IMG/VR virus record: IMGVR_UViG_3300029793_000467
DNA: 64,000 nucleotides
Origin: a virus
Strand: one strand, 5' to 3'
Part shown: piece after piece, positions 1-64,000 of the stretch
How positions within the stretch are numbered: the stretch's first letter is position 1
How the letters are laid out: each line of letters starts with the position of its first letter
Translations under genes and position numbers: made by a program
Notes under the pieces: generated by a model
Databases searched by the model: none
What the model saw: the letters and a program-made list of their open reading frames with translations, nothing else
What the model was told of the DNA's origin: nothing

Positions 1-312
1 TCACGGAAGAATCCTCAGATTTTTAGAAAAAGTTCCTTCGGGGGGGGGGTCTATGCCAGCTTGCTCATACGTGACATCCCCTGCAAGGAACTCAAACAGA
101 AAATCCAAAGCCGCCAGCAGGGCCTCGATAATCACCACGACGGACGGAATGGCCAGAAGCCCGACCGCATACGTTCCAAATACGAGATGAAGCAACACAA
201 TCGCCAGCAACGTGAACACGAACACCGCCAGCAACAGGCTGAAACCCCGATGGAAGGCTTTCAACAATTCGGCTTCGATTCTACGAAACCTTAATCTCGT
301 TTTCTTCGACAT
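1..312 (-). CDS. small hydrophobic membrane protein (103 aa)
   Basis: Complete ORF. The rc TGA stop lies at positions 1-3. Two predicted TM helices. Overlaps the next gene by 32 nt. Confidence 0.4.
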   Translation of the reverse strand: MSKKTRLRFRRIEAELLKAFHRGFSLLLAVFVFTLLAIVLLHLVFGTYAVGLLAIPSVVVIIEALLAALDFLFEFLAGDVTYEQAGIDPPPEGTFSKNLRILP

Positions 313-550
313 GCTTTTCTTGCCTCCAATCGTCCACCGACAGGAGAAACAACGCCAGTGGAAACACGACTAGAAACAGTATGCCGCATACGACGAAAGG
401 CAAACCCCAATACCAAGAAAATCGTTTCAGCAAAAAAGAGCCGACAAGCCCCAACAGGGACACCATTCCGGACAGCAAGTACAAACCCAGACCATACCGG
501 AACATAGCATAGGACACTCGCTCAAGGAACGTTTCGTTCTCCTCCTTCAT
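281..550 (-). CDS. small membrane protein (start at internal Met MKEENETF)
   Basis: ORF 281..613, with the start moved to the Met that precedes the hydrophobic segments. 2-3 TM helices. Confidence 0.4.
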   Translation of the reverse strand: MKEENETFLERVSYAMFRYGLGLYLLSGMVSLLGLVGSFLLKRFSWYWGLPFVVCGILFLVVFPLALFLLSVDDWRQEKHVEENEIKVS

Positions 551-551
551 G

Positions 552-1124
552 TCAGCGCTCCTTTCCGGTCGGGTTCCACACGCCATCGGACTTGTCCAGT
601 TTCGCAAGACCACGGGCTTGCAGACGGTAGGCGATTCGATTCTGCGATTCGGTCAGCTCCTTGTCCTGCCAGATGGCGGACAGGACGGTCTGCTCCTCGT
701 CGGTCAGCATGGATTCCAGCAGTCGGATTCGACGCTCCAACGTCTTCTTGGCGCGGGTGTAGCCGGACTTGTGGTCGCAAGCGAGTTCGGCCATGCCTTT
801 CCAGAATCCTCGCATGTTCTGCCAGTTGAGTCGGGCGAGTTTCCTCAGCATATGCACTGATTCGTCGTCCATGTGGAAGTAACAGTAGGGTGGAACAAAC
901 GAGTCGAGCGGATAGAGTCCAAGAGGCTCGTAGGGGCTTTCCTCTTTCGCTCGGTTCAGATACCAGAGGGCTTTCCTTAAGTCTTCCAGACCGTTCTTGC
1001 CCTGCCAGCGGTACACGTATTTGATTGCGTTGCCTCCTAGGAACGGGTATCGTGATGTCAGTTCGATGCATTCGAAGGGGCCTGACGTGTAGTGGTTGGG
1101 GTGGTTGACGTTATCGTTGTGCAA
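552..1124 (-). CDS. DUF3310-like N-terminal domain fused to C-terminal HTH (sigma region-4/LuxR-like) protein
   Basis: N-terminal motif NHPNHY..FECIE..AIKYVYR, as in phage DUF3310 proteins. The C-terminal segment EEQTVLSAIWQDKELTESQNRIAYRLQARGLAKL looks like an HTH. TTG start with an AGGAG RBS. Confidence 0.5.
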   Translation of the reverse strand: MHNDNVNHPNHYTSGPFECIELTSRYPFLGGNAIKYVYRWQGKNGLEDLRKALWYLNRAKEESPYEPLGLYPLDSFVPPYCYFHMDDESVHMLRKLARLNWQNMRGFWKGMAELACDHKSGYTRAKKTLERRIRLLESMLTDEEQTVLSAIWQDKELTESQNRIAYRLQARGLAKLDKSDGVWNPTGKER

Positions 1125-1680
1125 GTTTTTCTCCTAAACGATAGGCTGTATGTGAACGTTTCCAGTATAGCATACCATTTCTAATGGGGGTAAGAGCCTT
1201 GCGATACTCCTTCGAAAGCTCATCATACGAACGTTTCAAAGACCTAGCCCTCCGATTGTCGCCATCCAAATCCGTGGAGCAATGCAGATTCTCATATTCC
1301 TTCGGTTTCTTATCCTGCAAAGCGGCCAACGTGTCCAAATCATATGATTCGTCCAATTCGTTGAACTTGGAAGACACCTGAGCATACAGTCGGAGCGACT
1401 TATTATACGATTCCGTCATCCTGCTGACTTGTTGGAAACAGGCGTCCTCAGCTTCGGCATGGGCACGCTTCGCCTTGCCTTGGGTATCCCACCAATAGTA
1501 TCCGCCGCCACAACACAAGGACAGGGCGACAAGAACGGACAGTACGGCGGCTATCCTTTTCTGCACACGCTGTCTCGCCCATTCCTCACCATCCCTCACC
1601 CCGGCGGCGATAAGACTATCAAAAGAAGGCGTCTCGCCTATCGTTGTCGGTCGGGCTTGTCTGTTTGAATGCCTTCCCAA
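1111..1680 (-). CDS. membrane-anchored coiled-coil hypothetical protein
   Basis: 189-aa ORF with one TM helix (AAVLSVLVALSLCC). Charged coiled-coil-like C-terminus. Confidence 0.45.
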   Translation of the reverse strand: MGRHSNRQARPTTIGETPSFDSLIAAGVRDGEEWARQRVQKRIAAVLSVLVALSLCCGGGYYWWDTQGKAKRAHAEAEDACFQQVSRMTESYNKSLRLYAQVSSKFNELDESYDLDTLAALQDKKPKEYENLHCSTDLDGDNRRARSLKRSYDELSKEYRKALTPIRNGMLYWKRSHTAYRLGEKLAQR

Positions 1681-1686
1681 TTATGG

Positions 1687-2076
1687 TCAGTCCTTGAAAC
1701 TCGGGAAAGATAAGTCCAGCCTCGGCTCAAACTCCGAACAATACACGGGAGAGCCTTCACAGAGGGCACGGTTGAGGTTTTCAGCGAACTTGTATGCCTG
1801 TAGTCTCCGTTCAGGCTCACTGCCCCGCAAGCATTTGCTGGCGGGAGTGTCTTGGAACCCGTGGGCGTCCTTCTGTGCCTTGGTGAGAAGGTTCTGCAAC
1901 TGTCCGACGGTCAGCGAAGTGGCCTTCCCCGCTTCCAGTCTTCCGGTCTCACGCAGTTTTTGGATGGCATACTCGTTGTGGGACAAGTCCAAGCATGTAT
2001 GCCATTGAGTTTTTCCTTCCGGATTGTCTCCCAGTAGAAGCGTTACCCTTCTGGTGTCCTCTGCGAGTTCCGACAT
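1687..2076 (-). CDS. hypothetical protein (~130 aa)
   Basis: ORF 1687..2298. The N-terminal 74 codons are Arg/His-rich junk-like, so the start was placed at Met MSELAED, which has an AAGGAAAC RBS. Confidence 0.4.
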   Translation of the reverse strand: MSELAEDTRRVTLLLGDNPEGKTQWHTCLDLSHNEYAIQKLRETGRLEAGKATSLTVGQLQNLLTKAQKDAHGFQDTPASKCLRGSEPERRLQAYKFAENLNRALCEGSPVYCSEFEPRLDLSFPSFKD

Positions 2077-2093
2077 TATGTTTTTGTTTCCTT

Positions 2094-2363
2094 TCAGTTT
2101 TTCAGGCCGTAGTAGACGACCCCGTTTGTTTCTTTTGTGCGGTCGAACAGTTCGTGGCCGCGTTGTGTGGTTTCGATGCTTCTGATTACGACTTCCGGCG
2201 CGTCGAAAATGGTCATGGGTTCCTGTCCTGCAAGTTTCGCCCACTGGTTTTGGATGACGGTGAGCGTGACCCGGCTGTTGGAGTCGAGTTGTCGGCATTG
2301 TCGCTCGTGCTGGTGTTTGCGCACGTAGTCGGATGCGACATCGGCCAGTGTGGTTCTAGGCAT
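2094..2363 (-). CDS. hypothetical protein (~89 aa)
   Basis: Start at MPRTTLADV. A weak promoter element lies upstream at 2388-2410. Confidence 0.4.
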   Translation of the reverse strand: MPRTTLADVASDYVRKHQHERQCRQLDSNSRVTLTVIQNQWAKLAGQEPMTIFDAPEVVIRSIETTQRGHELFDRTKETNGVVYYGLKN

Positions 2364-2387
2364 GTGTTTTCCTTGCTTTTGCTTGAA

Positions 2388-2410
2388 TGTGGTTGATTCC
2401 AGTATAACAA
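2388..2410 (-). promoter_or_regulatory. conserved promoter element (weak variant)
   Basis: TTATACTGGAATCAA in gene orientation. Confidence 0.35.
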
Positions 2411-2419
2411 GGAAATGTT

Positions 2420-2824
2420 TCAAATTTGGCTTTTACATAAATTCCGACGCCAACGGGCGAAATATATCCAAGCCGGAATGTCGGCGGAAACCGCCGCCAC
2501 ACCAATCAAGCCAGTCAGAATAGGTCGGACAATCATATCCTCTGGTTCCGAAACCGGCATGAACCAGAGAAGCGGCACCGTTCCAGCCAAGAAAACAATA
2601 CTTACGGCGAGCATGACGAATAGCATGACCTGTTCTATGGGATGTTTGGGTTTATCTGTTTTAGTCCGCGACCTTTTGATTTTTGGCGGCTTACCGTCAT
2701 GCTTGCCATGTCTGCCATACATGGTGGTCTCCCTGTTGTCTGGATGGCTGGACGCCATGCGTGTGATGGACGCGGGGTCGATGACGGTGGTGAGTTCCCC
2801 GGTGTCTTCTGATTGTGGTTTCAA
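2420..2824 (-). CDS. hypothetical membrane protein (TTG start)
   Basis: The conserved promoter element (2841-2863) lies inside the long ORF. An AGGGAG RBS sits 5 nt before TTG 2824. Two TM helices. Confidence 0.45.
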   Translation of the reverse strand: MKPQSEDTGELTTVIDPASITRMASSHPDNRETTMYGRHGKHDGKPPKIKRSRTKTDKPKHPIEQVMLFVMLAVSIVFLAGTVPLLWFMPVSEPEDMIVRPILTGLIGVAAVSADIPAWIYFARWRRNLCKSQI

Positions 2825-2840
2825 AAATACTCCCTCTCTA

Positions 2841-2863
2841 TGTAGATAATCCCAGTATAGTAC
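2841..2863 (-). promoter_or_regulatory. conserved promoter element
   Basis: rc TACTATACTGGGATTATCTACA. Confidence 0.45.
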
Positions 2864-2970
2864 GTGATAGTACATAGTTTTTTCTCGCGCATCACAAAAC
2901 GGATAGTCAAAGTCGATAACAGAAAGGAGCGTGTCCAAAAACGCGCTCCTTAAAAACAAGCCAACAGACA

Positions 2971-3471
2971 CTACCAGTCGATGAGCATGTCGCCGTGGAC
3001 GATTTCTCTCGCATACTTAATCAGGTCGGCGTCCGATTCGACACTGGGGTCGTCCACCAGCCTTTTCAGAGTGTGTAACACCGCTTGCTCGTATCCTTCC
3101 CAAAACTCTTTCGGAAGATATTTGCTCCAAAAATATTCCCCCATGAAAGCCACGCAGGGTTTGCACATTCGGACTATTGGAATATGCTCTTTCGGAGCGT
3201 TCTCGTCTCCCATGGTGAGGAATTCCAGATAAACGTACTTTTTATCCGCTTTGAAGAACAGAATGTTCTCTTTTGCTGGATTAGGGTCGCCTTCCAGTAC
3301 GAAGTCCGGGTCTCCGAAATGCATCCCGAATACGATTCCAGCATCGTAATTGTTGAGCCGATTGACGCAATCGCGGAGTGCTGAACTGTTGCATCGACAC
3401 CAGTTCGGATAATCCGATAACGACACCTCGCATCTGGTACATGCGGGGCATTCTTTTTCTTCGTTTTCCAA
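2971..3471 (-). CDS. Cys-rich hypothetical protein (CPACTRC..C.C, CKPC)
   Basis: ORF 2971..3504. TTG 3471 with an AGAGGA RBS avoids overlap with the upstream gene. Multiple CxxC pairs suggest a zinc-binding protein. Confidence 0.4.
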   Translation of the reverse strand: MENEEKECPACTRCEVSLSDYPNWCRCNSSALRDCVNRLNNYDAGIVFGMHFGDPDFVLEGDPNPAKENILFFKADKKYVYLEFLTMGDENAPKEHIPIVRMCKPCVAFMGEYFWSKYLPKEFWEGYEQAVLHTLKRLVDDPSVESDADLIKYAREIVHGDMLIDW

Positions 3472-3487
3472 TATTATTCCTCTCTTT

Positions 3488-4486
3488 TTAGATAGCCGTT
3501 TCAAGCAGAACCGGGGGAAGGCACTGTTTCCAATTGACTCGCAACGCGCTCGTCAAATCGTTCATGTTCAATGCGAACAGTCCGGAATTCATCAAACCGT
3601 TCAATTCCACGATTGACACTTCACCGTTGATAAGACACAGGTCGAGCGTGTACGCGCCGTAACCGCAGTGGGCGAACATGCGTCCGGCTCGCGTGGCGAA
3701 CTCACGGTATCGTTCCGCCAATTCCGGTCTGAGTTCAACATTCTTAACGGTGGTGTCGTCACGATGCTTCTGCATTTGAGGGTCGAATCTCGTATGCATG
3801 TTGTCGATTGGTGTTTTCAATCCGATATTGCCAGCGCCGCAGACAGGCTGGTTGCCGACCATGAACATGCGATACTCGTATTGGATATCGACATTCTCCT
3901 GAATAAGCAGAGCATTCGGGTCATCATCCGCACGAACAAACGCCCAACCTCCCCACTCCTGCACCTGCTGTTCAAGCTCGTCAAGATTAGTTCCGGAGAT
4001 TTTCAAATTCGGTAGCATTTTGGCTTGGTTCATGAATTTGATGAAGAACGACGAGACACCGTCCTTAATAAGAGAAGCGAACGCATGTTTGATGTCATCC
4101 TCGTAGATGGAACTGAGTTTCGTCTTCCGATGCATGAGCATGCGCACGTTGGGATTGATGGCGTAACGGTCGGCATGAGATGGGTCTGCATACTGGTCGA
4201 TTGGCGGCATGTTCAACACTTGTCCGAAGTGCGGTAATCCGATTAGCCTCTTCGAGTCGAGGTCGGTTTTCCCATGCACTCGGACTATGGCGTCCTCACC
4301 TAGATTGCGGACGCCCCAGTAGAGTCGGGAACAGGTTTCAATCCAATCCTCACGGTCTCCACCTTCCGGCTTGACCTTGCCGACGTACTTTTCCCATATT
4401 TGAATGTAATAGTTAGGGATGCCGGTCATGTCATCGGGGCATTTGACGGGTGGAATGGAAATGACCCACGGTTTCCTATCGGTCAA
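3488..4486 (-). CDS. ATP-grasp-like protein
   Basis: 332 aa. The C-terminal region (CGYGAYTLDLCLINGEVSIVELNGLMNSGLF) resembles an ATP-grasp catalytic tail. TTG start with an AAGGAG RBS. Confidence 0.4.
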   Translation of the reverse strand: MTDRKPWVISIPPVKCPDDMTGIPNYYIQIWEKYVGKVKPEGGDREDWIETCSRLYWGVRNLGEDAIVRVHGKTDLDSKRLIGLPHFGQVLNMPPIDQYADPSHADRYAINPNVRMLMHRKTKLSSIYEDDIKHAFASLIKDGVSSFFIKFMNQAKMLPNLKISGTNLDELEQQVQEWGGWAFVRADDDPNALLIQENVDIQYEYRMFMVGNQPVCGAGNIGLKTPIDNMHTRFDPQMQKHRDDTTVKNVELRPELAERYREFATRAGRMFAHCGYGAYTLDLCLINGEVSIVELNGLMNSGLFALNMNDLTSALRVNWKQCLPPVLLETAI

Positions 4487-4680
4487 TCTATAGCTCCTTT
4501 TCGAGTATTGTTGGCGTATTCGATTCCAGCCTTGAAAGCTTCCACCGCGTAGTCGTGGAGTATTTCAAGCTGTCTGAGACTGAACCCATCCTCCAAATGC
4601 GGGGACAGGTCGGGTAGGTTTTCTTCTATCGTCTCTTCCGACATGTTGGAGATATTCAATTCGCCACTTCTTTGTTTCAT
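4483..4680 (-). CDS. small acidic hypothetical protein
   Basis: The start is uncertain (ATG 4680 or 4644). The promoter element at 4690-4710 lies inside the longer ORF. Confidence 0.3.
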   Translation of the reverse strand: MKQRSGELNISNMSEETIEENLPDLSPHLEDGFSLRQLEILHDYAVEAFKAGIEYANNTRKGAID

Positions 4681-4689
4681 CCGGCGTTT

Positions 4690-4710
4690 GTAAACATCCC
4701 CAGTATAACA
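4690..4710 (-). promoter_or_regulatory. conserved promoter element
   Basis: rc TGTTATACTGGGGATGTTTACA. Confidence 0.45.
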
Positions 4711-4779
4711 AGACATGAATGATATGAAAGACGAAACAGGGGTCTGCACACAAAAGTAAGCCCAGACCCCTATTCGACA

Positions 4780-5835
4780 TCAAAGACCGTGCTTGGTCAG
4801 ATACTTGTTGTTGATGATTTTAAAGCAACGGTTGCTGCCAAGCTCGTTGTACAGGTCGTCGCTCAACCGTTCGCCCGCTTTCGCATGCCAGACGATTCCT
4901 TCGTCCAACAAGTCGCGGGTCACGTTGCCTCTCAGACCATCCACTTTGGCAATCATGTCCATCACATCGCCGGTCGGCTTCCACTCGGTCTCGTCTAACA
5001 GTGGGACGGCGTTGTCAAGCATGGCTTTCGGCCAATCCCTACGGTCGAGTTTCATGTTGTCACGCCATACGGCGAACACGAATGGACGATAGGACGCCAG
5101 CTTCAACCTGTTGCCGTTGACACTTGGGCCGCACAGCTCGAACTGGCAGACCATGCCTTTCTCCAACGCGTCAACCAATCCGGTTTTCACCGCCACCTGC
5201 ATGTTCGTGCATTCCGGCTTCAACTCCCAATTGCGAGAGTAGACGTGAACCGTATCATCCATATCACGGTAGATTGTGGTGCTGGTGCCGTCCACCTTCA
5301 CGGTCGGAGTCCACGCAATCCGCCTGATTTCATCCCAATACGCGGTGAGATTCTGCACTCGTGTGGCGTCGGACTTGGAGCATGGCGCGTTGAAAGCGCC
5401 AATCATGTCACCGCCTTTCAATGGTGGCAGTTCTTCATACTTCCACACGTCCGCCTGTAAGGTGATATCAGTGCCGATGGGAGTGTCCTCCGGTACGCCA
5501 ATCGTTGAAAGCGGCATGACTAGTCCTTGACTGTACACTCCGCGCAGTCGCGCGGTACGTAGCACGTGTCCGGTGATTTCCTTCTCTTCGCCGGTAATCG
5601 TGTTGGACACGGGAACGGTACGCTGACCACGCTTCTGCAAGTCCGTATAGCGTGGGTCGTTGGCTGGAAGCATGGAATCGATTTCGAAATATGCCACATG
5701 GTCGCCGGGCTTTAATCCCATGTCCTTGCCTACTACGACAATCCATCCGCCAATGCGAACCTTCTCGATACGGTCTGCGTTCTCAATGGGATACACTCCC
5801 TCAATCTTTTGAACGCTCACCATTTTTCTAACCAT
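4780..5835 (-). CDS. ATP-dependent RNA ligase-like (nucleotidyltransferase KxDG motif)
   Basis: 351 aa. KVDG (ligase motif I) is embedded in TPTVKVDGTS. The overall architecture resembles the Rnl/DRB0094 RNA-ligase family. AAGGAAAAC RBS. Confidence 0.5.
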   Translation of the reverse strand: MVRKMVSVQKIEGVYPIENADRIEKVRIGGWIVVVGKDMGLKPGDHVAYFEIDSMLPANDPRYTDLQKRGQRTVPVSNTITGEEKEITGHVLRTARLRGVYSQGLVMPLSTIGVPEDTPIGTDITLQADVWKYEELPPLKGGDMIGAFNAPCSKSDATRVQNLTAYWDEIRRIAWTPTVKVDGTSTTIYRDMDDTVHVYSRNWELKPECTNMQVAVKTGLVDALEKGMVCQFELCGPSVNGNRLKLASYRPFVFAVWRDNMKLDRRDWPKAMLDNAVPLLDETEWKPTGDVMDMIAKVDGLRGNVTRDLLDEGIVWHAKAGERLSDDLYNELGSNRCFKIINNKYLTKHGL

Positions 5836-5897
5836 CAGGTTTTCCTTTCTAACAGTAAGAGGAGGGAAGCCGGTATCGGCTCCTCCCCGAAAAAATG

Positions 5898-6785
5898 TCA
5901 GTCCTTGTCAGACAGTGGGGTCAACCGCAACGGGAACTGTTCCTCCAGTTCGAGGGCGATAAGAACCCTTTCGTCCACCGGAACATCATGTGAGGCCAGC
6001 TTGTCCAGCAAAGCCGACAGGCTGGAATGACCTCCCAGATGATACTGTTTGCCACGATACTGTTCCGGCAATGCCACGGGAGTGCGATGCTCCTTGCTCC
6101 ACGGTTCGCTACGCAGAACATCCAACGTGATGGGAGTGTTGGATTCTTCCATCTTGCGACGCGCGTTCCAATACGTTTCGTCGCACTGGTAGCGGCATTC
6201 CGGAACATCCACCTCATACTTTCCATCCTTGTAACGGATGACCGTCACATAGCCGTAAATGTGGGAGTCCTCCTCCCATGGTGTGTAGATGAGCGTCTGA
6301 TAATCCAATTCGTCGTACATCTGGTCGAGACTGACGTTCAAGTAGACGGACAGAAGCCTGACGGTGCCGAAGGAAGCGTGTTCGAGCGCACGCTGGTCGT
6401 GGCTCCAACGGTTGATATCCTCGACAATCTCGTCCACCGGCTTCAACTGTTCCGGGTCAAGGTCGCGGATTTCGTCAACGGAATACGAATCGTATTCGTC
6501 GCATGCGATTTCCTCGGCAAGCTCACGGACGGTCATGCCGCTGGTTGCGAGAATGGTTTTCAGCCCAGACTGCGTGTCGTGGCAGAGCGGACAGCCACAG
6601 TATTGGATGTTGCGCAGATTGCGCATCAACTCCGTGTAATCCTTGCCGGTCGCATAATGGGTGCCGTCCGGCATGGCGTATCCGGGCTTCAAATGGGCGC
6701 GAAGCCCATCCTTGGTCTCCTGCGGGATGGTGTCGGAAACGTATTTGGCGTTCTCTCCGATAATCTGCTTTTCACTGGTGTCCAT
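5898..6785 (-). CDS. hypothetical protein (295 aa)
   Basis: Long ORF with a GAAAGG RBS and the same codon bias as its neighbours. Confidence 0.5.
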   Translation of the reverse strand: MDTSEKQIIGENAKYVSDTIPQETKDGLRAHLKPGYAMPDGTHYATGKDYTELMRNLRNIQYCGCPLCHDTQSGLKTILATSGMTVRELAEEIACDEYDSYSVDEIRDLDPEQLKPVDEIVEDINRWSHDQRALEHASFGTVRLLSVYLNVSLDQMYDELDYQTLIYTPWEEDSHIYGYVTVIRYKDGKYEVDVPECRYQCDETYWNARRKMEESNTPITLDVLRSEPWSKEHRTPVALPEQYRGKQYHLGGHSSLSALLDKLASHDVPVDERVLIALELEEQFPLRLTPLSDKD

Positions 6786-6793
6786 AAAACGGT

Positions 6794-7066
6794 TCAGCCT
6801 TTCTTCTCGCCGGTTTTCTTGGTGGACGTTTTTCGGGTTTTCGGTGGCCTGTGGAATTCAAGAACGTTTTCCTCATTCAAGGATTTGCGTTGCAAGGTCA
6901 TGACGGTTTTATGCGTGCGCATGCAATGCTGGCAGATGACCAATGTTCGAGCGTATGAGCATCGACCGTGACCGCCTGTTTGGACGACGGAGATGATGTA
7001 CTTGTAGCCGGTGTCCAAGTCGGTGACTCTTCCGCACAACATGCACGTGTATTTGGAACAAATCAC
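6794..7066 (-). CDS. small zinc-ribbon protein (CxxC..CxxC)
   Basis: Motifs CMLCGR..CQHC. The start codon is uncertain (GTG, ATT or ATG). Confidence 0.35.
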   Translation of the reverse strand: MICSKYTCMLCGRVTDLDTGYKYIISVVQTGGHGRCSYARTLVICQHCMRTHKTVMTLQRKSLNEENVLEFHRPPKTRKTSTKKTGEKKG

Positions 7067-7290
7067 GATTCGTTCTCGCCATCTTTATCGAGTTCATTGC
7101 GAACGATTTCCAAAGCCATGTCGATAGCCTCGTCCCAGCCTTTCCGCCATCCGATGACAAACGCTTCCGCCGGGGCGACTTTACCAAGCTTCGATTGGAG
7201 CAATGAGTGGACGGCCCTTTCTTTCAGTTCGTTTTCGTTCAAACTTTCTGCTCCTTTCCCTTGTCGGCCATCAGTGCGACGGCCAACCAT
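7063..7290 (-). CDS. hypothetical protein (75 aa)
   Basis: ORF. Overlaps the upstream gene by ~50 nt, so the start is uncertain. Confidence 0.3.
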   Translation of the reverse strand: MVGRRTDGRQGKGAESLNENELKERAVHSLLQSKLGKVAPAEAFVIGWRKGWDEAIDMALEIVRNELDKDGENES

Positions 7291-7865
7291 GCCGGTAGTG
7301 GTGTATTCTGTAATTTTTGTGCTTCCTTCCGGGTTTCAGCCACGCGAAGGAACGGCTCCTTGTCTTCGGTGAGCATGTCGCCCGCCATTTTGACCGTTTT
7401 CTTCGAAGTGGATAGAAGCTGTTCGGCCTTCTGGTCTCCGCCCCTCCACATGATTTGGAATCTAAGAGTTGCCCACAACCATGGATTGTCCCAAGAGTCA
7501 TTCGGAATATCGTTGGCTGCGAACAGGTGGAGCAAATGTCGGACACGTCGGGTCAGGCTGGCTTTGCTTGCGGAATATTTGCCGCGTTTGGAACCAGAGA
7601 GGAACGCTTTCATTCCTGTGTCGAACGCGTCTGGATTGGTGTGTTGGAGCACGCTCCCGGACAGGACTGTATCGTTCACGGTTTCGGCGCTGGTCAGATG
7701 CCATCCGTTGCAGATAGGGCAATGGTATGCGCGTTTCTCAGTGTGTTTCGGATTTCCTCGTCCTTTGATGACAGCCAATGCGAGTTGGGCTTCCCTTTTG
7801 TTGGGGTAGCGGACTTTGCTTCGGTTCAGAGTGCATTTACCTGCGGTCTTGTATAAGCTGTGCAT
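7239..7865 (-). CDS. hypothetical protein with CPICNGWH zinc-finger-like motif
   Basis: 208 aa. Preceded by the 40-bp conserved element and a mini-ORF. Confidence 0.45.
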   Translation of the reverse strand: MHSLYKTAGKCTLNRSKVRYPNKREAQLALAVIKGRGNPKHTEKRAYHCPICNGWHLTSAETVNDTVLSGSVLQHTNPDAFDTGMKAFLSGSKRGKYSASKASLTRRVRHLLHLFAANDIPNDSWDNPWLWATLRFQIMWRGGDQKAEQLLSTSKKTVKMAGDMLTEDKEPFLRVAETRKEAQKLQNTPLPAWLAVALMADKGKEQKV

Positions 7866-7896
7866 GATGTCCGTCTCCTCTTACTGTTCAGCAAAA

Positions 7897-7931
7897 GGAA
7901 GTAGTAATACGGCAGTATTCCAATCCCAATC
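7897..7931 (-). repeat. second conserved ~40-bp intergenic element, copy 1
   Basis: rc ATTGGGATTGGAATACTGCCGTATTACTACTTCCTT. Confidence 0.5.
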
Positions 7932-7993
7932 GTGCATGAGTTCGTATGGGTCGATGTTTTTTCATGGTGTTCTCCTTTTTTGGAATGGTTTTT

Positions 7994-8020
7994 TATGTGA
8001 ACACCCCCAGTATAACATAA
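7994..8020 (-). promoter_or_regulatory. conserved promoter element
   Basis: rc TGTTATACTGGGGGTGTTCACATA. Confidence 0.5.
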
Positions 8021-8037
8021 ACCATTAAAGAGGGCAA

Positions 8038-8298
8038 CTACCCCCTCTTCACAACCTTCGCACCATACTTATCGGCCCACTGACGAGCCAACGTCTTCGC
8101 CTGTTCCCTACAAGCACGACGACTGAAAGCCGCACTGAACGTATGAGAACGCTTCATATCCCAAACCTTCCCATTCTCACTATCATGCCGACGATACAAT
8201 ACAACCTTCAAAGCGATGACGGAACCATACTTGTCCCGCACCTTCTCAATGACCACGACCTTCTTGTTCTTGTGGCTTTTGTCGCTATGCTGGGACAT
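8038..8298 (-). CDS. hypothetical basic protein (start MSQHSDK, AGGAGG RBS)
   Basis: A strong AGGAGG sits 6 nt upstream of the internal ATG 8298. Confidence 0.45.
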   Translation of the reverse strand: MSQHSDKSHKNKKVVVIEKVRDKYGSVIALKVVLYRRHDSENGKVWDMKRSHTFSAAFSRRACREQAKTLARQWADKYGAKVVKRG

Positions 8299-8398
8299 TC
8301 CGGCTCCTCCTAAAAAAGAAAAACAGCGAGCACAATATTGTGCCCACTGTTCCACATAAGGAACATAGCCGCTTCCTGATTGTTTTCGTCAATCTCCG

Positions 8399-8968
8399 CT
8401 AAGCGTCCACGATGGTACGCGTCGCAGAGGAGCCTTTCGGCTTTTTTATCCAATGCATTCGCCTTTCGATATAATACGAGAACATGTACTTCCGACGCTC
8501 CCAGACCGGCGAATAAATCACATACTTGATGGTGTCCGTATCCCGCAGGATGACGCTGATTTCGCCAACACTGTCCCGTTGGATGAACTGCACGATACCT
8601 CGAACGGTTAGAGAACGCCGACTCAATAATATCCGGTCGCCAAGCTGAATTCGCTGCCCAACGAAACAATCATCTAATTCGGTCAGCAGTTCCGCACCGG
8701 TCTCGATGGACGAGTGGAAACTGTTCAGCGGGTTACGGAGAAAACTTCCAACCTTACAGTTCCAGTCGCGCTGTGCGTCGTGCAAGGTTTGGAAGCCGAC
8801 TCCGCCAGATGTTTGCAAACCATTATCCACTGGACAAAAGTGGGAGTATCCCCAACCTTTCGACAGAAAATATTGCTCGTCGTCCCAAGTGCAGTGGAGT
8901 TCAGATTTAGCCCGATACTTAAATTCGGGAATGCTGTTACAGCATGGGCATGTAAGAAGGTTTCTCAC
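8399..8968 (-). CDS. hypothetical protein, Cys-rich N-terminus (CPCCNS..C..C)
   Basis: 189 aa. ATGA overlap with the upstream gene. Confidence 0.45.
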   Translation of the reverse strand: MRNLLTCPCCNSIPEFKYRAKSELHCTWDDEQYFLSKGWGYSHFCPVDNGLQTSGGVGFQTLHDAQRDWNCKVGSFLRNPLNSFHSSIETGAELLTELDDCFVGQRIQLGDRILLSRRSLTVRGIVQFIQRDSVGEISVILRDTDTIKYVIYSPVWERRKYMFSYYIERRMHWIKKPKGSSATRTIVDA

Positions 8969-9222
8969 CCCAGTCCTTTCTGAGTCCTTAAGAGTTCGTC
9001 CAGTTTTTCCTCGATGCTTTCCAACCTCAAGCGCAACGCCTTCTGGCTTTCGTAGATGGCCGCAACCTCTCCTGAGACTTCGTAGAGGGTTTTGTTGCCA
9101 TACATGTCATGCTTCTTGTCGGCCTGTTTCTCAAGCTTCGCTATCTCCTGCTCCCGTTGCGACGGTTTGCGTGATTTCAGATAGTCCCTGCATTCGGGAC
9201 TGAACATGTCCTCGTATCCCAT
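8965..9222 (-). CDS. coiled-coil hypothetical protein
   Basis: 85 aa, charged, and translationally coupled to the neighbouring genes. Confidence 0.4.
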   Translation of the reverse strand: MGYEDMFSPECRDYLKSRKPSQREQEIAKLEKQADKKHDMYGNKTLYEVSGEVAAIYESQKALRLRLESIEEKLDELLRTQKGLG

Positions 9223-9807
9223 TTAGCGGCCAAATTCCTCTCTGCGCATGGCTTCATACAGCATGTTCTCCTGAGTTGCGTCGGACAAGGCACGATGCTC
9301 TTCCACGTCACCGATACCATAGTCGCGGATAAGCACGGCAACCTTATGGCTTGGCTTTTCGGGATGGATTTTCCGGCTCATTTCCAACGTGTCCACGAAC
9401 CGGTGTGGAAAGAAGAACATTCCACCGTTCACGGTTTTCATGGCCGCGTCCAAGAAACTCAAATCGAATGACGCGTTATGCGCCATGATGATGGTTCGCG
9501 GGCCAAGCCACTTGTCGAATCGGATGATGGCTTGGCTTACGTCGGGTTGTCCGATGACCATGCTGTCGTTGATTCCGGTGAGCGAGGTGATGTATTCGGG
9601 GATTGGCTGGTGTGGGTCAATCAGTTGCTCGTATCTGTCCACGAGTTTCCCGCCATGGATTTTCACAGCTCCGATTTCAATGAGTTTGGCCCCGTTTTCA
9701 GGTTTGAAACCGGTGGTTTCGGTATCCAAGACCACGTAATCGTAGAGTGGTGTCTTCATTGGGTCGATTCTTCTGGGGTCTCGACTTTGGTATCTGTCCC
9801 AGCTCAT
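9223..9807 (-). CDS. DnaQ-like 3'-5' exonuclease (DEDDh, Pol III epsilon family)
   Basis: Exo I motif YVVLDTETTG, Exo II motif HNASFDLSFL and Exo III motif HRALSDA are all present. GAGGAG RBS. Confidence 0.8.
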   Translation of the reverse strand: MSWDRYQSRDPRRIDPMKTPLYDYVVLDTETTGFKPENGAKLIEIGAVKIHGGKLVDRYEQLIDPHQPIPEYITSLTGINDSMVIGQPDVSQAIIRFDKWLGPRTIIMAHNASFDLSFLDAAMKTVNGGMFFFPHRFVDTLEMSRKIHPEKPSHKVAVLIRDYGIGDVEEHRALSDATQENMLYEAMRREEFGR

Positions 9808-9833
9808 AGTGTGGTCTCCTCGGGTAAGTGAAT

Positions 9834-9856
9834 GTGTGGACGTTTCTAGTATAACG
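9834..9856 (-). promoter_or_regulatory. conserved promoter element
   Basis: rc CGTTATACTAGAAACGTCCACACA. Confidence 0.5.
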
Positions 9857-9857
9857 C

Positions 9858-10127
9858 CTATTTGGTGATGGTCTTGACGCGACCGTCCAGAACCGTTCTC
9901 ACGACATCCTCGAAGTCCGTGCCGTCAGGCAATAGGTGGGAGTCTTGGAGGGTTCCGACAATCTCCAACAGTTCCATATGCCCGTGCGGAGTACGCTTAT
10001 AGTCGCGGGTCGCACCAGCCTTGTATGCTCGGCGCAACTGCAAGGCGAGCTGTTCGCGCGTGAGCGTGATGCAGTCGCCTTCCTCGATGGGATACCGTTC
10101 TTCCAGTTCTTCGTTGAGAATGCTCAT
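9858..10127 (-). CDS. hypothetical protein (89 aa)
   Basis: ORF with no recognisable motif. Confidence 0.4.
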   Translation of the reverse strand: MSILNEELEERYPIEEGDCITLTREQLALQLRRAYKAGATRDYKRTPHGHMELLEIVGTLQDSHLLPDGTDFEDVVRTVLDGRVKTITK

Positions 10128-10155
10128 TTTTCTTGTTTTCCCTTTCTAAATTTGT

Positions 10156-10551
10156 TCAGACGTACATTCCCTCATGCCAGCCGTGTAGTAAACCCCATTC
10201 GGATAGTTTCCGGAACCATTTCTCGCATTCGTCCGCCACCTTGTTGGGATAATCCAACGTCGGGTTCACGTTGAGTAAATACTGGTAGTCGTAGGGTTGG
10301 CAGAAGTTCTCGTCCAACACGTCTATCTGCCAGTCGCTACCGTCCTTGGCAATCTCGACATTCAATGTCATGTCATGGTCGGGGGAGACTGAACAGCAGA
10401 GGTACCAATACCCCTCACGGTGGTCGGTGAACCCCAGTCGGCGCATGGTCGAATCTTCGGCGGGACTCATGCTAAGCGCCGCATTGTTCTGATGCTTCGT
10501 GTAGGTGACGCCTATGGTCGAGAATCGGGACGTGTTCTGAGTGTCGGACAT
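10156..10551 (-). CDS. hypothetical protein (131 aa)
   Basis: ORF with no recognisable motif. Confidence 0.4.
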   Translation of the reverse strand: MSDTQNTSRFSTIGVTYTKHQNNAALSMSPAEDSTMRRLGFTDHREGYWYLCCSVSPDHDMTLNVEIAKDGSDWQIDVLDENFCQPYDYQYLLNVNPTLDYPNKVADECEKWFRKLSEWGLLHGWHEGMYV

Positions 10552-10559
10552 GTTCTCTC

Positions 10560-10931
10560 CTATTCTTCGCTTTCGCGCAGGTCGATTATCGGAATGTGGG
10601 TATCGGTTGAATAGTGGACGAAATAGGGGTCGATTGTCCTATGCCGCCAGCTGACGCCACCTTCCACCGGCCAAGCCAGCCAGCTTATGCCGTCCAAATA
10701 GTTCAGAATGCTGACGTGAGCAATCCAACGGCACCATCTTGCAGGGCATATCACGTCGAACATGGGAGTATCCTCGGTTCCCGGTCGGCAGGAATGCCGT
10801 TGCCAAGAACGCAGATACACGCGATAAAGCGCATAGGAATCATCTGTTGGCAGTTCCTCAGTGTCGAACACCGCGCGAGTTGGGTGGTCATCGAAGAGGA
10901 TTCGTTTGCCGAATTTAGTTGCTTGATTCAA
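10560..10931 (-). CDS. hypothetical protein (TTG start, AAGGAGG RBS)
   Basis: The promoter element 10965-10993 lies inside the long ORF. AAGGAGG sits 5 nt before TTG 10931. Confidence 0.4.
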   Translation of the reverse strand: MNQATKFGKRILFDDHPTRAVFDTEELPTDDSYALYRVYLRSWQRHSCRPGTEDTPMFDVICPARWCRWIAHVSILNYLDGISWLAWPVEGGVSWRHRTIDPYFVHYSTDTHIPIIDLRESEE

Positions 10932-10964
10932 TGCGTCCTCCTTTTTGGTTTTTGTCTTTGTTTT

Positions 10965-10993
10965 TGTGAACAATCCCACTATAACACAAGGGG
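10965..10993 (-). promoter_or_regulatory. conserved promoter element
   Basis: rc TGTGTTATAGTGGGATTGTTCACA. Confidence 0.5.
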
Positions 10994-11016
10994 GTAGAAA
11001 AACGCAACACACGAAC

Positions 11017-11472
11017 CTAAGCCAGCGTCCCGTTAAAAAAGAACTCCCTCTTCCCAACCCGATACAAACCCACATACGAACCGGACAGACGAAAACCAAA
11101 AAGACGGAAGAAACCCTCATACACCGGTAATAATTCCTCCGGCACTGTCACCAGAGGGAACCGTTCATCCAGCAATCCCAGTGAATATTCGACCAGTGCG
11201 GAACCGACCCCTCGATTTCGGAAAGCCTTGGAAACATACAAGGTGCAAATCTTCCGTTCAGACGGATTTCTCTTGAGAACGCAAAACCCCGTCAACTCAC
11301 CGTTTATGCGGGCTAAAAGAATCGCGCGGCCTTTCCCCAATGAGGGGAGAACCGTGCGGTCGAACCAAATATCGAAGCCGGGATAATACGTTCGGATTAT
11401 CCTCGGAATAGGAATAGAAACCGCAGTTTGAGCGTCCCGGACTAAGTCAATCCTTAAAGAACTCAAACACAT
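11017..11472 (-). CDS. GNAT family N-acetyltransferase
   Basis: Acetyl-CoA binding motif in VSKAFRNRGVGSALVEY (R-x-x-G-x-G/A). Confidence 0.65.
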   Translation of the reverse strand: MCLSSLRIDLVRDAQTAVSIPIPRIIRTYYPGFDIWFDRTVLPSLGKGRAILLARINGELTGFCVLKRNPSERKICTLYVSKAFRNRGVGSALVEYSLGLLDERFPLVTVPEELLPVYEGFFRLFGFRLSGSYVGLYRVGKREFFFNGTLA

Positions 11473-11692
11473 GGAAATCCGTCACGCACTTGACATTGAC
11501 ATGAGTCGTATTATCCGGCCAAACATACAAGACCGGCATGTAACCGGGCAGTTCCCGAACAACGAGATTACTGAAACCGTCCAAGTAGAGGGTTCCGGCC
11601 ATGGGTTTGCCGTTCCAGTTGAAAATTGCGGGCTTGCCTTCGAGTTCCGTCCAGTTGATTCCGTCTTGGTAGGGGAGTTCTTTTAAGGTCAT
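11447..11692 (-). CDS. hypothetical protein (81 aa)
   Basis: AAGGAAAAC RBS, with a degenerate promoter element upstream. Confidence 0.4.
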   Translation of the reverse strand: MTLKELPYQDGINWTELEGKPAIFNWNGKPMAGTLYLDGFSNLVVRELPGYMPVLYVWPDNTTHVNVKCVTDFHVFEFFKD

Positions 11693-11708
11693 CGGTTTTC
11701 CTTCTTTG

Positions 11709-11736
11709 GTGTGGACTATCTCACTCTAACACAACC
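11709..11736 (-). promoter_or_regulatory. conserved promoter element (degenerate)
   Basis: rc TGTGTTAGAGTGAGATAGTCCACAC. Lies directly next to the IS insertion. Confidence 0.3.
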
Positions 11737-11739
11737 GGA

Positions 11740-13380
11740 GTGGCGTGAAGAAGAAAAATCCCCTTCCCCACCGTTTTGCCGTGAGGGTGCCCCCGCCTTT
11801 AGGCGCGGGGAGGAATCACAGCTTTCTTTTTTCCATATTACGCGTAATGTGGTATTATTAGAAATATGAGCCAGAAAGTCGTGTTGGAGCGTGTGACGTT
11901 GGACGGTGCCAAACCGTTCATCGGTTATACCGGCCAGCATGACCCATGTTCCGAAAAGCTTTACGCGAATACCGGCAGTCAGGCGATGGAATGGCTTTGT
12001 GACGCTTGGCGTTACCGGTTCAACCAGTTAAGGTCGAACCGTTGCAAATACGGTAAGGACAAGACTCTCATCCCCATTGGCGGCACACCCGACACTCGTA
12101 GCGTCAGCCAGTCCCGAAGCGAATGTTCTTGGCTAACCGCAGTGCCTTCCCTTATCTTGGAATCCCCGACCAGAATCGAACGGGTCGAATGGTTCACCTC
12201 CGTGAAACGACGCAAGACCCTATTAAGCAAACGGTTGAAACCGGGGAGAATGCCCCGTTTCAAATCGTATAAGCGTGACGGGCAACGTTTCGTCTGCTGG
12301 TACAACGGGGGACGCAACGCCGTATACCGTCGAGTCAACCGCAACCACGGCATCATAACCATCACCGGACAGAACCCCAAAGGCATGTCATTGCCGGGCG
12401 AACCGTTACGCTACCGTATCCTCCTGCACGTGCGCGTCAGCCAGCCGATACGCGAATACACGGCCATCCAAGTGGATTGGACGAACCGTACCGTCGTGTT
12501 CAACAACATTCCAACGCCCATCAGTCATGAGCCGACCGGCAGGGCGGTCGGCATCGACCGTGGATGCGTGCATGCCGCCGCCGACTCCGACGGACGGTTC
12601 ATGGACCTGCCGAAAGACAGGTTGAAGGCCATCGACCGTGAAATCCGGAAGCGTCAGAAAAGCCAAGCCCGTAGGGTCAAGACAGCCGGATATTCCAGTG
12701 AGAAAGAATACGCGAATAGTGGCAGAACCAGCCGCGCATATTGGAAGACCCGGCTGGAAATCACAAAACTGCATTCGAAATCCGAACGTATATTGGATGA
12801 CGTGTACCAAAAATACACGACCCAACTCGTGTGTGACAATGATTTGATTGTGTTGGAGAACCTACGATTAGCGAACATGAGCCGACGCAACAAGCCTGTT
12901 CCCGACCCGTTGCATGAAGGCAGGTATCTTCACAATGGTCAGGTGGCGAAACGTGGACTCAACCGTAGCCTCCGACAGGCGAGCATGGGAAGACTGTCCT
13001 CCATGCTCGCATACAAGACCAAGCTTGCCGACGGCGTGGGCATGATACTCGTCAACCCGGCCTACACAAGCCAGACATGCAGTCAATGCGGGTATGTGGC
13101 GAAAGAAAACCGCGAGAGCCAAGCGGTGTTCATTTGCAAAAAATGCTCGTACAAGACGAACGCTGACGTGAACGCGGCGAAAAACATTCTCAAACGAGGA
13201 TTGGACACGCTCGCCGTCACGTCGGAAAACCTGTGGGGCGCGGACGGCACCCCGGTCGAACAGGGACGTAAGACCAACGGAAACGCTACACGCGAATCCG
13301 TGGCAGTCTCTTAGAAACCAGAACCTCTCCTACCGCAAAACGATAGGAGGAATCCCCCGGTTTAAACCGTGGGGAGGACG
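11740..13380 (+). mobile_element. IS200/IS605-family TnpB-only (IS1341-like) insertion sequence
   Basis: A single tnpB gene is flanked by subterminal hairpins (11789-11810 and 13354-13375). A GGAGGAATC word sits next to both hairpins. No TnpA gene is present. The insertion breaks the minus-strand gene array. Confidence 0.65.
11866..13314 (+). CDS. tnpB: TnpB (OrfB_IS605) RNA-guided nuclease-like transposon protein
   Basis: 482 aa. C-terminal RuvC-like region with a zinc finger (TSQTCSQCG...CKKC) and NADVNAAKNILKRG. Confidence 0.85.
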   Translation: MSQKVVLERVTLDGAKPFIGYTGQHDPCSEKLYANTGSQAMEWLCDAWRYRFNQLRSNRCKYGKDKTLIPIGGTPDTRSVSQSRSECSWLTAVPSLILESPTRIERVEWFTSVKRRKTLLSKRLKPGRMPRFKSYKRDGQRFVCWYNGGRNAVYRRVNRNHGIITITGQNPKGMSLPGEPLRYRILLHVRVSQPIREYTAIQVDWTNRTVVFNNIPTPISHEPTGRAVGIDRGCVHAAADSDGRFMDLPKDRLKAIDREIRKRQKSQARRVKTAGYSSEKEYANSGRTSRAYWKTRLEITKLHSKSERILDDVYQKYTTQLVCDNDLIVLENLRLANMSRRNKPVPDPLHEGRYLHNGQVAKRGLNRSLRQASMGRLSSMLAYKTKLADGVGMILVNPAYTSQTCSQCGYVAKENRESQAVFICKKCSYKTNADVNAAKNILKRGLDTLAVTSENLWGADGTPVEQGRKTNGNATRESVAVS

Positions 13381-13623
13381 TCAACATTCGTCCAACAGTT
13401 GCGTAGCGCTCATGTCGAGCTTCTTAAGGGTTTCGGTTGTAATGTCAGCGTATTCCAAGGATTCTTCATTCAAGTATGCGATTGTTCTTGGGGCTACCGC
13501 ATACTTGTCGGGGTTGGTGTCGAGTCTTTTCAGAAACGCCAGTACGGTCTCTTTGTCGTGCTCGTTCAGTTCAGGGTCGTTTTTGGCTGAGGTGGTCAGA
13601 TACTCATAGTAGCCGCTGTCCAT
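13381..13623 (-). CDS. hypothetical protein (80 aa)
   Basis: Acidic ORF. Confidence 0.4.
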   Translation of the reverse strand: MDSGYYEYLTTSAKNDPELNEHDKETVLAFLKRLDTNPDKYAVAPRTIAYLNEESLEYADITTETLKKLDMSATQLLDEC

Positions 13624-13837
13624 TTTTCTCCTTTTGGTCTAACGTTTTTTGACGTGGGGGGCTAGTCGTTGCTCCAGTCGGTATTGCGTATGCCGAATTC
13701 GTTTCGTTTCTTGGATTGCGGGTTCCAAGCGCTACCGGCGTCCCATCCGTTATGAGTGGAACGGTTGTTCTTGTGAGTGTTGTTTTTATTGGGACTGTTG
13801 GTTGCTACCCAGTCGTGGTTACTCATTCGTGGACCTT

Positions 13838-14092
13838 TCAGGAGAACACTTTCACGGACTGGAATTCTTCGCCCATTTCGTTGCCGGATTCGCATTGGTT
13901 GACAATAACCCATGGTTTGACGCCGGGGAGGTGGAGGCTATCGATTCTCACGTACATGTCGGGTTGTGCCGTGCGATATTCCAGTATGCCTTCGATGGTC
14001 TCGCCGGTTTTGGTGACTGCGATGCACTTGTGGCCTTCCAAGTTTTGGGGGAGGGTGTTGTGCCAGTTGATTTCTGTGGTGGTGTTGCTCAT
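13838..14092 (-). CDS. hypothetical protein (84 aa)
   Basis: AAGGAG RBS. Promoter element at 14125-14150. Confidence 0.45.
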   Translation of the reverse strand: MSNTTTEINWHNTLPQNLEGHKCIAVTKTGETIEGILEYRTAQPDMYVRIDSLHLPGVKPWVIVNQCESGNEMGEEFQSVKVFS

Positions 14093-14124
14093 TTTTCTCC
14101 TTAGTAGGATACTAACTTCTTTAC

Positions 14125-14150
14125 TGTGTGAACAATTCCAGTATATATGA
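14125..14150 (-). promoter_or_regulatory. conserved promoter element
   Basis: rc TATATACTGGAATTGTTCACACAG. Confidence 0.55.
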
Positions 14151-14195
14151 TATTAGCGCAAAACACAATCCGATAGAACAATAAGGAGGCATAGA

Positions 14196-14214
14196 AACGG
14201 CAGTCTTCCAATCC
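14196..14214 (-). repeat. second conserved element, partial copy (ACGGCAGTCTTCCAAT core)
   Basis: Core 16-mer only. Confidence 0.35.
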
Positions 14215-14220
14215 ACTTTC

Positions 14221-14595
14221 TCAATAGCAGTTATCACACCAGCCGGTATCGCCGCAAAGGTTCTCGTTCTCCTCGCTGAGAAGGCAACCGCAACCGCTGC
14301 AATACATGTTGGCTGGATTGTCGGACGAAGCGAAAGAACCTTCCCTGACAATGTTTCCAGTCAAGTCGGTGATGGTGTAGATTGCCCGAGTGTCGGCTTC
14401 CGGTGCGGGATAGCCGGACATGCCTAGAATCCTGTTGTACACGTTCGTCAGTAGAGTGCGAACGTTTCCGGCCTGACGAGTCCCATTTAGAATGGGATTC
14501 GTCAAATGGTCGAAGAATCCTACCGTCGTATCCCAAGAATGCTGGCCTTCGTGGATTTCAATTTCCAGCTTTTCCTTGCCGTCGGTGAATCGCAT
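14221..14595 (-). CDS. hypothetical protein, C-terminal Cys-rich (CSGCGC..C..C..C)
   Basis: 124-aa ORF. Confidence 0.45.
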   Translation of the reverse strand: MRFTDGKEKLEIEIHEGQHSWDTTVGFFDHLTNPILNGTRQAGNVRTLLTNVYNRILGMSGYPAPEADTRAIYTITDLTGNIVREGSFASSDNPANMYCSGCGCLLSEENENLCGDTGWCDNCY

Positions 14596-14605
14596 TTTCG
14601 TTTTC

Positions 14606-14968
14606 CTACAATTCCCTCATGGCCTTGTCTAAATCGGACACAATCGCGTCATACAGTCCGTCAACGTTCAACGATTCCAGCTTGTGCGACGGCAAATCCA
14701 CGGGAGTGTATTCCCCGTCGTCGAAAGTCCAATGCTCGACCGAAACCGTGTATACTCCTCCACTCCAACGGTAGGAATGTTTGCCGTTATGTTGCGAGTC
14801 TGCCACAAGGTAGTATTCGAACATCTTGCCCATGTATGGGCATTGGAATGCGACTTCGATTCCGTCTCCGAAGATGGCGTGGGTGGCGTGTGCGCCGGTC
14901 ACGTATGGGATTTTGACGAGCTTGTCAATGAGTTTCCGGTAGGTGTCTTCGCTGATTTTCGAGTACAT
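14606..14968 (-). CDS. hypothetical protein (120 aa)
   Basis: Promoter element at 15006-15032. Confidence 0.45.
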   Translation of the reverse strand: MYSKISEDTYRKLIDKLVKIPYVTGAHATHAIFGDGIEVAFQCPYMGKMFEYYLVADSQHNGKHSYRWSGGVYTVSVEHWTFDDGEYTPVDLPSHKLESLNVDGLYDAIVSDLDKAMREL

Positions 14969-15005
14969 TCTGTTTTCCTTTTTCTGTATGGGTCAAACCC
15001 TTGTT

Positions 15006-15032
15006 TGTGTGGACAATCCCAGTATATCATAT
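15006..15032 (-). promoter_or_regulatory. conserved promoter element
   Basis: rc TGATATACTGGGATTGTCCACACA. Confidence 0.55.
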
Positions 15033-15154
15033 AAATGACAAAAACCTAAAAAAACAGCACACGCCTACCTGAATTTTATTGGAAGATGCTTTGCGGCGGG
15101 GTTCGCCAAAGGACAGCTCCCCTTGGCGAACCCGCGAGGTGCCGGTGGACGGTC

Positions 15155-16009
15155 TTAGCCGTGCAACGCGGTGATGATTTCGTCAGCGGCCTTACGGACA
15201 TGCTCGGCAGTGGAGCGTACAAGCTTGGGGTCAGCATCGCTCCACCCCGCCACGTAGCGGATGGAATACTCGCCGGTGTCCATTCCCATGTATCTAGCCA
15301 CCACATAGGCGACGCTTTCTGCCTCGGTCTCGTAGATGCCGCGATGCCGACCGTATTCACCTTCCGGCAACCCCTGATGGAGGAGCATGTGGGCCGTTTC
15401 GTGCAGGATGGTCTTGGCGTCCTGCCTCGGACTGTTCTTCGCGTTGAGTATGATTCGTCTGCTTCCATCCATCGTGGTGTAGCCTTTGACGTCCCTTCCC
15501 ATCGACTCATGGCCCACCCGCCAATGTTTGGATTCGAGCCAAGCGGTCATACGTCCGACGAGGCCGAGTACGTCTGCGCCTTCAAGCTCGGACGGCTTCA
15601 TCTGTTCGATGGGGTCGGTCTCCTTGTCGATGGGGTCGGTCTGGGACACGTCGAACACCGTCAAGATGGGATACCAGACTTTTTGGATAGGGTCGCCGTT
15701 CTCGTCTAGCTGTGGGTTGCCGTCTTCGTCCTTGACGGTTCTGGCGCTGAATCCGAAGATTTTCATACCGTGTTCGCCTTTGCGCACGACGCGCCCGCGC
15801 GTCTGCCATTGGCGGAATCCGGCGACCAGCGACGAGTTGCCGTTCGATTGAATGAGCATCAGCAGGATGTTGTTCCAGCTGTATTGGTGGAAACGTCCCA
15901 TGAAATCGAGGTAGCGCTGCCAAGTGCCGGAGTCCCGTAGTTCCTTCACGCCGGTTTCGATGTCCTTGCGCAGTTCCTCGATTCGTTCCCTGTGTTGCTT
16001 GTCTGCCAT
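15155..16009 (-). CDS. ardC: ArdC-like anti-restriction protein (N-terminal ssDNA-binding domain + C-terminal zincin-like metalloprotease)
   Basis: N-terminal motif WQRYLDFMGRFHQYSWNNILL (DUF1738-like). C-terminal HExxH motif LHETAHMLLH. This architecture is typical of plasmid leading-region ArdC. Confidence 0.7.
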   Translation of the reverse strand: MADKQHRERIEELRKDIETGVKELRDSGTWQRYLDFMGRFHQYSWNNILLMLIQSNGNSSLVAGFRQWQTRGRVVRKGEHGMKIFGFSARTVKDEDGNPQLDENGDPIQKVWYPILTVFDVSQTDPIDKETDPIEQMKPSELEGADVLGLVGRMTAWLESKHWRVGHESMGRDVKGYTTMDGSRRIILNAKNSPRQDAKTILHETAHMLLHQGLPEGEYGRHRGIYETEAESVAYVVARYMGMDTGEYSIRYVAGWSDADPKLVRSTAEHVRKAADEIITALHG

Positions 16010-16051
16010 TTCATTGTTTCTTTCGGTCGCATACGGGAGGTGCCAGCGCGG

Positions 16052-16309
16052 TCAGCAGCAGTATTCGTTGACTGTGTTGACCAGTTCACTCATGCTCATG
16101 CCGTACACGTCGCTGTGGCGGTGGAAGATGCTTTTGGTGAAGAGCCTTTTTTGCATGATGTCGCGGGCTTCGGCGCTTTGTGCGAGTTTCACGCTTTCGG
16201 GGAATGCGCCTGTGGGGTTATCGTTGATTTGTTTTGCGTATTCGACTGCTTGGGCTTTGGGCATTTTCTTGACGTTCATTGCGCCGCCGATGTAGTGGAT
16301 TGCGTACAT
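16052..16309 (-). CDS. hypothetical protein (85 aa)
   Basis: Start at internal ATG 16309 with an AAGGAG RBS. The promoter element 16341-16366 lies inside the longer ORF. Confidence 0.45.
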   Translation of the reverse strand: MYAIHYIGGAMNVKKMPKAQAVEYAKQINDNPTGAFPESVKLAQSAEARDIMQKRLFTKSIFHRHSDVYGMSMSELVNTVNEYCC

Positions 16310-16340
16310 GTTGTGTGCTCCTTGGTTTTTCGACCTTGTG

Positions 16341-16366
16341 TGTGTGAACAATTCCAGTATAGCATA
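16341..16366 (-). promoter_or_regulatory. conserved promoter element
   Basis: rc TGCTATACTGGAATTGTTCACACA. Confidence 0.55.
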
Positions 16367-16454
16367 TTTGAGAGAAAGCGCAAAAACACAAAAAACAAAA
16401 AGCCGTGCAAACGCAAAAGCATCCACACGACTCGGGAATTTTCCCCACTATTAG

Positions 16455-16751
16455 TTAGTCAAAGTCCGACGGTTCACCATTGACATAGTTCCAAAACTGG
16501 TCGAAGGCATATTGCGCGGTATCCTTATAACGGCACGGCTTCGGCTGTGCGTTCTTTTCTTTCTCTTCCTGCTCTATCAACTGGTCTATTTGGCTTTGCT
16601 CATTGCGGTGTTGCCACGCGAGAGGCTCGTTGCCTTGGGCTAGGTTCTCATACGCCGTATATTCATGCCCGCGATAGCTATAGACAAGATAAACCATATA
16701 GGCGTCATATCCGTGCCCGTGGTATTTTCTAACGAACGTCGCTTTTCGCAT
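16455..16751 (-). CDS. hypothetical protein (98 aa)
   Basis: ORF. Confidence 0.4.
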   Translation of the reverse strand: MRKATFVRKYHGHGYDAYMVYLVYSYRGHEYTAYENLAQGNEPLAWQHRNEQSQIDQLIEQEEKEKNAQPKPCRYKDTAQYAFDQFWNYVNGEPSDFD

Positions 16752-16842
16752 TGCTGCCCCTCTTGTGAATGGTGGGGCGTGTCTGTCATGGCACGCCCCT
16801 TTGCGTTTTGACGGGTATTGCGCCGTGGGAAACCGTATGTTT

Positions 16843-17166
16843 TTAAGCTTCTACCAGCTCCCACCGGTCTCCAGCCTCTTCGTCGAATTCGCCTAATCGG
16901 AAACCATATGCGGCAAGCCTCCTGTCCGCCGTGGCCTCCCATTCGTCCTCGTCATCGCCGTATACATCTTCGACCCTCTCGGCATCGGAGTAGGAGTCGG
17001 CGCGTCCCAAGTTGATAAGCCATTGGGAGGAGTCAGCCCCCATCCAGATGCCATTGCCGGTGATGGCATCGACGATAAGAAGCGTGTCGAATGCATCGCT
17101 CCCGTAGATGGCTATCGGCTGAACAGTGACGGTCTCGTTGGTGTTGATGTCAAGTGCGGTAAACAT
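16843..17166 (-). CDS. hypothetical acidic protein
   Basis: Start at MFTALD. The promoter element 17194-17217 lies inside the long ORF. Confidence 0.4.
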   Translation of the reverse strand: MFTALDINTNETVTVQPIAIYGSDAFDTLLIVDAITGNGIWMGADSSQWLINLGRADSYSDAERVEDVYGDDEDEWEATADRRLAAYGFRLGEFDEEAGDRWELVEA

Positions 17167-17193
17167 TTCGGTTTTGTCTTTTCTTGTGTTTTT

Positions 17194-17217
17194 GTGTGAA
17201 CAATTCCAGTATACCAC
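17194..17217 (-). promoter_or_regulatory. conserved promoter element
   Basis: rc TGGTATACTGGAATTGTTCACACA. Confidence 0.55.
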
Positions 17218-17257
17218 ATGAATGGAGACATCCCCAAATAGCACACACTCCACTTGG

Positions 17258-18181
17258 TTAAATCTCGCGCTCCGCACGCTCCCAAATCTTCCGGCGAATC
17301 TCACTGTCCTCAGAGAACATCGCACCCAACTTCAACACTTGACGAACCGCCTTGCGATAATCCTCCATACGCACACGTAGAGTCCATCGAGCGTCGCCCT
17401 TGAACGCCTGATTGATGAACGAATCCGGCACGTCTCTCATATTCCGAGCCAGCCCGCAACGCTCCAGCCTGTCAGCCTCCTCCCACGCTTTCATAACGAT
17501 TTCACGGGTCGCCCACTGAGGTTTAACGTCCAGCACACTGGCCACGTCTTGCGGTTCGAGTCGTTTGAGCACTTCGTCCACCTCGCTGCCATCGGACGAG
17601 AGGGCCGCTTGGACGCGAATCCCGCTGTAAGGGCTTTCCAGCCAGTGGGACAAGCACTCCTTATCGACGTCATGGTTGCGGATGACATTGTAGACCACGC
17701 GCTCATTCTCCTCATTGAAGAAGTTGCAGACGTCGGCTTTCTTCGCCGCGATATAACGAACCTCCCAATCCTTGTCGTGGGATAGGGCGTTCGACGTTTC
17801 CTTGTCGAGCTTGTCGTACTTGTCGAGCAGTTCCACGGCTTTCCTGCGAATCTCCGCGCTCCTGTCCCGCAGGGCCACTTGGGAAAGTGCGTTGACCGGC
17901 AGGTTGTGAATATCGTATTCGCCCCAGTCGAAGTAGTAGTGTCGGAGCGTGAGCGGGAGTTCAGAAAGTTTGCCGGAGTCGAAATGCTGTCTGATGTCGG
18001 CTAGTTCCTTTTCGCCTTTTTGGGTGAGCTTCCACGAGTACCTGTCTTCGTTGCGTTGTATCAGTCCGGCGTTGGCGAGTTTGGTGAGGTTCCTGTTAGC
18101 GTATGCTTGTTGTTCTGGTTCGCTTTCGAAGAGGAGGAATTCGTAGATTGCGGTTTCGTTCCAATTGATGTTGTCGCTCAT
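17258..18181 (-). CDS. hypothetical protein (307 aa, alpha-helical repeat-like)
   Basis: Long ORF. Promoter element 18206-18230 lies 40 nt upstream. Confidence 0.5.
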   Translation of the reverse strand: MSDNINWNETAIYEFLLFESEPEQQAYANRNLTKLANAGLIQRNEDRYSWKLTQKGEKELADIRQHFDSGKLSELPLTLRHYYFDWGEYDIHNLPVNALSQVALRDRSAEIRRKAVELLDKYDKLDKETSNALSHDKDWEVRYIAAKKADVCNFFNEENERVVYNVIRNHDVDKECLSHWLESPYSGIRVQAALSSDGSEVDEVLKRLEPQDVASVLDVKPQWATREIVMKAWEEADRLERCGLARNMRDVPDSFINQAFKGDARWTLRVRMEDYRKAVRQVLKLGAMFSEDSEIRRKIWERAEREI

Positions 18182-18205
18182 TTCTGCTCCTTTTGGTTTC
18201 CTGTT

Positions 18206-18230
18206 TGTGTGAACAGTTCCAGTATAGTAC
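18206..18230 (-). promoter_or_regulatory. conserved promoter element
   Basis: rc TACTATACTGGAACTGTTCACACA. Confidence 0.55.
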
Positions 18231-18513
18231 AGAATAGAGAAATGCTCAACCCCGAACCCATTGACACTCCCGTGGTTTCAACCACGGGAGTGTCAAGTGA
18301 GCAACGGATACAAGTACGGCCCCGCACGGCATCTGGAGTATTTGAGCGCGCTGTTGCACTCCTTCAACCGTTCTATAGATGTCATTGCCGCCGACACGCA
18401 TCGGAAGGTGTGCGATGAGGAGAATCGTAAGTATGACCGTTTGGAGGATGAGCGGGAGAGGGCTTGGAACGCGGCTCGCTGACGTGGGGTGAGCATCCTT
18501 TTACGTCTACCTA

Positions 18514-18539
18514 TGTTATACTGGAATGGTTCACATAAG
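18514..18539 (+). promoter_or_regulatory. conserved promoter element in opposite (plus) orientation, no obvious downstream gene
   Basis: TGTTATACTGGAATGGTTCACATAAG. Points into the antisense strand of the Abi remnant. Confidence 0.45.
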
Positions 18540-18623
18540 TAGATTTGAACAGAGTCAGTTGGTCGTTGAATCCCAAGAGTTCCCAGAGGTTCCATAGGGC
18601 AAAATCGCCTTGCAGGCCGGTTT

Positions 18624-18773
18624 TCATGTCGTCGGTGTAGGGATTGTCGTGCAGAAGAAGTACGAGTTGTTCGAGAGGAACCTTCGGGCTTTCTCTTCGT
18701 CCATCAGGTCGAAGGTGACGCCATGCGAGACGAGGGTGTTTATCTGCTCATCCAACGTCGCTCGTTGCTTCAT
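18624..18773 (-). pseudogene. Abi_2 (AbiD/AbiF-like) abortive-infection gene N-terminal remnant
   Basis: The minus-strand ORF MKQRATLDEQINTLVSHGVTFDLMDEEKARRFLSNNSYFF... matches the characteristic Abi_2 N-terminus, then stops after 49 codons. The continuation is frame-shifted and unrecognisable. Confidence 0.4.
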
Positions 18774-18786
18774 CTTCACCTCTCAG

Positions 18787-18822
18787 AATAAAAAAACGGC
18801 GGCCGATGAATTCGACCGCCGT
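18787..18822 (-). terminator. rho-independent terminator (minus strand)
   Basis: Hairpin AACGGCGG..CCGCCGTT followed on the minus strand by a T8 run. Confidence 0.5.
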
Positions 18823-19185
18823 TCCGAGACGCCTCGGCGAACCAAGGCTTCTCTACGTTGTATGCCATACAATAGCCGCAATCTCCGGACTTTTCAATGA
18901 TAATCAGCCGTGCACCCAAGTCTTTCCGTTGGTTCTACGGCGTGTCGCTGGCATGCGGCGCGATGTGCCTCATCCTCGCCATCGGCGGACGGACCATCGC
19001 CGCCGGGGTCTTCGGAGCCGCCGCCGGGGTCTTCGGCTACTGCTGGCCTGTCAGACGGTGCGGCTTGTCTGTTATCGGGAAACTGACGCATTGGCCTCCA
19101 TGGTGATAGCGGGGTTTGCCATCCTCGTCTGGCTAGTGGTTCTCGCACGGCGGAATGGAGATTTTTGACGGTTCCAACAAACTAA

Positions 19186-19217
19186 GCTATAGTGGAACTG
19201 TTCACACAAATAAAAGG
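19186..19217 (+). promoter_or_regulatory. conserved promoter element with TTGACG -35
   Basis: TTGACG, a 17-nt spacer, then TATAGTGGAACTGTTCACACA. Confidence 0.55.
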
Positions 19218-19225
19218 GGAGAACG

Positions 19226-19489
19226 ATGACCGTAAACGAACTCATCGAACAATTAAAAAACCTACCCGAGGAAGTACGCGAACGCCCCATCATGGACGGC
19301 AATCCGAACGATGAATACTGGTTGGCCGACCTCCGCGCGATTTCAGTCGCCAAGGTCGTTGTATCCGGCGATGGCGCTTGTAACATGTACGACCCGGTAC
19401 TTTCCGACGAGGAAAACATCGAAGAACTGGAAAACAGATACGACATGTCAATGCATGTCGAACATCGGGCATTGGCGTTCTTCAATTGA
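19226..19489 (+). CDS. hypothetical protein (87 aa)
   Basis: A plus-orientated promoter element lies at 19186-19217, with a TTGACG -35 positioned 17 nt upstream. GGGGAG RBS. Confidence 0.5.
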   Translation: MTVNELIEQLKNLPEEVRERPIMDGNPNDEYWLADLRAISVAKVVVSGDGACNMYDPVLSDEENIEELENRYDMSMHVEHRALAFFN

Positions 19490-19505
19490 GATAGGGGTCG
19501 TACAA

Positions 19506-19976
19506 ATGGACGCGAACACTCCCATTAACATTCCCATCCGTCTTGAACAGTGGATACATGACAACTACATGGAAGTCGAAACCATTATCATCGATGCCCG
19601 GACAATCCTAGACGCAACCGATTTCGACAATCTTCCCGAATGGGAGGATTGGGGCGCGGACTTCATCGCGGAGGACGCTCAAAGAATTGGACTGCTGAAA
19701 ATGTGGTCTGGGCCGTTCACAGTCGAACTATTCAACTGTGACGAGTATCCCGACTATCTCGAATGGCGCAAAACTCATAAGACCGTCGAAGGTGCCGCAG
19801 AACACATTCTCGACTTGAGCAAGAAGGAACTACTGTGGCGAATCGAAGAAACCAAGAAGCAACTAGACAAGTATGTTAGCCAAATGACGCTGTTAAATGG
19901 AGGATTTGTTGACGCCGACAGGAGGGAAGACAAACATGGCCGAGGAATACTGGAAACGTCTTTGCCGCTCGTTTAA
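19506..19976 (+). CDS. hypothetical protein (156 aa)
   Basis: Start at MDANTP. Follows the previous gene by 17 nt. Confidence 0.45.
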   Translation: MDANTPINIPIRLEQWIHDNYMEVETIIIDARTILDATDFDNLPEWEDWGADFIAEDAQRIGLLKMWSGPFTVELFNCDEYPDYLEWRKTHKTVEGAAEHILDLSKKELLWRIEETKKQLDKYVSQMTLLNGGFVDADRREDKHGRGILETSLPLV

Positions 19977-20353
19977 CAAGAAATACGTTCATCAACCAAA
20001 CGCCCGAACCCATCAAACGGAACCAACGAATACACCAACCAGCCAACAAGCGCCAGCAATGCAAGCGCCGCAATCGCATACACCAGCGTACCCACGAACA
20101 AGCCAGCCAAAAACACGTTCATCTGCCGTTTGCGTTGCTCCAGCAGCTCATACCATTCGCTTTCGCACCGGTCGAATGCGTCAGCATCCATGCCGGTGCC
20201 TCCATGGGCTTGAAGCCAATCGCGTACGGTCGGCATGGGAGGTAGCGGGTCGGATATGCAAGCGTGCGGTACAAGCGCGGTTTTAAGCCCTTGCCAAACG
20301 CCGTTGAAAAAGAACGCGGGAAAACGTGCGGCCTTCACCGTGCTGGGTATCAT
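19973..20353 (-). CDS. membrane protein (C-terminal TM)
   Basis: Start at MIPSTV. ATGA overlap with the stop of 20350..21069. Confidence 0.4.
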   Translation of the reverse strand: MIPSTVKAARFPAFFFNGVWQGLKTALVPHACISDPLPPMPTVRDWLQAHGGTGMDADAFDRCESEWYELLEQRKRQMNVFLAGLFVGTLVYAIAALALLALVGWLVYSLVPFDGFGRLVDERISC

Positions 20354-21069
20354 TTTTCCACCTGCTGCCTTCGTCCGACAATCTTCTTGCCGCCCACGCT
20401 CCGCAACCATGCCAAGCCATGACCATAGGAGACCATACCGGCTTCGACGGTTGGATTCTGCTGGAACATGTAATGCACTTCCGCGAGTCCATTGCCTCCG
20501 TTTGTTTGCAGAATACGAATCCCGTAATCCTTTTCGACTGCCTTGACCGCCATGTCCCGTTCGAGTTCGTCGAACCAGCCGTAGAGCGGGAGCATGGCGA
20601 ATGCGGTCAATGCGCCTACGGCGATGAACCGCCAACATGTTTTCGCTCCTACCAACAATGCGATTGCCGCCACGAGAATTCCAATGACGGCGATTCCCGT
20701 CAACAGTTGACGCCATTTGCCGTTGCAGTCGTATTCGACGGGCGCGTACGGGTTGGTGGGGGTTGGTGTTGGAGGTGCGGTTTTGTTGGTTTTGCGTGTG
20801 GCGGGCTTGTAGGCTTTCGGAGCGGTTTTGTTTACTGTTGAAGTGGTTTTCTCGCTCGTCTTGCTGGCGGTTTCGTCGGTGTTTTCAATGGACTTGTCCG
20901 CTGTTTTCGGTTCGAATTTCAATGGTGGTGCCGGTGGGTTCAGCATTTTTCGTTCCGTTTTCTTCACGATTTCTTGCAGTTCGATGGTGGTGGACGAGTC
21001 GGGTTCGTCCATTGGTTTCTGACCTAATATCATGAGGTCGTTTTCCAGTGAGATATTCCGTTCTTTCAT
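20350..21069 (-). CDS. membrane-anchored protein with Thr/Pro/Lys-rich linker
   Basis: Start MKERN with an AAAGGAAG RBS. The 40-bp conserved element lies upstream, inside the longer ORF. One TM helix. Confidence 0.45.
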   Translation of the reverse strand: MKERNISLENDLMILGQKPMDEPDSSTTIELQEIVKKTERKMLNPPAPPLKFEPKTADKSIENTDETASKTSEKTTSTVNKTAPKAYKPATRKTNKTAPPTPTPTNPYAPVEYDCNGKWRQLLTGIAVIGILVAAIALLVGAKTCWRFIAVGALTAFAMLPLYGWFDELERDMAVKAVEKDYGIRILQTNGGNGLAEVHYMFQQNPTVEAGMVSYGHGLAWLRSVGGKKIVGRRQQVEK

Positions 21070-21100
21070 GTAATTCTTCCTTTCTTTTTGCTGAATATGA

Positions 21101-21145
21101 GAGAAGTAGAAGGAAGTAGTAATACGGCAGTCTTCCAATTTTGTG
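21101..21145 (-). repeat. second conserved ~40-bp element, copy 2
   Basis: rc ATTGGAAGACTGCCGTATTACTACTTCCTTCTACTTCTC. Confidence 0.55.
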
Positions 21146-21149
21146 TAGG

Positions 21150-21458
21150 TCAGAGGATTCGGGTTCCCTTGCGGGTGACGAGCATGATTCTGTTTTCGTG
21201 ACGGCTTTCGAAAACGTCCCAGTTGCCGCTCAGGACCGCCAAGCATGCGTCGCCCTTGATGAGGTTCCAACGTTCGTCGCAGTTGGATACGACGTGCTTC
21301 CAGTTGGTTGGGTTGGGCTTGCTGTGGGAGGTTTCCACGATAGCTTCGTTCATGGGCTTGTCCGCGTAGGTGTGGTCGTAGGTGTTGTCTCCGGCGACCA
21401 CGCTGATGGTGCCGTTGTCGTGGAGGATTGGCTGGTAGTAGGTTTTAGTGTCGTTCAT
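21150..21458 (-). CDS. hypothetical protein (102 aa)
   Basis: Start MNDTK with an AAGGAG RBS. The promoter element 21488-21515 lies inside the long ORF. Confidence 0.45.
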   Translation of the reverse strand: MNDTKTYYQPILHDNGTISVVAGDNTYDHTYADKPMNEAIVETSHSKPNPTNWKHVVSNCDERWNLIKGDACLAVLSGNWDVFESRHENRIMLVTRKGTRIL

Positions 21459-21487
21459 TCGTTCTCCTTGGTTGGCTTCCGCCTGTT

Positions 21488-21515
21488 TATGTGGACATTT
21501 CCAGTATAGCATACG
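21488..21515 (-). promoter_or_regulatory. conserved promoter element
   Basis: rc TGCTATACTGGAAATGTCCACATA. Confidence 0.55.
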
Positions 21516-21553
21516 TAAAGTTCCGACTTCAAAACAAGCATGGAACATACTGG

Positions 21554-21703
21554 CTACGAGTCTTCGTCCCCATCTTCTCCAAGTGCCTGTTCGACCAACA
21601 ATCTGACCGCATCGTTCCACGAGACTTCATGTCGCTCGGCATACTGCATGGTCAGCCGGTACAGTTCGGCGGGCAACATGACCACACGGTTCACGTTAGG
21701 CAT
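21554..21703 (-). CDS. ribbon-helix-helix (CopG/Arc-like) DNA-binding protein
   Basis: MPNVNRVVMLPAELYRLTMQYAERHEVSWNDAVRLLVEQAL resembles the RHH beta-strand plus two helices. Confidence 0.45.
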   Translation of the reverse strand: MPNVNRVVMLPAELYRLTMQYAERHEVSWNDAVRLLVEQALGEDGDEDS

Positions 21704-21707
21704 CACG

Positions 21708-21887
21708 TCAACTCCAGAACAGGTGGGCGAGCGAATCGGCGTCGATGTACCGGCGTCGTCCGATTTTGTAGGTGCGTATGCGACCGGCATTCAGCAGGTC
21801 GTATATGTGCTGGCGTGAGCAGGAGAGGTAGGCCATCGTGTCGGCGATAGTGAGGATGGCTGGCAGTTCCTTGGCTTTGGTTCTCAT
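21708..21887 (-). CDS. excisionase-family HTH (HTH_17/MerR-like) DNA-binding protein
   Basis: LTIADTMAYLSCSRQHIYDLLNAGRIRTYKIGRRRYI matches the excisionase/AlpA-type HTH. Confidence 0.5.
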   Translation of the reverse strand: MRTKAKELPAILTIADTMAYLSCSRQHIYDLLNAGRIRTYKIGRRRYIDADSLAHLFWS

Positions 21888-21904
21888 CGTCGTGCTTTCC
21901 TTCG

Positions 21905-22294
21905 TTAATACCGGTATTCGCAACCGGAATCCACAAACTCGTGTTCGCCATCGCTCCACAGCACGGACACTATGGTCGAAGGGTCGTTCAGGTCGATGAA
22001 AAACGCGGCAAGCTCGTCCGCTGACAAGCGGGAGAACTCCTCGCCCACAGCTTTATAGAATTCGTCCCAAGCGGCTTGGTCGGCGTCCGATTCCATGAGC
22101 GTGGAGAACCGTTCCGCCAGTTGCGTGGATGGGAGTGTGGCATGAGAGAAGCTTTCGTCCGTAATGTCGAGCCAAGTGTTCAAGCACCTGTCGGCCAGTT
22201 CGCCTACCGGAAAGGTCAGCATTCTCGTGGTAGTGCCCGTCCACTTGGTTTTCTTCAGAAAACTGACTTCGACGGCATTGGTCTTGTGTTCCAT
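21905..22294 (-). CDS. hypothetical protein (129 aa)
   Basis: Complete sigma70-like promoter upstream: TTGACG, a 16-nt spacer, then TATACT plus the conserved downstream element. Confidence 0.45.
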   Translation of the reverse strand: MEHKTNAVEVSFLKKTKWTGTTTRMLTFPVGELADRCLNTWLDITDESFSHATLPSTQLAERFSTLMESDADQAAWDEFYKAVGEEFSRLSADELAAFFIDLNDPSTIVSVLWSDGEHEFVDSGCEYRY

Positions 22295-22326
22295 GGTCTG
22301 CGCTCCTATTCATGGCTTTCTGTTTT

Positions 22327-22351
22327 TGTGTGAACAATTCCAGTATATATG
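22327..22351 (-). promoter_or_regulatory. conserved promoter element with TTGACG -35
   Basis: rc TTGACG, a 16-nt spacer, then TATACTGGAATTGTTCACACA. Confidence 0.6.
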
Positions 22352-22408
22352 AATGTACGCGAACGTCAAACCAGCTTCCCACCAAGCGCTTTTTAAAGCA
22401 TTATGGCG

Positions 22409-22624
22409 TCAAAGCGAACCATGTCCGCGTCTTCTCTCCGAGGCGAACTGATGGGCGACTTCATCCAGCTCTTTGGACTCCAACCCGTCCAGCACGGCGA
22501 GTGCGAACCTCACACGCTCACGGTCATCGACCGGCAACCAGATGTCGTCGGCTCCCGCGACGACGTGAATGCCCATGCCGTCGTTGTCGCTGATGTAGTC
22601 GAATCCGTTGAACTTGACGCTCAT
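22409..22624 (-). CDS. hypothetical protein (71 aa)
   Basis: Start MSVKF with an AAGGAGG RBS. Confidence 0.4.
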   Translation of the reverse strand: MSVKFNGFDYISDNDGMGIHVVAGADDIWLPVDDRERVRFALAVLDGLESKELDEVAHQFASERRRGHGSL

Positions 22625-22640
22625 GCTTCCTCCTTTTTTC

Positions 22641-23129
22641 TCAGTCTTCCCCGTTGCCTGAACGATGCGACGTAATACGGTTCCAATGTTTTGAGTACAC
22701 GTCCCATACGTTTTCGGAATCAACGTTCAGCATTTCCTCGAAAGCGGCTTTGCCGACGTCGCTGAGACGGCTGATGTTGCGCAGAATATCCGCCACCTTG
22801 TCCGCTTCGTACAGTTTGTTCTGGCTGTCCTCCAATTCTTGAGATTGGGTGCTGGTGAGGTGTTGGAGATAGTTTTCGAGCAGTTCCCAGCCTTTGTCCG
22901 AGGATGAGATGTAGGCGGGTTTTGTGAGACGCCAGTCTTCGAGTATGTCTTCCCAAGGGTCGGTTTTGACGTCGTAGATTCCGGCGTCTTCTTCGTGGGG
23001 GAGGTTTTTGATTTGTTTCTGGTTGCCGTCTTCGTCCAAGTAGTCGATGGTGAGGTATTCGATTGTGTCGTTTCGGTCGAAGAGGTTGTGTGATGTGGTG
23101 ATTTTGAGGCTGGTGATGGTCTTAATCAT
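22641..23129 (-). CDS. hypothetical acidic protein (162 aa)
   Basis: Promoter element 23159-23183, with a TTGATG -35 region. Confidence 0.45.
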   Translation of the reverse strand: MIKTITSLKITTSHNLFDRNDTIEYLTIDYLDEDGNQKQIKNLPHEEDAGIYDVKTDPWEDILEDWRLTKPAYISSSDKGWELLENYLQHLTSTQSQELEDSQNKLYEADKVADILRNISRLSDVGKAAFEEMLNVDSENVWDVYSKHWNRITSHRSGNGED

Positions 23130-23158
23130 TTTGGTTCCCTTTGTTTTCCAAGCATGTT

Positions 23159-23183
23159 TTGTGTGAACAATTCCAGTATAACG
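23159..23183 (-). promoter_or_regulatory. conserved promoter element with TTGATG -35
   Basis: rc TTGATG, a 16-nt spacer, then TTATACTGGAATTGTTCACACA. Confidence 0.6.
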
Positions 23184-23233
23184 AGAATGTAGGGGAACAT
23201 CAAATCAGCTTCCAGCCAAGCGCGATTTTAAAG

Positions 23234-23266
23234 CATTATATTTATTATATTTATTATATTTATTAC
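23234..23266. repeat. AT-only 9-bp tandem repeat (ATTTATTAT)x~4
   Basis: attatatttattatatttattatatttattac. Confidence 0.6.
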
Positions 23267-23285
23267 GGCGAGGTCGCGTTCAAAA

Positions 23286-23314
23286 TGCCGTATCTCAATT
23301 GGAAGACTGTCAAG
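23286..23314 (+). repeat. second conserved element, partial/interrupted copy
   Basis: TGCCGTATctcaATTGGAAGACTG. The two half-words are rearranged. Confidence 0.3.
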
Positions 23315-23468
23315 AATTAACAAGAGGGGAGGCCGTGGAATCGCATGTTCCACAGCCTCCCCGTACAGGCGGACACATTTAACGCGCGCGCGGCGGCGCG
23401 TTGGCTCAGACCCGCGTTCAGACGGGCGGCGCTTATGGTCTCAAGGTTCGGTTCGCCCACATCCGCCT

Positions 23469-23619
23469 GTCATGCGTCGCGGAACGCGCTGAAGCCTTTG
23501 CTCAATGCCTTCGAACGTTCCGCGATGCGCCTCAAAGTTTGGTCGGCGGCCTGCCTGAACGTGAGCTTGCCGTCATAAGCCTTGACCAGACGACGGCCCG
23601 ACAGAAAACCTAAGCCCAT
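23469..23619 (-). CDS. small hypothetical protein (~49 aa)
   Basis: ATG 23619 is preceded by a strong AAGGAG RBS. Not in the ORF track because it is under 60 aa. Confidence 0.3.
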
Positions 23620-23642
23620 GGTTTGCTCCTTCCGATACGAAA

Positions 23643-23678
23643 ACAGTCGGGTCGTCTCGCATCCGACGTCCCGACTGT
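23643..23678 (-). terminator. hairpin terminator downstream of the flotillin gene (minus strand)
   Basis: 13/14-bp stem ACAGTCGGG.CGTC / GACG.CCCGACTGT, followed on the minus strand by TTTTCGTAT. Confidence 0.45.
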
Positions 23679-23690
23679 CAGACGGTTGGA

Positions 23691-25070
23691 CTACTCGGCG
23701 TCCTGCATGGATTTTCCGGCGGCATGTCCGGCGACGACGCTGTTCAGCAACGCTTTCAGGTCGATGCCCAAGGATTGCGACAAGCCTTCGCTCAACTGGC
23801 TCACACTGTTCACGGTGTCACCCACGAGCTTCGTGCTGTTTCCGTCGCCGTACATGGTGATGTGGTCAACCTTGGTGAGCGGTTCGGCGGCTGCTCGAAT
23901 CATGTCGGGGAGAATCTGAATGTACTGTTGGGCGAGGATGTACGTGTTGTTCATCGCATTGTAGGCTTGGCCTTGGGCGCGGATTGCCTCGGCTTCGCCG
24001 ACACCCTTCGCCTGTGCGGCGGAACCCTCGGCCTTGCCTTTGACCTCGGTCGCGTGTGCGTCCGCGTCGGCTGTGGATTGGATGGCCTGAGCCTCCTGCT
24101 GGCGTAGGTACAGTTCCGCGTCGGCGTGTTTTTGGGTTGTGTACATTTGCGCGTCGGCCTGCTGTTCGGCGGCGTAACGGTCGGCGTCGGCCTTCTTGCA
24201 GATGGTCGCGTTCAGTTTTTGCTCTTCGATTTCAGCGTTCTTCTGTTCGAGCACGGCCCTCTTCTCGGCGGCGGCGATTTCAGCCTCCTGCTCCTTGACC
24301 TTGAGGGTCTTGGACTGTTCGGCGCTGGTGATGCCCTTCACCGCGTCTGCTTCGGCCTGCGCCTTGTCGGCGATGGACTGGAGTTCCGCACGCTTCAGGT
24401 CAAGCTGGTTCTGGCGGACGGCCACATCCTGTTCCGCGTTGATGGACGCGAGTTTCGCGTTTCGGCTGATTTCCGCCGCCATCTCCGCGCCCATGTTGGC
24501 GATGACGCTTTGCCGGTCGGTGAAGTCCTGAATGTTGAACGTGGTCAATTGCAGTCCGAGCCGTTCCATGTCCACACGCGCGGATTCGGCCACGGTTTCG
24601 GCAAATGTGTCCCTGTTCTCCATCAGTTCCTTCAACTCGGTCTTGCCGATGACCTCGCGAAGCTTACCTAGGAGCACCTGAGTGACGTCCTTCTCCATGC
24701 GCTCCTTGGACTGGTTGAGATAGTTCTTGGCGGCGTTCTCCAACGCTTTGACCTGTTTGCCGTTCTCGTCCACGGTCGTGGTTTCCGACGCTATCTGGAA
24801 GTTCGCCACGGCGTTCACGTCGATGAGGATGGCGTCCTTAGTGGGAATCGCCGTATCGGTTGACAGCAGGGATTGCACCGCACCCAAGCTCAGCCAGTCC
24901 ACGCGCATGATGAACGGGATGATGAACGCGCTTCCGCCTGAGACGAAGCGTCTTCCGCCCGGCCCGGTGATGACCATGACCTTGTTGGCGGGGCAGACCT
25001 TGTAGCTTGCGGTTGCGAGCAGTACGACAAGTACTGCCACTACCGCGCCGATAATGAGTGTTGTCGGCAT
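23691..25070 (-). CDS. SPFH/band-7 (flotillin/YqiK-like) membrane protein
   Basis: N-terminal TM helix, an SPFH domain (VMVITGPGGRRFVSGGSAFIIPF..), then a long Ala/Glu/Gln-rich coiled coil. AGGAAAAAC RBS. Confidence 0.75.
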   Translation of the reverse strand: MPTTLIIGAVVAVLVVLLATASYKVCPANKVMVITGPGGRRFVSGGSAFIIPFIMRVDWLSLGAVQSLLSTDTAIPTKDAILIDVNAVANFQIASETTTVDENGKQVKALENAAKNYLNQSKERMEKDVTQVLLGKLREVIGKTELKELMENRDTFAETVAESARVDMERLGLQLTTFNIQDFTDRQSVIANMGAEMAAEISRNAKLASINAEQDVAVRQNQLDLKRAELQSIADKAQAEADAVKGITSAEQSKTLKVKEQEAEIAAAEKRAVLEQKNAEIEEQKLNATICKKADADRYAAEQQADAQMYTTQKHADAELYLRQQEAQAIQSTADADAHATEVKGKAEGSAAQAKGVGEAEAIRAQGQAYNAMNNTYILAQQYIQILPDMIRAAAEPLTKVDHITMYGDGNSTKLVGDTVNSVSQLSEGLSQSLGIDLKALLNSVVAGHAAGKSMQDAE

Positions 25071-25088
25071 GTTTTTCCTTTCTCTTTT

Positions 25089-25113
25089 GCGGGCAAACCC
25101 ACTATAACAAAAC
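25089..25113 (-). promoter_or_regulatory. conserved promoter element (variant) upstream of flotillin gene
   Basis: rc TGTTATAGTGGGTTTGCCCGC. Confidence 0.4.
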
Positions 25114-25119
25114 TCGTTT

Positions 25120-26460
25120 TCAGACTTCGGTTCCGAAGTCTGCGGCCATGTCCGCGAACTTGGAGCATTCGCCCATGAACGCGAGATTGAACGTGTCGGT
25201 CGGACCGTTGCGATGCTTGGCGAGAATCACGTCGGCTTCGCCCGGACGTTCCTCACGGTCGTAGTATTCGGGACGGTGCACGAGGAACACCATGTCGGCG
25301 TCCTGTTCGATGGAGCCGGATTCACGCAGGTCGGACAGTTCCGGCTTCTTGTCAGCACGCTGTTCCGCATTACGGTTCAACTGGGAGAGCACGACCACGG
25401 GGCATTGCAGTTCCTTGGCGAGCATTTTGCATTGGCGGGAGAAGTTCGACACTTCCTGCTGACGGTTCTCGACGGTTTTACCGGAGGACATGAGTTGCAG
25501 GTAGTCGATGACGATAAGCTTCAACCCGTTGACCTTGCGGCTGAGAGCACGGCATTTCGCACGGATGGTGCTCATGTTGATGATGGCGGAATCATCAACC
25601 CACAATGGTGCCTTCTCGACCTGATGGCAGAGCGCGTTGAGTTTGTTCCAATCATTCGAGTTCAGATTCTCGGGATGTTGGAACGATGCGAGACGGATGC
25701 CTGTTTCGGCTGCGAACATGCGTTGCATGAGTTCGTGACCGCCCATTTCCAGACTGAAAATCACAGTCGGCAGACCCTTGTGCAGTGCGGCGTTACGCGC
25801 GAAATCCATGCCGAGAGTACTCTTGCCCATGCCCGGACGGCCCGCGACTATGACCATTTGTCCGGCTTGCAATCCGTGCGTCAACGCGTCGATGTCACGG
25901 AAGCCGGTGGGTGTTCCGAACTCGTTCGGATTCTGTGACATTTCATCCAACTGTTGGAGCATTTCGTCGGACAGGCGGTATGCGGTCTTCAACTCGTCGT
26001 CTTCGGAACGGCTTGAATCCTCCAACGAGAACGCGGCCTCCAACGATTTGCTGAGCACATCTTCGGCTGACGCGTCGGATACGTTGCTCATCTGTTGCAA
26101 CTGCTGTCCGACCATGTTGATGTGGCGGAGGATGGCCGCGTCACGAATCTGCTTGATGAAATAGTCACTGTTGTTCGACGTGGGCGCGGAGCCGACAAGC
26201 TGGGCGATGTAGTCGATGCCGCCGACCTGTTCCAACTGTCCGTTGTCCATCATGTGCGAGGACAGCATTTGCGCGTCCACACGGTTATTGTCTGCGGCCA
26301 GTTCCTTTATATTATGGAAGATGGTCTGGTTGGTCGGCTGGTAGAAGTCCTCTTCGGAAAGTTGGCTGATGACCTTGTCCAACGTTTCCGCGTCTTGAAG
26401 CATGGCCCCCAACAATACTTGCTCGGCCATGTCCTTGTGGATTGGTGTGGGGACGCTCAC
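25120..26460 (-). CDS. dnaB: replicative DNA helicase DnaB
   Basis: 446 aa. Walker A GRPGMGKST, Walker B LIVIDYLQLM and the characteristic DnaB N-terminal domain. Confidence 0.9.
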   Translation of the reverse strand: MSVPTPIHKDMAEQVLLGAMLQDAETLDKVISQLSEEDFYQPTNQTIFHNIKELAADNNRVDAQMLSSHMMDNGQLEQVGGIDYIAQLVGSAPTSNNSDYFIKQIRDAAILRHINMVGQQLQQMSNVSDASAEDVLSKSLEAAFSLEDSSRSEDDELKTAYRLSDEMLQQLDEMSQNPNEFGTPTGFRDIDALTHGLQAGQMVIVAGRPGMGKSTLGMDFARNAALHKGLPTVIFSLEMGGHELMQRMFAAETGIRLASFQHPENLNSNDWNKLNALCHQVEKAPLWVDDSAIINMSTIRAKCRALSRKVNGLKLIVIDYLQLMSSGKTVENRQQEVSNFSRQCKMLAKELQCPVVVLSQLNRNAEQRADKKPELSDLRESGSIEQDADMVFLVHRPEYYDREERPGEADVILAKHRNGPTDTFNLAFMGECSKFADMAADFGTEV

Positions 26461-26855
26461 TTGTCGTTGTTCTCCTTCTTGCCGGTGTTGGTCTGATTCT
26501 TGTTCAACGTCTCATACAGGCGGTGTTCCGTTTGCCAACGTTTGACACGGGATTTGCTGGGATGGTTGACCCACCGGTATACGCAACGTTCTATGCGCTT
26601 GTATCCGAGGACTTCCGGTCCGAGATTGTGACTGCGGAATATCTCCGAGGGACGTTCCCCTTGCAGATATCGGAGGGTCACTTCGTCTTGGAATTGGGTG
26701 GTGAAGATTACCCACCATCCGTGCTTGTTTTTCAAGACGTTGACGACTTCCGGCCGTCTTCCCAAGGCCAAAGCCTCGTCTGCGGTCAGAAGCTTCGCCG
26801 GGGATGTGTTCGGTTTTTTCGGTTTTTCGACCATGCTTTTGTTCGTCCTTTCCAA
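26457..26855 (-). CDS. hypothetical protein (132 aa)
   Basis: ATGA-coupled to dnaB. Confidence 0.45.
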   Translation of the reverse strand: MERTNKSMVEKPKKPNTSPAKLLTADEALALGRRPEVVNVLKNKHGWWVIFTTQFQDEVTLRYLQGERPSEIFRSHNLGPEVLGYKRIERCVYRWVNHPSKSRVKRWQTEHRLYETLNKNQTNTGKKENNDK

Positions 26856-26857
26856 GG

Positions 26858-28621
26858 TCAGATTGCGTCCGGGAACTGTTCGTTCGGAGAGAATTTGAGG
26901 AGTTTCACAGTCGCTCCCTCACGCCATTTGTTCCACGCTTTGATGGTGATTCCGACGATGCGTCGGCGGGTTGGACGGTCGCTGTGCGCTCCACGCTTAT
27001 TGATATCGAACAGCGTGTTGCGGAGTACGAGAATGGGGCTTCCCTCGTCAAGGTTAGCGCCGGAGGCGAGCATGTCGAAGAACCGTTCGCACGCCTCACC
27101 GTCGATTTCGTTGAACGTCCAGTAGAGGAGCGCGGCCATGCTGGTGGACATGAGATGATTGCTTTTCGTGTAGAACGTGCTGGCCTGTCGTAGCGTATCC
27201 TCCAATTGCGGAGTGCTTTCGATGAACGTCAGCAGTTCATTTCGGGTCGGTGACATGTTGTTGACGCATGCGGCTTCCACACCCAACTGTTCGCTCAGAT
27301 AGATGGAACGGGCCACGGTGGAAAGCTGTTTGGCGTTGTTACGGCCTTTCAGTTCGAGCACGTTAGCCATGGTGCGGACCTTGCCCGCATCCATGGTCTC
27401 CTGCGTGTCTTCGGGCAGTCCGCGAATGACCAGAGTGCGGAACGGAACACCGGATTCGACGCATGCGAGGAGCCTGTGCTGTCCGTCCAACAAGCGTCCC
27501 GTGTTGCTGAATTTGATGGCTTCGCCGTTCATTTTCCAAGCCTTCTGCGCCATGGTTCGGGCGAACAGTTCGACCTGTGTGCGGCTCACGTTGCGGTTGT
27601 TGGTGTTCACGCCGAGCATTTCCTTGGCAACGTCCGGTGTGATGGTTTCGACCCGTCCGGTGATGCTGTCCCAATCGTATTCGTCGGTTTCACTGGCGTA
27701 GGATGGCGTGGCCTTGGGTGCTGGCTCTTCCGGTTTCAAATGGATGAGCAACGTGGTTTTCGGAGCGCCGGAATGCCGTCTGATTTCGGTTTTCGGTGGT
27801 TTCACTTCGACCGTCTCGTACTGTTCGGATTCCTCGACCTGATTCATGGCGAACGCGAACGCGGTCATGGTGAACGCGAGCATGAACCTGTCCACGCTTC
27901 GTTTCGGAGGGAACTGTTTCATTCCGTCGATGATGCGGGTGGCGTCCGAATGGGTGATGTATGGGCAGTGGTTCACAACCGTGTCCAGTCCGCCCTCGTA
28001 TTCCTTATGGGTGAGGAAGACGAATGGTGCGAGGGGAGTACGCGCCTGTGCCATTCCCTTGAAGCATTGGCCGACCTCATTGTAGATTTCACCAACCTGA
28101 CGGTAACGTGAAACAGTGTCGATGCCGTACTCGTCCACGGGGTTCGTGTACTCGTATTCGTTGTTTTTGAAGATGCGTTCGTTGTATCGGCTGGCCTCAC
28201 GCATTCCGGAGCAACGTCCGAAACCGAGCGTGGTTCCGCTGCTTTTCGTACCGTCAGTCCGTTTCAGATTGTCTTTGCTCAGCCAGTAGGCTTCCATATC
28301 CGCGATGAATGTTTTCGCCGCGACTTTCTTGGTGAGGTTCCGTCCGGTCATACGGGCGAAGTATTCTCCTTCGACGCCGGTGAGGACTGGCAGTCCGGTT
28401 CCGACGAACAGATTATCAGGCAGTAGGCCGTACCATTCGGGGTTGATTTCATGGTCGCTCATGTAGGAGAGAATCCGTCCCACGCTGTCACGGTCGATGA
28501 ACACTGTCCGCGCGTTGGCGAATGAGTCAACGTCGAGATTCAACGCCTTGCATGTCGGGAGGAGGTCTTTCTGAATCATGGTCATGAACCGTGGTTCGGT
28601 TTTGATGTCTTTGTTAGGCAT
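26858..28621 (-). CDS. ParB-like nuclease-domain protein (587 aa)
   Basis: The ParB/Srx-type motif DGQHRLLA lies in the C-terminal half, and the protein has a large N-terminal extension. GAAGGAAGG RBS. Confidence 0.5.
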   Translation of the reverse strand: MPNKDIKTEPRFMTMIQKDLLPTCKALNLDVDSFANARTVFIDRDSVGRILSYMSDHEINPEWYGLLPDNLFVGTGLPVLTGVEGEYFARMTGRNLTKKVAAKTFIADMEAYWLSKDNLKRTDGTKSSGTTLGFGRCSGMREASRYNERIFKNNEYEYTNPVDEYGIDTVSRYRQVGEIYNEVGQCFKGMAQARTPLAPFVFLTHKEYEGGLDTVVNHCPYITHSDATRIIDGMKQFPPKRSVDRFMLAFTMTAFAFAMNQVEESEQYETVEVKPPKTEIRRHSGAPKTTLLIHLKPEEPAPKATPSYASETDEYDWDSITGRVETITPDVAKEMLGVNTNNRNVSRTQVELFARTMAQKAWKMNGEAIKFSNTGRLLDGQHRLLACVESGVPFRTLVIRGLPEDTQETMDAGKVRTMANVLELKGRNNAKQLSTVARSIYLSEQLGVEAACVNNMSPTRNELLTFIESTPQLEDTLRQASTFYTKSNHLMSTSMAALLYWTFNEIDGEACERFFDMLASGANLDEGSPILVLRNTLFDINKRGAHSDRPTRRRIVGITIKAWNKWREGATVKLLKFSPNEQFPDAI

Positions 28622-29165
28622 GGTTTCCTTCCTTCAATCGTTTCAGCATCCGGTAGGTTTTGGGGGCGCAACCGGATGGATTGTGTTCCTCTTTCCGATA
28701 CTGTTTTTCGAGTTCGCTCCAATGGTCGATGATGGTTTTCCAATCGTCCGACACGTCGCGCATGAGACTCAGATAGGCACGTGCGACTGGCACCATGTCG
28801 AACATTCCGAGTATCCGACGTAGGTCTCCGGGGTCTTTCGGAGTGTCCTCGCAACCATGTTCGCGCGTGCCGTTCACGGTCATTGTGATTCCGGTGAGCC
28901 GTTGGACGATGGCGAGCGAGCTGAGGCCCACGTCACCGTTGGCGAACCATGCGGCGAACAGTTCCAACGGAAGTCTGGGACTGTCCGTCATGCCGTCGGA
29001 GGCTGGGTTGAGGTTGGCAACGAGCCTGTTCTTCGGAACGTCCGCGATGATGTCCGGCTGGGTTTCGGAGTCTGGTATTCGACCGTAGACGAGATGGTTG
29101 TTGACGAGTATGGACGGTTGTCGGCCACCATATACGCCGATGGTGCAAACGGTGTCTTCGACCAT
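28614..29165 (-). CDS. hypothetical protein (183 aa)
   Basis: ORF coupled to neighbouring genes in the operon. Confidence 0.45.
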   Translation of the reverse strand: MVEDTVCTIGVYGGRQPSILVNNHLVYGRIPDSETQPDIIADVPKNRLVANLNPASDGMTDSPRLPLELFAAWFANGDVGLSSLAIVQRLTGITMTVNGTREHGCEDTPKDPGDLRRILGMFDMVPVARAYLSLMRDVSDDWKTIIDHWSELEKQYRKEEHNPSGCAPKTYRMLKRLKEGNHA

Positions 29166-29168
29166 GGT

Positions 29169-29393
29169 TCACGCTTCCATCCAGTGGATGCTTTCGTTGA
29201 GGAAGTCTCTGATTTTGCGGAGGGTTTCTATATCGTTGACGACGACGCTGGTCGCGGTGTCGCTGTCGGTGATGGTGAACATGAGTTCCTTGCCGAAGCT
29301 GGGGGATTGGAGGATTGTGAGCTTGTTGGTTCCCTCGTTGCCGACGATTTGGAGTGCGGATGTGTTGCCGTTGTCGTATTTGGTTGCGCTCAT
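29169..29393 (-). CDS. hypothetical protein (74 aa)
   Basis: First gene of the minus-strand operon, adjacent to the divergent control region. Confidence 0.4.
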   Translation of the reverse strand: MSATKYDNGNTSALQIVGNEGTNKLTILQSPSFGKELMFTITDSDTATSVVVNDIETLRKIRDFLNESIHWMEA

Positions 29394-29520
29394 TGTTTCT
29401 GTGGTCTTTTCCGTTCCTGTGGAATGTTTTGTGTGGGCGAGGTCAGCTTAACACACTAGGTGGGGGTATGCAAGCGTTCGGGGATTCGCGGTCGGATGAT
29501 TTGCGTTCGACCATACCCTT

Positions 29521-29550
29521 TGTTATACTGGAATCGTCCACAAAAAAGGG
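29521..29550 (+). promoter_or_regulatory. conserved promoter element
   Basis: TTGCGT, an 18-nt spacer, then TGTTATACTGGAATCGTCCACA. Confidence 0.55.
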
Positions 29551-29595
29551 AGTCGCACACCTCCCCAACACGCCAGAACAAAAAGAAGAAACCAT

Positions 29596-29770
29596 GAGCA
29601 AACAGACGGAAAACAACATCAACCTGACACTGACACTCATCACAATCGTCAGCGCATTCCTCATGTGGAGACAGGATTACGGCCACGTGGTAATGGCAAT
29701 CACCAGCATCACATTCCTACTCAGCTCCACCGCACTGTTCGCTCACTTCATCAAGAAACTCGACGCCTAA
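29596..29770 (+). CDS. small membrane protein (58 aa, 2 TM)
   Basis: Promoter element 29521-29550, with a TTGCGT -35 region. Confidence 0.45.
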
Positions 29771-29840
29771 AAACAAAAAAGGAATGCCCCAGCCCGAACG
29801 GACTGGGGCATAGGCATGTTCGCAAGAACGAAGGAAACCA

Positions 29841-30221
29841 ATGGACGATAAAAACAACACCGAACGAGAGCCGAGAACCGAAGTGGAACGACTCCTGTTC
29901 AAGAACGAACGCATGCAGGACGCGCTGCTCGACCTCAAGGACACCATGAGCAGAATGATTGGCGAAGGCCGACTGCCAAACGACGACGAGGTACACCAAT
30001 GGTTTGAGGGAATCGACCGCAAACTCGAACACGAGGCCGCTGATCGTGAGGTGTTGCTGTTCAACCATGGGGCCATGACCACAGTGCTCCCGAAGTCCAC
30101 TGAACGATACCAACCCGACCTTCAAGTCCGATATCAGGAAATTCTCACCACATGCAACAAAGCGTATGCGGACGCCGACTACAAATATTGGATTGGCCGT
30201 TTCCAACAGGCCGGACTCTGA
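29841..30221 (+). CDS. hypothetical protein (126 aa)
   Basis: ORF. Confidence 0.45.
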   Translation: MDDKNNTEREPRTEVERLLFKNERMQDALLDLKDTMSRMIGEGRLPNDDEVHQWFEGIDRKLEHEAADREVLLFNHGAMTTVLPKSTERYQPDLQVRYQEILTTCNKAYADADYKYWIGRFQQAGL

Positions 30222-30280
30222 CCTGAAAAACGCAATCCGAGCACAGTGGACAACACTGAAAGGAGTATTCGGACAGGACA

Positions 30281-30622
30281 ATGCCGGAAACCATACAGAC
30301 ATACCATCCAACGTTCGAGAAGGCCAAGAAGCTCTTCAATCTGCGTAAAAGATTGTGGGAGATAGCCGACGGTAAAAGCGACGGAACAATCTCATATGAG
30401 GAGGCGAACCATCTCGCCGTGGACGCGGTGGCGACCGCCAACGGAGGAATGCCACGCGCCACGAGCGGCCCCATGGTAAGACTCTGCAAGCTTTGCACCA
30501 ACGGTTGGATTCGTGAAGCGGCAAACGAGATGGGCTTGGTTTACCCGGACTTGGACAGCCCGGAACGGTGGGGCAAACATCGAGACCATAGCCGTAAAAA
30601 GGAAAGGAAGGCAACGGTTTGA
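30281..30622 (+). CDS. hypothetical protein, 'C..C.NGWIREA' paralog A
   Basis: Shares LCKLCTNGWIREAANEMGLVYPDLDSPERW with the next gene. Confidence 0.45.
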   Translation: MPETIQTYHPTFEKAKKLFNLRKRLWEIADGKSDGTISYEEANHLAVDAVATANGGMPRATSGPMVRLCKLCTNGWIREAANEMGLVYPDLDSPERWGKHRDHSRKKERKATV

Positions 30623-30960
30623 GCGGCAACGGATTCGGCAAGGAAGACATAAGCAGAACAGCCATTCCGGCACGCCCATACGCCAAGGATATGGCTACCA
30701 TCAACCGTCTGATAGCAAGGTTGCAAACCATTTCGGACGATAAGGCCAAAGGGAAAATCACATTCCAACAGGCGAACAAGAAGGCTGTGGAAGCAATCCA
30801 CAAGGCACGGAACACCAAGTCGAAGTCCCTGCAACGCAAGCCATTAGATTATTTAGAACGTATCTGCGAGAACGGTTGGATTCGGGAAGCTGTGCGAAAG
30901 ATTCCCGAACTGTACCCGTATCTCGACCATCCAGATTTGTGGCTTCGTAAAGGCGCCTGA
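30619..30960 (+). CDS. hypothetical protein, 'NGWIREA' paralog B
   Basis: LERICENGWIREAVRKIPELYPYLDHPDLW. ATGA-coupled to paralog A. Confidence 0.45.
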   Translation: MSGNGFGKEDISRTAIPARPYAKDMATINRLIARLQTISDDKAKGKITFQQANKKAVEAIHKARNTKSKSLQRKPLDYLERICENGWIREAVRKIPELYPYLDHPDLWLRKGA

Positions 30961-31190
30961 TGTATTCCAAAGAGCAGATATGTTGCATGGTTTCTCTCAT
31001 AATATTGTCGGCGTTGAGCTTGACCGCGCTGGTGCATTACGCTCGACTGTCGATAGGAAGAATGAGTCGGATGCCTGACGAGAAATCCCGTTCAGACCTG
31101 TTCAACTATCGGCTGATGACCGTCGTGTCACTGCTGGTGTTGTCGGTTTCGGTGGGTTCCATCATCGTCTACGGTTCCTCTCTCAAATAG
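30960..31190 (+). CDS. small membrane protein (76 aa, 2 TM)
   Basis: Hydrophobic ORF. Confidence 0.4.
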   Translation: MYSKEQICCMVSLIILSALSLTALVHYARLSIGRMSRMPDEKSRSDLFNYRLMTVVSLLVLSVSVGSIIVYGSSLK

Positions 31191-31234
31191 ATTGGATTGG
31201 AAGACTGCCGTATTTATACTTCCTTCTACTTCTC
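31191..31234 (+). repeat. second conserved ~40-bp element, copy 3 (plus orientation, upstream of AAA+ ATPase gene)
   Basis: ATTGGATTGGAAGACTGCCGTATTTATACTTCCTTCTACTTCTC. Confidence 0.55.
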
Positions 31235-31292
31235 AAACATTGACCATAACGTTTATTGACAAGAATCATTTTCAGAAAGCAGGAAGGTCAGT

Positions 31293-32249
31293 ATGTTAAA
31301 CAGCACGGAAATGCTTCGACTGGTCAGAGCCGCATGCAACGGAGACCATTTGAAACTGTCCCAGCAAATCGACTTGCTGGCCGACTCGGTGGAGAAAGCC
31401 AAGCCGACCGCTTACACCACGAATCTACGTCGGCTGGCGGAGTCGGAACGAGAGAAGGGACTGGCTGTCAATGCGAGTCTGGCACCGGTTGACGGGTTGA
31501 CCGAACCGTTGCTCCCACCGGACGGTACTCATAAGCCTGTGTGGGATAAGACCGTGCGGGAACTGTTGGACGGACTGGTTGCCGAGTATAAGAAACTGGA
31601 TGTTCTGACAGCGCATAATCTCGCTCCCCGTAATCGAATCATACTCACTGGAGCGCCCGGCACGGGTAAGACCACCTTTGCTTCCATCCTGTCGAAGAGG
31701 CTTGGACTGGACGGTGTTATTCTTCGTGCAGACCGTGTTATCAGCAGTCAGCTCGGCAAGACGTTAACCAATATCGCCTTGGTGTTCGACCGGCTCCACA
31801 TGGAACGAAAGCTCCTGTTCATAGACGAATGCGACATGCTTCTTGCCCGACGCGACAACTCCCATGACGTTGCCGAAATGCGTCGAGCCACCAATCTCGT
31901 ACTCCAGAAAATCGACACGCTACCAGATGATTGCATTCTCGTCTGCGCCACCAACATGAGCAGTCTTATAGACCGTGCCGCATGGCGTAGGTTCGACGTC
32001 CGGGTTCATATGACACTACCGGACAAGGCGACTTCAAGACTTATCATCATGCACCGACTCAAGGAGTTGAACATCCAAGCCGACGGTCAACCGCTCGACA
32101 TCGACATAGAAGATGTTAGTCCGGCCCTGCTTGTCCAAACCGTGGACAATCTGGCCCGCAAGACTTTGATTTCCGGTTCGGAAACCATTCCGACCGACCT
32201 GTTCGTCAATGCTTTCAACTCTCTGAAGATGGAGGTTCCCAACCAGTGA
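31293..32249 (+). CDS. AAA+ family ATPase
   Basis: Walker A GAPGTGKTT, Walker B LLFIDECD and sensor-1 LVCATN. Confidence 0.75.
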   Translation: MLNSTEMLRLVRAACNGDHLKLSQQIDLLADSVEKAKPTAYTTNLRRLAESEREKGLAVNASLAPVDGLTEPLLPPDGTHKPVWDKTVRELLDGLVAEYKKLDVLTAHNLAPRNRIILTGAPGTGKTTFASILSKRLGLDGVILRADRVISSQLGKTLTNIALVFDRLHMERKLLFIDECDMLLARRDNSHDVAEMRRATNLVLQKIDTLPDDCILVCATNMSSLIDRAAWRRFDVRVHMTLPDKATSRLIIMHRLKELNIQADGQPLDIDIEDVSPALLVQTVDNLARKTLISGSETIPTDLFVNAFNSLKMEVPNQ

Positions 32250-32512
32250 ACCGTGACGGATACAAGTTCGATATCAATGTCCGCAGAAACGGTTTCATGT
32301 CATATCTGTGGAGCGCCGAAGTGGAAGATGAAGGATTCTTCACTCCCATTGCGAACGGTACTGCCCACACTCTCAACGGCGGCAAGAAAGCCGCTATGAA
32401 ACAAGCGAGAAAGTGGGCGCAACACCAGCTCGCCCACCCCAGTGAAAAGGAAAGGTGGGCGGAATGTACGACGATGAGCAACACCAAAACCAGACACCGG
32501 CGAAGTCACTGA
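32246..32512 (+). CDS. hypothetical protein (88 aa)
   Basis: Translationally coupled to the ATPase gene. Confidence 0.4.
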   Translation: MNRDGYKFDINVRRNGFMSYLWSAEVEDEGFFTPIANGTAHTLNGGKKAAMKQARKWAQHQLAHPSEKERWAECTTMSNTKTRHRRSH

Positions 32513-32763
32513 AACGTTCCGGAAGGCAACCGAAACTATCCGACGTCGTCATGCTCGACCGGGGTTGTCAACTGTGGATTCGTGAAGCCCGTAAAGGGAA
32601 CATCACTGACACGTCGAAGACCTTGGAGAAGATTCGATACCAGCTTCGATTGGAACGTCGTGTGGCCGGACAATCCGGCTCTGGACTTCGTAGACCTGTG
32701 GGTAGGGATAAAAAACCCGATACGGATGGGAACGGTTCAAAGCCGGATAGGAAAGACTTATAA
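32455..32763 (+). CDS. hypothetical basic protein with GCQLWIREA motif
   Basis: Overlapping ORF that shares the WIREA word with the 30281/30619 paralogs. Confidence 0.3.
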   Translation: MGGMYDDEQHQNQTPAKSLKRSGRQPKLSDVVMLDRGCQLWIREARKGNITDTSKTLEKIRYQLRLERRVAGQSGSGLRRPVGRDKKPDTDGNGSKPDRKDL

Positions 32764-32770
32764 CCTATAA

Positions 32771-32810
32771 AGGTGCCGGTTGACGATGCTGTCAACCGGC
32801 ACCTTTTGGT
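32771..32810 (+). terminator. rho-independent terminator
   Basis: Perfect 15-bp inverted repeat AGGTGCCGGTTGACA/TGTCAACCGGCACCT followed by TTTTGG. Confidence 0.65.
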
Positions 32811-32887
32811 ATCCGACCTCACAATACTGGGGGTATCATTGTGTTATCGACGGAACCACACGCCCGTCATTTTTATAAGGAGACACA

Positions 32888-33652
32888 ATGAACGAAGGAA
32901 CCTATGGGCTGGAGACCCTGAAAGCCGACTATCATACGATACTCGGCTACGATATCGGCTATCTCACCGCGGAATCCTATCCGCTGTTCGCACCCTATCG
33001 TGCGAAAACCAAGAACAGTTTCTCCGGTAGAGTACCGAGACTGTTAAGCATAATCATCACCACTCTCATCAACACGCCAAGCCGCGAATGGGATGCGGAA
33101 ACCCGCACGCTCACCATCGGTGACGACTTCTTCTTCCTCGCCAACAAATGCGGGTTGAACAGTGGAGGAGACGGACGCACTACCGTCCGGAACCAGCTTC
33201 TCATGCTCTCGTCAATCCAGTTCACCGGAGCAGACGGAGTCAAAGTCACGCCGGTCGAACACACCGAAATCACCGCCGACAGTCTCACTATCGAGCATCG
33301 GAAAATCACGTTCACGGAACCGTTCGTAAAAATGATGACAAGGAACGTCCGGCAGATGCCGTTGAAGTGTCTGTACCCCAACGCGGGTAGCGCCATAGCG
33401 ATAGACCTGCTCGTATTGGCGGCATTGTATTGTCCGAACGACCATAGGCTCATCATCGAACGGGCAGACCTTCCATCACTGCTTCCAGCAAGCAGGCAAA
33501 GCCTCTCCAAGCAGAATCTTCTAAATAGATTCAAGGAGTTAAACGACAGACAGAACGAGTGGACGTATCGTATAACGAAATACAGCGTGACCATCAGCCC
33601 GTTCGGAGTGTACTCGTCCGAAGACGCTTTGAGATTACGTCGCAGACAATAG
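32888..33652 (+). CDS. hypothetical protein, possible winged-helix DNA-binding / replication-initiator-like
   Basis: 254 aa with an AAGGAG RBS. There is only a weak resemblance to plasmid Rep/RepA-type proteins. Confidence 0.35.
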   Translation: MNEGTYGLETLKADYHTILGYDIGYLTAESYPLFAPYRAKTKNSFSGRVPRLLSIIITTLINTPSREWDAETRTLTIGDDFFFLANKCGLNSGGDGRTTVRNQLLMLSSIQFTGADGVKVTPVEHTEITADSLTIEHRKITFTEPFVKMMTRNVRQMPLKCLYPNAGSAIAIDLLVLAALYCPNDHRLIIERADLPSLLPASRQSLSKQNLLNRFKELNDRQNEWTYRITKYSVTISPFGVYSSEDALRLRRRQ

Positions 33653-33718
33653 TTCGAGTATGAACAGAGGGGAGCCGACCGTAAGGACGACTCCCCTCAA
33701 TGATGTCGGAATGGGAAC

Positions 33719-34441
33719 TCAGATTTTCAGCTCATCGATAACGGAAAGGTCAACACCGTCACCCCAATTATCGACAATCTTGCTCAGGTTCTTACGCATT
33801 CCGGCAGGAGACTGGTCGTCAACCGGACGGCCGAAATTCTTCTCCGGCGCGACCGCGTTCAGCACGGAGAACAGCAGGTTGGTCATATCCTTGCCCTGCG
33901 CGAACACCAACGTCACCTCTGCGGCAATCATGCCCGGCTCGGCTGTAGCCAACCCTTCCAACGCGGACGCGAACTCGGAGATTCGACGTTGGTTCTTCGG
34001 CTCGGTCAATGCGTCCAGCACTGCTTCCGGAGTGCTCTTCTTCGTATCGGTCAACGCCTTGGCGAGAGAAACCACACGCTCGTCATCCAACGATTTGACA
34101 AGAGGAATCAGCTTCTTGCCGAACTGTTCCTCGATGTGCGGCATGGTCTTCTCACGCGGTTTGCGGTTGGAACGGCCCTTACCTTTCCCCTTCGGCTTGT
34201 CTTCGGTTTCAGTGGACTCAGCGTCCACGTTCATGTCCTCACCATCAGCCGGTGCGGACACGTCAGCGACAGGCTCCGAACTCTCCTGATTAAGAGAATC
34301 GGATTCCGTCTGCGACTCCTCGACAGAAGACTGCTCCGGTTCAGCATAATTGTCGGAACCGTAACCATTGTCCTGCTCCGACTGCTGGTTGTTGTTGAAT
34401 CCCCAATTGGTGAAGTCTGGCATCATACCTTCTTTCGTCAT
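33719..34441 (-). CDS. hypothetical protein with acidic N-terminus and KGKGKGR basic patch
   Basis: 240 aa, and the only minus-strand gene in this plus-strand block. Confidence 0.45.
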   Translation of the reverse strand: MTKEGMMPDFTNWGFNNNQQSEQDNGYGSDNYAEPEQSSVEESQTESDSLNQESSEPVADVSAPADGEDMNVDAESTETEDKPKGKGKGRSNRKPREKTMPHIEEQFGKKLIPLVKSLDDERVVSLAKALTDTKKSTPEAVLDALTEPKNQRRISEFASALEGLATAEPGMIAAEVTLVFAQGKDMTNLLFSVLNAVAPEKNFGRPVDDQSPAGMRKNLSKIVDNWGDGVDLSVIDELKI

Positions 34442-34594
34442 ATCCAGAGAACACTCCGGTCGTACAGGCTGTTAACAGTCGGAACGAGGTGTTCTGTATT
34501 TTCAATTCACGAGTGTAACGCCCGACGGCATCCCTAAACGAGGAAAACGGGAAAAAACAATTCCCCGCGCCGCCCGCGCCGGTAGGCCAACATG

Positions 34595-35255
34595 AATAGC
34601 GGATTCAAAAAAAGAAAAGAGGACCAAAACCAAAAAGACAAAAAGATAGAAAACACTCCCCACCAAAAATCAGAAAACAAACACCATCACATCAAAAAGA
34701 AGAACCAAGAAAACCAGAAAGAAAAAAGAAAAAGAAGAACATAAGAGAAATAAGAGAAGACATCCTAAGCAAATAGAAGCAACAGAAGAACAGGACAACA
34801 CCCAGCAACATAATCAGGAAAAGAACAACAGAGAAAAGGACAACAGAAGAAGAAACGCCTACCCCTAAATCGGGAATACAACGTATGAAAACAACAGAGG
34901 CAACGCAACCATCCACAAAAGAACAGCACATCAACCCATATGACATACAGAACAGAAGAACGACATCACCAAACACCCTAAGAAACAAGAAAAGCAACAA
35001 GCCACACCATCACAAGACAAACCGAACATCAGTATCAACACGACGGCACACAACAACCACAGCACAAAACGACAACAGCGAAAAGGTCAATAGTCTCACT
35101 AACAAGGTCAACGACAATCAAAACAAGGTAACATCAATACAGGAACAGCCAATGCAATGAAAAAAAGCAACAGCAGAACCAACAAAAAAACTAAATATCA
35201 AAAAACTATAAATGCCAGAACTCGGACAAAACCGTAAACGTTCCGATGAAAACAA
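34595..35255. other. ~660-bp extremely A-rich, T-depleted non-coding tract
   Basis: The plus strand is almost devoid of T (A >> C > G >> T). Both strands yield only low-complexity ORFs. The tract lies between convergent genes. Confidence 0.6.
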
Positions 35256-35261
35256 CGGAAC

Positions 35262-36476
35262 ATGACCCATCAGGAGGCGGTCTTATTGGAAAAACGAACG
35301 ATTTCCCTGATAATCGGCTCCGGAGGGCTTCTCACAACCATCAAAAAGGCCCTTACGAGAGCCGGAAACATGCGTTGGCAGGTGCCCGCCGCAGACAATA
35401 TTCAAGCACAGGCCGACTATCTGATAAGACATCCGGTGCCCTCCGGGTTCAAAGGAATCATCTTCACCGACAGGGCTGGAAACTGGCTTCCGATAGCCAA
35501 CGCCGGATACATGGTCTACTGGTGCAACACCGGTCAGATACCGGTCGGAGCCATGGGCATGAGCGAACAGATGTTACGCATGAGCGTGGCTGATTTCGCA
35601 CGGACTTATTGGGGAATCCAGCTTGCGGACAAGCGTCTCGTAGTCGATATCCTCCAAAACAAAGTGAAGGAGACTGCGGTTCTCCTACCCATCACATCCA
35701 ACACCGGAGGAGTGGGGAAGACCACGTCCAGCCGACAGTTGGCAGACCGTGCGTCGCAAGCCGGATTGCGTGTTCTACTCATCGACGGGAACATCAGACA
35801 GTCCAGCCAACGTAGTTTTTTCGACCCGAGACAGGACAAGCCATTGCATACGATAGCCGACTGGCGACCGGGCATGCAGGTGCAGGTCGGAGCCAATCGA
35901 GGACGTGACCTTGGGGTTCCATACGACATCTGTTTCGCACCTCCAGCAGGCGTCGGAGTGGACTGGCAGATATACCGTCAGTACATCCAAGCGGCACGCC
36001 GACTGTGGGATTTCGTCGTGCTCGACCTTGACCGAATCAGCGCGGACGATTTGGATGATAGGGAGAATATCGCCAACGGTTTACTGCTTCCATACATTCA
36101 ATCGGGAGACCCTTGTCTGGTTATCGTCAAGGCTGGAAGGCAGACGCAGATAGACGCGTTGAATCTGCTGACGGCCTTGGCTGAGCATCATCTTCCGAAG
36201 GAACTCATCGGCATCAAGGACACTGTTCCGGTCGGACTGCAAGGTTACAGACGGCTCGACTATACGAGATATGGGACGTTTCTCGGAACCGAATATCAGA
36301 CGGTCGAGGCAAGCAACCATATCGCCAACGGTGATGTCAGATGGGATGACCCCGGTCTTGCTTTTGCTAGGGAGAACATTCTTAACTGGGCTTTGCCCGA
36401 CCGTGGTTTCAATCCGGAAAGATTCAATCCGAACGCTAAGAACAGTGAAGGAAAGAAAGGTCGTGGGCGTAAGTGA
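35262..36476 (+). CDS. ParA/MinD/CpaE-like P-loop ATPase with N-terminal extension
   Basis: Deviant Walker A LLPITSNTGGVGKTTSS. 404 aa. Confidence 0.55.
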   Translation: MTHQEAVLLEKRTISLIIGSGGLLTTIKKALTRAGNMRWQVPAADNIQAQADYLIRHPVPSGFKGIIFTDRAGNWLPIANAGYMVYWCNTGQIPVGAMGMSEQMLRMSVADFARTYWGIQLADKRLVVDILQNKVKETAVLLPITSNTGGVGKTTSSRQLADRASQAGLRVLLIDGNIRQSSQRSFFDPRQDKPLHTIADWRPGMQVQVGANRGRDLGVPYDICFAPPAGVGVDWQIYRQYIQAARRLWDFVVLDLDRISADDLDDRENIANGLLLPYIQSGDPCLVIVKAGRQTQIDALNLLTALAEHHLPKELIGIKDTVPVGLQGYRRLDYTRYGTFLGTEYQTVEASNHIANGDVRWDDPGLAFARENILNWALPDRGFNPERFNPNAKNSEGKKGRGRK

Positions 36477-37669
36477 CATTCGATGACCGTTTTCTTTTCG
36501 ACCCGAACGACGAGAATCTTTGGAAGACCGGAAGCATTGCCGACTGGTATAAAGGCAACGACATGTTCGAGATGGAGCATCCCGGATTGTTCGCGCAGAC
36601 CCACCCGTGGTTCGTTGCGAACAAACTGTTCGCGGAGACAATGGTGAAAGCGAACAGCGAACTCGTTTCGAGTATCCTCGGAGCATTGTTCACTTGGAAG
36701 ACATGCACGGTTGACCAACTGCGTGCGGGACTTTCCATCAAAGGCGCTCCCGCTTTCGAGCGTGACGAACCGAACCTGTATGGTGCGATGAACCGTTTAG
36801 GAATCATCAACGTCGGTTTCAGTCAGGCGGAACGATTGTACGGTCAGACCGTGAATCATGTTTGGCTTTCACCGTCGAACAGTCCACGTCTTATCAACCG
36901 TGCGATGAAATTGTACGGGATGGAAAAGTGGATGCGTGAGACGATGGCGGTTTCCTATTACGCGGGGAATCGTTTCCATGTTCGGCATAACACTTATGCG
37001 GCGCACGCGGGATTGATGTTGGCACGCGATTCACGTGTGAAATTTTCATCCGGTGATGGTTGGGGGAAATTCCGTAGCGTTGACCCACAGGCTGTTGCCG
37101 AATCGAAAGTCGGCAAGGCTTGCGCTACCGATGTGGTGACGTTGTGCCGGAACAATGTGTTGGCGGGTATCGAAATCCAAACGTCGAACAGCGAATTGGA
37201 TAAGAAGATGCAGAACTGGGCGAAGATGCTCGCCTACTCTCCGATGAAACGTCGCGGACTCATCTGCGTATGGTTGCAGATACCGAAGGCGAACGAAGGT
37301 TACGAATCGTTCAATGCGGTGATACAACGCACGCAAGGCATGACGGAAATGGTCGTGGGCAATCCGACCGTATCGCAACGAATGGGAGTCGCGGTTTGGG
37401 ATGAATGGTTCGAGCATGGAATTCCAACCGACAGGTTCGGTGAATATACGGACATGAGTGGAACACGGCGCAACATTTTCTCCGACGAGTGGGTGCAATA
37501 CACTCCGCAAGTTCGTGACGTTCGCAAAGTCAGCGAATGGGGTTGGGACGTGACGCGGGACATCATCAAAAAGGATTGGGGTTGGGACGTTTCCGGTTGG
37601 ACGATGCCGGAAGCGTACCGTGGCGGTTTCTACGGTTTCATTGGAAAGGATTGCGATGGTCTCCACTGA
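36473..37669 (+). CDS. hypothetical protein (398 aa), possibly replication-relaxation-like
   Basis: Long ORF coupled to the ATPase. His-rich motif FHVRHNTYAAHAG. Family assignment is uncertain. Confidence 0.4.
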   Translation: MTFDDRFLFDPNDENLWKTGSIADWYKGNDMFEMEHPGLFAQTHPWFVANKLFAETMVKANSELVSSILGALFTWKTCTVDQLRAGLSIKGAPAFERDEPNLYGAMNRLGIINVGFSQAERLYGQTVNHVWLSPSNSPRLINRAMKLYGMEKWMRETMAVSYYAGNRFHVRHNTYAAHAGLMLARDSRVKFSSGDGWGKFRSVDPQAVAESKVGKACATDVVTLCRNNVLAGIEIQTSNSELDKKMQNWAKMLAYSPMKRRGLICVWLQIPKANEGYESFNAVIQRTQGMTEMVVGNPTVSQRMGVAVWDEWFEHGIPTDRFGEYTDMSGTRRNIFSDEWVQYTPQVRDVRKVSEWGWDVTRDIIKKDWGWDVSGWTMPEAYRGGFYGFIGKDCDGLH

Positions 37670-38096
37670 GGAATCATTCCAACAGACACAGGACGCGTTG
37701 GATGTAGCAAGATTGGAACGTGCGCGGGCTTTGCAACAGGTTCAGACATTATGTGAGACGGGACGTAGACATTTGGTCATTCCGTTTCTGATGGCGAACA
37801 TGCAACGTGTTCCCGCATTACGGAAGATACGACTCTGGCAGTTGGATTCGATAATGTTCAACACTTCCCGGCGGATTGCGAACAAAACAATCCGCGTCAT
37901 GCGTGAAACCATCAACGATGATTCGAGTGTGAACGATGGTTACGTGACATTGGGTTGGGCGTTGGAGTCGAAGGAGAAAACCGTCCGGATGACGACGTGG
38001 CTTCTCCAATTGTCGTTACGTGAGAGGCTTTCCACTTTCCAGAAGCCGGAAGGTTTCCCATACGCGCAGTTGTATCAGCAGAGCACGGATGATTAA
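37620..38096 (+). CDS. hypothetical protein
   Basis: ORF. The start may be at MVSTEES. Confidence 0.35.
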   Translation: MAVSTVSLERIAMVSTEESFQQTQDALDVARLERARALQQVQTLCETGRRHLVIPFLMANMQRVPALRKIRLWQLDSIMFNTSRRIANKTIRVMRETINDDSSVNDGYVTLGWALESKEKTVRMTTWLLQLSLRERLSTFQKPEGFPYAQLYQQSTDD

Positions 38097-38121
38097 ACAA
38101 AAAAGGAAAGGAAGGTAAAAC

Positions 38122-40782
38122 ATGGGTAATCCGAACTGGTATCAGATAACCAGAACGTTGCAACAGTTAGACCCGGACGAGCAACGTTCGAAAGTGGAGA
38201 GCATTCCCGCCGAACTGGATGGTTGCACCCTTCTCCTCATCAAGAAGGGCGAGGAGCCGGTCAAGGAATATATTTACGGCGACGGCGAGGGAATCGTCAA
38301 CGCCGGACAGTTGGCTGGTTTTGACGCGAGACTGGTCGAAGGTGATGAGGAACCGGTGTTGCCGGATGGCGTGAACAGTGCGGCGCATCCTCTCATCCCG
38401 TTCCGTGCCCGGTTGAACTCGAAAAGCAACATGGAGAAAATGCGGACGAACTATTCCGGCGTTCGTACAAGCATCGAGAAGGTCATGCCGCCGGACAGTT
38501 ATGTGAGCGTCACGCTTCGCAATCAGGGATACTTCGAGCAGATTCGTATTCGTAATTGGATTAGCGACGAATACAATGCGGTCGAGGATTCAAGCGAACT
38601 TGCTTCGACCAACACGATGTGCGCCCGTGTGAGTTTCGGTTGCCGTCAGGTTTCGCGTAACCGACAGCTTGCGCAGAAGATTGGTCAAATCATCTGCCCG
38701 CTCATATCCAACATGTCCAGTCATGCGAGCCGTCCGAAATTCGGTTTGCTGTTCGTCAGCATGCTGTTGGAAGTGTTGTCCGTGATTTGGAGTGTGTGCG
38801 GTCTTGCAAGAGGATACGTGATGGATGGCGTGTTCCCATTGTTCCATTCCGCTTGGGGTTTCGGAATCGCGCTTCCACTGCTTGCGGTGACGTTGGTCGT
38901 GTTCCTGTTCCTCATGCTGTTGTCGTGCATTCCGTTCGTTTACATTCCGCGACCTCAGATTGCTGGTGGAGCGGTGGCGCTCATGCTTTACCTGCTGTTG
39001 GGGTTGCTTCCGCTTCCGACGTTCATTCCGATTCTTTTCGTTCCGCTTCTTGTCTTCGCGTTCATCCGTTGGAAGAATTGGACGTTGTGGGATGATATTT
39101 TCCAAACGCCACGCAGATATTATGCGATTGCGAACGACCGTGGCGCGAACGAGTCCGATAATCAGACCCGTCTTGGCGTGCGCACTCATAAGGAGCGCGT
39201 GTCGGCTTATGGTGCGCAACGTACCACGTTGATTCTTTCCCCGATTATCGTAAGTTCCGTGTTCACTCCGGTCACTCAGGGAGTGGCGATGAAACAGGAG
39301 TTGCATCCGGTTCCGGAAGTATTGTCGCATGATGGCATCTTCCTTGGGAAGGATGATACGGGACGTAACTGTTATCTCGACCCGTCGCAATTGTTCGGCG
39401 GTATCGCCATCAACGGCGAGGCCGGTTCCGGTAAGACCGTGCTCACCCATGGCATCAGCCAGTGGGCCATCAGCGCACGCGAGACCACCAGTCCGAAAAT
39501 CTGGGGACGCGACTCCCGTATCATCCATTTTTGGATGAAGGATGATACCGGTGTTAACGTGTTGGAACGTTATCGCAAACGTCACGGTTTCACCAGTCCG
39601 CAACGCGTCGTCTATTTGGCAGACCCGAACAGTGTGTGCTTGGACATGCTTGGCATGAAGGACGGGAACAATGCGATGGAGACTGCGGCGAGCGTGGCGA
39701 AGACCATGCGTTACTCGTTCGATGACGGTGATATTCTGAACGACTCGCAGAACATCATCACCCAAGCGTTGACCATCGGCGTGGCGGTTGACCGTTACGT
39801 GCAGGAGGAGCGTAAGCATAATCCCGAATCCGCGAACAAGGATTGGGAAAGCGAGATTGTGAAACGTTGCCATCAGCTCGAACAATCGTATCCGGGTGCG
39901 GAACAGTTGCGAATGCAGTTGAGTCCAATCGGATGGGCCGTCGTCGCATTATGCGGTTCCGACGGTCAGGCCGGTTCCGCGAAAGCGTTGGGTCATGTGT
40001 GCCGCGCGTTGAGCATGGAATTGAAGAGTGGCTACATGTTCGAGGAGATGACGTATGCCGCCCGTGCCGCCGAGCAATTATATGGCCGTCCGGACGCGGC
40101 TGGTCATACGGTTCGTTCCGACCGTGACATTCTCGCCAAGACGAACGCCTCGTTGAACAAGGTGAACCAGTTCCTTCCCATCGAACACATGTTCACGGCA
40201 CGTCGCGGCAAGGTGACTTGGACGAACATTCTCGACCATGCTGGCGATTATCACATTGTGCTCGCACCGCATAATGGTTATTCGTTGCCGGAACGTATGG
40301 ATAAGATTCTCGGCGGCTGGCTCATGTACCGTTTCTGGAATACGGTGTTCGCGCATTGCAAGGATTGGGACAAGGCTGGCAAGTGGACGATGCTCGTATG
40401 CGACGAGTTGAGCCTGTTGGCTAACGGCAATGACGGTATCATGCCCGCGTTGCGTGAGCAGGGTCGTTCGTTCGGTCTTCTTCTCGTGTTCGCCACCCAG
40501 TATCCGACCCAGTTGTCCGACGCGATGTTGGATTCGTTCATCGGCTATTCGACGTTCATCACATACAATACGACGATTCCGCGTATTGCCGATATGACGG
40601 CGAAACGTTTGACGAACAATGATGGTGAGGATGGTTGGCGTTCGGGCGCGGTGATGAATCTTCCACGTTATGCGGCGGCTGTTCGCACTCGAACCCAAGA
40701 ACAGTTGCAACCGACGTTCCTTGTTCATGTGAACGATTTCGATAACGGTTATCGCAATGGTGACATGGATGATGATGACTAG
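38122..40782 (+). CDS. membrane-anchored P-loop NTPase, type IV secretion ATPase-like (VirD4/VirB4/FtsK superfamily)
   Basis: 886 aa. 4-5 TM helices at residues ~230-340, then Walker A GEAGSGKT and Walker B MLVCDELS. Confidence 0.55.
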   Translation: MGNPNWYQITRTLQQLDPDEQRSKVESIPAELDGCTLLLIKKGEEPVKEYIYGDGEGIVNAGQLAGFDARLVEGDEEPVLPDGVNSAAHPLIPFRARLNSKSNMEKMRTNYSGVRTSIEKVMPPDSYVSVTLRNQGYFEQIRIRNWISDEYNAVEDSSELASTNTMCARVSFGCRQVSRNRQLAQKIGQIICPLISNMSSHASRPKFGLLFVSMLLEVLSVIWSVCGLARGYVMDGVFPLFHSAWGFGIALPLLAVTLVVFLFLMLLSCIPFVYIPRPQIAGGAVALMLYLLLGLLPLPTFIPILFVPLLVFAFIRWKNWTLWDDIFQTPRRYYAIANDRGANESDNQTRLGVRTHKERVSAYGAQRTTLILSPIIVSSVFTPVTQGVAMKQELHPVPEVLSHDGIFLGKDDTGRNCYLDPSQLFGGIAINGEAGSGKTVLTHGISQWAISARETTSPKIWGRDSRIIHFWMKDDTGVNVLERYRKRHGFTSPQRVVYLADPNSVCLDMLGMKDGNNAMETAASVAKTMRYSFDDGDILNDSQNIITQALTIGVAVDRYVQEERKHNPESANKDWESEIVKRCHQLEQSYPGAEQLRMQLSPIGWAVVALCGSDGQAGSAKALGHVCRALSMELKSGYMFEEMTYAARAAEQLYGRPDAAGHTVRSDRDILAKTNASLNKVNQFLPIEHMFTARRGKVTWTNILDHAGDYHIVLAPHNGYSLPERMDKILGGWLMYRFWNTVFAHCKDWDKAGKWTMLVCDELSLLANGNDGIMPALREQGRSFGLLLVFATQYPTQLSDAMLDSFIGYSTFITYNTTIPRIADMTAKRLTNNDGEDGWRSGAVMNLPRYAAAVRTRTQEQLQPTFLVHVNDFDNGYRNGDMDDDD

Positions 40783-40812
40783 TTTTTAGCGTTCATCATA
40801 TCGCTTTTCAGA

Positions 40813-40851
40813 ATCCGTTCGGAACTTTCAACTTCCGGACGGATTTTTTTA
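40813..40851 (+). terminator. rho-independent terminator
   Basis: ATCCGTTCGGAA..TTCCGGACGGAT stem followed by T7. Confidence 0.65.
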
Positions 40852-40948
40852 ACCTAAAAACCTCGCTATGACTGGAAACAACCGCGTAGGTTGATAGGAT
40901 GAAAAATGCAGGAGAGTTCCGTTTGGAAAACGAAAGGGAACTCAAAAA

Positions 40949-41293
40949 ATGGGTGGAACCATTACCTTGGCTGGAAGCAGCCTTGAGAGCACCTATCATA
41001 AGATGTTCGACACCATTTTGAGCAGTAGCGCGGGAACCGTGTTGACCAACATCGGTCTTGCCGCCGCAGTGCTTCTCGCATTCGGCCTTATCGTCGGTGG
41101 CATTTGCAAGGCGTTGGGACGTCAGAACAAAGTCGTGCAGATGTTCTGCCCGACCATCGGTCGTGTTCTCGTCGTCCTCGCAGTCGGATTCATTCTCGCT
41201 GGCCCGACCGTCACCATTCCGGCAATTCTTAAGTTGATTGACTGGTTCGTTGACGCGTTTGGCAGCAGTGGAAAGACCTATCTGGGAATCTGA
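40949..41293 (+). CDS. small polytopic membrane protein (pilin/VirB2-like candidate)
   Basis: 114 aa with two long hydrophobic helices. Flanked by strong terminators. Confidence 0.4.
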   Translation: MGGTITLAGSSLESTYHKMFDTILSSSAGTVLTNIGLAAAVLLAFGLIVGGICKALGRQNKVVQMFCPTIGRVLVVLAVGFILAGPTVTIPAILKLIDWFVDAFGSSGKTYLGI

Positions 41294-41306
41294 CATCCGC
41301 AGAAGG

Positions 41307-41369
41307 AAAACCGGAGTGGATATGCGAAGAGGACCTTTCCGGTTCTGTTCCCACTCCGGTTTTCTTTTA
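41307..41369 (+). terminator. terminator/attenuator-like hairpin
   Basis: 13-bp stem AAAACCGGAGTGG/CCACTCCGGTTTT followed by CTTTT. Confidence 0.45.
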
Positions 41370-41398
41370 AGAACCTTACGTACGAAAAGAGTTGAATC

Positions 41399-41821
41399 AT
41401 GAGCGATGAGGAAGACGAAGGATACAAAGGTCCCTTGCATCCGAGGTTGACGATGGACGACATCACGGAAGTGTCCGGCCCGGAGGAAATCGAACGGAAG
41501 AACACGTTCCAGATAACCAAGAACACTGAGGCCCGTTCCAAAACCGTGTTCTCCGTTATCGTCGGCGCATTGGCGGGCTTGGCTCTTTGCCTCATATTCG
41601 CCCCGTTGCTCGGATACATGTTCAGCTCGTTCTTCGTACTGTTGGGCGGAATACTGGCTCCGTTCTTCGCAGTCGGCACCATTAGAGACCGCACCCAACA
41701 GACACGGTGGAAGAGAACCTTGCAGGATATGAAGAGCCGCAAGATTGAAGGGCAGGTCTTCTACCCGAATTCCACTCAGCCGGAAAACATTATCGACCTT
41801 CAAGAAATGGAAATCCGTTGA
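41399..41821 (+). CDS. membrane protein (140 aa, 2 TM)
   Basis: ORF with hydrophobic helices. Confidence 0.4.
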   Translation: MSDEEDEGYKGPLHPRLTMDDITEVSGPEEIERKNTFQITKNTEARSKTVFSVIVGALAGLALCLIFAPLLGYMFSSFFVLLGGILAPFFAVGTIRDRTQQTRWKRTLQDMKSRKIEGQVFYPNSTQPENIIDLQEMEIR

Positions 41822-44800
41822 ATACAAAATATCGAGACCCAGTGAAACGGGCGGGTAGAAGGAACCTGCTCGTCATTCTGATGTTGTGCGTGGTCATGAC
41901 ATTGTTCGTCTTGCCGTCCAGCGTGTTCGCCGCACAGGTCAACGATTCGACCACGACGATAACATGCGCCAACGGTGGAACTGACAGTGCTACATCAGAC
42001 ATCTCTAGTTGTCTTCCTTCCGGACGTTGGGGAAACTACGTTGGGGAAATCACTTCGCGTACGGAACCGTACAGTGGCAGCGATGTCGCCGGTTGGTTCT
42101 CGAACGTCAAGCAGACCATCAGCTCGCAGACCCATATCGTCCTTCCCAACATTCTGATGCAGTTGACTCAGGTCTGCTGGTCTTCCGCATTGTCCATCAG
42201 CCAGTTCGCCGCTTCGTTCGAGCCAATGAAACAGGCTGGTGCGAACATCGACTCCGCAGTGTCCACCATGGTGACAAGTCTGATGGACGGCGGCATCCCC
42301 GCCACCATCGCAGTGCTCGGCATCGTGGCTTGGGTTGGCGCGGCTGGATTCCAAATCGGCACCGTCAAAGAGGCGAGCAAACGAATCGTCATCATGGTTC
42401 TCTGCTTCGCTTCAATCACGATGCTTGGAGCTGGAGCGGCCAAGACCGGGAAGAACGCCACAGAACCGGCGACCGGAAGCCCATGGTGGGTCGTGCAGAC
42501 AATCAACAACACCATCAACAAGCTTTCGGTCAACCTCGACCTTGACGGTATGGCCGACAGTGATAAAAACATGATGTCCTACCATCATGCGGCGAACGGT
42601 GCGAAAACCAATTGTCAGGATTACCTGTACTTCATGCATCAGGCATATGACGAACAGGCGAAGTCCAACGGCAATCAGGATACAAGCAACGTCACCAAGG
42701 CCATCAACCGTATTTGGGAGGAGACCTCCCTTCGCTCGTTCGTGACCATGCAGTACGGAAACCCGCAGACCACCGGAACATCCTCGTTCCGTATCGCGGA
42801 AAACGCCCGGCAAGGTTACTGCCACGTGTTGGAGATGAAAGCCAACACGAACACGACCATCCAGAAGGATTTGACCAACAAGGCCATGGCGTTGCACATC
42901 AGCGACCAGCGAGCCAAATGGCTGTTCTCCGTGGACGGTTGGGTAGACCCGCGTAATCCTTACTTCACCGACAAGCCGTTGGAAAGGGAGAACGCGACAT
43001 ATCTCAGCCGTGCGGGCGTGTTCTGGGAAACCTGTGGCACGAAACGCAATCAGGAAATCTACGCGCGAGCCGGATGGGCGACACTCATCAACAATCTCGG
43101 TGACACAGGAACCAAGAACATCAAGAACGGCAGTACGAAAGTACGCGTCAAAATTGACGACTTGGACAATGTGAAACCGGCCAACGGTGGCAAAGGCGTG
43201 ATGGACGCGAAACAGAACGGCAGCGAAGACGAAACCATCCAACAGACCACTTCGGTCTGCCAGACGATTCTCAAACAGGGTTCCGTAATCTTCTCCCGTT
43301 CCACCGATATCAACAAGGAGGATGACGGAACATATAAAGACCAGCAGAACGACACCAACTGGGGCGACTCCGCCACGGTCGGATGGCGTTTCGACGTGCC
43401 GAACGTTTCCGGAACTTGGAGTGAGGCGAATCTTCGTGACGCTCAGGATGATTCCACGGTCACGGGCGGTGCGAAGAAAACCATCGACTACATGTATGGC
43501 AACAACAACGTCGATACGTTGGGTGCTTGCGGAACACTTATCGGAGGCATCGTCAATCTCGTGGTCTGGGGATTGTTGAGCCTTGTTCTAATACTGACGA
43601 AGCTCATGCTGATAATGATGGCGTTGTTCCTCGTGGTCACGTTCCTTGTCCAAGCGTTCCCGATTGGCGAGAAGCCGAAGACGGCGTTGAAGAACTGGGC
43701 GACGTACACCTGCCAGTTGAGTATGGTAGGAGCGTTGTACGGTGCGCTCGGCGCTCTCGCAACATTCATTTGTGGCCTGACGTTGAAGTTCACCTCTGCC
43801 AGCAGTGGTTCGTTCACCTACCAGTTGATTGCGGGATTGAGTCCGGTGTTGGCTCTCGCCGCAATCGGCATGTTCTGTTCGAAAGTGTTGAAGTGTGGTA
43901 ATCCGTTCAGCGTCAACGCTCTCATGGGAATGGCGGGTGGAACCGCAATGGCGTCCGGTCTTCGCAAGGGAATGCACATGATTGGACAGTACCGTATGAT
44001 TCGCGCCATGCGTGGCGGATTCCGTCGTGGCGGCAATGGTGTCGGACGTTTGTCCACGAACGGTACCGGCGCTGGCATGGCCCATAACGGAGCACGTCAA
44101 AGCGCGACCGTCCTGAGCAAGATGAGCCGCGCGCAACAGGATTCGTTGAGTCAGGGCGATAGGAATCTGATGAATCGTAACGCCAAGGAGTTCGAGGCGA
44201 TTCAGACGCGTGGACGCGGAAGCAAGAACTGGGCACGAATGGACAAGAGCACGGTGAGAGGAAGTCTTGCCGGTACGAAACTCCATTTTGAGGATTCCAC
44301 GGGCAAGTTCAAGGGACGGTTGAACGAAGCCGTTTCCAAGTTCCATGGAGAGGACAATACGGAGGCGTTCGCCCATAGTATCGCTCAACGTCACCCGGGC
44401 ATGTCCCTCAACGATGTGCAACGCAAAGCACAAAGGATGAACCATCTGAACAATGCCGGACGCAAACTTCAAGGCGCGGCAAGAGTCGCCGGAGCCGGAG
44501 CCGCAATGGCCGGTGCCGGTCTCGCTTTCGCCGCACGAGCCGCGAAGAGCGCTCCTTTGCGTAACGTAGCCGCACGCGGAGCGAAGGTCGCCGCGAAAGC
44601 CGCTGTCGCAGGAGCTTTGTTCTCCAATCCGATTACCGCACCGTTGGGATTGATTGCCGCAGGAAAGCTAGCTACCGACCGTAACCTCCATCATGGCCTA
44701 GCGGTGGGTGCGGGAGCTGCGATGGACAAAATCCGCGACATCAGGAACGCTGCTCCCGGCAGTATGAGGAAACGCGACCAGTGGCGTCGCGACGTGTTGG

Positions 44801-45849
44801 GCATGGCTAATGGTGACGCTCCGTTGTCGTCTCCGTTCTCCGGCACCGGTGACGGTGGTTCCGCCGATGGTGACAGTCCTATGCCTTCCCCGACGGCTCC
44901 GACTCCGAATGCCCCGACCCAACCCGGTGGTGTCGGTGGCGCGTCTCCGCTTCCGACTGACGGTCAGACCGAGACGATTCCGACTGACGGTCAGACGGAA
45001 ACGATTCCGGTGGACACTCCAACTGAATCGGTTCCAGCCGACGCTCAAGGACAGGCTCCGGTGTTGACTGAACAGTCCGCGTTCAATCAGGTTCGTGAGG
45101 GAATGATGGCCGACTTCGTGGATAACCAGCACATGTCTCAAGAGGATGCGGAACAGGCTTTCCAAGAAGCCGTGGCCTCCGGTGAAGTCGATGATTCTGT
45201 CCAAGCGTATATGAGCCAAAACAATCAATCTCCTATCGAGAATGTGACGGCTCAACCTGAGATGAATGCCAATCAGCCGGTGTACAACACTGAGACAGGT
45301 GAGATTGTTGGTGAGACCCTACCCTCCGGAACGATGGACGCCGCCGTGTCCTCCGCCTCCACTTGGCAGAAGGCAACCGACAATGCGACTCCGATGCCTG
45401 AATCGGTGAACAATTCACTGCAACAGGCGTACATGCGCGAGAATCCGGTACAGCAGTCTCCGGAGGAGCATTTGCGGATGGCGCAGGAGGAGTGGACTAG
45501 GACGACTGGTCTTCCGAGCGATATGATGCCTGCGAGTGCGGAACGTGCCATGAATCCGAATGGAATTCAGCCGAGTAGAAAATTCACGGTTGATTCCGGT
45601 CGGACGCAACAGCAGGGTTCGGTACAGGCGCAAGCTCCGCGACAGCAGTCTCAACCGCAGCCACAAGCTCAGGTGAGGCAGCAGCCGTCGGTTCGAATGC
45701 AACCGCCAACCACACCGTCACCGACCGTCAAACAGCCAGTGGACGCCAACCCGTCAAACCTGACAGGTTTCCCCTCCGTAGGCAATCTTCACATGAAGAA
45801 ACCGCCGACCGGAGGACAGCCGACACCCAAACCGCCGTTCATGAAGTGA
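41818..45849 (+). CDS. giant polytopic membrane protein (1343 aa) with Ala-rich and Pro/Gln-rich C-terminal tail; VirB6/TrbL-like candidate
   Basis: Signal/TM segment at the N-terminus, a cluster of TM helices at ~560-700, and PT/Q-rich low complexity at the C-terminus. Confidence 0.5.
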   Translation: MNTKYRDPVKRAGRRNLLVILMLCVVMTLFVLPSSVFAAQVNDSTTTITCANGGTDSATSDISSCLPSGRWGNYVGEITSRTEPYSGSDVAGWFSNVKQTISSQTHIVLPNILMQLTQVCWSSALSISQFAASFEPMKQAGANIDSAVSTMVTSLMDGGIPATIAVLGIVAWVGAAGFQIGTVKEASKRIVIMVLCFASITMLGAGAAKTGKNATEPATGSPWWVVQTINNTINKLSVNLDLDGMADSDKNMMSYHHAANGAKTNCQDYLYFMHQAYDEQAKSNGNQDTSNVTKAINRIWEETSLRSFVTMQYGNPQTTGTSSFRIAENARQGYCHVLEMKANTNTTIQKDLTNKAMALHISDQRAKWLFSVDGWVDPRNPYFTDKPLERENATYLSRAGVFWETCGTKRNQEIYARAGWATLINNLGDTGTKNIKNGSTKVRVKIDDLDNVKPANGGKGVMDAKQNGSEDETIQQTTSVCQTILKQGSVIFSRSTDINKEDDGTYKDQQNDTNWGDSATVGWRFDVPNVSGTWSEANLRDAQDDSTVTGGAKKTIDYMYGNNNVDTLGACGTLIGGIVNLVVWGLLSLVLILTKLMLIMMALFLVVTFLVQAFPIGEKPKTALKNWATYTCQLSMVGALYGALGALATFICGLTLKFTSASSGSFTYQLIAGLSPVLALAAIGMFCSKVLKCGNPFSVNALMGMAGGTAMASGLRKGMHMIGQYRMIRAMRGGFRRGGNGVGRLSTNGTGAGMAHNGARQSATVLSKMSRAQQDSLSQGDRNLMNRNAKEFEAIQTRGRGSKNWARMDKSTVRGSLAGTKLHFEDSTGKFKGRLNEAVSKFHGEDNTEAFAHSIAQRHPGMSLNDVQRKAQRMNHLNNAGRKLQGAARVAGAGAAMAGAGLAFAARAAKSAPLRNVAARGAKVAAKAAVAGALFSNPITAPLGLIAAGKLATDRNLHHGLAVGAGAAMDKIRDIRNAAPGSMRKRDQWRRDVLGMANGDAPLSSPFSGTGDGGSADGDSPMPSPTAPTPNAPTQPGGVGGASPLPTDGQTETIPTDGQTETIPVDTPTESVPADAQGQAPVLTEQSAFNQVREGMMADFVDNQHMSQEDAEQAFQEAVASGEVDDSVQAYMSQNNQSPIENVTAQPEMNANQPVYNTETGEIVGETLPSGTMDAAVSSASTWQKATDNATPMPESVNNSLQQAYMRENPVQQSPEEHLRMAQEEWTRTTGLPSDMMPASAERAMNPNGIQPSRKFTVDSGRTQQQGSVQAQAPRQQSQPQPQAQVRQQPSVRMQPPTTPSPTVKQPVDANPSNLTGFPSVGNLHMKKPPTGGQPTPKPPFMK

Positions 45850-45864
45850 CGTCGGTTTGACCAT

Positions 45865-45909
45865 CCGGCGTCGAATGTTTTGAGCATCTTCCACAGCATT
45901 CGACGCCGG
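45865..45909 (+). terminator. hairpin terminator
   Basis: Perfect 13-bp stem CCGGCGTCGAATG/CATTCGACGCCGG. Confidence 0.45.
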
Positions 45910-45951
45910 TTCCCCTTTCGAAAAAACTTCCAACGTCAAGGAGATTAGAAA

Positions 45952-46305
45952 ATGGAAGAGGTAGGAAACCAAGCCGCTGACACTGCGGGACGAACGTTGG
46001 GTGACGTGCTCACCGTGTTCTTCTCTTGGGTGTTCACGCCGACGGGCGCAATCCTCACTTTGTTGATGATTATTATTTGCGCCGGTAGTGTCGTGTTCGC
46101 AATCTTGCAGAAAAGCACCCGCGCGTTGATGACCGCGTTGACCATCTGCGCGTTCCTGTTGTTCGTGTGGATTATCACCGGTGTCTTGGAGGTCATGGGT
46201 TTGCCCGTGCGTGAATGGATGAAGGATATCGCGGCCCAGATGCCTGATATCGGTTCACTGTTCATGGAGTTCCTTCGCAAACTGGTGTTCACAGCCACCG
46301 AATGA
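45952..46305 (+). CDS. membrane protein (117 aa)
   Basis: Three hydrophobic helices. Confidence 0.45.
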   Translation: MEEVGNQAADTAGRTLGDVLTVFFSWVFTPTGAILTLLMIIICAGSVVFAILQKSTRALMTALTICAFLLFVWIITGVLEVMGLPVREWMKDIAAQMPDIGSLFMEFLRKLVFTATE

Positions 46306-46542
46306 TTTTTGTTCGGCTATAAAAACGAAAGAAGGCCGTATCCGTTTCATCGCGGACGCGGCTTTCTGTTTTTCTGTTCCGCCTGTAAACTTGTACGCCG
46401 TTCAACTGTTTTACTGGAATGTTTCTCCGAACGGTTTTCTGGTTCGGCGTGCCGACTTTTCGCCGTTGTTATCATCGAAACAAAAAGACATACCCCCACC
46501 ATGATTCCGTCCACACCGGAAACGAAAAAAGGAAACCAGAAC

Positions 46543-47205
46543 ATGAGAGTCAAAAACCATACGGTCATCATCACCGTCGCAATCATCAAAGGCGGTTCAG
46601 GAAAAACAACCACATCAATGGCATTGGCCGAACTATTGCACAAACGCGGGGAACAAGTCACAGTCTTGGACTCCGACAACACGGGCGGCGCGACCATGTG
46701 GGAAATGTACGTCGAACAGGAAAACCGCAGACGCAGACAGGACAATCCGGACGCGGAACCATACACGCTCGGATTCCCTGTAGTGCAAACCAACGAAGCC
46801 GTATTGAACAATCCGGAACTCATCCGCGAAAAATATTCAGGCTGGGTCATCATCGACACCCCACCGTCCGACGCCGGAGTGGTGCAGGCGGCGATAAACG
46901 CGGGCGACGTGGTGATAATCCCATGCCAGCCATCCGTATCCGATTTGACCCACGCGGGACGCACATACGCGGCGGCACGCAACGGCATCGTCCTGTTGAC
47001 ACGCGTGAAGCCGAGAACGAAACTCGCCCGGAACAGCATCAGCGAACTGGATGAGGAAGGCATCGCACGGTTCGAAACCGTCATCACGGAACGTGAAGCC
47101 GTCAAGAACATGTACGGCACGACGGAAATCGACAACAAGGAGTATTCCAGCGTCGTGCAGGAACTCATCGACTATCTGTCTGAAATCAATCTGGTGGAAG
47201 AATAA
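46543..47205 (+). CDS. parA: ParA-family partition ATPase
   Basis: Walker A IKGGSGKTTT. 220 aa. AAGGAAAC RBS. Confidence 0.8.
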   Translation: MRVKNHTVIITVAIIKGGSGKTTTSMALAELLHKRGEQVTVLDSDNTGGATMWEMYVEQENRRRRQDNPDAEPYTLGFPVVQTNEAVLNNPELIREKYSGWVIIDTPPSDAGVVQAAINAGDVVIIPCQPSVSDLTHAGRTYAAARNGIVLLTRVKPRTKLARNSISELDEEGIARFETVITEREAVKNMYGTTEIDNKEYSSVVQELIDYLSEINLVEE

Positions 47206-47235
47206 AAACAGGAGCAGGGGAGTAAGTAGGCAATC

Positions 47236-47691
47236 ATGGTCAAGAACATCAAACGCAACGCTTTCGCAACCGGAATGCAGGACAAGCGTGACATGCGCCC
47301 ATTGGAATCACCGGAAAACATTAGCGAACCGAACACGGAGCAGGAACCGACACAGGCCGTTCCTGAAACGCGGGAACCGTCAGACCAGTCAGTCCAAACG
47401 TCCGCCGACATGCATGCCCAAACGCTCACGGAGGAAGAAGCCGACCGTCGGGCACGGCTCATCACCGACATAACCCATCCTGAAACACCGGCACCATCCG
47501 AAACGCATCAGCCGCCGAAAGAGAAAAGAATCGGCAGCAACGTCACCGTCGAAAACTGGCGTGCGTGGAAGATGAGAAGCATCGAATACGGGACGAAGCA
47601 GGCTGTATTGTTGAATGCCGCGATGGATTACTGCTTCCAGCAGGGGCACTTCGACCAGTCGCTCATCGACAAGTATGAGCAGAAGGATTAG
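47236..47691 (+). CDS. putative centromere-binding partition protein (ParG/RHH-like C-terminus)
   Basis: Lies immediately downstream of parA. The N-terminus is disordered and the C-terminal ~45 aa are RHH-like. Confidence 0.4.
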   Translation: MVKNIKRNAFATGMQDKRDMRPLESPENISEPNTEQEPTQAVPETREPSDQSVQTSADMHAQTLTEEEADRRARLITDITHPETPAPSETHQPPKEKRIGSNVTVENWRAWKMRSIEYGTKQAVLLNAAMDYCFQQGHFDQSLIDKYEQKD

Positions 47692-47714
47692 GCTCCGGTA
47701 TACTAATTTTCGGA

Positions 47715-47745
47715 TGAACAAAAAGACTTCATCGAAGTCTTCCAG
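47715..47745. terminator. bidirectional hairpin (AAGACTTC/GAAGTCTT)
   Basis: 8-bp palindromic stem with a T-run on the minus strand. Sits between the convergent par and rep genes. Confidence 0.4.
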
Positions 47746-47799
47746 ATGGGGCGGCACTCACAACAGAGCGTACGTCCCATTGGTTTTTCTAAAACACAT

Positions 47800-48669
47800 T
47801 CAGGATACGAACGGGTTCATCGGCTCTTCATCATCTGCCCCACCCGCGTCCGTGTCGGCATCATCGTTACCCGACTGGATGGAAGGGAGACTGGGGCGGA
47901 CTATGACGCCGGTTTCCGTGATTTCGACTTTCAATTCCGGCCATGCGAGCTGAATCTTCTCCAACGCTCTTCTGAACTTGCGTCTGAATTCACGCATCGG
48001 ATACCCGTCATACTTGAACTGCATCAACAGAGCTTCCCATGTTACGCGGGTTTCACGTCGGGCACCGTTCGCGCGGAACGCGAGCCACTGGTAGATGTCC
48101 AAGGCGAGGGCGTCACTGCGAAGCCGACGGACGATGTACGGGTTGAGTGGCACGCAGTTCTCGGTCAGCAGCGCCCACATCTGGGGAGAGAATTCTATGA
48201 ACGACTTCTTGTTTTCGTCGGTCCCGTAGTTGAGCGCCACGGTGTTGGCGACAAAGAACGAGTGGGCTATGAATCCGTCTGCTGACCAGTTTTGGAGGAT
48301 GATGGAAGTGGTGGCTAGGTTCTTAACCATTTTCATCACATTATTCTTGTTCGACCCGGAATATTTGATTCCGACGCTATTGCAGAACGAGTTATACGTG
48401 TCGTCCAAGTAGACGGTATGATGCTCCACGTCCACGCAGTCGCTCCCGTTCTTGATAAGAGAGCGAATGTGGAGGAGGAACATTCTGGGGGCCGCACCAT
48501 AAGCCCATTCCCCGTTGGAGGCTGAGACGGTGATTGACGAGTTCCCGTTCGTCTTCCTAACGGATGGCGAGTCCGGTTTCGACTGTGGCAGGAAGCTCAG
48601 CTTTGACATCACGGACGGGGCGTAGCGGTATGCGTTTGACTTGTCGAGGTCTTTGCTATCATAGGTCAT
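47800..48669 (-). CDS. plasmid replication initiator-like protein (Rep)
   Basis: 289 aa. Adjacent to the iteron array. The C-terminal region looks like a winged helix. Confidence 0.5.
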   Translation of the reverse strand: MTYDSKDLDKSNAYRYAPSVMSKLSFLPQSKPDSPSVRKTNGNSSITVSASNGEWAYGAAPRMFLLHIRSLIKNGSDCVDVEHHTVYLDDTYNSFCNSVGIKYSGSNKNNVMKMVKNLATTSIILQNWSADGFIAHSFFVANTVALNYGTDENKKSFIEFSPQMWALLTENCVPLNPYIVRRLRSDALALDIYQWLAFRANGARRETRVTWEALLMQFKYDGYPMREFRRKFRRALEKIQLAWPELKVEITETGVIVRPSLPSIQSGNDDADTDAGGADDEEPMNPFVS

Positions 48670-48849
48670 GTGACCACAGTTCCTTAAGGTTGATGGTTGC
48701 CGTTACCCCGGCTGGTTCCGCAGCGCGGGGTTTTCTTTTCTCTGATTCTAGTTAGAACTTTCGACCTCTCCACTGTTGCAGTCAACCTCTTCGGGCACGC
48801 GTGAGAAGGTGCCGCTATAGGTGGGTTATTCTGGCACGCCCTGCATAAA

Positions 48850-48979
48850 AAGTTGGAACTTCTGACACGGAAAGTTGGAACTTCTGACACGCTAAGTGGG
48901 CACTTCTGACACGGAAGTTGGAACTTTCGACACGGAAAGTTGGAACTTCTGACACGGAAAGTTGGAACTTCTGACACGC
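48850..48979. repeat. iteron array: 6 x ~22-bp direct repeats AAGTTGGAACTTCTGACACGG
   Basis: Four perfect and two degenerate copies at 22-bp phasing, upstream of the rep gene. Confidence 0.8.
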
Positions 48980-48989
48980 TTTCGACCTG

Positions 48990-49190
48990 AAACGCCTACT
49001 CCCATAAGGGATTTCGACACCTGCAAAAGGTATACAAAAGATTACAAAATATTAATAACCCTTGTATTCCCTTCTTTTTTCAAAAAACAAGTTTTTTTAA
49101 AAAGAAGCAAAAAATCAAAAACAGAATAAACCCATTTTTTAGATTTCATGTTTTGAAGAGATTGAACCCTGCTTAAAGGTCATCCTCAAT
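48990..49190. other. AT-rich region (candidate DNA-unwinding element of oriV)
   Basis: Strongly AT-rich (runs of A/T such as TTTTTTCAAAAAACAAGTTTTTTTAAAAAG) in an otherwise GC-rich sequence, adjacent to the iterons. Confidence 0.5.
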
Positions 49191-49402
49191 GCTTTTTTCG
49201 CTTCCCTGATTCGAACGTTTGAACAGGTCTAATCCTTTTGTGGAAGAGAGAAAAAAGAAAAGTTCCGGAAAAAGAAAAACAGAGAAGCCAGTACCACCGG
49301 TGGATGCATGCTGAAAACCCCGAAGCCGATATAGGAAACCTCGGACGGAAGGTAGACTTGAAGACAGTGCATGACAAACGGAAATGAATTCGGAGCGGAA
49401 CT

Positions 49403-50683
49403 GTGTTCGGAAGCAAGAAAGACAAGAACGGCAAACAGCCGATGGGCCAGCAGAAGGCGAAGCAGAACCCGAACAATGAGACCGACCTGTTCGCTGACGA
49501 AAAAGAACGCAAGGACGAGATAGAACTCACCGCGTGGAAGAAGGCGTTGAAGAACACCCAGAAGTGGAAGGTTCTCATCATCCTGTTCATCTGCACCGGT
49601 CTGGTCGCCCCGATGGTTTCCGTCCGTGCAATCAACACGTTGAACGAAATGGGTTCCTACCTGACGGAGAAGTACAAGGAAATCAGCGGCGACAAGCCCG
49701 GCAAGCAGGTCGCGTTGCAAGCCGTGTACAGTTGGCTGGATGATGACAAGGGCGCTTTCCAATACGGGTATGCGAACCTGTGGTGGAATGGCGCCACTGA
49801 AGTCAGCACATCCACGTCGGACGATTCCAGCGGTTCCACCACCCAGTATTGGAGTCATCAGATGTCCCTCACCGACAAGTCGGATGGAAGCACGAGGGAT
49901 ATCACCCAGCTTGTCGCCGTCACCGATGGTGTGGCTACTGCGGTGGGAACGCCGACCGTGCTTCCCAAGACCGTCACTTCGAACAGCAATACGGACACGT
50001 ATCGTCCCGACGGTTACATTCAGCTTGACCAGAACACGAGCCTGACGAACGTGGTCAGCGCTTGGTCTAAAGCATACATCGGCAAAGACTCCAACGCTTT
50101 GACGGTACTTGTCGGAGACCCGAACAGCGACCACATGTATCAACCCGCAAGCTTGGGTTCGTATCTGAACTCGTCCCTAGACTGGCTTGTGCAATGCACC
50201 AAGGACGGCAAGACCGTTGACAAGCAGAACAAGTCCGACAATCCCGAATGGGCGGCGGCGAGCGTCAGCATCTCGTTCAAACCCTACGAGAAGAAGGTTG
50301 ACGCGAGTACGGCCAACGACCCGAACGCGGACACTGGTTCAACGAGCGACGTGGAGACGAGCGTCACCGTCCTCATCCATAATCCGACCCGTGGTAGCGC
50401 GAAAATCGTTGACTGGGGTGCCGAAGGCAGTCTGACCACGTTGAAGGCGTTCAGCAATGCCATTGACCGTTCGCTGATTGGCTCTTCCAGCAGTGATGAC
50501 GATGATGATTCTTCCGATTCCAGTTCATCGGATTCCGATAGCGGTTCCGGTGATGACGGTTCCGACAATGACGATTCCGACTCCTCCGATTCGGATTCGT
50601 CCGACAACAACGGCAGTAGTTCATCCCAGAATTCCGATGACGGTTCCGTAACCGGCGACCCCAATGAGGGGCCGAACGACTAA
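49403..50683 (+). CDS. secreted/membrane-anchored protein with Ser/Asp-rich C-terminal tail
   Basis: GTG start. N-terminal signal-anchor. C-terminal SSSSDDDDDSSDSSSSDSDSGSGDD low complexity. Confidence 0.5.
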   Translation: MFGSKKDKNGKQPMGQQKAKQNPNNETDLFADEKERKDEIELTAWKKALKNTQKWKVLIILFICTGLVAPMVSVRAINTLNEMGSYLTEKYKEISGDKPGKQVALQAVYSWLDDDKGAFQYGYANLWWNGATEVSTSTSDDSSGSTTQYWSHQMSLTDKSDGSTRDITQLVAVTDGVATAVGTPTVLPKTVTSNSNTDTYRPDGYIQLDQNTSLTNVVSAWSKAYIGKDSNALTVLVGDPNSDHMYQPASLGSYLNSSLDWLVQCTKDGKTVDKQNKSDNPEWAAASVSISFKPYEKKVDASTANDPNADTGSTSDVETSVTVLIHNPTRGSAKIVDWGAEGSLTTLKAFSNAIDRSLIGSSSSDDDDDSSDSSSSDSDSGSGDDGSDNDDSDSSDSDSSDNNGSSSSQNSDDGSVTGDPNEGPND

Positions 50684-50858
50684 TCCGAAAGGAAAACTAA
50701 ATTGACAGGACATAACAAGCCTAGTGAGGGTGACAAGTTCGCTGAGTTCATCAACAGCAATGGCCCGTTGACCGGTGCGATTATCGCCATCGCGTTCATC
50801 GTGTGTCTCGTCATCAGCATCATCTTGAACCTGTGATGAGATTTTTTGGAGGTTTCCT

Positions 50859-51884
50859 ATGGCTAAGAAGAAAGGCGGAATGTCCGCCGGTTCCCTGCTT
50901 GGCGGCATTCTGGTCGTGTTGACGGCCATGGTGCTCATCGTGAATCTTGGATTGTGGACTCCCATGTCGAAGATTTTCGGATTGCCGGAAATCAACAGTC
51001 TATCCCAGTTGATGCCGGGTGAGGATTCCAAGGTGAAGCCGGATGTGAAATTAGGGTTGAAGGAGCCTTCCTTGAAGTCGTCCGGCTCCAATTCGCAAAC
51101 CAATACTCCAGAAGCCGCAGAAACGCCCTCAGAAACGACGCAGACACAAAATGGGGACAATTCCTCAAGTCAAGCACAAAAAGCCTCCACAAGCGTTCCT
51201 GAAGGTGCTTTAAGCCCTATCAGCACGAAACAGGCGCTTGACAAACTCGCTGACATCGAAACCGCAACCCCGCACACCAAAGGATACAATCGCAAAACCG
51301 ACTTCGGCACATGGCAGAACAGCAACCAGCTCTGCGGATACGGCACCACCCGCGACTACATCCTCAAACGCGACATGACCGACGTGACCATGGACAAGAA
51401 CTGCAAGGTGCTCACCGGCACCCTCCAAGACCCATATACAGGCAATGCCATCAAATTCCAGCGCGACACCTACGAGACCGTCAACGGCAAACAGAAGAAA
51501 ACAGGCGGAGACAGCATGGCCGTCCAAATCGACCATGTGGTGGCTGTCAACGACGCTTGGGCCAGCGGACTGTGGAAGGACTCGCGCAAGGGCGACCGCA
51601 TCACCTATGCGAACGACCCGGAAGTGCTCGTCGCGTCCGAAGGAGAAGCGAACAACATCAAACAGCAGGGCGTGAACCTTGTTAAGGACGAGGCGTTGAA
51701 CGGTTCCTCGACCAAGTGGAAGGACGCAACGCCCAGCATTTGGCTCCCGTCCAACAAGACGTACCAATGCTCGTATATGGCTAAACGCGTGTACATCAAA
51801 GACAAGTACAAACTGTCCATGAGCAGTTGGGAAAAAGCCGAAACGAAGTCGTTCCTCACGCAATGCGTGGCCGACGGGAACTGA
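50859..51884 (+). CDS. membrane-anchored extracellular DUF1524/HNH-like nuclease candidate
   Basis: N-terminal TM helix, a Ser/Thr-rich linker, then TATPHTKGYNRKTDFGTWQ..CGYGTTRDYILKRDM..IDHVVAVNDAW, which resembles the DUF1524/GmrSD-C His-Me finger. Confidence 0.45.
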   Translation: MAKKKGGMSAGSLLGGILVVLTAMVLIVNLGLWTPMSKIFGLPEINSLSQLMPGEDSKVKPDVKLGLKEPSLKSSGSNSQTNTPEAAETPSETTQTQNGDNSSSQAQKASTSVPEGALSPISTKQALDKLADIETATPHTKGYNRKTDFGTWQNSNQLCGYGTTRDYILKRDMTDVTMDKNCKVLTGTLQDPYTGNAIKFQRDTYETVNGKQKKTGGDSMAVQIDHVVAVNDAWASGLWKDSRKGDRITYANDPEVLVASEGEANNIKQQGVNLVKDEALNGSSTKWKDATPSIWLPSNKTYQCSYMAKRVYIKDKYKLSMSSWEKAETKSFLTQCVADGN

Positions 51885-51904
51885 TAGCCGGTTTCTCCAT
51901 GAGA

Positions 51905-51975
51905 CCCGTCGCCTGTAATCTATGGTTATAGAGATTCCATATGAGGGCGGCGGGTCGTCTTTTTGCGCGAGAGAT
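51905..51975 (+). terminator. hairpin followed by T-run
   Basis: GACCCGTCGCC...GGCGGCGGGTC stem followed by GTCTTTTTG. Confidence 0.35.
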
Positions 51976-52186
51976 AAGGGTTCATCTAGAAGAGAAAAAC
52001 ACCCGTTAAACCCCTTGTTGGGAAAATTTTTCCTGTTTTTCCGGTTTTTCACCAGATGAATGTTCGAGGTCGTTTACTGTAACAGTTGAGACCGGGTTTT
52101 CGTGGTATATCTTCCACCATCTGGTTTCTTTCCCGGTCTCTGTGGAACGCTCCTCACGGGGAGTGTGTTTCGGGTTCCGCCACCCG

Positions 52187-52240
52187 TGTGTGGATTCTTT
52201 TTTTGGGTGGCGGAACCATTTTCTTTTCTAATCGACATTG
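52187..52240 (+). terminator. strong hairpin GGTTCCGCCACCC/GGGTGGCGGAACC followed by T-rich tract
   Basis: Perfect 13-bp stem with ATTTTCTTTTC downstream. There is no upstream CDS, so this is a possible sRNA 3' end. Confidence 0.4.
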
Positions 52241-52263
52241 TGGCGATTTGAGAAGAGAATGAT

Positions 52264-52294
52264 GTTATACTAGAAGCGTTCACACAATAACAGA
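52264..52294 (+). promoter_or_regulatory. conserved promoter element
   Basis: TGTTATACTAGAAGCGTTCACACA. Confidence 0.55.
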
Positions 52295-52317
52295 AAAAGC
52301 CAGCCAAGGAGAAAAAC

Positions 52318-52689
52318 ATGAGCAACTACTTCAACAGCATCGAACATCAAATCAACCTCATGCTCGACAGGGAACAAGACCTCCAAGACGAACAGGAACA
52401 GCGCCTACGGGATATTCACGACGGCATCGGAGACTACGTGCTGTTGCCCGAAGGCGACCCGTGGAACATCGATGACTACGAGCAAGACCCACAGCCCACC
52501 AACGTCAACAACACTTGCAGTCACGGACTCTATGTTGACGAAGGTGTGAAATCTGGAACCATGTATCATCTCAACCCTGACCTCGGACTGTGGGCGGCTT
52601 GTGACGACTACGAGGACATAGAAAAAATGGTCAGGGAAGGCAAAACGTTCACCCAGCCCATCGACGATTACGATTCGAAGCTCGCCTGA
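52318..52689 (+). CDS. hypothetical acidic protein (123 aa)
   Basis: Promoter element at 52264-52294. Confidence 0.45.
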   Translation: MSNYFNSIEHQINLMLDREQDLQDEQEQRLRDIHDGIGDYVLLPEGDPWNIDDYEQDPQPTNVNNTCSHGLYVDEGVKSGTMYHLNPDLGLWAACDDYEDIEKMVREGKTFTQPIDDYDSKLA

Positions 52690-52731
52690 GAAAGAATTTT
52701 TCCTGCAACCTTCCTTGTTTGCGAAAAACTA

Positions 52732-52760
52732 CGTTATAGTGGAACCAGTCACAAACAAGG
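52732..52760 (+). promoter_or_regulatory. conserved promoter element
   Basis: CGTTATAGTGGAACCAGTCACAAA. Confidence 0.5.
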
Positions 52761-52771
52761 AAGGTTCCTTT

Positions 52772-53104
52772 TTGAACACCGAAACGGACATCACGGACAG
52801 TCAAACCCAAGAACGTTCCCGTCCACGCAAAGACCTTGACACCGTAGGAGGGTTCCTTGACTCCTGCAAGGACGAGACGCCAATCCTGCTTTACTTCAAC
52901 ACAAACGACGGAATACAAAGAATCCCCCACATCCTAGGAGACCCGCCCACCGTCGGACAACTCCGACTCAACAAATATCTGCGGCCACTGAAAATCCAAC
53001 GAAGAGTCCGCTACCAGATTGCCGGAACCAGCGACACCGGCTGGGTCATCCGGGTCGATGAACGATTCAAGAAAAAAAAATACGTCAAAGCGTCGAAAGC
53101 CTGA
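52772..53104 (+). CDS. hypothetical protein (TTG start, AAGGAAGG RBS)
   Basis: Promoter element at 52732-52760. Ends in the A9 tract. Confidence 0.4.
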   Translation: MNTETDITDSQTQERSRPRKDLDTVGGFLDSCKDETPILLYFNTNDGIQRIPHILGDPPTVGQLRLNKYLRPLKIQRRVRYQIAGTSDTGWVIRVDERFKKKKYVKASKA

Positions 53105-53858
53105 ATACTTGGAATATCAGAACAACACCGTGAACAAAAACTGCCTATACTCCAACGGAGACCGGGAAGCAGTCTTGCAGACCATCTTCCGTAGGGGAGT
53201 CCTCCCACAGGTCGTGGTGTACACGCTCGGACTACTGGTGGCGGTATGGCTCCTCGCATATTCGAACTCCCTGACGGGAGGATGGAAAATCATCTTCCTG
53301 TTCCTGTCCATCCTGAATTTCGTGGCGGGAATCCGGGGACTCGTCAAGGTAAGCGCCAGCTGGATTACAGTCCGTGACTGCGCGTATCCGAACATCGACG
53401 CGAACGCGGCTGAAACATGGGATTTGGCCGTATGGCTCGCCAACAGTCCACAATTCGGAGGAACCCCCATTCGTGCCATGCGACAGCAGGAACTACGTGA
53501 GGCATTGGATGAGTACGGGCCACTGTTCCTAGCGAACAATCCGGAAGACGTGACCGTCCAACTGAACCGGTTGGAACGGCTCATGCATGACGTGGATTGG
53601 ACAGGCCAATACGTTCATGCGCTCCTTCTATTCCGACAGTTGAAAGACTCACATCTCAAATATTGGAGCCAACTGGACGGAGCCTACTGGCAAACGTTAA
53701 TAAAACTGACGTCAGGCATGCGTTTGGAAAACCTACGCGAAGACGTGCAACTCTCCCCACACCGCATGGTCATCTTGGATGGATTGCAGATTAACTGCGG
53801 ACTGCACGGAACCGTAGGCGAATACACCGTCGGCTACGAGGATGGCGGAGTCCTGTGA
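53019..53858 (+). CDS. membrane protein; overlapping +1 frame ORF (possible frameshifted continuation of previous gene)
   Basis: The ORF is open from 53019 and overlaps the previous gene by 85 nt across an A9 homopolymer. Contains two TM helices. Confidence 0.35.
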   Translation: MPEPATPAGSSGSMNDSRKKNTSKRRKPEYLEYQNNTVNKNCLYSNGDREAVLQTIFRRGVLPQVVVYTLGLLVAVWLLAYSNSLTGGWKIIFLFLSILNFVAGIRGLVKVSASWITVRDCAYPNIDANAAETWDLAVWLANSPQFGGTPIRAMRQQELREALDEYGPLFLANNPEDVTVQLNRLERLMHDVDWTGQYVHALLLFRQLKDSHLKYWSQLDGAYWQTLIKLTSGMRLENLREDVQLSPHRMVILDGLQINCGLHGTVGEYTVGYEDGGVL

Positions 53859-54172
53859 ACTATCAGATGCTACGAGACGTTCGCACCGGACGAATCCACA
53901 TGTTCTCCAACAATTGTTGGATGCTTCGGGATTGGGTGGCGAAAAACATCGGACTGGAAGAGAACGGCGTAGCTCTCATACGCAGACTCGACCTGTTGGA
54001 AATGGAAAAATACTCCACCAAAATGATGGACAATCCCGAATCGTCCAGCGAGGAATACCGGCAAGCGAAAACCATGCATGACGGCGTGGTCAGAACATTC
54101 AAGGAAATGTCGCCGGTGGCGCGACTCGAATACTGGGACTGTCTGAACGACACTCCCGTCAACATCCTCTGA
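53855..54172 (+). CDS. hypothetical protein (105 aa)
   Basis: ATGA-coupled ORF. Confidence 0.4.
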   Translation: MNYQMLRDVRTGRIHMFSNNCWMLRDWVAKNIGLEENGVALIRRLDLLEMEKYSTKMMDNPESSSEEYRQAKTMHDGVVRTFKEMSPVARLEYWDCLNDTPVNIL

Positions 54173-54209
54173 GCTTAGAAAAAACACAAAACCTCTGAAA
54201 GGAGCAGCA

Positions 54210-54653
54210 TTGGACGAACAATCCTCCACCCAACGTTTCCATATCCTCATGGCCGGTATCAGCGAAGGTGAGACCAGAATCCTCTACAACATCGAAAAAG
54301 GAAGGTTGACCGCCGACATCCTCAAAAGCAACATCGGCAGACGACTGCTGGATGCCGGACTCATCCGACGTAACGGACAATCAGCCCCATCCCTCACCAA
54401 GGATGGCATGCGCCTCGTATCCATGCTCGCCCAAGGCGAGGCAGACCGTCCAATCCGACTATACGAGCGCAACAGCGAAACACTGCTCCGCCAAGCCGGA
54501 CAGGGAACGGCCAACGCATACAAGGCCGGTTTCGAAAACGCCGCCGTCGAACTGCTGAACGACAAGCTGGTTCACCTCGACATCGCAACAGGCGCTCTGA
54601 CGCTGCTCCCTGCGGGACGAGAACTATTGGAACGACTGGAGCAGACGTCTTGA
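54210..54653 (+). CDS. hypothetical protein (147 aa)
   Basis: ORF. Confidence 0.4.
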   Translation: MDEQSSTQRFHILMAGISEGETRILYNIEKGRLTADILKSNIGRRLLDAGLIRRNGQSAPSLTKDGMRLVSMLAQGEADRPIRLYERNSETLLRQAGQGTANAYKAGFENAAVELLNDKLVHLDIATGALTLLPAGRELLERLEQTS

Positions 54654-55606
54654 AGCCTTGGTTCCAAGACGACACGCTGACGCTCTATCTAGGCGACGCA
54701 TCGTCCGTGCTTTCCGATTTGCCCGACGGAAGCGTCGATTGTATTGTTACCAGTCCGCCGTACTATGGGTTGCGCCAATACACGGATTCCGAACTGGAAA
54801 TCGGGCGCGAACCCACGCCCGACGGCTATGTGGAAGACCTCAGCAAAGTATTCCGCGAATGCAGACGAATCCTAGCCGATGACGGCACATTCTGGCTGAA
54901 CTTGGGTGACACGTACTCCACGCCGAACCTATGGGACGGCGGCGACGGGTCGGAGAACAGCATCGGATTGCACGGGCATGTGCAGAAGCCGAACGGCAGG
55001 AAACGTCCAGACCGTCCGGCGAAGAACCTGCTCGGCATCCCGTGGAGAGTGGCGTTCGCCTTGCAGGACGAGGGGTGGATACTGCGTTCGGATATTATTT
55101 GGGGGAAAACCAATCCCATGCCGGAAAGCGTTAAAGACCGTCCAAGCAAAAGCTACGAGCATATTTTCCTATTCTCCAAAACCGAAAAATACTATTACGA
55201 CTACCAGTCCGTAAGACAACGGCAGTCGGAGAAAACCATCGAGGATTTAGCCCACCGGCATACGTTCGGCAACAAAAGCACATACGGTGGCGTCCGCGAG
55301 GATTTGGGAAGAGACCGTAGGGAATACGTCTCCCCGGACGGCAGGCGGAACCTACGCGACGTGTGGATGCTGCCGACCCGCCCGTATGCGGGAGCGCATT
55401 TTGCGACTTTCCCGGTGGATATTCCCCTCACATGCATTCAAGCCGGTTGCAAGCCGGGCGGCGTGACGCTCGACCCGTTCAACGGTTCCGGCACCACCGG
55501 TTTGGCGGCTGCGATGCTGGGGCGCAGGTATGTCGGAGTCGATTTAAACGAACAATATTTGAAATTGAGTCTGCAAGACCGTCTGAATCAGCCCGCGTTC
55601 GTATAG
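54650..55606 (+). CDS. DNA methyltransferase (N6-adenine/N4-cytosine, beta class), orphan
   Basis: Motif IV TSPPYY lies upstream of motif I DPFNGSGTTG. No restriction endonuclease partner is present nearby. Confidence 0.85.
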   Translation: MKPWFQDDTLTLYLGDASSVLSDLPDGSVDCIVTSPPYYGLRQYTDSELEIGREPTPDGYVEDLSKVFRECRRILADDGTFWLNLGDTYSTPNLWDGGDGSENSIGLHGHVQKPNGRKRPDRPAKNLLGIPWRVAFALQDEGWILRSDIIWGKTNPMPESVKDRPSKSYEHIFLFSKTEKYYYDYQSVRQRQSEKTIEDLAHRHTFGNKSTYGGVREDLGRDRREYVSPDGRRNLRDVWMLPTRPYAGAHFATFPVDIPLTCIQAGCKPGGVTLDPFNGSGTTGLAAAMLGRRYVGVDLNEQYLKLSLQDRLNQPAFV

Positions 55607-55618
55607 GAGATTGGAAAA

Positions 55619-55822
55619 ATGCTGTCGCTATTATCGCAACAGAATGCGCTTATCGCATTGGCTGTGGGCGCTATCATATTGGCGCTCATGTTCCTCGTGT
55701 CCGCAGTGGAAGACCTGTTGAGTAGTGATACGAGACTAGGGGAGTTGTGCAGTCGCAGGAACCTGAGATGGGCCGTGGTCATTCTGACTGTCGTCGCGGT
55801 TCTCGCGGTTGTGGACATCTGA
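55619..55822 (+). CDS. small membrane protein (67 aa)
   Basis: Two hydrophobic helices. Confidence 0.4.
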   Translation: MLSLLSQQNALIALAVGAIILALMFLVSAVEDLLSSDTRLGELCSRRNLRWAVVILTVVAVLAVVDI

Positions 55823-55838
55823 CGTTTGCTTGGTTTTA

Positions 55839-55869
55839 GGCGGCTTTTTGCCGCCCTTTTTGTTTTTGT
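55839..55869 (+). terminator. rho-independent terminator
   Basis: GGCGGC ttttt GCCGCC followed by a T-run. Confidence 0.65.
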
Positions 55870-55892
55870 GTCGGTGGTTTCCTAAGTTAGGA

Positions 55893-55920
55893 ACTATAAT
55901 GGGATTGTTCACACAAAAAC
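55893..55920 (+). promoter_or_regulatory. conserved promoter element
   Basis: ACTATAATGGGATTGTTCACACA. Confidence 0.55.
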
Positions 55921-55945
55921 AAAAAATGAAAGTCAAGGAGAAAAA

Positions 55946-56668
55946 ATGTCTGGCGAAAAAACCAATCCCAAATCACCGGAATACAAGAAAACCATCGACA
56001 CCACCGGCTTCGGACTCACCTGCGTCACGGAATATGGATTCGACAACGATGGACTGTTCCACCACGAATACGCCTACACTCACGGAAACAGAAAGGCCGT
56101 CGTCCAAGTGACGGGAAGCCGGAAGCCCGCCGACTGGCACACCCGCCAAAGCGCCTACGCATCCTACTATGAGGACGGACGTCAGGTAGGGAAGACCCGC
56201 GCCTACAACATCTACGAAAACGCGCAAATCAAAGCCGTCCGATGGGTCATGGGCTATGGTTCCGACAGCAAGGCCGACGAAGCATGCCGTGCGATGCGAT
56301 TGGCGAAAAGCCGACGAAACCAGCGGACATGCCAGAGAATCCCCGAAGCGCTCCGTATGGAAGTGGACGGATTGGCCAACACTCTCGGGTTGAGGATTCA
56401 CGGCAACGAGGACAACGAAACCGTCGAAACGTTCGTGGACGCCTATATCGCCGCCGCCGAAGACAATGGTCTTGTCGAGCTGAGGGAACGACAGCACGGG
56501 TACGAGACCTCAATCACCGCATGGCTGGATGGGGACGCCGGACGAAAGACGGAGGACGCTCCCGACTGGGAGAAGTTCAAGGCGACCGCCACGGCAATCG
56601 TCCCGCTCTATCAGGAGTGCAGACGCAAGGCTGCGGAAAGCGTCGGACTCGCTGAAAAACTGGATTGA
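55946..56668 (+). CDS. hypothetical protein (240 aa)
   Basis: Promoter element at 55893-55920. Confidence 0.45.
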   Translation: MSGEKTNPKSPEYKKTIDTTGFGLTCVTEYGFDNDGLFHHEYAYTHGNRKAVVQVTGSRKPADWHTRQSAYASYYEDGRQVGKTRAYNIYENAQIKAVRWVMGYGSDSKADEACRAMRLAKSRRNQRTCQRIPEALRMEVDGLANTLGLRIHGNEDNETVETFVDAYIAAAEDNGLVELRERQHGYETSITAWLDGDAGRKTEDAPDWEKFKATATAIVPLYQECRRKAAESVGLAEKLD

Positions 56669-57087
56669 GGACAACCTTTCGGTTCGACCGCCAACGTGGG
56701 AGCATCTTCCAGAATCGACCTGTAGTCCTCCAACACTCCGACCGTCACGTTCAAATCGACGGCCACGAGGAACGCTTCGCCCTCGTATACTCGTTCGGAC
56801 TGTATGTAGTCGAACGGATTGATGAGCAGCGTCGCGGTCTCCTTGCGCACATGCGTTTCGGCCTTGTCGTCGTATTGGCTCTGGCAACGGGCGTCCCCAT
56901 GTGTCCAGTGGAGCAGTTCGTGGGCCAGCGTGCATCGTTTTTGCCGTTCGTTCAGCCGTGGGTCGATGATGATGATGTGCGTCAACTCGTCGTATACGCC
57001 GTTGATGTTTTCAGGCAGTTCCTCTTCGAATATGTGTGGTGCCGGTCGGGTGAGTTCCACGGCGCGTCGCATGCACTCGTAGCTCAT
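56611..57087 (-). CDS. ImmA/IrrE-family metallopeptidase (HEXXH)
   Basis: LAHELLHWTHGD inside a DUF955-like region. The Arg-rich N-terminal part of the long ORF was excluded. Confidence 0.55.
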   Translation of the reverse strand: MSYECMRRAVELTRPAPHIFEEELPENINGVYDELTHIIIIDPRLNERQKRCTLAHELLHWTHGDARCQSQYDDKAETHVRKETATLLINPFDYIQSERVYEGEAFLVAVDLNVTVGVLEDYRSILEDAPTLAVEPKGCPQSSFSASPTLSAALRLHS

Positions 57088-57131
57088 ACGCCTGTCGAGG
57101 GTGACGTTTCTGCCGTCCAATGGGGGATGGT

Positions 57132-57512
57132 TCAGCAATCGTCCTCGCTTTCCGCTTCCGCCTGTTTGTTCGGGTCGTGGTTCGCGGCCAAGGTGAGGTC
57201 TCCCGCGTTGATTCTGCGTAGTACGTCTTGTAGCTGTTGTTCCACGATAGAGGGTTTTGTCTGGTAGCCGTTTTGTCCGGCGATTAGCTCCTCTGGCTCC
57301 ATGTCCCATGCGTGGGCGAGTGTTTCGATGTCGGCGGGGAGCCATTCGACGGTTTCGTTGTATCGTGTGGTGACGTAACTGGGGCTTTTGCCTAGTTGCC
57401 GTGCGATGTCCCGTGCGGAGAGCCGTCGGATTCCGGCTTCCGCTAGGATGCGTTGGTTGATTCTTCTGTTGAATTCGCTGGTTTGGTTTTTTCTTTTTCC
57501 CATGTTTTCCAT
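57132..57512 (-). CDS. XRE-family HTH transcriptional regulator (ImmR-like)
   Basis: LSARDIARQLGKSPSYVTTRYN resembles an HTH_3 motif. Lies upstream of the ImmA-like gene. Confidence 0.55.
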   Translation of the reverse strand: MENMGKRKNQTSEFNRRINQRILAEAGIRRLSARDIARQLGKSPSYVTTRYNETVEWLPADIETLAHAWDMEPEELIAGQNGYQTKPSIVEQQLQDVLRRINAGDLTLAANHDPNKQAEAESEDDC

Positions 57513-57550
57513 GATAACTGATTTTTAACATGAAACGCGTGGTTTTAGAT

Positions 57551-57578
57551 TTGACAGCATACTTTTATATGCTATTGT
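57551..57578 (+). promoter_or_regulatory. sigma70-like promoter TTGACA-16-TATTGT with palindromic operator-like spacer GCATACTTTTATATGC
   Basis: Consensus -35, and the spacer contains the inverted repeat GCATA..TATGC. Lies in the divergent region next to the ImmR-like gene. Confidence 0.45.
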
Positions 57579-57737
57579 CTGTAATTACAAACACTTGTTC
57601 ACCTGAAGAAACAGGAAGGTTAATGTATAACATGAGTCACGACAAGGCACGGGCGCTCTTGTGGATGGTCAGATAGACACCCCAAGAAGCCCGTTCCACA
57701 TACCCCGCCTCAAAATTGGAGGGACACACCCCCAATT

Positions 57738-57762
57738 TTGTGAATACGCCCAGTATGACTAG
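57738..57762 (-). promoter_or_regulatory. conserved promoter element variant, 230 nt upstream of ImmR-like gene
   Basis: rc GTCATACTGGGCGTATTCACAAA, followed by the palindromic hairpin CAAAATTGGGGG/CCTCCAATTTTG at 57711-57740. Confidence 0.4.
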
Positions 57763-57824
57763 AATAAAAAAACGTCCACACAATATAAGCCAGACTCCAC
57801 ACAGGCCAGACCAAAAGGAATGTT

Positions 57825-59396
57825 TTGAGAAAGACAATAGACCAGAAAATCCTCTTGGATAAACACTTCACAAAATTGGACATCCTAGGCCAGCACCTAT
57901 GGATGATGCTCCAACTGCATCCGAAGACCAATGCTCTCGGCGTATGTGATTGGACGTTTGGAAAAATCAACGCTTACACTCACGGAAACACTCCCACCCT
58001 ATTCCAACAGGCGGGCCGGGAACTCGCAAACGAAGGACTACTGGTCATAGACGAGGACACCGAAGAAGCACTCCTCCTCGACCACATCGACCTCACGGCG
58101 GACTCCGGAACCATCGAATCCGCATACCTTGGAACCGCCAGCCCAAGACTGCGCAGAATCCTAGTCAGTGAACTGAACCGAACCCTCCGACAGGGAAAGC
58201 ACTTCCCGTTCGAATGGGAGGAGATTCATGACATCCTCAGTGAATCGAATGCCGACTCCGACGAATATGAGGAGCCGCATCCAAGCGTGGAACCCGTCGA
58301 GGATGATTCCCTAAACACCTCCCAGACAGATAATTCCACCTCCAAAAAGGAAAAAGAACCCGCCAAGCAGGACGATACCGAAACCTCAAGCGTGAAACCC
58401 GTAGAAGCGGAAGACAAGCCCGTCAAGAAGCGTCGCGGTCGCCCACGCAAGAATCCACTCCCTCCGGAAGGAGAAGACAAACCGAAGCGTCGGCGCGGTC
58501 GCCCACGCAAGTACAAACCCGAACCGGTCGAACTGATGGACGGAACCATGGAGCCTCCGTTCGAGGAGCCGATGACCATGGAACAGGTCGAGGTTCTACC
58601 CCAATACGATTCCAACGCTCCAATCGACGTGGATGATGACGGGGAACCCAAGTATTTGCAGTGGGATGAAATCCCGCAACAGCTTTGGTTCTGGCATCCT
58701 CTGCCGGAAGACTGGTCTCCGACCAAGAAAGCCGCCGACTTGTACAAGGAGCTGGGCGGCGGAAGCAAGATGACCATTTTGCAAGCGGCTGACTCGTTCC
58801 GTAAGGTCTACGATTCACGTTTGTACGTGAAACGTGACAATGGTTTCAAGGCCGCTCCGCTTTCGCCTGACCGACTTTTCATCCAACAGTTGCTTCACTG
58901 GCGTAAGGAGAAGGACGAGGAAAACGAACGCAAAGCCAAGGAAAAAGCCGAGGAGGAAGCTCTCCTCAACGAGGAACCGACAATCGACGTAGACCCCATC
59001 TGGGGAAACCCCGAAGACTTGGTTTCCGCCAAAGTGGAACAGGAAAATCCCCAACAGGAGGAAGTGACCCCACTGATTCCAGACGAGGAAGTACCGAAAG
59101 TCCGCCACTACAAGCGGATGGTGCCGAAGGATTGGAAACCGAACCAGAAGCACATCGACCGAGCCAATGAACTGAACATCGACGTGAACACGGAAGCCAA
59201 GAAATTCTACAACTACAGCCATTCCAATGGCAAGAAATACTTGGACTTCGACCGCGCCTTTGACAATTGGCTTCTCAATGCCGACAAGTTTAACAGGAAC
59301 GGTCAGAGCAGACGCAAAACCCGTAGCGAGGAAGGATACGAGCACAACATGAACATGCTGAAAGAATCCCTCGCCCAAGCCGGATGGGATGAATGA
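57825..59396 (+). CDS. AT-hook DNA-binding protein (523 aa)
   Basis: Two KRRGRPRK AT-hook motifs, an acidic linker and a Lys/Glu-rich coiled region. Confidence 0.5.
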   Translation: MRKTIDQKILLDKHFTKLDILGQHLWMMLQLHPKTNALGVCDWTFGKINAYTHGNTPTLFQQAGRELANEGLLVIDEDTEEALLLDHIDLTADSGTIESAYLGTASPRLRRILVSELNRTLRQGKHFPFEWEEIHDILSESNADSDEYEEPHPSVEPVEDDSLNTSQTDNSTSKKEKEPAKQDDTETSSVKPVEAEDKPVKKRRGRPRKNPLPPEGEDKPKRRRGRPRKYKPEPVELMDGTMEPPFEEPMTMEQVEVLPQYDSNAPIDVDDDGEPKYLQWDEIPQQLWFWHPLPEDWSPTKKAADLYKELGGGSKMTILQAADSFRKVYDSRLYVKRDNGFKAAPLSPDRLFIQQLLHWRKEKDEENERKAKEKAEEEALLNEEPTIDVDPIWGNPEDLVSAKVEQENPQQEEVTPLIPDEEVPKVRHYKRMVPKDWKPNQKHIDRANELNIDVNTEAKKFYNYSHSNGKKYLDFDRAFDNWLLNADKFNRNGQSRRKTRSEEGYEHNMNMLKESLAQAGWDE

Positions 59397-60067
59397 TGAC
59401 AGCACAGGCTCCAACACAAGGAACGTTGACCACGGCACAGGCCAGCAATGGCAAACAGCATTACCCACGCGCCTTCGAACGCCCGTGCGCCATCGCGCTG
59501 TTGACCCAAATCAACAGCCATTACGGCAACAAGCCGTTGGATGACGCGCAGGTGGATAACTTCGTCAACGAAATCGACCATACGATTAAAGCCGACGAAG
59601 CCCGTCAAGCCATCATCGAATTCTTCCAGACACATTCGTCACGGGAAGCTTGGATTGCTCCCTACGACATCAATCAGATGGTCAGGAGGAAGCGTTTGAG
59701 CAGAGTGCCATCCAATGCTGAAATCAGCCGCATGCTCGACGGATATGGCATCACCGACGCGAACACCGCATGGGGATTCCGACGAGGACTAACCTACGCC
59801 ATCTCCAAAGGCGCTTCGCCGGAACGCGCTATCGAGTATGCGAAAAGACACTGTGATGACGTGAAGACCATCTCCAACACCCCAGACCAGTATCCACAGC
59901 TCACAGCCGGTGACAACGTGGGCAAGGAAGACGGTGTCACTTCATTTTCAGCGCTATTGAAAGACTTCCGGTCAGGATTGGAACGGCCATCCACACAGGC
60001 CAATCCAATCCCAGCCGAAAACAATCCAATCCAGAAAACCGATAAGAAAGAAGAAAACAAACAATGA
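59393..60067 (+). CDS. hypothetical protein (224 aa)
   Basis: ATGA-coupled ORF. Confidence 0.45.
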   Translation: MMTAQAPTQGTLTTAQASNGKQHYPRAFERPCAIALLTQINSHYGNKPLDDAQVDNFVNEIDHTIKADEARQAIIEFFQTHSSREAWIAPYDINQMVRRKRLSRVPSNAEISRMLDGYGITDANTAWGFRRGLTYAISKGASPERAIEYAKRHCDDVKTISNTPDQYPQLTAGDNVGKEDGVTSFSALLKDFRSGLERPSTQANPIPAENNPIQKTDKKEENKQ

Positions 60068-60465
60068 CCGACGTCACCACCAAGCTCATTCATGACACTT
60101 TCATCCAGAACCGTCCCGATAAGGTAGGCGAACAGGAAGCGGAAGAACTGTTCAACCATTGGCTCGAAGTCCACGGATTCCAGCCGGAGGAACAGCCCAT
60201 CGCACCAGCCGGATTCGAGTATGAGACCGTCAAAACCAAGGAGGATTCCACACCATCCTCCGACGATTTGGACGCCATCGCCCTCGCATCCGACAATGCC
60301 ACCAATTCCGCCGCAATGATTTCCGACGTGATGGATTCTCTTCCTGAAAGCACTCAGGAAGCGCTTGCGTGCGCGTTGAACGACTTCGACTGTGCCGCCG
60401 AGCATCTGCACAGGTTGCTCGACAAGTACAATTACAAGCCTTTGGAAGAAAGGGAGGAAGAGTGA
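60064..60465 (+). CDS. hypothetical acidic protein (133 aa)
   Basis: Coupled ORF. Confidence 0.45.
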   Translation: MTDVTTKLIHDTFIQNRPDKVGEQEAEELFNHWLEVHGFQPEEQPIAPAGFEYETVKTKEDSTPSSDDLDAIALASDNATNSAAMISDVMDSLPESTQEALACALNDFDCAAEHLHRLLDKYNYKPLEEREEE

Positions 60466-60521
60466 AGTAGCGCAAGAACACAAAACCAATCCACACACAG
60501 TAAGAAACCAGAAGGAAAGAT

Positions 60522-62465
60522 TTGAAAAACAAACTCCGAGGGAAAATCCCCTTCATCGCGGCAGTGTCCGCACTATCCATGCTCGCCTCCGCAAACGTGG
60601 CATTGGCCGCAGAGGTCGGCAACCCAATCATCGTGGACAAAACCAACATGTTCACAGCTGATGAAACCGTTGACCTGTTGGGCGGCGACTTGGGCGAGGC
60701 GGCGAACTTCGGTCTCGTCGGCTTCGACTCCGTCCGTCTGAACGCCCACACGAACAGTAATATCGCCACCGAGCACGCCTATATTGGCGCGGCCTTCGGC
60801 AATCATGCCAACGGTGTGGACGAGCCGGAAGTCAGCTACATGGACAAGGTTGACGGCAATATCAACGTCAATCTGCCCGCCGACTCCAAGATTGTCTTCG
60901 GACAGTCAAACATCATCGGACAGACCGACAATGGCAACAGTTGGACGGTGAACGGGAACAAGCTGGAAATGCAGACCAGTGGAAGCCTCCCGAAGTCCGA
61001 ACGAGTGCTCAAGGATTCCAAGACCGTCAAATATCTTGATTTGAAGTCCATGGAAAAGAGCATGACCAGCCTGTCCGCCAAGTGGTCGAAAGCTTCGGAA
61101 TCCAACGCGACCCATGATTTCTCCGACATGAACAAGCGTCACATCGACGCCAACGGTGATGTCGCTCATATCAACATCGACGCGAAAGAACTGCAAGGTA
61201 ATCGTGTGACCGCCACGTTGGGGGAGAAGACCCGTCTCGTCGTGAATGTTGACGCCGAAGGTGCGGACAATATCACTCTGCCCCAATTGGACGTGGACGG
61301 TATCAATCACGCCGAATACGCCAAGTGGACGGACAAGGGTGTTATTTACAATCTGACCGACTCCAAAGCCAAGGACGGGCAGTATCACGGCAACGTCGGC
61401 ACCGCTGGCGCATCCTCTTCCGTGATTCTCGCGCCGGAAGCCAACGTGGACGCGTCGCAGAACGTTGAAGGGCAGATTATCGCCAAGAACGTGACCATCG
61501 GCGGCGAATTCCACCGCAACAGCGTCAACGTTCCCGCCACCCGCCACGTCGAGGTGAAGCTGGACGGTCAGGACAAGACCGAGACCACTCCGTTCGTCGT
61601 GCCCCAGCCCGCTAAAGACCATTACCGTTTCACCGTCTGGACCACCAACCCGGACGGAACCGGCGACTCCTACAAGCCGGGCGAGACCGTGACTTCGATT
61701 CCGGAGAACACCACCCTGTACCCGCAGTGGGAGGCGAAGCATTTGCTTCGCTATGATACGAACGGTGGCAACGGCAAGTATGTGGATTCCGACCTGCCGT
61801 CAGATGTGTCTGACACGGTTCCAACCCGCGACGGTTACGAGTTCGACGGTTGGATGATTGATGGAGTCAAGGTCGATTCCGGCGATAGCGTCGAGGACAA
61901 CGGCTCCGACGTGACTGTGGTCGCGCAGTGGACGCCGGTCAAGCAGGATGTGACCCCGACTAAGCCGGAAACCCCGAAGGACGACAACAAGACCGACAAC
62001 GGTGGCAACGGTTCTGAGATTCCGAAGGATGATAAGACGGATACTTCATCCAAGGATGACAACAAGACCGACGATTTCAAGCCGAACACTCCGAAGGACG
62101 ATATCAATACTGATACTCCTTCCAAGGGTGATGATTCCAAGCCGGAAACCCCGAAGGATGATACGGACAAGAACGATACTCCGTCAAAGGATGATTCCGA
62201 CAAGTCCGACAATGATACGAAGGTTCCATCCGACGATAAGAGCGATGTGAACACTCCGACCAGCGATAAGACCGCCGATACTGGTAAGACCGATACCGGC
62301 AAGAAGACTGTGGGCGCCAAGAACAATACTCAGGCCGTTCAACAGGACGGTCAGGGCTTGGCTACCACCGGCGTGGCTGTTGGCGTCATCGCGGTCGCGG
62401 TCATTGTGCTTGCCGCCGCCGGTGCAATCCTCTCCGTCGCAAAACGACATGAGGGTAACCGCTGA
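60522..62465 (+). CDS. cell-wall-anchored surface protein (LAxTG sortase signal) with T-P-K-D-D repeat stalk
   Basis: TTG start and a signal peptide. C-terminal LATTG motif, a TM helix and a KRHEGNR tail. Tandem (E/N)TPKDD-type repeats. Confidence 0.65.
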   Translation: MKNKLRGKIPFIAAVSALSMLASANVALAAEVGNPIIVDKTNMFTADETVDLLGGDLGEAANFGLVGFDSVRLNAHTNSNIATEHAYIGAAFGNHANGVDEPEVSYMDKVDGNINVNLPADSKIVFGQSNIIGQTDNGNSWTVNGNKLEMQTSGSLPKSERVLKDSKTVKYLDLKSMEKSMTSLSAKWSKASESNATHDFSDMNKRHIDANGDVAHINIDAKELQGNRVTATLGEKTRLVVNVDAEGADNITLPQLDVDGINHAEYAKWTDKGVIYNLTDSKAKDGQYHGNVGTAGASSSVILAPEANVDASQNVEGQIIAKNVTIGGEFHRNSVNVPATRHVEVKLDGQDKTETTPFVVPQPAKDHYRFTVWTTNPDGTGDSYKPGETVTSIPENTTLYPQWEAKHLLRYDTNGGNGKYVDSDLPSDVSDTVPTRDGYEFDGWMIDGVKVDSGDSVEDNGSDVTVVAQWTPVKQDVTPTKPETPKDDNKTDNGGNGSEIPKDDKTDTSSKDDNKTDDFKPNTPKDDINTDTPSKGDDSKPETPKDDTDKNDTPSKDDSDKSDNDTKVPSDDKSDVNTPTSDKTADTGKTDTGKKTVGAKNNTQAVQQDGQGLATTGVAVGVIAVAVIVLAAAGAILSVAKRHEGNR

Positions 62466-62504
62466 CATTACCTCTCTATTCGATAGGGAGATAATGTGAC
62501 TCCA

Positions 62505-62538
62505 ATCCCGCCGTCTTTTTGATGGCGGGATTTTTTTA
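62505..62538 (+). terminator. rho-independent terminator
   Basis: ATCCCGCC..GGCGGGAT followed by T8. Confidence 0.65.
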
Positions 62539-62542
62539 CCTA

Positions 62543-62570
62543 TGTTATACTGGCAGTGTTCACAAAATCG
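62543..62570 (+). promoter_or_regulatory. conserved promoter element
   Basis: TGTTATACTGGCAGTGTTCACAAA. Confidence 0.55.
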
Positions 62571-62584
62571 GTGAAGAGGTAAAA

Positions 62585-63115
62585 CTTTTGAAAGACTACG
62601 ACTGGTGGGTAAAAGCGTGGAACGCCTATAATAATCCACCCACCAAAACGATTCCATTGGACGCGTCCGATGCTCTCCAAGGGAAAATCACGTCCGTGGT
62701 GGTTCTTGTCATAGCCATATTCGCAATCCCGTTAATCATCCGACGGGCCATAGCTGACGCTAAAGAAGACATGATGGGGAAAATCGAACTCGTCGCCGCA
62801 GTCATCGCTTCGGTCTGTCTGTCCGTTATGTGTGTCTGGATGGTTTACGACGCTTTTGCCATGGAACAAACCCAAGGAGTCAAAACCAGTGTCACCCACC
62901 CGCTCGGTTTCGAAGACCAATTGGAAAAAGACTTCAAAGTGTCAAATCTATCTTGTAAGACCGACGCCTACTTAATCCTCCCCGACCATGGTTCCTACGA
63001 TTGCACGTTCACCAGCAAGGACGGGAAATCAGTAACGAAGGGCACACTTGTTGTAACCGAGGGCGAAAAAGTCGGACTATACGACGCCAATGGAAAGCTG
63101 GTTGAAACAAGATGA
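62585..63115 (+). CDS. membrane protein, paralog 1 (W..AW..Y.PP ... GLY..NGK)
   Basis: TTG start. Shares N- and C-terminal motifs with the next gene. Confidence 0.4.
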   Translation, partial: LLKDYDWWVKAWNAYNNPPTKTIPLDASDALQGKITSVVVLVIAIFAIPLIIRRAIADAKEDMMGKIELVAAVIASVCLSVMCVWMVYDAFAMEQTQGVKTSVTHPLGFEDQLEKDFKVSNLSCKTDAYLILPDHGSYDCTFTSKDGKSVTKGTLVVTEGEKVGLYDANGKLVETR

Positions 63116-63585
63116 AAGATTTCAGTAATTGGCTGGAAGCGTGGAAGATTTATCCTCCTGTTCCTGACTGGTTAAACATTTTAGGCACTATTGTTATTGG
63201 TGTTCTCCTAGTATTGATGACCGTCGGAATAATCGTCGGCTTTATCGGGGCTTTTCTCCGCGATAGTCTCTTATTCGTAAGAATTATCGGCATAAGTCTT
63301 GTTAGCGGGTTTATGGGCGTATTCCTCGTAATGTGCGTCAGCGGCCTTATCGACAACTATTACGAACAGCGTTCGACGGCACCTCCCACTATTCGCGAGC
63401 AGATTTCCAAAGTTTGGAACTTGGACGACATCGACTGCGATTTTTCTAGCAAAGACAAACTTCCTACCGAAGATTTGAAATGCGTCGTCTACCGTGGCGA
63501 CAAGAAGACCAAAGTCACACTGCACGCAAGCGAAAACAAACTCGGCCTGTACACACAGGATGGAAAACGTTTCCCAATCAAATAG
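63112..63585 (+). CDS. membrane protein, paralog 2
   Basis: 157 aa with 2-3 TM helices. ATGA-coupled. Confidence 0.45.
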   Translation: MKDFSNWLEAWKIYPPVPDWLNILGTIVIGVLLVLMTVGIIVGFIGAFLRDSLLFVRIIGISLVSGFMGVFLVMCVSGLIDNYYEQRSTAPPTIREQISKVWNLDDIDCDFSSKDKLPTEDLKCVVYRGDKKTKVTLHASENKLGLYTQDGKRFPIK

Positions 63586-63600
63586 GAAGGATTTAAAAAA

Positions 63601-64000
63601 GTGTTAGAGCATGGCGAAGAACTTAACCTGAGAATGTTGCAACCATTGGACACGGACACTACGGCTGGCATACTTCGCGAATCCGGCTATCTGGTTCCAT
63701 TATCCAAGTGGAGCAAGGCCCGGCAAGACTACAAAGGCAATACCGACCGTTGGGCGTTCAATATCATGGCATGTGCTTTCATTGGCCTCATGGTCGCCTG
63801 TTTGGAAATGTGGTCTACCCGAAATATTCCAATCAAACTTCCGAAATATACTCCCGTAGCCGTTTTTCTACTGGGTTTCGCTTTTGGTTGGGTGCAACTG
63901 TTAGGCACGTCCGATAGGCGGAAAAGGGTTTTTCGACCGAAGCCGGATAATCCAGTCCAAGTATTGGAGTCTACTTTCGACGTTCATGTGGCTGGAGACA
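63601..64000 (+). CDS. hypothetical membrane protein (partial, runs off window)
   Basis: Open frame to the end of the window. Confidence 0.3.
   Translation, partial: MLEHGEELNLRMLQPLDTDTTAGILRESGYLVPLSKWSKARQDYKGNTDRWAFNIMACAFIGLMVACLEMWSTRNIPIKLPKYTPVAVFLLGFAFGWVQLLGTSDRRKRVFRPKPDNPVQVLESTFDVHVAGD

Follow-up and report, generated by a model that had tools for sequence, protein, structure and literature searches.

A TnpB-only IS200/IS605-family insertion sequence with a predicted omega RNA on a Bifidobacterium-type megaplasmid

We analyzed a 64,000-nt stretch of DNA (IMG/VR record IMGVR_UViG_3300029793_000467; hereafter the window) that carries a tnpB gene, and asked what kind of element holds this gene, where that element begins and ends, and what its nuclease would be aimed at. 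A first reading, made from the sequence alone, had placed a TnpB-only IS605-family element at 11740-13380. Comparison with other copies and with an uninterrupted version of the locus replaced these borders by 11772-13384, giving an element of 1613 bp (~1.6 kb). Similarity among the copies started at 11772, while a blastn alignment with the uninterrupted locus broke exactly between 13384 and 13385. An alternative left border, with a 5-nt target CCACY and the element starting at 11773, was rejected because the right flank retains the C after GTCAA. The family assignment of the sequence-only reading held, on the strength of TnpB profiles, ends of the IS608 type and a fold match. In tblastn searches of the 64-kb window (E<=1), neither a TnpA homologue, with two related TnpAs as queries, nor a second TnpB was found, in agreement, within the window, with the earlier view that TnpA is missing and the element non-autonomous. 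The lack of TnpA does not exclude the element from the IS200/IS605 family since it is what defines the TnpB-only (IS1341-like) architecture. We conclude, with a probability of about 0.88, that 11772-13384 is a non-autonomous IS200/IS605-family insertion sequence, with tnpB and without tnpA (an architecture often called IS1341-like), for which we propose a mechanism modelled on IS608 and ISDra2. The positions of its parts and neighbors are collected in Table 1.

Table 1. Features of the element and of the DNA on either side, in window coordinates
Feature	Position	Strand	Description or basis
81-aa gene	11447-11692	-	Neighbor of the element
Promoter/operator core of the 81-aa gene	11709-11735	-	14/20 match to the repeated unit; outside the element
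Left-flank DNA	11736-11767	+	36 nt with CCAC; one side of the ~0.4-kb loss
CCAC, target/left cleavage site (CL) and predicted TAM	11768-11771	+	Flanking DNA, outside the element
Left end (LE)	11772-11865	+	Begins CGTTTTGCC
Guide tetranucleotide GL, GGTG	11786-11789	+	5' of the left hairpin; complementary to CCAC
Imperfect palindrome IPL	11790-11810	+	CCCCCGCC-TTTA-GGCGCGGGG, 8 bp, C11806 bulged
Promoter-like site for tnpB, TTTCCA-17-TATTAT	11830-11858	+	Promoter scan
Conserved palindrome in LE	11833-11852	+	Palindrome search
tnpB, 482 aa	11866-13314	+	Putative RNA-guided endonuclease; ORF, profiles, invariant residues, fold
Omega RNA (reRNA) scaffold, 153 nt	13232-13384	+	Predicted; covariance model
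P1, hairpin with loop GGACG	13235-13253	+	Omega RNA helix
P2-P5, long bulged hairpin	13254-13321	+	Omega RNA helices; internal loop AAGAC
P6	~13326-13349	+	Omega RNA helix
Right end (RE) core for Y1 transposase	13350-13384	+	Conservation, uninterrupted-locus break, IS608 geometry
GR, GAAT	13350-13353	+	5' of the right hairpin; as in IS608
Imperfect palindrome IPR	13354-13374	+	CCCCCGG-TTTAAA-CCGTGGGG, 7 bp, T13370 bulged
P7	13354-13374	+	Same as the right-end hairpin; scaffold tail after it is AGGACGUCAA
Right cleavage site CR, TCAA	13381-13384	+	Last bases of the element, 10 nt after the right hairpin
80-aa ORF	13381-13623	-	Remnant (codons 1-79) of a hypothetical 109-aa gene cut by the insertion; BLASTP
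Predicted guide segment	13385-13404	+	CATTCGTCCAACAGTTGCGT; first 16-20 nt of the right flank; ISDra2 analogy

Ends unlike any IS605-family LE or RE would speak against this assignment; the ends found here matched the LE/RE layout of IS608, the Helicobacter pylori element that is moved by a Y1 TnpA in a 'peel and paste' manner. As in IS608, both ends hold subterminal imperfect palindromes in the same orientation. In our element a single base is bulged in each hairpin, always in the 3' arm. These hairpins lie within 1 nt of where they had first been placed (11789-11810 and 13354-13375), and the sequence word said to adjoin each of them was found at both ends as GGAGGAATC, following the left hairpin on its 3' side and preceding the right hairpin on its 5' side. 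These two places, 11809-11817 and 13346-13354, are its only occurrences in the 64 kb (0.6 expected; two or more in 11 of 100 shuffles). The end modules form a 32-nt direct repeat that is 72% identical, and terminal inverted repeats are absent from the element ends. Single DNA folds of the hairpins were unexceptional (z = -0.8 and -1.0); judged by conservation and by compensatory changes in relatives, the hairpins are real. At the right end, every relative with at least 50% aa identity has GGAGGA[C/A]GTCAA, and the sequences diverge directly after it.

IS608 has GAAT as its GR, TCAA as its CR 10 nt 3' of the hairpin foot, and its CL 19 nt from the hairpin (PMC3201880, PMC5934647). The element studied here shares the GAAT and the 10-nt spacing to TCAA, and its left cleavage site lies 18 nt 5' of the foot of the left hairpin as against 19 nt in IS608. 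The two are also alike in having a tetranucleotide 5' of the left hairpin that is complementary to the target, and in insertion 3' of a specific tetranucleotide, here without target duplication at the right-end junction. They differ in the motif pair (CCAC/GGTG here, TTAC/AAAG in IS608), in the absence of tnpA here, in the host, which is an actinobacterial megaplasmid here, and in TnpB, which is larger in our element and distantly related. CCAC ended 17 of the 22 distinct left flanks of close copies, 12 of these having TCCAC, and one site family had CCAT in its place. The guide tetranucleotide covaried with the target, since the autonomous IS605 element in locus L002 combines AAAG with TTAC. 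Distant subfamilies were a poor source of further GL/TAM pairs, as few left ends were located there by hairpin similarity and their borders were ambiguous. From the end geometry, cleavage is predicted directly after CCAC and directly after TCAA. CCAC is a new insertion motif on an element that is otherwise well formed but ordinary.

IS607 relatives had also been suggested for comparison, and TnpBs are known to accompany several transposase types (PMC10691335). Our TnpB did match the NCBIfam IS607_TnpB model, with 77.8 bits and thus below its cut-off of 350. We nevertheless consider it extremely unlikely that the element belongs to IS607 or another family and is mobilized by a serine recombinase or a DDE transposase. 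The IS200_TnpB model scored higher (104 bits), and direct-orientation bulged subterminal hairpins, GAAT/TCAA, the 10- and 18-nt spacings and the lack of terminal inverted repeats are IS608 hallmarks. In addition, no target was duplicated at the right-end junction, the sole comparable one; autonomous relatives beside copies encode a Y1 TnpA, and no recombinase was called next to any copy in the loci fetched. IS607 was therefore the wrong comparison, the ends being of the IS608/Y1-transposase type.

The protein encoded within these ends scored 160.8 bits with NCBIfam NF040570 (guided_TnpB; cut-off 100), 72.4 with Pfam PF07282 (Cas12f1-like_TNB; cut-off 26.3) and 50.8 with PF01385 (OrfB_IS605; cut-off 30.5). 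In a 14-sequence alignment, the RuvC D-E-D triad (D231, E331 and D434) and the zinc-finger residues C405, C408, C424 and C427 were intact and invariant. A sequence search of the PDB covered mostly the C-terminal RuvC/zinc-finger part, and a fold search was used for the full length. With an AlphaFold2 model of mean pLDDT 79.7, the best Foldseek match was 8h1j_A, the ISDra2 TnpB-omegaRNA-DNA ternary complex (E 2.2e-15; TM 0.64 on target), followed by ISFba1 TnpB and Cas12f. The RuvC-type TnpB fold is thus common to our protein and to that of ISDra2 from Deinococcus radiodurans (PDB 8h1j, 8exa, 8bf8), although the two share only ~17-18% sequence identity. Since Cas12f appeared among the structural matches, and NCBIfam C2c8 and Cas12f2 gave sub-threshold matches, the gene might be read as a miniature, Cas12f-like type V CRISPR effector and not as a transposon nuclease. 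We give this reading almost no weight: the top structural match is a TnpB, there is no CRISPR or other direct-repeat array in 6-20 kb of the window, and the gene lies between transposon ends that recur at many insertion sites. RNA-guided, CCAC-dependent DNA cleavage is the predicted activity of this TnpB.

Such a nuclease would need a guide scaffold, for which the sequence-only reading had guessed a stretch at about 13250-13380, made up of the 3' end of tnpB together with the right end. Rfam gave 0 hits at gathering in the whole window, and at E<=10 in 11600-13600 it gave only chance-level hits (E>2) with no omega RNA family, so we built our own covariance model. This model (R1), for which relatives of 50-58% nt identity (18 of them) were the sole input, matched 13232-13384 over its full length with 84.8 bits (E 2.4e-22), which upheld the guess and set its limits. 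Among 54 distinct sequences, in an alignment fitted to that same model, 91.7% of cells were paired as against 39-46% when the partners were slid, and 33 of 40 pairs had changes on both sides. RNAalifold found compensatory changes in 19 of 30 pairs, and the single fold of the scaffold had a z of -2.6. Plain MAFFT with RNAalifold missed P2-P4 because of register shifts near indels; single folds and re-alignment with the covariance model recovered them. A long-range pairing between GAC of the AAGAC internal loop and GUC of the 3' tail is possible, and since these bases are almost invariant the pairing is neither supported nor rejected. The covariation in P7 could stem from the DNA hairpin that TnpA needs and not from an RNA. 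Taken over these alignments, the end of tnpB and the right end together encode a 153-nt RNA with a conserved, covarying structure; the first 83 of these nucleotides also belong to the tnpB ORF. Its expression, 5' end, guide length and binding by TnpB are predictions from sequence.

The ISDra2 reRNA is ~150 nt long and is followed by ~16 nt of flank after the RE (PMC8612924). The predicted RNA has the same layout, with a scaffold of similar length from the tnpB 3' end and the RE and then a guide derived from the flank, and in both systems the TAM equals the transposon target site, here by prediction. The differences are that the omega RNA sequences are unrelated, that the predicted TAM is CCAC (4 nt) as against TTGAT (5 nt), and that ISDra2 is autonomous with tnpA. 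It could be argued that 13232-13384 is no guide scaffold and serves as a right end for the transposase at the DNA level, perhaps with a terminator: the transposase hairpin and P7 are one and the same, its homologue in the left end makes no omega RNA, a minus-strand terminator-like site overlaps 13346-13358, and Rfam returned no match. However, six more covarying helices (P1-P6) reach into the ORF and cover ~120 nt on the upstream side of the hairpin, while IS608 complexes were formed with right ends of only 45-56 nt (RE45, RE56) (PMC3201880). The size and position of the 153-nt segment also match those of the ISDra2 reRNA, and the protein tail over P1-P3 is disordered in the model and poorly conserved in the alignment, as would be expected if the RNA were the constrained product. 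A right end without a scaffold is thus very unlikely in our view, and a guide scaffold is the reading that we keep. Genome editing in Bifidobacterium, a genus in which genetic manipulation is difficult, could reasonably start from this compact nuclease, which is native to Bifidobacterium replicons and comes with a short predicted TAM and a scaffold delimited to 153 nt.

The distribution of the element bears on whether it moves. In four B. longum megaplasmids, megablast matches were confined to ~11767-13390, in a different context each time, and many metagenome contigs added further contexts. Among close copies we counted at least 22 different flanks on the left and 23 on the right. A genome-contig scan yielded two loci and the metagenome scan was far richer. 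A copy in L016 was 100% identical over 1617 nt and lay in another context. The element in these respects resembles the IS1341-type 'solo TnpB' elements that are mobilized in trans, with a single tnpB in IS605-type ends at many sites and with autonomous relatives that have near-identical hairpins in the same plasmid family. One such relative is in L002, which carries tnpA WP_212106186.1. The right-end hairpin of the TnpA element in L002, CCCCCGGCTTCAGCCGTGGGG, is identical to that of the copy in L003 and one base off that of the L002 copy. L030, a variant of the window's own replicon, carries a Y1_Tnp element. The TnpAs of the L002 and L030 elements are our candidates for the TnpA acting in trans, and no TnpA was tied to the copy on this replicon. 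In the proposed mechanism, which follows the IS608 paradigm, a Y1 (HUH) TnpA provided in trans would bind the two bulged hairpins on the top strand. It would cleave on the left after CCAC, recognized through the GGTG beside the left hairpin, and on the right after TCAA, recognized through GAAT, and the element would then travel to another CCAC in the form of a single-stranded circle, with no duplication of the target.

The uninterrupted homologue that had been called for was found in L027 and its siblings, though a simple empty site for this copy (left flank, CCAC and right flank) was not seen. The uninterrupted locus reads ...TTCCCAC and then CATTCG at the position of the right-end junction, so that CCAC stands directly before the right flank, and nothing is duplicated there. 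The left junction of our copy is rearranged: had the element simply inserted at the site to which its right flank belongs, a different left flank would be expected. In the uninterrupted locus the genes are arranged as 54aa-109aa-71aa-81aa. The element had been described as inserted between two promoter units, which did not hold: its right end lies inside the 109-aa ORF, cut here to 80 aa, and 411 bp of the uninterrupted locus, including the 71-aa gene, have been replaced (a loss of ~0.4 kb). By BLASTP the 80-aa ORF agreed with the N-terminal part of the L027 109-aa protein in 77 of 80 residues. Its stop codon TGA is the reverse complement of the TCA at the RE terminus and is thus supplied by the element. 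tnpB adjoined the exact 80-aa sequence in every locus fetched (10 places shown, 24 contigs). For annotation, the insertion accounts for the truncation of one gene and the absence of another in this lineage of megaplasmids.

On the other side, 11736-11767 had no high-identity match to the uninterrupted locus or to other copies, and blastn broke between 11735 and 11736. This DNA looks like a diverged version of the DNA beside the promoter of the 81-aa gene, GAAGAAGAAAAATCCCCTTCCCCAC resembling GAAGGCGAAAAACAGCCTCCCTAC by eye. The likeliest cause of the cut in the 109-aa gene and of the ~0.4-kb loss would be a TAM-to-TAM event, in which two copies could have recombined with each other or the transposase could have mediated a deletion of adjacent DNA. 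L007 lacks 832 bp, and its RE continues at window position 14217, directly after the sole + strand CCAC of the missing stretch; the junctions of the window (13384 to 13385) and of L007 (13384 to 14217) share one left flank. In several loci the left and right flanks come from two different sites, and we counted these mixed flanks as support for probable recombination between copies. We know of no description of TAM-directed adjacent deletion by an IS200/IS605 element.

The right flank also indicates what the nuclease may be aimed at. In each of the 10 uninterrupted sibling loci examined, CCCAC stood directly before a segment that agrees with the predicted guide at 20/20 positions, and there was no other TAM-flanked guide match in the window; the TAM itself is inferred from insertion sites. 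According to our proposal, tnpB would be transcribed from the left-end promoter, probably as a leaderless mRNA, and the 3' part of the transcript, reading into the flank, would give rise to the omega RNA with its last 16-20 nt (CATTCGTCCAACAGTT...) as the guide. TnpB with this RNA would cut any DNA in which CCAC precedes the guide sequence, including the empty donor joint and the insertion-less sibling megaplasmids, and repair from an occupied copy would restore the element or spread it (retention, or a plasmid gene drive). The occupied site would be immune because GTCAA replaces CCAC beside the guide match. As a natural example the locus is of textbook quality, with the parts of the IS608/ISDra2 model all legible in the sequence, including the empty target in the siblings.

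In conjugative plasmids TnpB has been described as a primitive anti-self system (bioRxiv 10.1101/2025.02.20.638934). The situation here is similar in that a TnpB-bearing IS lies on a large plasmid and that the ten insertion-less loci examined carry the TAM and the guide match; that work was experimental and done in other hosts, whereas here the relation is read from sequences alone. Such findings could mean that our tnpB is a domesticated or fixed locus that no longer moves and serves the megaplasmid, for instance as an RNA-guided weapon or means of exclusion against sibling plasmids, or as a regulator. The missing TnpA in the window, the fact that at least 20 metagenome contigs share this insertion and its flanks, the perfect TAM and target in all examined uninterrupted siblings and the low mobility of some B. 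longum TnpB clades (PMC10691335) would all fit. We judge this improbable, however, as an identical copy lies in another context, close relatives occupy at least 22 insertion sites and both ends retain every Y1-transposase feature. The catalytic residues are also intact, so the protein is not a nuclease-dead regulator of the TldR type, and plasmid competition already follows from the normal mechanism of a mobile element.

The mobile, non-autonomous insertion sequence that we favor could itself have a wider role. It is possible, though we hold it as a tentative and rather doubtful suggestion, that the element is an active agent in the competition and remodelling of gut Bifidobacterium megaplasmids. 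Its omega RNA would be aimed at the intact allele of the siblings examined, and the chemistry of its ends would also yield deletions adjacent to the right end that stop at the next CCAC. If this were true, the element could convert siblings, as a natural plasmid gene drive, or exclude them. In a collection index the truncated 80-aa ORF was present in 79 blocks and the intact 81-aa neighbor in 849. These counts are suggestive and offer a natural test of the plasmid gene drive proposed for TnpB.

The host replicon is a Bifidobacterium-type megaplasmid. Megablast gave zero matches in the phage collection, and the replicon is no catalogued phage; in the plasmid collection, matches were confined to the element itself and to a dnaB segment at 76%. 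Judged by these matches, the window is related to the megaplasmids of the pMP7017 type, as a new relative and not as one of them. In our literature search we found no description of this Bifidobacterium subfamily, which occurs on megaplasmids and chromosomes, of its TAM or of its omega RNA. A related 34-bp regulon motif has been described for pMP7017 (PMC10832533), and in the window the unit GTGTGARCARTTCCARTATA occurs 16 times with 0 expected. The promoter core next to the element is a natural variant of that regulon motif. Its divergence had been attributed to the insertion, which was not borne out: in uninterrupted L027 the same 27 positions are 26/27 identical without the element, so the divergence predates the insertion. 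It was probably an overstatement, too, that the left array has no plus-strand gene other than tnpB. Reversed promoter units lie at 18517-18536 and 19188-19207, and the AT skew is positive at 19-20 kb, which suggests that + strand genes lie near these reversed units.

The element under study is a well-preserved, recently mobile one of a well-known kind. Megablast of positions 11000-14500 against PLSDB gave matches confined to about 11767-13390, on four Bifidobacterium longum megaplasmids of 184-198 kb whose flanking genes differed every time. When the copies were compared side by side, similarity began at CCAC-CGTTTTGC and stopped at ...GGGGAGGACGTCAA. The window's exact TnpB protein was found at the same site on at least 20 human-gut metagenome contigs (up to 212 kb), and locus L016 has, in an unrelated context, a copy that matches all 1617 nt of 11768-13384 at 100%. 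Close copies (at least 87% amino acid identity) provided 22 distinct left and 23 distinct right flanks. CCAC ended 17 of the 22 left flanks, 12 of those 17 as TCCAC; the exceptions were CCAT at one site, small indels just past CCAC in two copies and one copy adjoining the right end of another family member. These shared limits and left flanks give the borders and the CCAC target listed in the table, which, together with the uninterrupted locus described below, replace the 11740-13380 of the sequence-only reading.

Features of the element and its surroundings in the window
Feature	Position (strand)	Description
81-aa neighbour gene	11447-11692 (-)
Degenerate promoter unit	11709-11735	14/20 match to unit
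Target	11768-11771	CCAC, as judged from copies
Element	11772-13384	1613 bp, as judged from copies
Left end		18 nt after CCAC, the last four being GGTG, then hairpin
Left-end hairpin	11790-11810	bulged C
Promoter-like site of tnpB	11830-11858	TTTCCA-17-TATTAT, 7 nt short of ATG
tnpB ORF	11866-13314 (+)	482-aa protein
Predicted omega RNA (model R1 match)	13232-13384 (+)	full length, 84.8 bits, E 2.4e-22
P1		hairpin, loop GGACG
P2-P5		long bulged hairpin, conserved AAGAC internal loop
Segment after P2-P5		GAACCUC, single-stranded, then P6, GGAAUC
P7		right-end hairpin, then tail AGGACGUCAA
Right-end tetranucleotide	13350-13353	GAAT
Right-end hairpin	13354-13374	bulged T
Terminus	13381-13384	TCAA, ending 10 nt past the hairpin
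Predicted guide	13385-13400/13404	CATTCGTCCAACAGTTGCGT; predicted TAM CCAC
Promoter/operator units (examples)	14126-14145, 16342-16361, 17194-17213, 18207-18226, 22328-22347, 23161-23180	TATACTGGAACTGTTCACAC on gene strand, containing palindrome GAACnGTTC

Three arrangements were noted at other loci. One copy, in L053 (1395-1420), has its left end immediately against the right end (…GGAGGAAGTCAA) of another family member; CCAC is absent from the junction, and the two are arranged in tandem or nested. A 53-nt relic at L004 3002-3054 (NZ_CP084013.1, about 134932-134984) occupies the exact site of a full element in CP146883; comparison with L003 showed it to be made up of CCAT, the left end through its hairpin, AGGA and then CGTCAA, and it represents either a miniature element or the product of a deletion between the directly repeated ends. 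At the second insertion site of a 96%-identical copy (L017-L026), gene calling placed a minus-strand gene of 94 aa whose end lies 4 nt within the 3' end of tnpB, so that its C-terminal coding part crosses the element's right end together with the region of the omega RNA.

The protein matched Pfam OrfB_IS605 and Cas12f1-like_TNB, as well as NCBIfam NF040570 'RNA-guided endonuclease TnpB family' at 160.8 bits (curated cut-off 100). Alignment to 13 relatives (50-89% identity) showed no variation at RuvC residues D231, E331 and D434 or at the four zinc-finger cysteines. The best structural match of an AlphaFold2 model (mean pLDDT 79.7, disorder limited to residues 453-482) was the ISDra2 TnpB-omegaRNA-DNA complex 8h1j_A (E 2e-15), followed by other TnpB and Cas12f structures. 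No CRISPR array was found near tnpB. The promoter-like site close to the ATG, with no Shine-Dalgarno sequence ahead of it, suggests a leaderless mRNA. A palindrome, CCATATTACGCGTAATGTGG (11833-11852), lies immediately 5' of the tnpB -10 box, with arms CCAyATTA/AATGTGG kept in every subfamily of close copies; it may be an operator or a second small left-end hairpin as in IS608.

An omega RNA (reRNA) had been guessed at the 3' end of tnpB and the right end, about 13250-13380. Rfam gave no match in this region, and the covariance-model check was borne out through a model of our own, R1. We drew 3' regions of 18 elements from 80 metagenome loci (TnpB 50-56% identical in protein, 55-61% in DNA, to the window). 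RNAalifold of these distant sequences gave 30 pairs, 19 of them compensatory, and single-sequence folds of 25 representatives shared one architecture (P1-P7 in the table). R1, built solely from the 18 (153 positions, 40 pairs), matched the window full length, slightly beyond the guessed limits. Among 54 distinct matches, in an alignment fitted to the model, standard pairs filled 91.7% of cells, against 39-46% with partners slid by 1-3 columns; 33 of the 40 pairs had changes on both sides, and none of 500 shuffles reached the observed values. The window sequence alone folded with z = -2.6. The scaffold covers the last 83 nt of the tnpB ORF, where the encoded protein tail is unconserved and predicted to be disordered. 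Its size and position are those of the ISDra2 reRNA, which comprises ~150 nt from the tnpB 3' end and right end, with ~16 nt of flank as guide (PMC8612924).

On this analogy the flank past the right end is the predicted guide and CCAC the predicted TAM, the short motif needed beside a TnpB target. In each of the ten uninterrupted sibling loci, CCCAC is followed by a perfect match to the guide (20/20). In the window GTCAA stands in front of this match, which should make the occupied site immune, and the window has no further near-match to the guide beside a TAM. The expected targets of TnpB are thus empty donor joints and those sibling plasmids that lack the insertion. Such a retention and plasmid gene-drive role has already been proposed and tested for other TnpBs (PMC8612924; bioRxiv 10.1101/2025.02.20.638934), and we would expect the same of this one. 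A literature search turned up no description of this subfamily of TnpB, or of the TAM or RNA belonging to it.

In IS608 cleavage on the left is at TTAC, separated by 19 nt from the foot of the hairpin (an imperfect palindrome) that follows it, and on the right at TCAA, 10 nt 3' of the right hairpin; cleavage sites are read by tetranucleotides 5' of each foot, AAAG on the left (GL) and GAAT on the right (GR) (PMC3201880; PMC5934647). The element shares GAAT, TCAA and the 10-nt spacing, but has CCAC, 18 nt and, as GL, GGTG, which is complementary to CCAC. An autonomous IS605 with tnpA and a split tnpB (L002 1050-2914, NZ_CP065398.1) lies just upstream of that plasmid's window-type copy. Its left end is TTAC, 17 nt ending in AAAG, and a hairpin; its right end is GAAT followed by CCCCCGGCTTCAGCCGTGGGG and AGTGTCAA, with a hairpin identical to the right-end one of the L003 copy of the element and one base off that of the L002 copy. 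AAAG with TTAC in one and GGTG with CCAC in the other show tetranucleotide and target changing together across this group, as expected under the IS608 rule. The same plasmid family therefore includes a plausible trans-acting Y1 transposase, with the L002 IS605 as candidate trans-mobiliser. A Y1_Tnp element is also present in L030, a variant of the replicon that includes the window, and its hairpin resembles the left one of the element. Neither TnpA nor a second TnpB was found within the 64-kb window, in agreement with the earlier description as non-autonomous. The insertion point of the L002 IS605 follows the final TTAC in a set of four plasmid iterons (AAGTGATATTAC); the adjacent window-type copy no longer has a left hairpin and probably cannot move. 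Within the window, a perfect 15+6+15 palindrome (TTGACACTCCCGTGGTTTCAACCACGGGAGTGTCAA, 18261-18296, +) lies in an intergenic region beside a promoter unit. The central 22 nt recur unchanged as the right-end hairpin of L087, a distant TnpB element, and the GGGAGTGTCAA tail equals the right end of the L002 IS605. R1 scored the palindrome at 17.2 bits (E 0.002), and it could be either what is left of another IS605-family end or a terminator.

A search for the uninterrupted locus, proposed with the sequence-only reading, succeeded in relatives such as L027. The 81-aa neighbour gene is very common (849 blocks in the collection's index), and gene order without tnpB is 54aa-109aa-71aa-81aa (ten loci shown); that of the window is 54aa-80aa-[tnpB]-81aa. 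The exact 80-aa ORF adjoins tnpB in every fetched locus (10 places shown of 24 contigs read), and its sequence occurs in 79 blocks. By blastn, window 14200-13385 corresponds to L027 1733-2546 (97.7%) and 11735-11300 to L027 2958-3393 (99.3%). These breakpoints place the right junction exactly at 13384|13385, directly ahead of which the uninterrupted sequence reads ...TTCCCAC. The element had been placed simply between two promoter units; its right end in fact cuts the 109-aa gene to 80 aa, the ORF being the first 79 codons (77/80 identical) with a stop codon from the element's terminal TCA. On the left, 411 bp are missing (the remainder of the 109-aa gene and the entire 71-aa gene), and the 36 nt at 11736-11771 resemble a diverged form of the L027 DNA beyond the left junction. 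This copy thus does not occupy a simple filled site; its two flanks derive from separate sites of the CCAC type, some 0.4 kb from each other. The sibling contig L007 (junction at its 4519/4520) matches the window through 13384, including the same left flank, and resumes at window 14217, with 832 bp lost beside the right end; the single plus-strand CCAC in those 832 bp (14213-14216) immediately precedes the new junction. Left flanks of one site joined to right flanks of another were also seen in L055/L002/L066/L069 and L056/L082/L083. Recombination between two copies at different CCAC sites would fit these mixed flanks and losses; transposase-mediated adjacent deletion would fit the same events equally well.

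The insertion had also been suggested as a possible explanation for the divergence of the adjacent promoter (11709-11735). Loci lacking the element carry this promoter copy with 26/27 positions identical, so the insertion did not cause its divergence; the differences are confined to positions further upstream than about -7 with respect to the -10 box. The repeated unit GTGTGARCARTTCCARTATA has 16 matches within 1150-62565, with none expected, and is similar to a 34-bp motif that spans the -10 box in a pMP7017 regulon (PMC10832533). No phage records matched the window and the only known-plasmid match outside the element was dnaB (76%); the window belongs to an uncatalogued relative of pMP7017-type Bifidobacterium megaplasmids. 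At 18500-20000, opposite-orientation promoter units (18517-18536, 19188-19207), plus-strand ORFs (18806-19168, 19311-19976; no Pfam matches) and positive AT skew suggest a short plus-strand gene block within the mostly minus-strand left half.

Follow-up and report, generated by a model that had tools for sequence, protein, structure and literature searches.

In the window (the whole 64-kb stretch of DNA that was analysed), the start of an Abi_2 gene lies on the minus strand behind a predicted promoter, a hairpin, and an intrinsic terminator and faces a plasmid-type promoter copy on the plus strand (Table 1). A sequence-only reading had singled out the short ORF, the promoter copy, and the terminator, and all three were recovered where it had placed them and above chance. 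The minus-strand ORF (18624..18779) opens with a GTG, has an ATG at 18773, and comprises 49 codons counted from the ATG. Its assignment as an AbiD/AbiF-type N terminus holds, because residues 1–41 match positions 2–40 of the 277-position PADLOC AbiD profile (E = 4.7e-7) and residues 1–40 are 100% identical to P0015, an intact relative of 382 aa. Pfam returned no Abi_2 match for the 51-aa ORF of the window or for frame-corrected versions of it. The parent gene, a 382-aa reconstruction 99% identical to P0015, does match Pfam Abi_2 (PF07751) across residues 31–195, scoring 30.7 bits (cutoff 25.6). It was also considered that the chromosomal Abi_2 gene might be a pseudogene everywhere; this was ruled out by the intact 382-aa P0015 cluster, which has 1160 members.

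Table 1. Position of the features at and around the Abi_2 remnant.
Feature	Position	Strand	Basis or remark
1730-bp cassette holding all parts below	18261..19990	+	comparison with sister plasmids
pMP7017-family promoter copy	18514..18538	+	TGn extended -10 TGTTATACT plus GGAATGGTTCACATAA; native cassette position; 85-aa cargo replaced
Abi_2 codons ~126–163, out of frame	18541..18653	-	blastn to island; tblastn
Abi_2 codons 1–40	18654..18773	-	ORF prediction, PADLOC AbiD, tblastn
Abi_2 ribosome-binding site GAGAGG	18779..18784	-	directly after U-run; homologues arranged alike
Predicted intrinsic terminator P2	18787..18825	-	13–14 bp stem plus U7; leader RNA 3' end
Leader RNA 5' part	18826..18861	-	predicted start ACAACGU (~18861); conserved hairpin P1
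Predicted sigma-70-type promoter of leader RNA/Abi_2	18869..18897	-	TTGAAA, 17-nt spacer, TATTGT
Island 54-aa small membrane-type ORF, codons 1–48	18897..19040	+	runs on as chimeric 69-aa ORF to 19106
Plasmid small membrane-protein gene, 3' 43 codons	19041..19168	+	81% identity to L083 4379–4515; frame differs from 54-aa ORF
Next promoter-motif copy	19165..19209	+	TTGACG, 17-nt spacer, TATAGT; drives 87-aa gene 19226–19489

A tblastn search of the full 64-kb window with the intact 382-aa protein recovered residues 1–40 and 126–163 and nothing else. Surviving codons number 78 of 382, with a frameshift introduced by a 257-nt deletion (junction 18653|18654), which leaves an ORF of 49 codons that stops at 18624. 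The HEPN R-x4-6-H motif, represented in the parent by R186-x4-H191 (RNAVSH) with both residues invariant in a 16-sequence Abi_2 alignment, is not present in the remnant of the window. Because this motif is gone, no toxin remains to silence. The proposal of a deliberately silenced toxin, recoverable and held by the terminator together with antisense transcription, is thereby already refuted: the N terminus, ribosome-binding site, and regulatory region are intact, as it would have them, but residues 41–125 and 164–382, including the catalytic motif at 186–191, are missing from the whole window. Judged by what is left of its reading frame, the toxin gene is dead, and, with that gene not intact, the window holds a remnant and not a working system. 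The companion proposal, a decayed Abi_2 gene of the AbiD/AbiF kind carried as cargo by a mobile element, is supported.

An AF2 model of the parent protein (pLDDT 88.6, pTM 0.83) was compared with the PDB by Foldseek. The top match was 8vz6_A, PbAbiF bound to ncRNA (E = 2.1e-3, probability 1.00, target-normalised TM 0.53), and this was the sole credible fold match in the PDB, the next having an E value of 0.27 or worse. As modelled, the parent gene encodes a protein with an AbiF-like fold. A PDB search with a profile of the parent protein gave no AbiF match by sequence, and the Rfam abiF motif (RF03085) showed no match even at E ≤ 10 within 18450–19250 of the window or in 11 Bifidobacterium Abi_2 loci; other Rfam matches were to generic sRNAs and all sub-threshold. 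Because the Rfam motif and the sequence profile were both negative, the link to AbiF stands on Pfam, fold, and architecture.

The terminator upstream of the remnant (minus strand 18825–18793, with 14 pairs, 8 of them G-C, and then a T-run) is no orphan: the same element is the native end of a conserved leader RNA before intact Abi_2 genes. It is predicted to close an RNA of ~75 nt that has its own sigma-70-type promoter. This leader consists of a 5' ACWACGU, a 12-bp hairpin (P1, 18853–18826, apical GGUUCGCC), the terminator, a U-run, and the ribosome-binding site, and the same architecture is found upstream of Abi_2 homologues as distant as 37–38% identity, with compensatory changes. In homologues, −10-like hexamers, read by eye from the sequences, lie 6–7 nt upstream of ACWACGU, and terminators with different, compensated stems occupy the same position at 82%, 57%, and 49% identity and beyond. 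The predicted fold of the leader has an energy of −41.2 kcal/mol (z = −4.4), and nothing pointed to an alternative, antiterminator pairing.

For the full leader, MAFFT plus RNAalifold yielded a poor consensus, since the stems of the terminator do not align; a gapless alignment of P1 and a covariance model were used instead. Compensatory changes affect 7 of the 12 pairs of P1, and all 20 distinct variants fold alike. Paired cells make up 88.9% of the alignment, compared with 73.8% in shuffles and 34–46% in slid controls; none of 500 shuffles equalled this value. The covariance model, R1, has a single match in the window (18824–18863, 61.1 bits); among 84 Abi_2 loci, 46 have a match that lies 50–90 nt ahead of the gene. 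The toxin gene is thus preceded by a conserved structured RNA with covariation, itself preceded by a promoter; between terminator and gene no promoter is found, the gap from U-run to ATG being just ~10 nt and taken up by the ribosome-binding site. Over the 133 nt that precede the start codon, leader included, the window is identical to an intact chromosomal locus (L186). As far as can be judged from sequence, nothing is missing in the window from the presumed antitoxin gene: its promoter, small structured RNA, and terminator are intact.

Relatives of 100–217 kb occur in IMG/VR, and a phage origin of the window was considered; it was dropped in favour of a megaplasmid on dnaB and gene order and on the promoter motif. 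No structural phage gene was found among the 10 large ORFs examined, which also argues against a phage. The window dnaB has 76% nucleotide identity to that of B. longum plasmids of 184–198 kb, with gene order in common; these features mark the window as part of a pMP7017-like Bifidobacterium megaplasmid and, by its dnaB, as a distant relative of pMP7017. Megaplasmids of the pMP7017 family are frequent in infant gut bifidobacteria. A 34-bp motif that overlaps promoters, AWAYATGY TATACT GAATATGTCCACATAAAAWA, has been published for pMP7017 (PMC10832533), and (A)TGY TATACT GGAATTGTTCACACAA is its counterpart in the window; in both plasmids the motif is multi-copy and lies ahead of small cargo genes. 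Fifteen copies were found in the window at up to 3 mismatches, where shuffles predict 0, and 17 at up to 4 mismatches. The copy beside the remnant (18517–18538, TATACTGGAATGGTTCACATAA) differs from the window consensus at 2 positions and matches the published motif overlapping the −10; it has no −35 hexamer. Unlike the motif generally, this copy lacks its gene and is the sole one of the 17 with neither a ribosome-binding site nor a gene within ~20–45 nt downstream. Sister plasmids (L081–84, L086, and L088) have the motif followed by a ribosome-binding site and an 85-aa ORF, and the promoter is therefore in its native place and orientation, with the insert lying antisense to it. The sequence-only reading was thus right that a promoter copy points antisense into the fragment and wrong in calling it inverted.

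The piece downstream of this promoter, 503 bp in length (18538–19040), is near-identical to a Bifidobacterium chromosomal integrative island, in which the gene order is integrase, HicAB, a 306-aa ORF, a 175-aa ORF, an xis-like 68-aa ORF, a 54-aa ORF, Abi_2, and RNase_T. By blastn, identity to island loci is 99.2–99.5% over 18654–19040 and 97.4–98.3% over 18538–18653, the two segments meeting at the internal deletion, which removed 257 nt relative to the island. The insert has taken the place of the 85-aa plasmid gene just downstream of the promoter copy. Junction alignment placed the left border with plasmid DNA at ~18538–18545, and the right border has an overlap of ~11 nt (19030–19040). The surrounding 1730-bp cassette is missing in many sister plasmids, in which 18260|19991 is contiguous, and occupies a different position in L003. 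Megablast of 17000–21000 against plasmids and phages gave no match. Searched as an exact match, a 30-mer from the start of Abi was absent from genome_contigs and, owing to a synonymous SNP, from viral_contigs. The neighbouring YchF has 94–95% protein and at most 89% nucleotide identity to several Bifidobacterium species.

Including that of the window, three independently truncated forms of toxin-less stump were found, the other two on related plasmid contigs. Type A breaks off at codon 40, L005 at codon 33, and type C (L273 and L275, at another plasmid site) at codon 6; all three might instead derive from a single larger ancestral insert trimmed in different ways. Type-A plasmids have identical junctions in all copies and 3 SNPs across 590 nt, and selection is therefore not detectable at this level of variation, which gives no power. 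Much of this agrees with an inert recombination scar, in which host island DNA landed illegitimately and is decaying, along with a leader RNA that has no selected or consequential activity. Both insert junctions are without real homology, the internal deletion is without microhomology, and truncation has also affected the 54-aa ORF, a second gene, and one plasmid gene; illegitimate ends, an internal deletion, and a truncated neighbouring ORF are exactly what a neutral scar would look like. One ancestral event lies behind all type-A copies, IS607-like remnants adjoin the type-C stump, and the entire region is a shuffled cassette zone. However, the RNA gene is retained in 3 of 3 stump forms and the toxin lost, the differing truncations leaving the promoter, RNA, and terminator whole and cutting the toxin to 6–40 codons. 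The RNA unit is identical in sequence to that of intact loci, and the other toxin parts are on no plasmid or viral contig (a search of IMG/VR contigs for middle or C-terminal parts found none). A scar of this kind is a serious possibility, at less than even odds.

Transcription from the plasmid promoter at 18517 across the stump could also yield an RNA antisense to the leader RNA and to the chromosomal Abi_2 mRNA at its 5' end, and this RNA would modulate the host system. As a member of its motif family, which is linked to highly transcribed pMP7017 genes, the promoter is well formed; the junction lies ~10–20 nt from the expected start, the plus-strand terminators before 18897 are all weak, and the stump has 99% complementarity to the host gene. 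This promoter is nevertheless older than the insert and first served the 85-aa gene; such an RNA would have no defined 3' end, and if it paired with the antitoxin RNA, the toxin should be set free, to the harm of the plasmid's host. Neither the L005 nor the L273/L275 stumps have an antisense plasmid promoter nearby, and both still have the leader RNA gene, so an antisense regulator is considered unlikely. Still less probable is small-protein cargo, either the chimeric 69-aa membrane-type ORF (18897–19106), under the plasmid promoter or one of its own, or the 49-aa Abi_2 N-terminal peptide as a dominant negative. Neither ORF is interrupted in any type-A copy, and codons 1–32 of the 54-aa ORF recur in type C, fused in frame to an xis-like C terminus, but the C-terminal parts vary between configurations as products of frame changes, there is no ribosome-binding site ahead of 18897, family matches are absent, and just 6 Abi_2 codons are left in type C.

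AbiF and AbiD have recently been shown to be protein–RNA toxin–antitoxin modules and have been proposed as ancestors of Cas13. The AbiD/F group has been described as protein plus RNA (PMC13064643). In C. difficile, RCd22 has a SigA promoter and a terminator, with no promoter before abiF, and the toxin is neutralised in cis and in trans (PMC12373285); a terminator immediately ahead of L. lactis abiD1 limits a transcript to 50 nt, with the poly-U preceding the ribosome-binding site (PMC2661086). Like C. difficile AbiFCd/RCd22 and Prevotellaceae PbAbiF/AbiFr (8VZ6), the parent locus combines a sigma-70-type promoter, a structured RNA, a Rho-independent terminator, a ribosome-binding site, and an Abi_2/HEPN gene; it shares with AbiF type III toxin–antitoxin systems the lack of a promoter between terminator and gene and, in PbAbiF, the best fold match, the parent system being known here from sequence and model. 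Unlike in those systems, the toxin of the window is destroyed. The window RNA also differs from known AbiF RNAs in being one conserved hairpin plus terminator that RF03085 does not match, and the parent protein differs from known AbiF in its greater length (382 aa), its C-terminal coiled coil, and its coupling or fusion to a DEDDh exonuclease. With the abiD1 leader, in which the terminator lies inside a 76-nt translation initiation region, the window leader shares a terminator close ahead of the gene, which would end a short transcript, and a poly-U next to the ribosome-binding site, whereas the sequences are unrelated (AU-rich versus GC-rich) and work on abiD1 has emphasised sequestration of the ribosome-binding site and activation by phage Orf1. 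Taken by its architecture, the leader RNA resembles the upstream antitoxin RNA of AbiF/AbiD1.

We therefore propose that the locus is an AbiF/AbiD-type stump acting as a solo antitoxin-RNA cassette, either a relic or an anti-defence element, and put the probability of this reading at about one half. The stump would come from a chromosomal integrative island and, on its capture by a pMP7017-like megaplasmid, have displaced the 85-aa gene behind one of the repeated plasmid promoters. By analogy with C. difficile RCd22/AbiF, PbAbiF–AbiFr, and L. lactis abiD1, the leader RNA would be both antitoxin and attenuator of the system; if still transcribed from the plasmid, it could act in trans by binding to the identical AbiF-like toxin of the chromosome, and the plasmid would thus carry a solo antitoxin that damps the abortive-infection defence of its host. 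What the window holds is a putative antitoxin RNA gene without its toxin that matches the one in the host, and with the toxin destroyed and the RNA unit intact the plasmid might be capable of disarming that defence. Against the solo antitoxin, transcription of the RNA may suffer interference from the convergent plasmid promoter, and antitoxin is already available in cis in host cells.

Phage PhiTE reportedly carries a pseudo-ToxI, or captured toxI, the RNA antitoxin of a type III toxin–antitoxin/Abi system without its toxin. As in PhiTE, the mobile element of the window carries a candidate RNA antitoxin of a host system without the toxin. PhiTE is a lytic phage, whereas the carrier here is a megaplasmid; the window RNA is neither a mimic nor an expanded repeat but copies the host RNA exactly and comes with a promoter of its own, and the protective effect is putative. 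A wider claim, for now rather doubtful, is that Bifidobacterium megaplasmids have repeatedly captured and kept a candidate AbiF-like antitoxin RNA and shed the toxin, the RNA serving as a counter-defence that would neutralise the chromosomal toxin in trans, with the RNA being an undescribed actinobacterial version outside the Rfam abiF motif.

The Bifidobacterium branch of the family would have a conserved leader, a candidate antitoxin RNA, that the current Rfam model misses. Its toxin-less plasmid copies, in three truncated forms, would be a plasmid analogue of RNA-antitoxin hijacking by phages. If the plasmid copy does not neutralise the host toxin, the locus is a well-documented case of host defence DNA captured and eroded in a cassette-shuffling plasmid region; if it does, an RNA-based anti-defence device would be added to the cargo of the pMP7017 family.

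The dnaB region of the window shares 76% identity with dnaB from Bifidobacterium longum plasmids of 184-198 kb, and the order of nearby genes (ParA-like, a 400-aa ORF, a 150-aa ORF and a protein of ~880 aa) is common to both. The repeated promoter of the window is the counterpart of a published 34-bp motif, AWAYATGY TATACT GAATATGTCCACATAAAAWA, which overlaps the -10 element of 19 promoters in pMP7017 and is restricted to this family of plasmids (PMC10832533). No virion genes were found among ten large window ORFs tested, which encode replication and partition functions instead. Because of these three lines of evidence the window is treated here as a pMP7017-like megaplasmid, and gene content points to megaplasmids also for ~30 IMG/VR relatives (100-217 kb) with the pMP7017-type promoter motif, which are catalogued as viral contigs. 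An ORF of the TnpB/IS605 family with a Cas12f1-like TNB domain (11866-13314, plus strand) and a protein with ArdC-N and M78 peptidase domains (15155-16009, minus strand) both lie within a block of small promoter-led genes, so that this region looks like an anti-restriction/cargo region.

The promoter-like sequence at 18517-18538 (plus strand) is one of 15 window copies of TATACTGGAATTGTTCACACAA at up to 3 mismatches, against 0 in shuffled sequence; at up to 4 mismatches there are 17. The sequence-only reading had recognized this copy correctly but had called it inverted, which does not hold, as this copy, with an identical upstream sequence and TGn extended -10, is found also in six sister plasmids, where an RBS, an 85-aa gene and the next promoter come after it. 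In the type-A configuration (the window, L003 and four IMG/VR contigs), the 85-aa gene is replaced by a piece of a chromosomal island and the end of a plasmid gene. The promoter stands in its original place, with host DNA inserted backwards behind it. Junctions and deletion are identical in all type-A copies, with 3 SNPs in 590 nt. In L003 the surrounding cassette is at another site, beside the promoter copy that corresponds to the one at window 55895. A perfect palindrome (18261-18296; 17-nt arms, 2-nt loop) occupies the very left end of the cassette and may serve as a terminator or in recombination; L003, whose cassette match begins at 18297, lacks it. Comparison of L011, L022, L047, L058, L075 and L003 shows the region to be a mosaic, some sister plasmids having a different ~0.5-kb insert with a duplicated promoter there, and the repeated promoters may be recombination points.

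Features of the Abi_2 stump and its surroundings in the window
Feature	Position	Strand	Details
Cassette	18261-19990	plus	1730 bp; 18260 joined directly to 19991 in many sister plasmids
Abi_2 fragment ORF	18624..18779	minus	GTG start; ATG at 18773 gives 49 codons (ORF listing)
Intrinsic terminator	18825-18793	minus	consensus scan: 14 pairs, 8 G-C, then T-run
Sigma-70-type promoter TTGAAA-17-TATTGT	18897-18869		upstream of terminator
Last 43 codons of plasmid small membrane-protein gene	19041-19168		part of type-A replacement

The minus-strand ORF noticed earlier is real, and its likeness to the N-terminus of AbiD/AbiF (Abi_2) proteins was borne out: its first 41 residues align with positions 2-40 of 277 in the PADLOC AbiD profile (E=4.7e-7), with no Pfam score for the 49-codon fragment. 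A reconstruction of the 382-aa parent, 99% identical to the intact relative P0015, reaches 30.7 bits with Pfam Abi_2 (cutoff 25.6). P0015 (382 aa) heads a cluster of 1160 sequences, and its gene has the same island context as in the chromosomal contigs reached through proteins closely related to the fragment. In these contigs, which are Bifidobacterium by their YchF neighbour, an integrase adjoins proC-ychF, and after it come HicAB, a 306-aa ORF, a 175-aa ORF, 68-aa xis-like and 54-aa ORFs on the opposite strand, Abi_2 and an overlapping RNase_T (DEDDh) gene. By blastn, the islands match window 18654-19040 at 99.2-99.5% identity and 18538-18653 at 97.4-98.3%, the latter 257 nt further along, so that the window has 503 bp of island origin from which 257 nt have been deleted internally. 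The deletion is without microhomology and shifts the frame, and island homology ends at 19040 and, straight after the promoter motif, at ~18538-18545. Adjoining this right-hand junction is an exact 18-nt direct repeat, CGCCGCCGGGGTCTTCGG, in two copies 21 nt apart within the 54-aa ORF (18998-19036).

An island-derived stump with a deletion and frameshift on a mobile megaplasmid agrees with the earlier proposal of a decayed Abi gene carried as cargo. The accompanying proposal, that the N-terminal fragment marks a deliberately silenced toxin, is scarcely credible: a tblastn search of the entire window with P0015 recovered residues 1-40 and 126-163 only, and the invariant HEPN motif R186-x4-H191 is missing, so that no toxin is left. 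In some genomes, independent lesions interrupt the chromosomal Abi_2 gene (a stop in place of W149, a +1 frameshift within a run of A around codon 51, or a stop in place of Q; L001 6001-7149, L006-L009 6001-7150 and L004 43-1210), the commonest allele being the intact one of the 1160-sequence cluster. In Bifidobacterium the end of the matter is not Abi_2 alone, since it overlaps an RNase_T gene for a 256-aa DEDDh exonuclease; other species have one fusion protein of 527-562 aa in place of the pair, which suggests a two-enzyme effector not described for AbiF (L186 2501-4416; L187; L189 with P0025; P0023, P0027, P0028).

The minus-strand terminator was likewise confirmed. It is not the orphan it had been taken for: it came in with the island DNA, stands 10 nt before the Abi_2 RBS and is itself preceded by a promoter, a conserved 5' ACAACGU and a 12-bp hairpin (P1). 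Over the 133 nt that lead up to the start codon, the sequence is the same as at the intact chromosomal locus L186, and the leader containing the terminator folds at -41.2 kcal/mol (z=-4.4). Among homologues drawn from 74 loci, the order ACWACGU, P1, GG, terminator, U-run, RBS and start codon is kept from 99% down to 37-38% protein identity, with terminator stems of entirely different sequence and 20 distinct P1 sequences, each with the same fold. In a covariation test of nine equal-length P1 sequences, paired cells made up 88.9%, against 73.8% in shuffles and 34-46% with the partner slid; compensatory changes were seen in 7 of 12 pairs, and none of 500 shuffles reached the observed covariation. 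A P1 covariance model had a single window match (18824-18863, 61.1 bits) and, in 46 of the 84 Abi_2 loci, matches that all fell 50-90 nt ahead of the gene.

At L. lactis abiD1, the sole visible promoter transcript is 50 nt long and ends shortly before the gene, at a terminator whose poly-U is followed by the RBS (PMC2661086). The C. difficile AbiF ncRNA RCd22 runs from a SigA promoter to a Rho-independent terminator; the interval to abiF is without a promoter, and RCd22 can neutralise the toxin both in cis and in trans (PMC12373285). The structure of a Prevotellaceae PbAbiF-ncRNA complex has been solved (8VZ6; PMC12737573), and the AlphaFold model of P0015 (pLDDT 88.6) had 8vz6_A as its sole credible PDB match (E=2e-3, probability 1.00; next E >=0.27). 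Because of this match and the likeness to abiD1 and RCd22, the Bifidobacterium locus would work like an AbiF-type module. By strong analogy, the leader RNA would be its antitoxin and attenuator. Membership in narrower described families is incomplete: a sequence profile built for the protein found no PDB chain, and the leader did not match the Rfam abiF motif RF03085 at E up to 10, and it is filed as a new variant of AbiF upstream RNA outside that family.

Other stumps were also found. On a RepA_C/sortase plasmid-like contig (L005, 1-655), promoter, RNA, terminator, RBS and 33 Abi codons are kept. The codons are fused to P0014, an ORF of 111 aa unrelated to them, and a sequence resembling the promoter motif comes next, at 665. 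In type C (IMG/VR contigs 176224 and 174446; L273 1685-3419, L275 1-1113), the RNA gene and just 6 Abi codons are joined to a 5'-truncated IS607-like tnpA, with tnpB frameshifted, between window-equivalent positions 47750 and 47751 in two sister megaplasmids. Type C includes more of the island on the xis side than type A; a 182-nt deletion fuses its 54-aa ORF in frame with the xis-like C-terminus. Peptide patterns along the whole toxin matched the four type-A contigs and no others in IMG/VR, and no contig there had middle or C-terminal toxin parts.

Three different truncations have spared the RNA unit and removed the toxin, and neither L005 nor type C has a plasmid promoter motif pointing into the stump. 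These observations favour the reading of a solo antitoxin RNA over that of an antisense regulator transcribed from the promoter copy behind which the type-A stump lies, which is improbable. Carriage for a small protein is very unlikely. A solo antitoxin-RNA cassette that would still be active, selected or not, is given a probability of about 0.5, and an inert scar is a lesser though substantial possibility. The three truncations do not prove selection for RNA retention, as the stumps could be descendants of one larger insert, trimmed differently, a toxic gene would be expected to disappear anyway, and the copies are too similar for a purifying-selection test. The anatomy and origin of the locus are well supported; activity of the leader RNA from the plasmid is only an inference. 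The locus is a variant of two known kinds, the AbiF-type module and RNA-antitoxin capture by a mobile element, and yields two directly testable predictions.

Follow-up and report, generated by a model that had tools for sequence, protein, structure and literature searches.

The A-rich, almost T-free tract at positions 34595–35255 lies in a large intergenic region of the window (the whole 64,000-nucleotide stretch analyzed here), between two genes transcribed away from it on either side. On the left, the minus-strand gene (33719–34426) has a product specific to the family, in which an acidic, disordered N-terminus and a basic patch are combined with a helical domain at the C-terminus; the start of this gene is probably ATG at 34426 or 34423, rather than at 34441, and structure searches with its product gave no identification. 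The original prediction had called this gene (given as 33719–34441) convergent, which is incorrect: being encoded on the minus strand, it is divergent. On the right, the plus-strand gene at 35262–36476 encodes a TadZ/CpaE-like two-domain ATPase of the ParA/MinD fold, with matches to P-loop families of Pfam and NCBIfam. Its AlphaFold model (pLDDT, 86) matches a TadZ homologue (PDB entry ID, 3fkq) over the full length and also resembles the MinD, ParA, and FleN folds, so that the predicted structure agrees with the earlier naming of a CpaE-like ATPase at this position. Judging from the N-termini of homologues, its true start is likely TTG at 35286, with a Shine–Dalgarno sequence AGGAGG at 35272–35277. 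The ATPase gene opens a run of 10 co-directional genes (35262–47691) forming a ~12-kb operon. Sequence-family searches on the remaining operon proteins yielded no identity, and a scan of a genome collection with the ParA-like protein alignment returned a sole, unrelated match in Klebsiella, owing to overly generic patterns.

The replicon is related to pMP7017, a conjugative megaplasmid of Bifidobacterium, and is not a phage: its relatives at the protein level are Bifidobacterium megaplasmids, and a search of 50,697 phage genomes gave no match. IMG/VR nevertheless files 23 near-identical loci as viral, and virus-detection pipelines classify pMP7017-type plasmids as phages.

Tripartite layout of the intergenic region

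The intergenic region consists of a conserved module with a GC-rich box, a variable A-rich spacer, and a conserved promoter-proximal module. The first module (34442–34520), beside the minus-strand gene, shows an identity of 0.81–0.98 per 20-nt window to strains that are ~15% diverged in their genes. It contains the plus-oriented TGTATTTTCAATTCAC (~34495–34510), a shortened look-alike of the extended −10 promoter motif of the plasmid; the resemblance to the regulon motif TGnTATACTGGAAnTGTTCACA was judged by eye, and the score with a position weight matrix (PWM) was not significant. An inverted repeat, GGGAA-N7-TTCCC (34549–34565), which read on the minus strand is similar to a weak terminator, is situated just 5′ of the GC box. 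This box (34563–34582, plus strand) is composed of two or three copies of CCCGCGCC-type direct repeats and marks the 5′ boundary of the tract throughout the family: of 12 orthologous intergenic regions, 9 contain CCCGCGC (0.7 expected) and 7 contain CCCGCGCC (0.17 expected). Its position is constant, ~100–130 nt from the minus-strand gene and directly upstream of the A-rich tract. In a comparison of 12 lineages, a conserved word, AGCGGA(A/T/C)(C/T)C (34597–34606, plus strand), follows 10–25 nt past the GC box, and in many lineages constitutes the 3′ arm of an inverted repeat, GTTCC-N11-GGAAC.

The spacer proper (34607–35075, plus strand) contains 55% A and 7% T, and is GA-rich in its 5′ part and CA-rich in its 3′ part. 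It includes a 24-nt homopurine block, AGAAAGAAAAAAGAAAAAGAAGAA (34715–34738, plus strand), exceeding the expectation from composition (p ~0.01), and a semi-conserved island (34858–34900, plus strand) that repeats the promoter-proximal hairpin region in degenerate form, as seen in the alignment of ATGAAAACAACAGA with ATGAAAACAACGGA at 35246–35259 (repeat family D6). The third module (35076–35261, plus strand) has an identity of 0.85–1.0 to diverged strains, higher than that of the adjacent coding sequence. Three direct repeats with 21-nt spacing, AAGGTCAA, AAGGTCAA, and AAGGTAAC (at 35083, 35104, and 35125, respectively), are found in it together with a −10-like hexamer, TAACAT (35129–35134), and an inverted repeat, GTTCCG-N10-CGGAAC (35240–35261). 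The elements GGTAAYATCAA...GAACAG and TTCCG-N10-11-CGGAA recur in pMP7017, in a Bifidobacterium longum plasmid, and in lineages L027–L029. The last ~185 nt (35076–35261) of the interval originally delineated thus do not belong to the variable tract, but constitute a separate, strongly conserved module.

Composition and non-coding nature of the tract

On the plus strand, the 661 bases of 34595–35255 comprise 354 A, 155 C, 97 G, and 55 T (53.6, 23.4, 14.7, and 8.3%, respectively). When base skew was computed in 660-nt windows, the tract gave an AT skew of 0.74, the most extreme value in the 64-kb window (mean, 0.008; sd, 0.20; next most extreme, |0.48|), confirming the strand asymmetry that had drawn attention to this locus. 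In 200-nt windows, the skew reaches 0.82 and the GC content falls to 0.34–0.45, as compared with ~0.53 outside, and a maximal-segment scan places the tract at 34607–35205. The tract is thus 62% AT within a plasmid of 53% GC from a high-GC host; the original description of a GC-rich replicon was somewhat overstated, and its base order (A >> C > G) applies to the window, but within the family only A >> T is universal. The sole other segment of the window above the threshold (20753–20964) scored 36 versus 175 for the tract and is coding, and no other intergenic region of the window has a similar composition. In the complete pMP7017 sequence (190,178 bp), the orthologous tract is likewise the top-scoring A-rich/T-poor segment. 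The idea that many such tracts precede genes was rejected on inspection of the short A-rich/T-poor segments at 20753–20964 and 29525–29660, which are low-complexity coding sequence or a short untranslated region (UTR) with small open reading frames.

The four-fold degenerate sites of the window genes have a quite different composition (A, 0.15; C, 0.38; G, 0.29; T, 0.18), and those of the downstream operon have more T than A. With A ~ T and 67% GC at these sites, background or transcription-coupled mutation bias was rejected as the origin of the asymmetry, and the composition of the tract appears to be selected, because it is far from that of the four-fold sites of the replicon. We also dropped the reading of the tract as promoter-free AT-rich DNA, since TAnnnT hexamers occur on the T-rich strand at close to the frequency calculated from composition.

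The tract is non-coding. Its longest open reading frames are 91 and 102 amino acids, every plus-strand frame contains 5–9 stops, and one frame is open for 128 codons between a TAG and a TGA. Among 27 close relatives, the segment 34540–35075 carries 54 distinct indels, of which only 7 are multiples of three, whereas in the same comparison the ParA-like coding sequence has none and the minus-strand coding sequence has three, all of them multiples of three. Downstream of both candidate ATG codons (34592 and 34885), frame-shifting indels are found in near-identical strains. A low-complexity coding region, also one with recoded stops, is rejected by this indel pattern and the frameshifts, and the original prediction that neither strand encodes a plausible protein stands. 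Gene callers place spurious open reading frames into the tract, for example B7017_RS00305 in the RefSeq record of pMP7017. The covariance models of Rfam 15 gave no match at the gathering score in the whole window, and none at E ≤ 1 in 34350–35400. A template or variable repeat of a diversity-generating retroelement was also rejected, as the window contains no second copy of the tract and the substitutions show no A-specific pattern; the variation includes G>A, C>T, and C>A together with abundant indels, and is not restricted to A positions.

Conservation of composition and polarity in the plasmid family

An equivalent tract precedes the orthologous ATPase gene in pMP7017 (positions 52866–53219 on the minus strand of the record), in a B. 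longum megaplasmid, and in eight metagenomic lineages. Its place and polarity are thereby kept in 10 of 12 lineages; among the most distant ones, two (L033 and L034) have a weak tract or none. In all 10 tract-bearing lineages, with protein identities from 100% down to ~47%, the orthologous TadZ-like gene has the A-rich strand as its sense strand. The length varies from ~160 to 600 bp between lineages and differs by tens of bp even among near-identical strains. The tract is 83–99.8% identical among strains with 98.5–99.9% identical flanks, and its divergence is ~3 times that of the neighboring genes (83% identity where genes are ~99% identical, and 55–62% where they are 81–87% identical), corresponding to a turnover at about the neutral rate. 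Because the tract diverges faster and accumulates many indels, its composition persists while its sequence does not, which answers the question, raised with the original prediction, of whether related replicons share composition or sequence. Selection appears to act on composition and polarity (A ~50% and T <9%, counted on the strand that is sense for the downstream gene) and not on sequence. Among singleton variants in the tract, T was created seven times and removed once, a weak hint at purifying selection against T.

Other traits of the tract are less uniform. In 9 of 12 lineages, the 3′ half contains 27–38% C and 11–21% G (27–33% C and 11–15% G in the window itself), but the bias of C over G is not universal, because G ~ C in several lineages (L029–L032). 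The succession of a GA-rich and a CA-rich part is found in 6 of 12 lineages, and in six of the nine lineages with a C-rich 3′ half, but not in the window and its closest relatives, the 5′ half has at least as much G as C. The purine content is 66–76% across lineages (~70% overall), with 21–27% C throughout. Of the 12 orthologous regions, 8 contain the words AACAGGA/ACAGGAA (2.3 expected), and GCAAC is ~3-fold overrepresented (39 versus 13). Weak tandem repeats have periods of 8–19 nt, and the top periodicities (6–22 bp) are lineage-specific. Intrinsically curved DNA was rejected, as the A-tracts lack helical phasing (maximum z, −0.6 to 2.3 at periods of 10–11.5 bp in eight lineages).

Possible roles of the tract

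Since base composition, not sequence, is kept across the family, the tract is probably a functional structure-free leader or spacer. The reading that we favor, with a probability of roughly 40%, is that of a long 5′ leader, depleted of U and free of structure, which acts in cis and may be a platform for Rho loading or for insulation. Rightward transcription would make the tract the very long 5′ leader of the 12-kb TadZ/CpaE-like operon. An RNA of A, C, and some G would be unable to pair with itself, and would offer almost no start codons and no U-tract terminators. RNase E cleavage motifs are reported to contain U, and few are present in the predicted tract RNA. The CA-rich, G-poor 3′ half has the make-up of a Rho-loading (rut) site, from which we infer that the leader may hold the operon under transcription-level control, either by premature Rho-type termination or by insulation; this control could be modulated by proteins binding to the conserved flanking elements, namely the GC box and the inverted repeats of the TTCC...GGAA type.

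Several observations are consistent with such a leader. The predicted folding energy of the plus-sense RNA is −0.03 kcal/mol per nt, as compared with a window mean of −0.32 (sd, 0.04), making it the least structured of 272 tiles of 470 nt in the window, and the antisense RNA folds ~5 times more strongly. Downstream of 22 copies of the plasmid's promoter motif, the first 25 nt have a tract-like composition (A, 0.48; T, 0.12), and the 40 nt upstream are T-rich. In one lineage (L030), a strong copy of this motif (score, 16.9) is located upstream of the tract and points towards it. The excess of C over G in 80-nt segments of the tract reaches 0.25 (top ~0.2% of the window), and the tract as a predicted RNA presents an untranslated, unstructured stretch of at least ~80 nt with C > G, as in rut sites. 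This rut-like feature is not specific, however, because many other loci in the window reach an equal excess of C over G. Among the roles suggested originally, the long non-coding RNA, taken as a transcribed leader of this kind, would fit best, given the sense polarity, minimal predicted structure, and UTR-like composition.

Other features of the region are less easily reconciled with a leader. The conserved −10-like hexamer of the third module (TAACAT/TAATAT) could be the real operon promoter, which would place the tract upstream of the transcription start and leave it untranscribed. Scanning for sigma-70 promoters gave nothing usable in the intergenic region of the window and nothing recognizable at the 5′ boundary of the tract, and no significant copy of the plasmid's own motif was found in this intergenic region with the PWM. 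The stem sequence of the inverted repeat in the third module is invariant across lineages without covariation, so that an RNA hairpin and a DNA operator are indistinguishable at this site, and the inverted repeats may be operators. The non-universal excess of C over G, and the weak or absent tract in L033 and L034, also argue against the leader. Published RNA-seq papers on pMP7017 do not mention the region, and the orthologous genes p0061–p0063 (assigned by our own matching of old with RefSeq locus tags) do not appear in the supplementary tables of genes active in mid-log culture.

The proposed leader shares features with several known systems. Rut sites are C-rich, G-poor, unstructured RNA, and Rho-dependent attenuators are found in the leaders of Salmonella mgtA and corA and of E. 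coli rho and tna. Like these leaders, the tract is untranslated, precedes the first gene of a long operon, is predicted to be nearly structureless as RNA, and has C > G over >150 nt of its 3′ half in 9 of 12 lineages; unlike them, it is several times longer than needed and dominated by A (~50%) instead of C, and its defining conserved trait is the depletion of U rather than the non-universal excess of C. A- or CA-rich translational enhancers and standby sites include the (CAA)n omega leader of TMV and the CA-multimer enhancers of E. coli. The tract is similarly A/C-rich, G-poor, and structureless, and the ribosome-binding region downstream of it has a small hairpin (35240–35261) just before it, but those enhancers span tens of nt beside the start codon, whereas here a ~470-nt spacer and a 185-nt conserved module precede the Shine–Dalgarno sequence. 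The 5′ UTRs of the pMP7017-family regulon, whose promoter motif has been described (PMC10832533), belong to the same replicon family and have the same sense-strand composition (A, 0.48; T, 0.12). They are, however, only 20–40 nt long and follow a strong, recognizable promoter, whereas the tract is 15–25 times longer, and the TadZ-like operon is outside this regulon, with no copy of the motif between 29.5 and 52.3 kb.

A rather unlikely, more general view is that of a composition-coded cis element, whose function would be set solely by one strand being T/U-free and structure-free, regardless of sequence, and which would gate the expression of the conjugation/Tad-like apparatus of Bifidobacterium megaplasmids. 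Such an element could be a runway for Rho or another RNA/single-stranded DNA translocase, or a switch based on a purine-RNA R-loop.

We regard as similarly unlikely that the tract is an untranscribed DNA spacer between two operator/promoter modules, which would keep the operon repressed through looping, spreading, or coating by a silencer. The tract would then be an AT-rich, signal-poor linker between the GC box with the 5′ inverted repeat and the promoter-proximal repeats with their inverted repeat. Conserved elements resembling protein-binding sites are indeed present on both flanks (the CCCGCGCC repeats and GTTCC-N11-GGAAC on the 5′ side, and the three AAGGTCAA-type repeats and TTCCG-N10-CGGAA on the 3′ side). 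The conserved −10-like hexamer downstream of the tract, its high AT content in a GC-richer plasmid and host, and the lack of the pMP7017 operon orthologues among genes listed as active in mid-log phase, consistent with repression, point in the same direction. Proteins binding double-stranded DNA and looping require no T-free strand, yet the polarity is conserved in every tract-bearing lineage. Without phasing of A-tracts there is no intrinsic curvature, and a loop of fixed geometry is not compatible with a length that varies both between lineages (~160–600 bp) and, by tens of bp, among near-identical strains. A silencer of the nucleoid-protein type also leaves the conserved strand polarity unexplained. 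Like nucleation sites of the xenogeneic silencers H-NS and Lsr2, the tract is locally rich in AT (62%), whereas its replicon and host are richer in GC, and it precedes horizontally mobile functions; those proteins, however, give no reason for asymmetry and favor flexible DNA with TpA steps, whereas the tract is nearly T-free on one strand and has no phased A-tracts.

A homopurine switch is improbable, in which the GA-rich 5′ part would stall or gate transcription, or prime DNA synthesis, through an unusually stable hybrid of purine RNA and pyrimidine DNA or an intramolecular triplex (H-DNA). Purine-rich RNA on a pyrimidine template forms the most stable class of hybrid, and 7 of 11 lineages carry a homopurine run of 23–27 nt within the initial third of the tract (p, 0.008–0.03 versus shuffles), along with the 5′ halves noted above, with at least as much G as C, in six of nine lineages. 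Strand asymmetry, a GA-rich 5′ portion, and a purine block in most lineages are also shared with H-DNA- or R-loop-forming tracts such as (GAA)n. In contrast to those, the tract is only ~70% purine, has no regular repeat unit, and is interrupted by C instead of T, the C residues breaking up triplex-forming runs throughout. Four lineages have no long run, and the A-rich hybrids would lack the G clusters that usually nucleate R-loops.

Equally improbable, in our estimate, is functionless low-complexity DNA, made and kept by slippage of A-rich seeds and inherited by descent. Frequent 1–2-nt indels in A runs, larger duplications and deletions, weak tandem repeats (8–19 nt) with lineage-specific periodicities, the internal partial duplication of the third module, and the near-neutral substitution rate are all features that slippage would leave. 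Nevertheless, 10 of 12 lineages (to ~47% protein identity) keep the tract in place and in the same polarity despite repeated replacement of its sequence, its composition differs widely from the one at four-fold sites, T remains <9% even though the mutational input favors new T (7 versus 1), and 6 of 12 lineages share the GA-then-CA organization. In addition, bacterial replicons tend to delete useless DNA.

It is very improbable that the tract gives rise to a non-coding RNA acting in trans, such as a sponge that would titrate a protein binding A-rich RNA. The evidence for plus-strand transcription would apply equally to this RNA, and AACAGGA/ACAGGAA and GCAAC are enriched, but such enrichment can also arise from internal duplication and slippage. 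There is no Rfam match even at E = 1, no repeated structured units or hairpins of the CsrB/RsmZ type, and no terminator between the tract and the downstream gene; GGA motifs number ~6 (counted by eye) versus ~7 expected from composition. To our knowledge, neither Hfq nor CsrA has been described in Bifidobacterium.

The tract is unlikely to be an origin of transfer (oriT), and this role, or that of a single-strand initiation or leading-region element in conjugation as proposed originally, is the least probable of all: the large divergent intergenic region heading presumed secretion/transfer genes and the GC-rich box beside inverted repeats are as in oriT regions of conjugative plasmids, and the uniqueness of the tract in the plasmid and an asymmetry that would yield one structure-free and one T/G-rich single strand would be in line with such a role, but no recognizable relaxase is near (MOB typing gave "non-mobilizable", with none in the family), the FtsK/SpoIIIE-type proteins and the dispensable RepA of pMP7017 are ~45 kb away and its ssb, Lar, and methyltransferase genes, typical of leading regions, 80–110 kb away, and, unlike the short, sequence-conserved oriTs known, the bulk of the tract turns over freely between conserved flanks, with no conserved nic-like core found. 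The main vegetative origin was also rejected, as the tract contains no iterons and the origin of pMP7017 is elsewhere. The functional origin of that plasmid has been mapped experimentally next to repB at ~118–120 kb, with the terminus at ~37 kb (PMC8313286), and its orthologous tract (52.9–53.2 kb) is away from it. The 2-kb GC-skew profile shows no polarity switch at the tract, and the local dip in cumulative GC skew is due to the tract's own composition.

A literature search for a described A-rich/T-free plasmid element found nothing relevant, and the element has probably not been described before. The tract stands right at the head of the presumed transfer operon of pMP7017-type megaplasmids, which are the sole known native conjugative plasmids of Bifidobacterium and have been reported from ~10% of metagenome samples of the human gut, the majority of them taken from infants and mothers (PMC10832533). 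It is a clean natural case of selection on composition and polarity without conservation of sequence. If the composition-coded reading is true, it would represent a class of cis-elements defined by composition and polarity and invisible to alignment and covariance searches; such elements may be widespread but unnoticed, because standard motif, covariance, and alignment screens miss them. Should the tract indeed function as a leader or spacer, it would provide a handle to switch on conjugation, of use in developing genetic tools for a probiotic genus that is hard to engineer.

Composition, conservation, and replicon of the tract

The plus strand of 34595–35255 contains 354 A, 155 C, 97 G, and 55 T (53.6, 23.4, 14.7, and 8.3%, respectively), in a window where each base is close to 25%. 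The AT skew, computed in 660-nt windows, peaks at the tract (0.74; window-wide mean, 0.008; sd, 0.20; next extreme, |0.48|), and 200-nt windows over it show skew up to 0.82 and GC down to 0.34–0.45. A maximal-segment scan of the window delimited the tract as 34607–35205 (score, 175). Judged from the skew peak and the scan score, the A-rich, T-poor asymmetry noted in the original prediction is real and far beyond chance, and its composition is absent from all other intergenic regions of the window. The replicon, which had been described as GC-rich, is only moderately and not strongly so (53% GC). The one other above-threshold segment (20753–20964, minus strand; score, 36) and the second-ranked segment of the megaplasmid pMP7017 (176061–176315) are both coding, specifying low-complexity K/T/P/E/N-rich linkers of family-specific proteins. 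A strongly T-rich stretch (38700–39100; AT skew down to −0.55) lies within a plus-strand 886-aa ATPase ORF, is overlapped by a 431-aa antisense ORF, and probably encodes a hydrophobic segment.

IMG/VR holds 23 near-identical loci on 110–217-kb contigs classed as viral, and nucleotide-level similarity was found neither to 50,697 phage genomes nor to PLSDB plasmids. The TadZ-like protein encoded 3′ of the tract is 57% identical to ‘CobQ’ of Bifidobacterium breve pMP7017 and of five B. longum megaplasmids, and has further homologues in Bifidobacterium sp. SO1 and B. callitrichidarum. This protein-level homology, together with the occurrence in gut metagenomes, assigns the window to a pMP7017-family megaplasmid lineage of the human gut. 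The nearest cultured relatives of the viral-classed contigs are conjugative megaplasmids of Bifidobacterium, and the viral label is either a misclassification or a phage–plasmid question. A minus-strand gene (47800–48669) encoding a protein with a RepA_C domain (E = 2e-10) and the adjoining 568-nt divergent intergenic region (48670–49237) form a candidate replication module of the plasmid lineage, ~12.5 kb from the tract.

Orthologous regions were compared in pMP7017, one B. longum plasmid, and eight metagenomic/genomic lineages (12 lineages counting the window), with TadZ-like proteins sharing 78% to 45% identity with that of the window. An A-rich, T-poor tract (A, 46–55%; T, 1.4–9%; length, 157–600 nt) precedes the TadZ-like gene in 10 of the 12, as exemplified by a 510-nt tract with 2.9% T in lineage L031, and the A-rich strand is the sense strand of this gene in every tract-bearing lineage. 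Among the two most distant lineages, L033 has a weak but still T-poor tract and L034 has none. Comparison with related replicons, as the original prediction had proposed, thus shows composition to be kept and sequence not. Several lineages have G and C at about the same level; the trait shared throughout is therefore A >> T, not A+C against G+T. In the complete pMP7017 (190,178 bp), the orthologous tract (52866–53219) is the single strongest such segment, and the sole other one lies inside a CDS, indicating one tract per plasmid.

Anatomy and non-coding status of the intergenic region

The gene on the left (33719–34441), previously regarded as convergent, is a minus-strand gene reading away from the tract. 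Its product is a family-specific protein, and its start is probably the ATG at 34426/34423, because the 34441 ATG is absent from diverged strains. Adjacent to it, module 1 (34442–34520) retains 81–98% identity even to strains with genes ~15% diverged, and is followed by a small inverted repeat (34549–34565) and directly by a GC box made up of direct repeats of the CCCGCGCC type (34563–34582). The word CCCGCGC occurs in 9 of the 12 orthologous regions (0.7 expected), always ~100–130 nt from the minus-strand gene, and AGCGGAAC-like words, often part of a GTTCC-N11-GGAAC inverted repeat, occur 10–25 nt past the box. The window allele lacks ~110 nt at 34540–34600 that most relatives (L002, L003, L005, etc.) possess, flanked there by GCGCCGGTAG(G/T) in two direct copies. 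The allele appears to have arisen by deletion between these repeats, losing one GTTCC-N11-GGAAC inverted repeat in the process.

The variable A-rich spacer (34607–35075), CA-rich in its 3′ part, includes a homopurine block (34715–34738) and a semi-conserved island (34858–34900), a degenerate duplicate of the promoter-proximal hairpin region. Module 3 (35076–35261) is 85–100% identical to diverged strains, above the adjacent CDS, and contains three AAGGTCAA/AAGGTAAC repeats spaced by exactly 21 nt, a −10-like TAACAT, and the inverted repeat GTTCCG-N10-CGGAAC. The likely start of the TadZ-like gene is TTG 35286, rather than the first ATG, with a plus-strand Shine-Dalgarno sequence (AGGAGG) at 35272–35277. 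This gene, the first of ten co-directional genes (35262–47691), encodes a TadZ/CpaE-like two-domain ParA/MinD-fold ATPase, whose AlphaFold model (pLDDT, 86) matches 3fkq, a TadZ homologue, along its whole length, and also MinD, ParA, and FleN.

The earlier view that neither strand encodes a plausible protein holds. Each plus-strand frame of the tract contains 5–9 stop codons, and the longest ORFs are 91 aa (plus) and 102 aa (minus). Among 27 distinct close relatives from IMG/VR and gut metagenomes (flanking genes 98.4–100% identical to the window), 34540–35075 carries 54 distinct indels, only 7 in multiples of three; the TadZ-like CDS carries none and the minus-strand CDS three, all in frame. 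Frame-shifting indels in near-identical strains follow both candidate start codons inside the tract. A coding reading is excluded by the stops, short ORFs, and out-of-frame indels; a diversity-generating retroelement (DGR) reading was also excluded. Rfam gave no match, either at gathering score or with the threshold relaxed to E ≤ 1, and the search for tRNAs was likewise negative. In pMP7017, RefSeq places a ‘hypothetical protein’ CDS, B7017_RS00305 (53034–53309; 4351–4626 of locus L024), antisense within the orthologous tract, very likely a spurious gene call.

Divergence of the tract

Where flanking genes are ~99% identical, tracts are 83–99.8% identical over aligned columns, falling to 55–62% where genes are 81–87% identical, close to the ~37% that chance would give for this composition. 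As estimated from these alignments, the tract has diverged roughly three times as much as the genes, about as expected of unconstrained sites. One mosaic locus (L012, IMGVR_UViG_3300029509_000119) is 98.4% identical to the window in the TadZ-like gene, 83.5% in the minus-strand gene, and 61% in the tract, indicating a recombination breakpoint at or beside the tract and an imported share in its allele diversity. Four-fold degenerate sites of well-supported window genes (A, 0.15; C, 0.38; G, 0.29; T, 0.18) show that the tract composition is not a local mutational or transcription-linked equilibrium, and T exceeds A in the downstream operon. Seven singleton variants, all C>T, create T and one removes it; these small numbers suggest that mutation drives T up while something holds it low, and transversion counts are unreliable in this low-complexity alignment.

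A putative leader and its alternatives

Any explanation has to cover one site per plasmid with fixed position before, and polarity relative to, the TadZ-like operon, a composition kept despite drift in sequence and length, and conserved protein-site-like modules on either side. The fixed polarity argues for a single-stranded reading (RNA or ssDNA) rather than double-strand binding, and A-tracts show no helical phasing in the eight lineages checked. We tentatively propose, at a probability of about 0.4, that the tract is a long structure-free leader through which the operon is controlled at the level of transcription (Rho-type attenuation or insulation). Folded as RNA, the sense strand of the tract (−0.03 kcal/mol per nt) is the least structured among 272 tiles of 470 nt from both window strands (mean, −0.32; sd, 0.04; antisense tract, −0.14), and z = +0.9 against shuffles for the 801-nt region indicates no structure beyond that of composition.

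The RNA reading is supported by the polarity matching the downstream gene in every lineage, and by the 5′ UTRs of the plasmid's own mapped promoters, which share its A-rich, T-poor make-up. The family-specific extended −10 promoter motif TnTGnTATACTGGAAnTGTTCACA, described for pMP7017 by Dineen et al. as a 34-bp motif (PMC10832533), occurs 28 times in the window (2.6 expected; e.g., 1151–1169, 15008–15026, and 21490–21508 on the minus strand, and 29524–29542, 52266–52284, and 62546–62564 on the plus strand). Every copy points along its downstream gene, with T-rich sequence upstream (T, 0.35) and A-rich, T-poor 5′ UTRs downstream (A, 0.48; T, 0.12). No copy lies between 29.5 and 52.3 kb, placing the TadZ-like operon outside that regulon. 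In lineage L030, a strong regulon promoter 5′ of the tract is directed towards it, further supporting the RNA reading.

A U-free, A-dominated putative RNA would not pair with itself, would offer almost no start codons, and would contain no U-tract terminators. Mycobacterial RNase E favours a U-containing cleavage context, which the RNA would largely lack. The CA-rich, G-poor 3′ half resembles a rut site; its C minus G (0.25 over 80 nt) is in the top ~0.2% of the window, a value reached at many other places. Quarter-by-quarter composition shows a recurring internal order: the 3′ half has C > G in 9 of 12 lineages, six of which have G ≥ C in the 5′ half, the window and its closest relatives not among them. 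Modulation of the putative leader could come from factors binding the GC box and the TTCC...GGAA inverted repeats. The leader model has weak points: promoter scans found no clear promoter at the 5′ edge of the tract in the window; the conserved −10-like hexamer of module 3 could be the true promoter; C > G is not universal; and the published transcriptome studies of pMP7017 are silent on the tract region and do not list the orthologous genes (p0061–p0063, as we matched old to RefSeq locus tags) as active.

That the tract is DNA left untranscribed, either spacing operator modules or serving as a silencer platform, is unlikely: such a role fits the sites on both sides and an operon that appears silent, but leaves strand polarity and free length variation unexplained. 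A homopurine R-loop or triplex switch, improbable on balance, draws on a conserved pure purine run of 23–27 nt, longer than composition predicts, which 7 of 11 lineages carry in the first third of the tract. Weak tandem repeats and abundant 1–2-nt indels indicate that slippage contributes to length change; that the whole tract is slippage-generated junk is similarly improbable, being hard to square with its retention, polarity, and composition far from neutral. A trans-acting sponge RNA is very unlikely. The oriT or single-strand initiation role raised initially is also very unlikely: there is no relaxase nearby, and in pMP7017 the distance is ~45 kb to the FtsK-like proteins and RepA, and 80–110 kb to ssb, Lar, and the methyltransferases. 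Experiments place pMP7017 oriV beside repB (PMC8313286), which rules out a main vegetative origin.

The two dedicated pMP7017 papers do not mention the element, and our literature search found no comparable ones. The element is real, and as a feature of base composition it is conserved across a family of plasmids that is common in the human gut. The most economical reading is a long regulatory leader or spacer of unusual form, and we claim no new category; coding by composition and polarity, if demonstrated, would raise the interest of the element.
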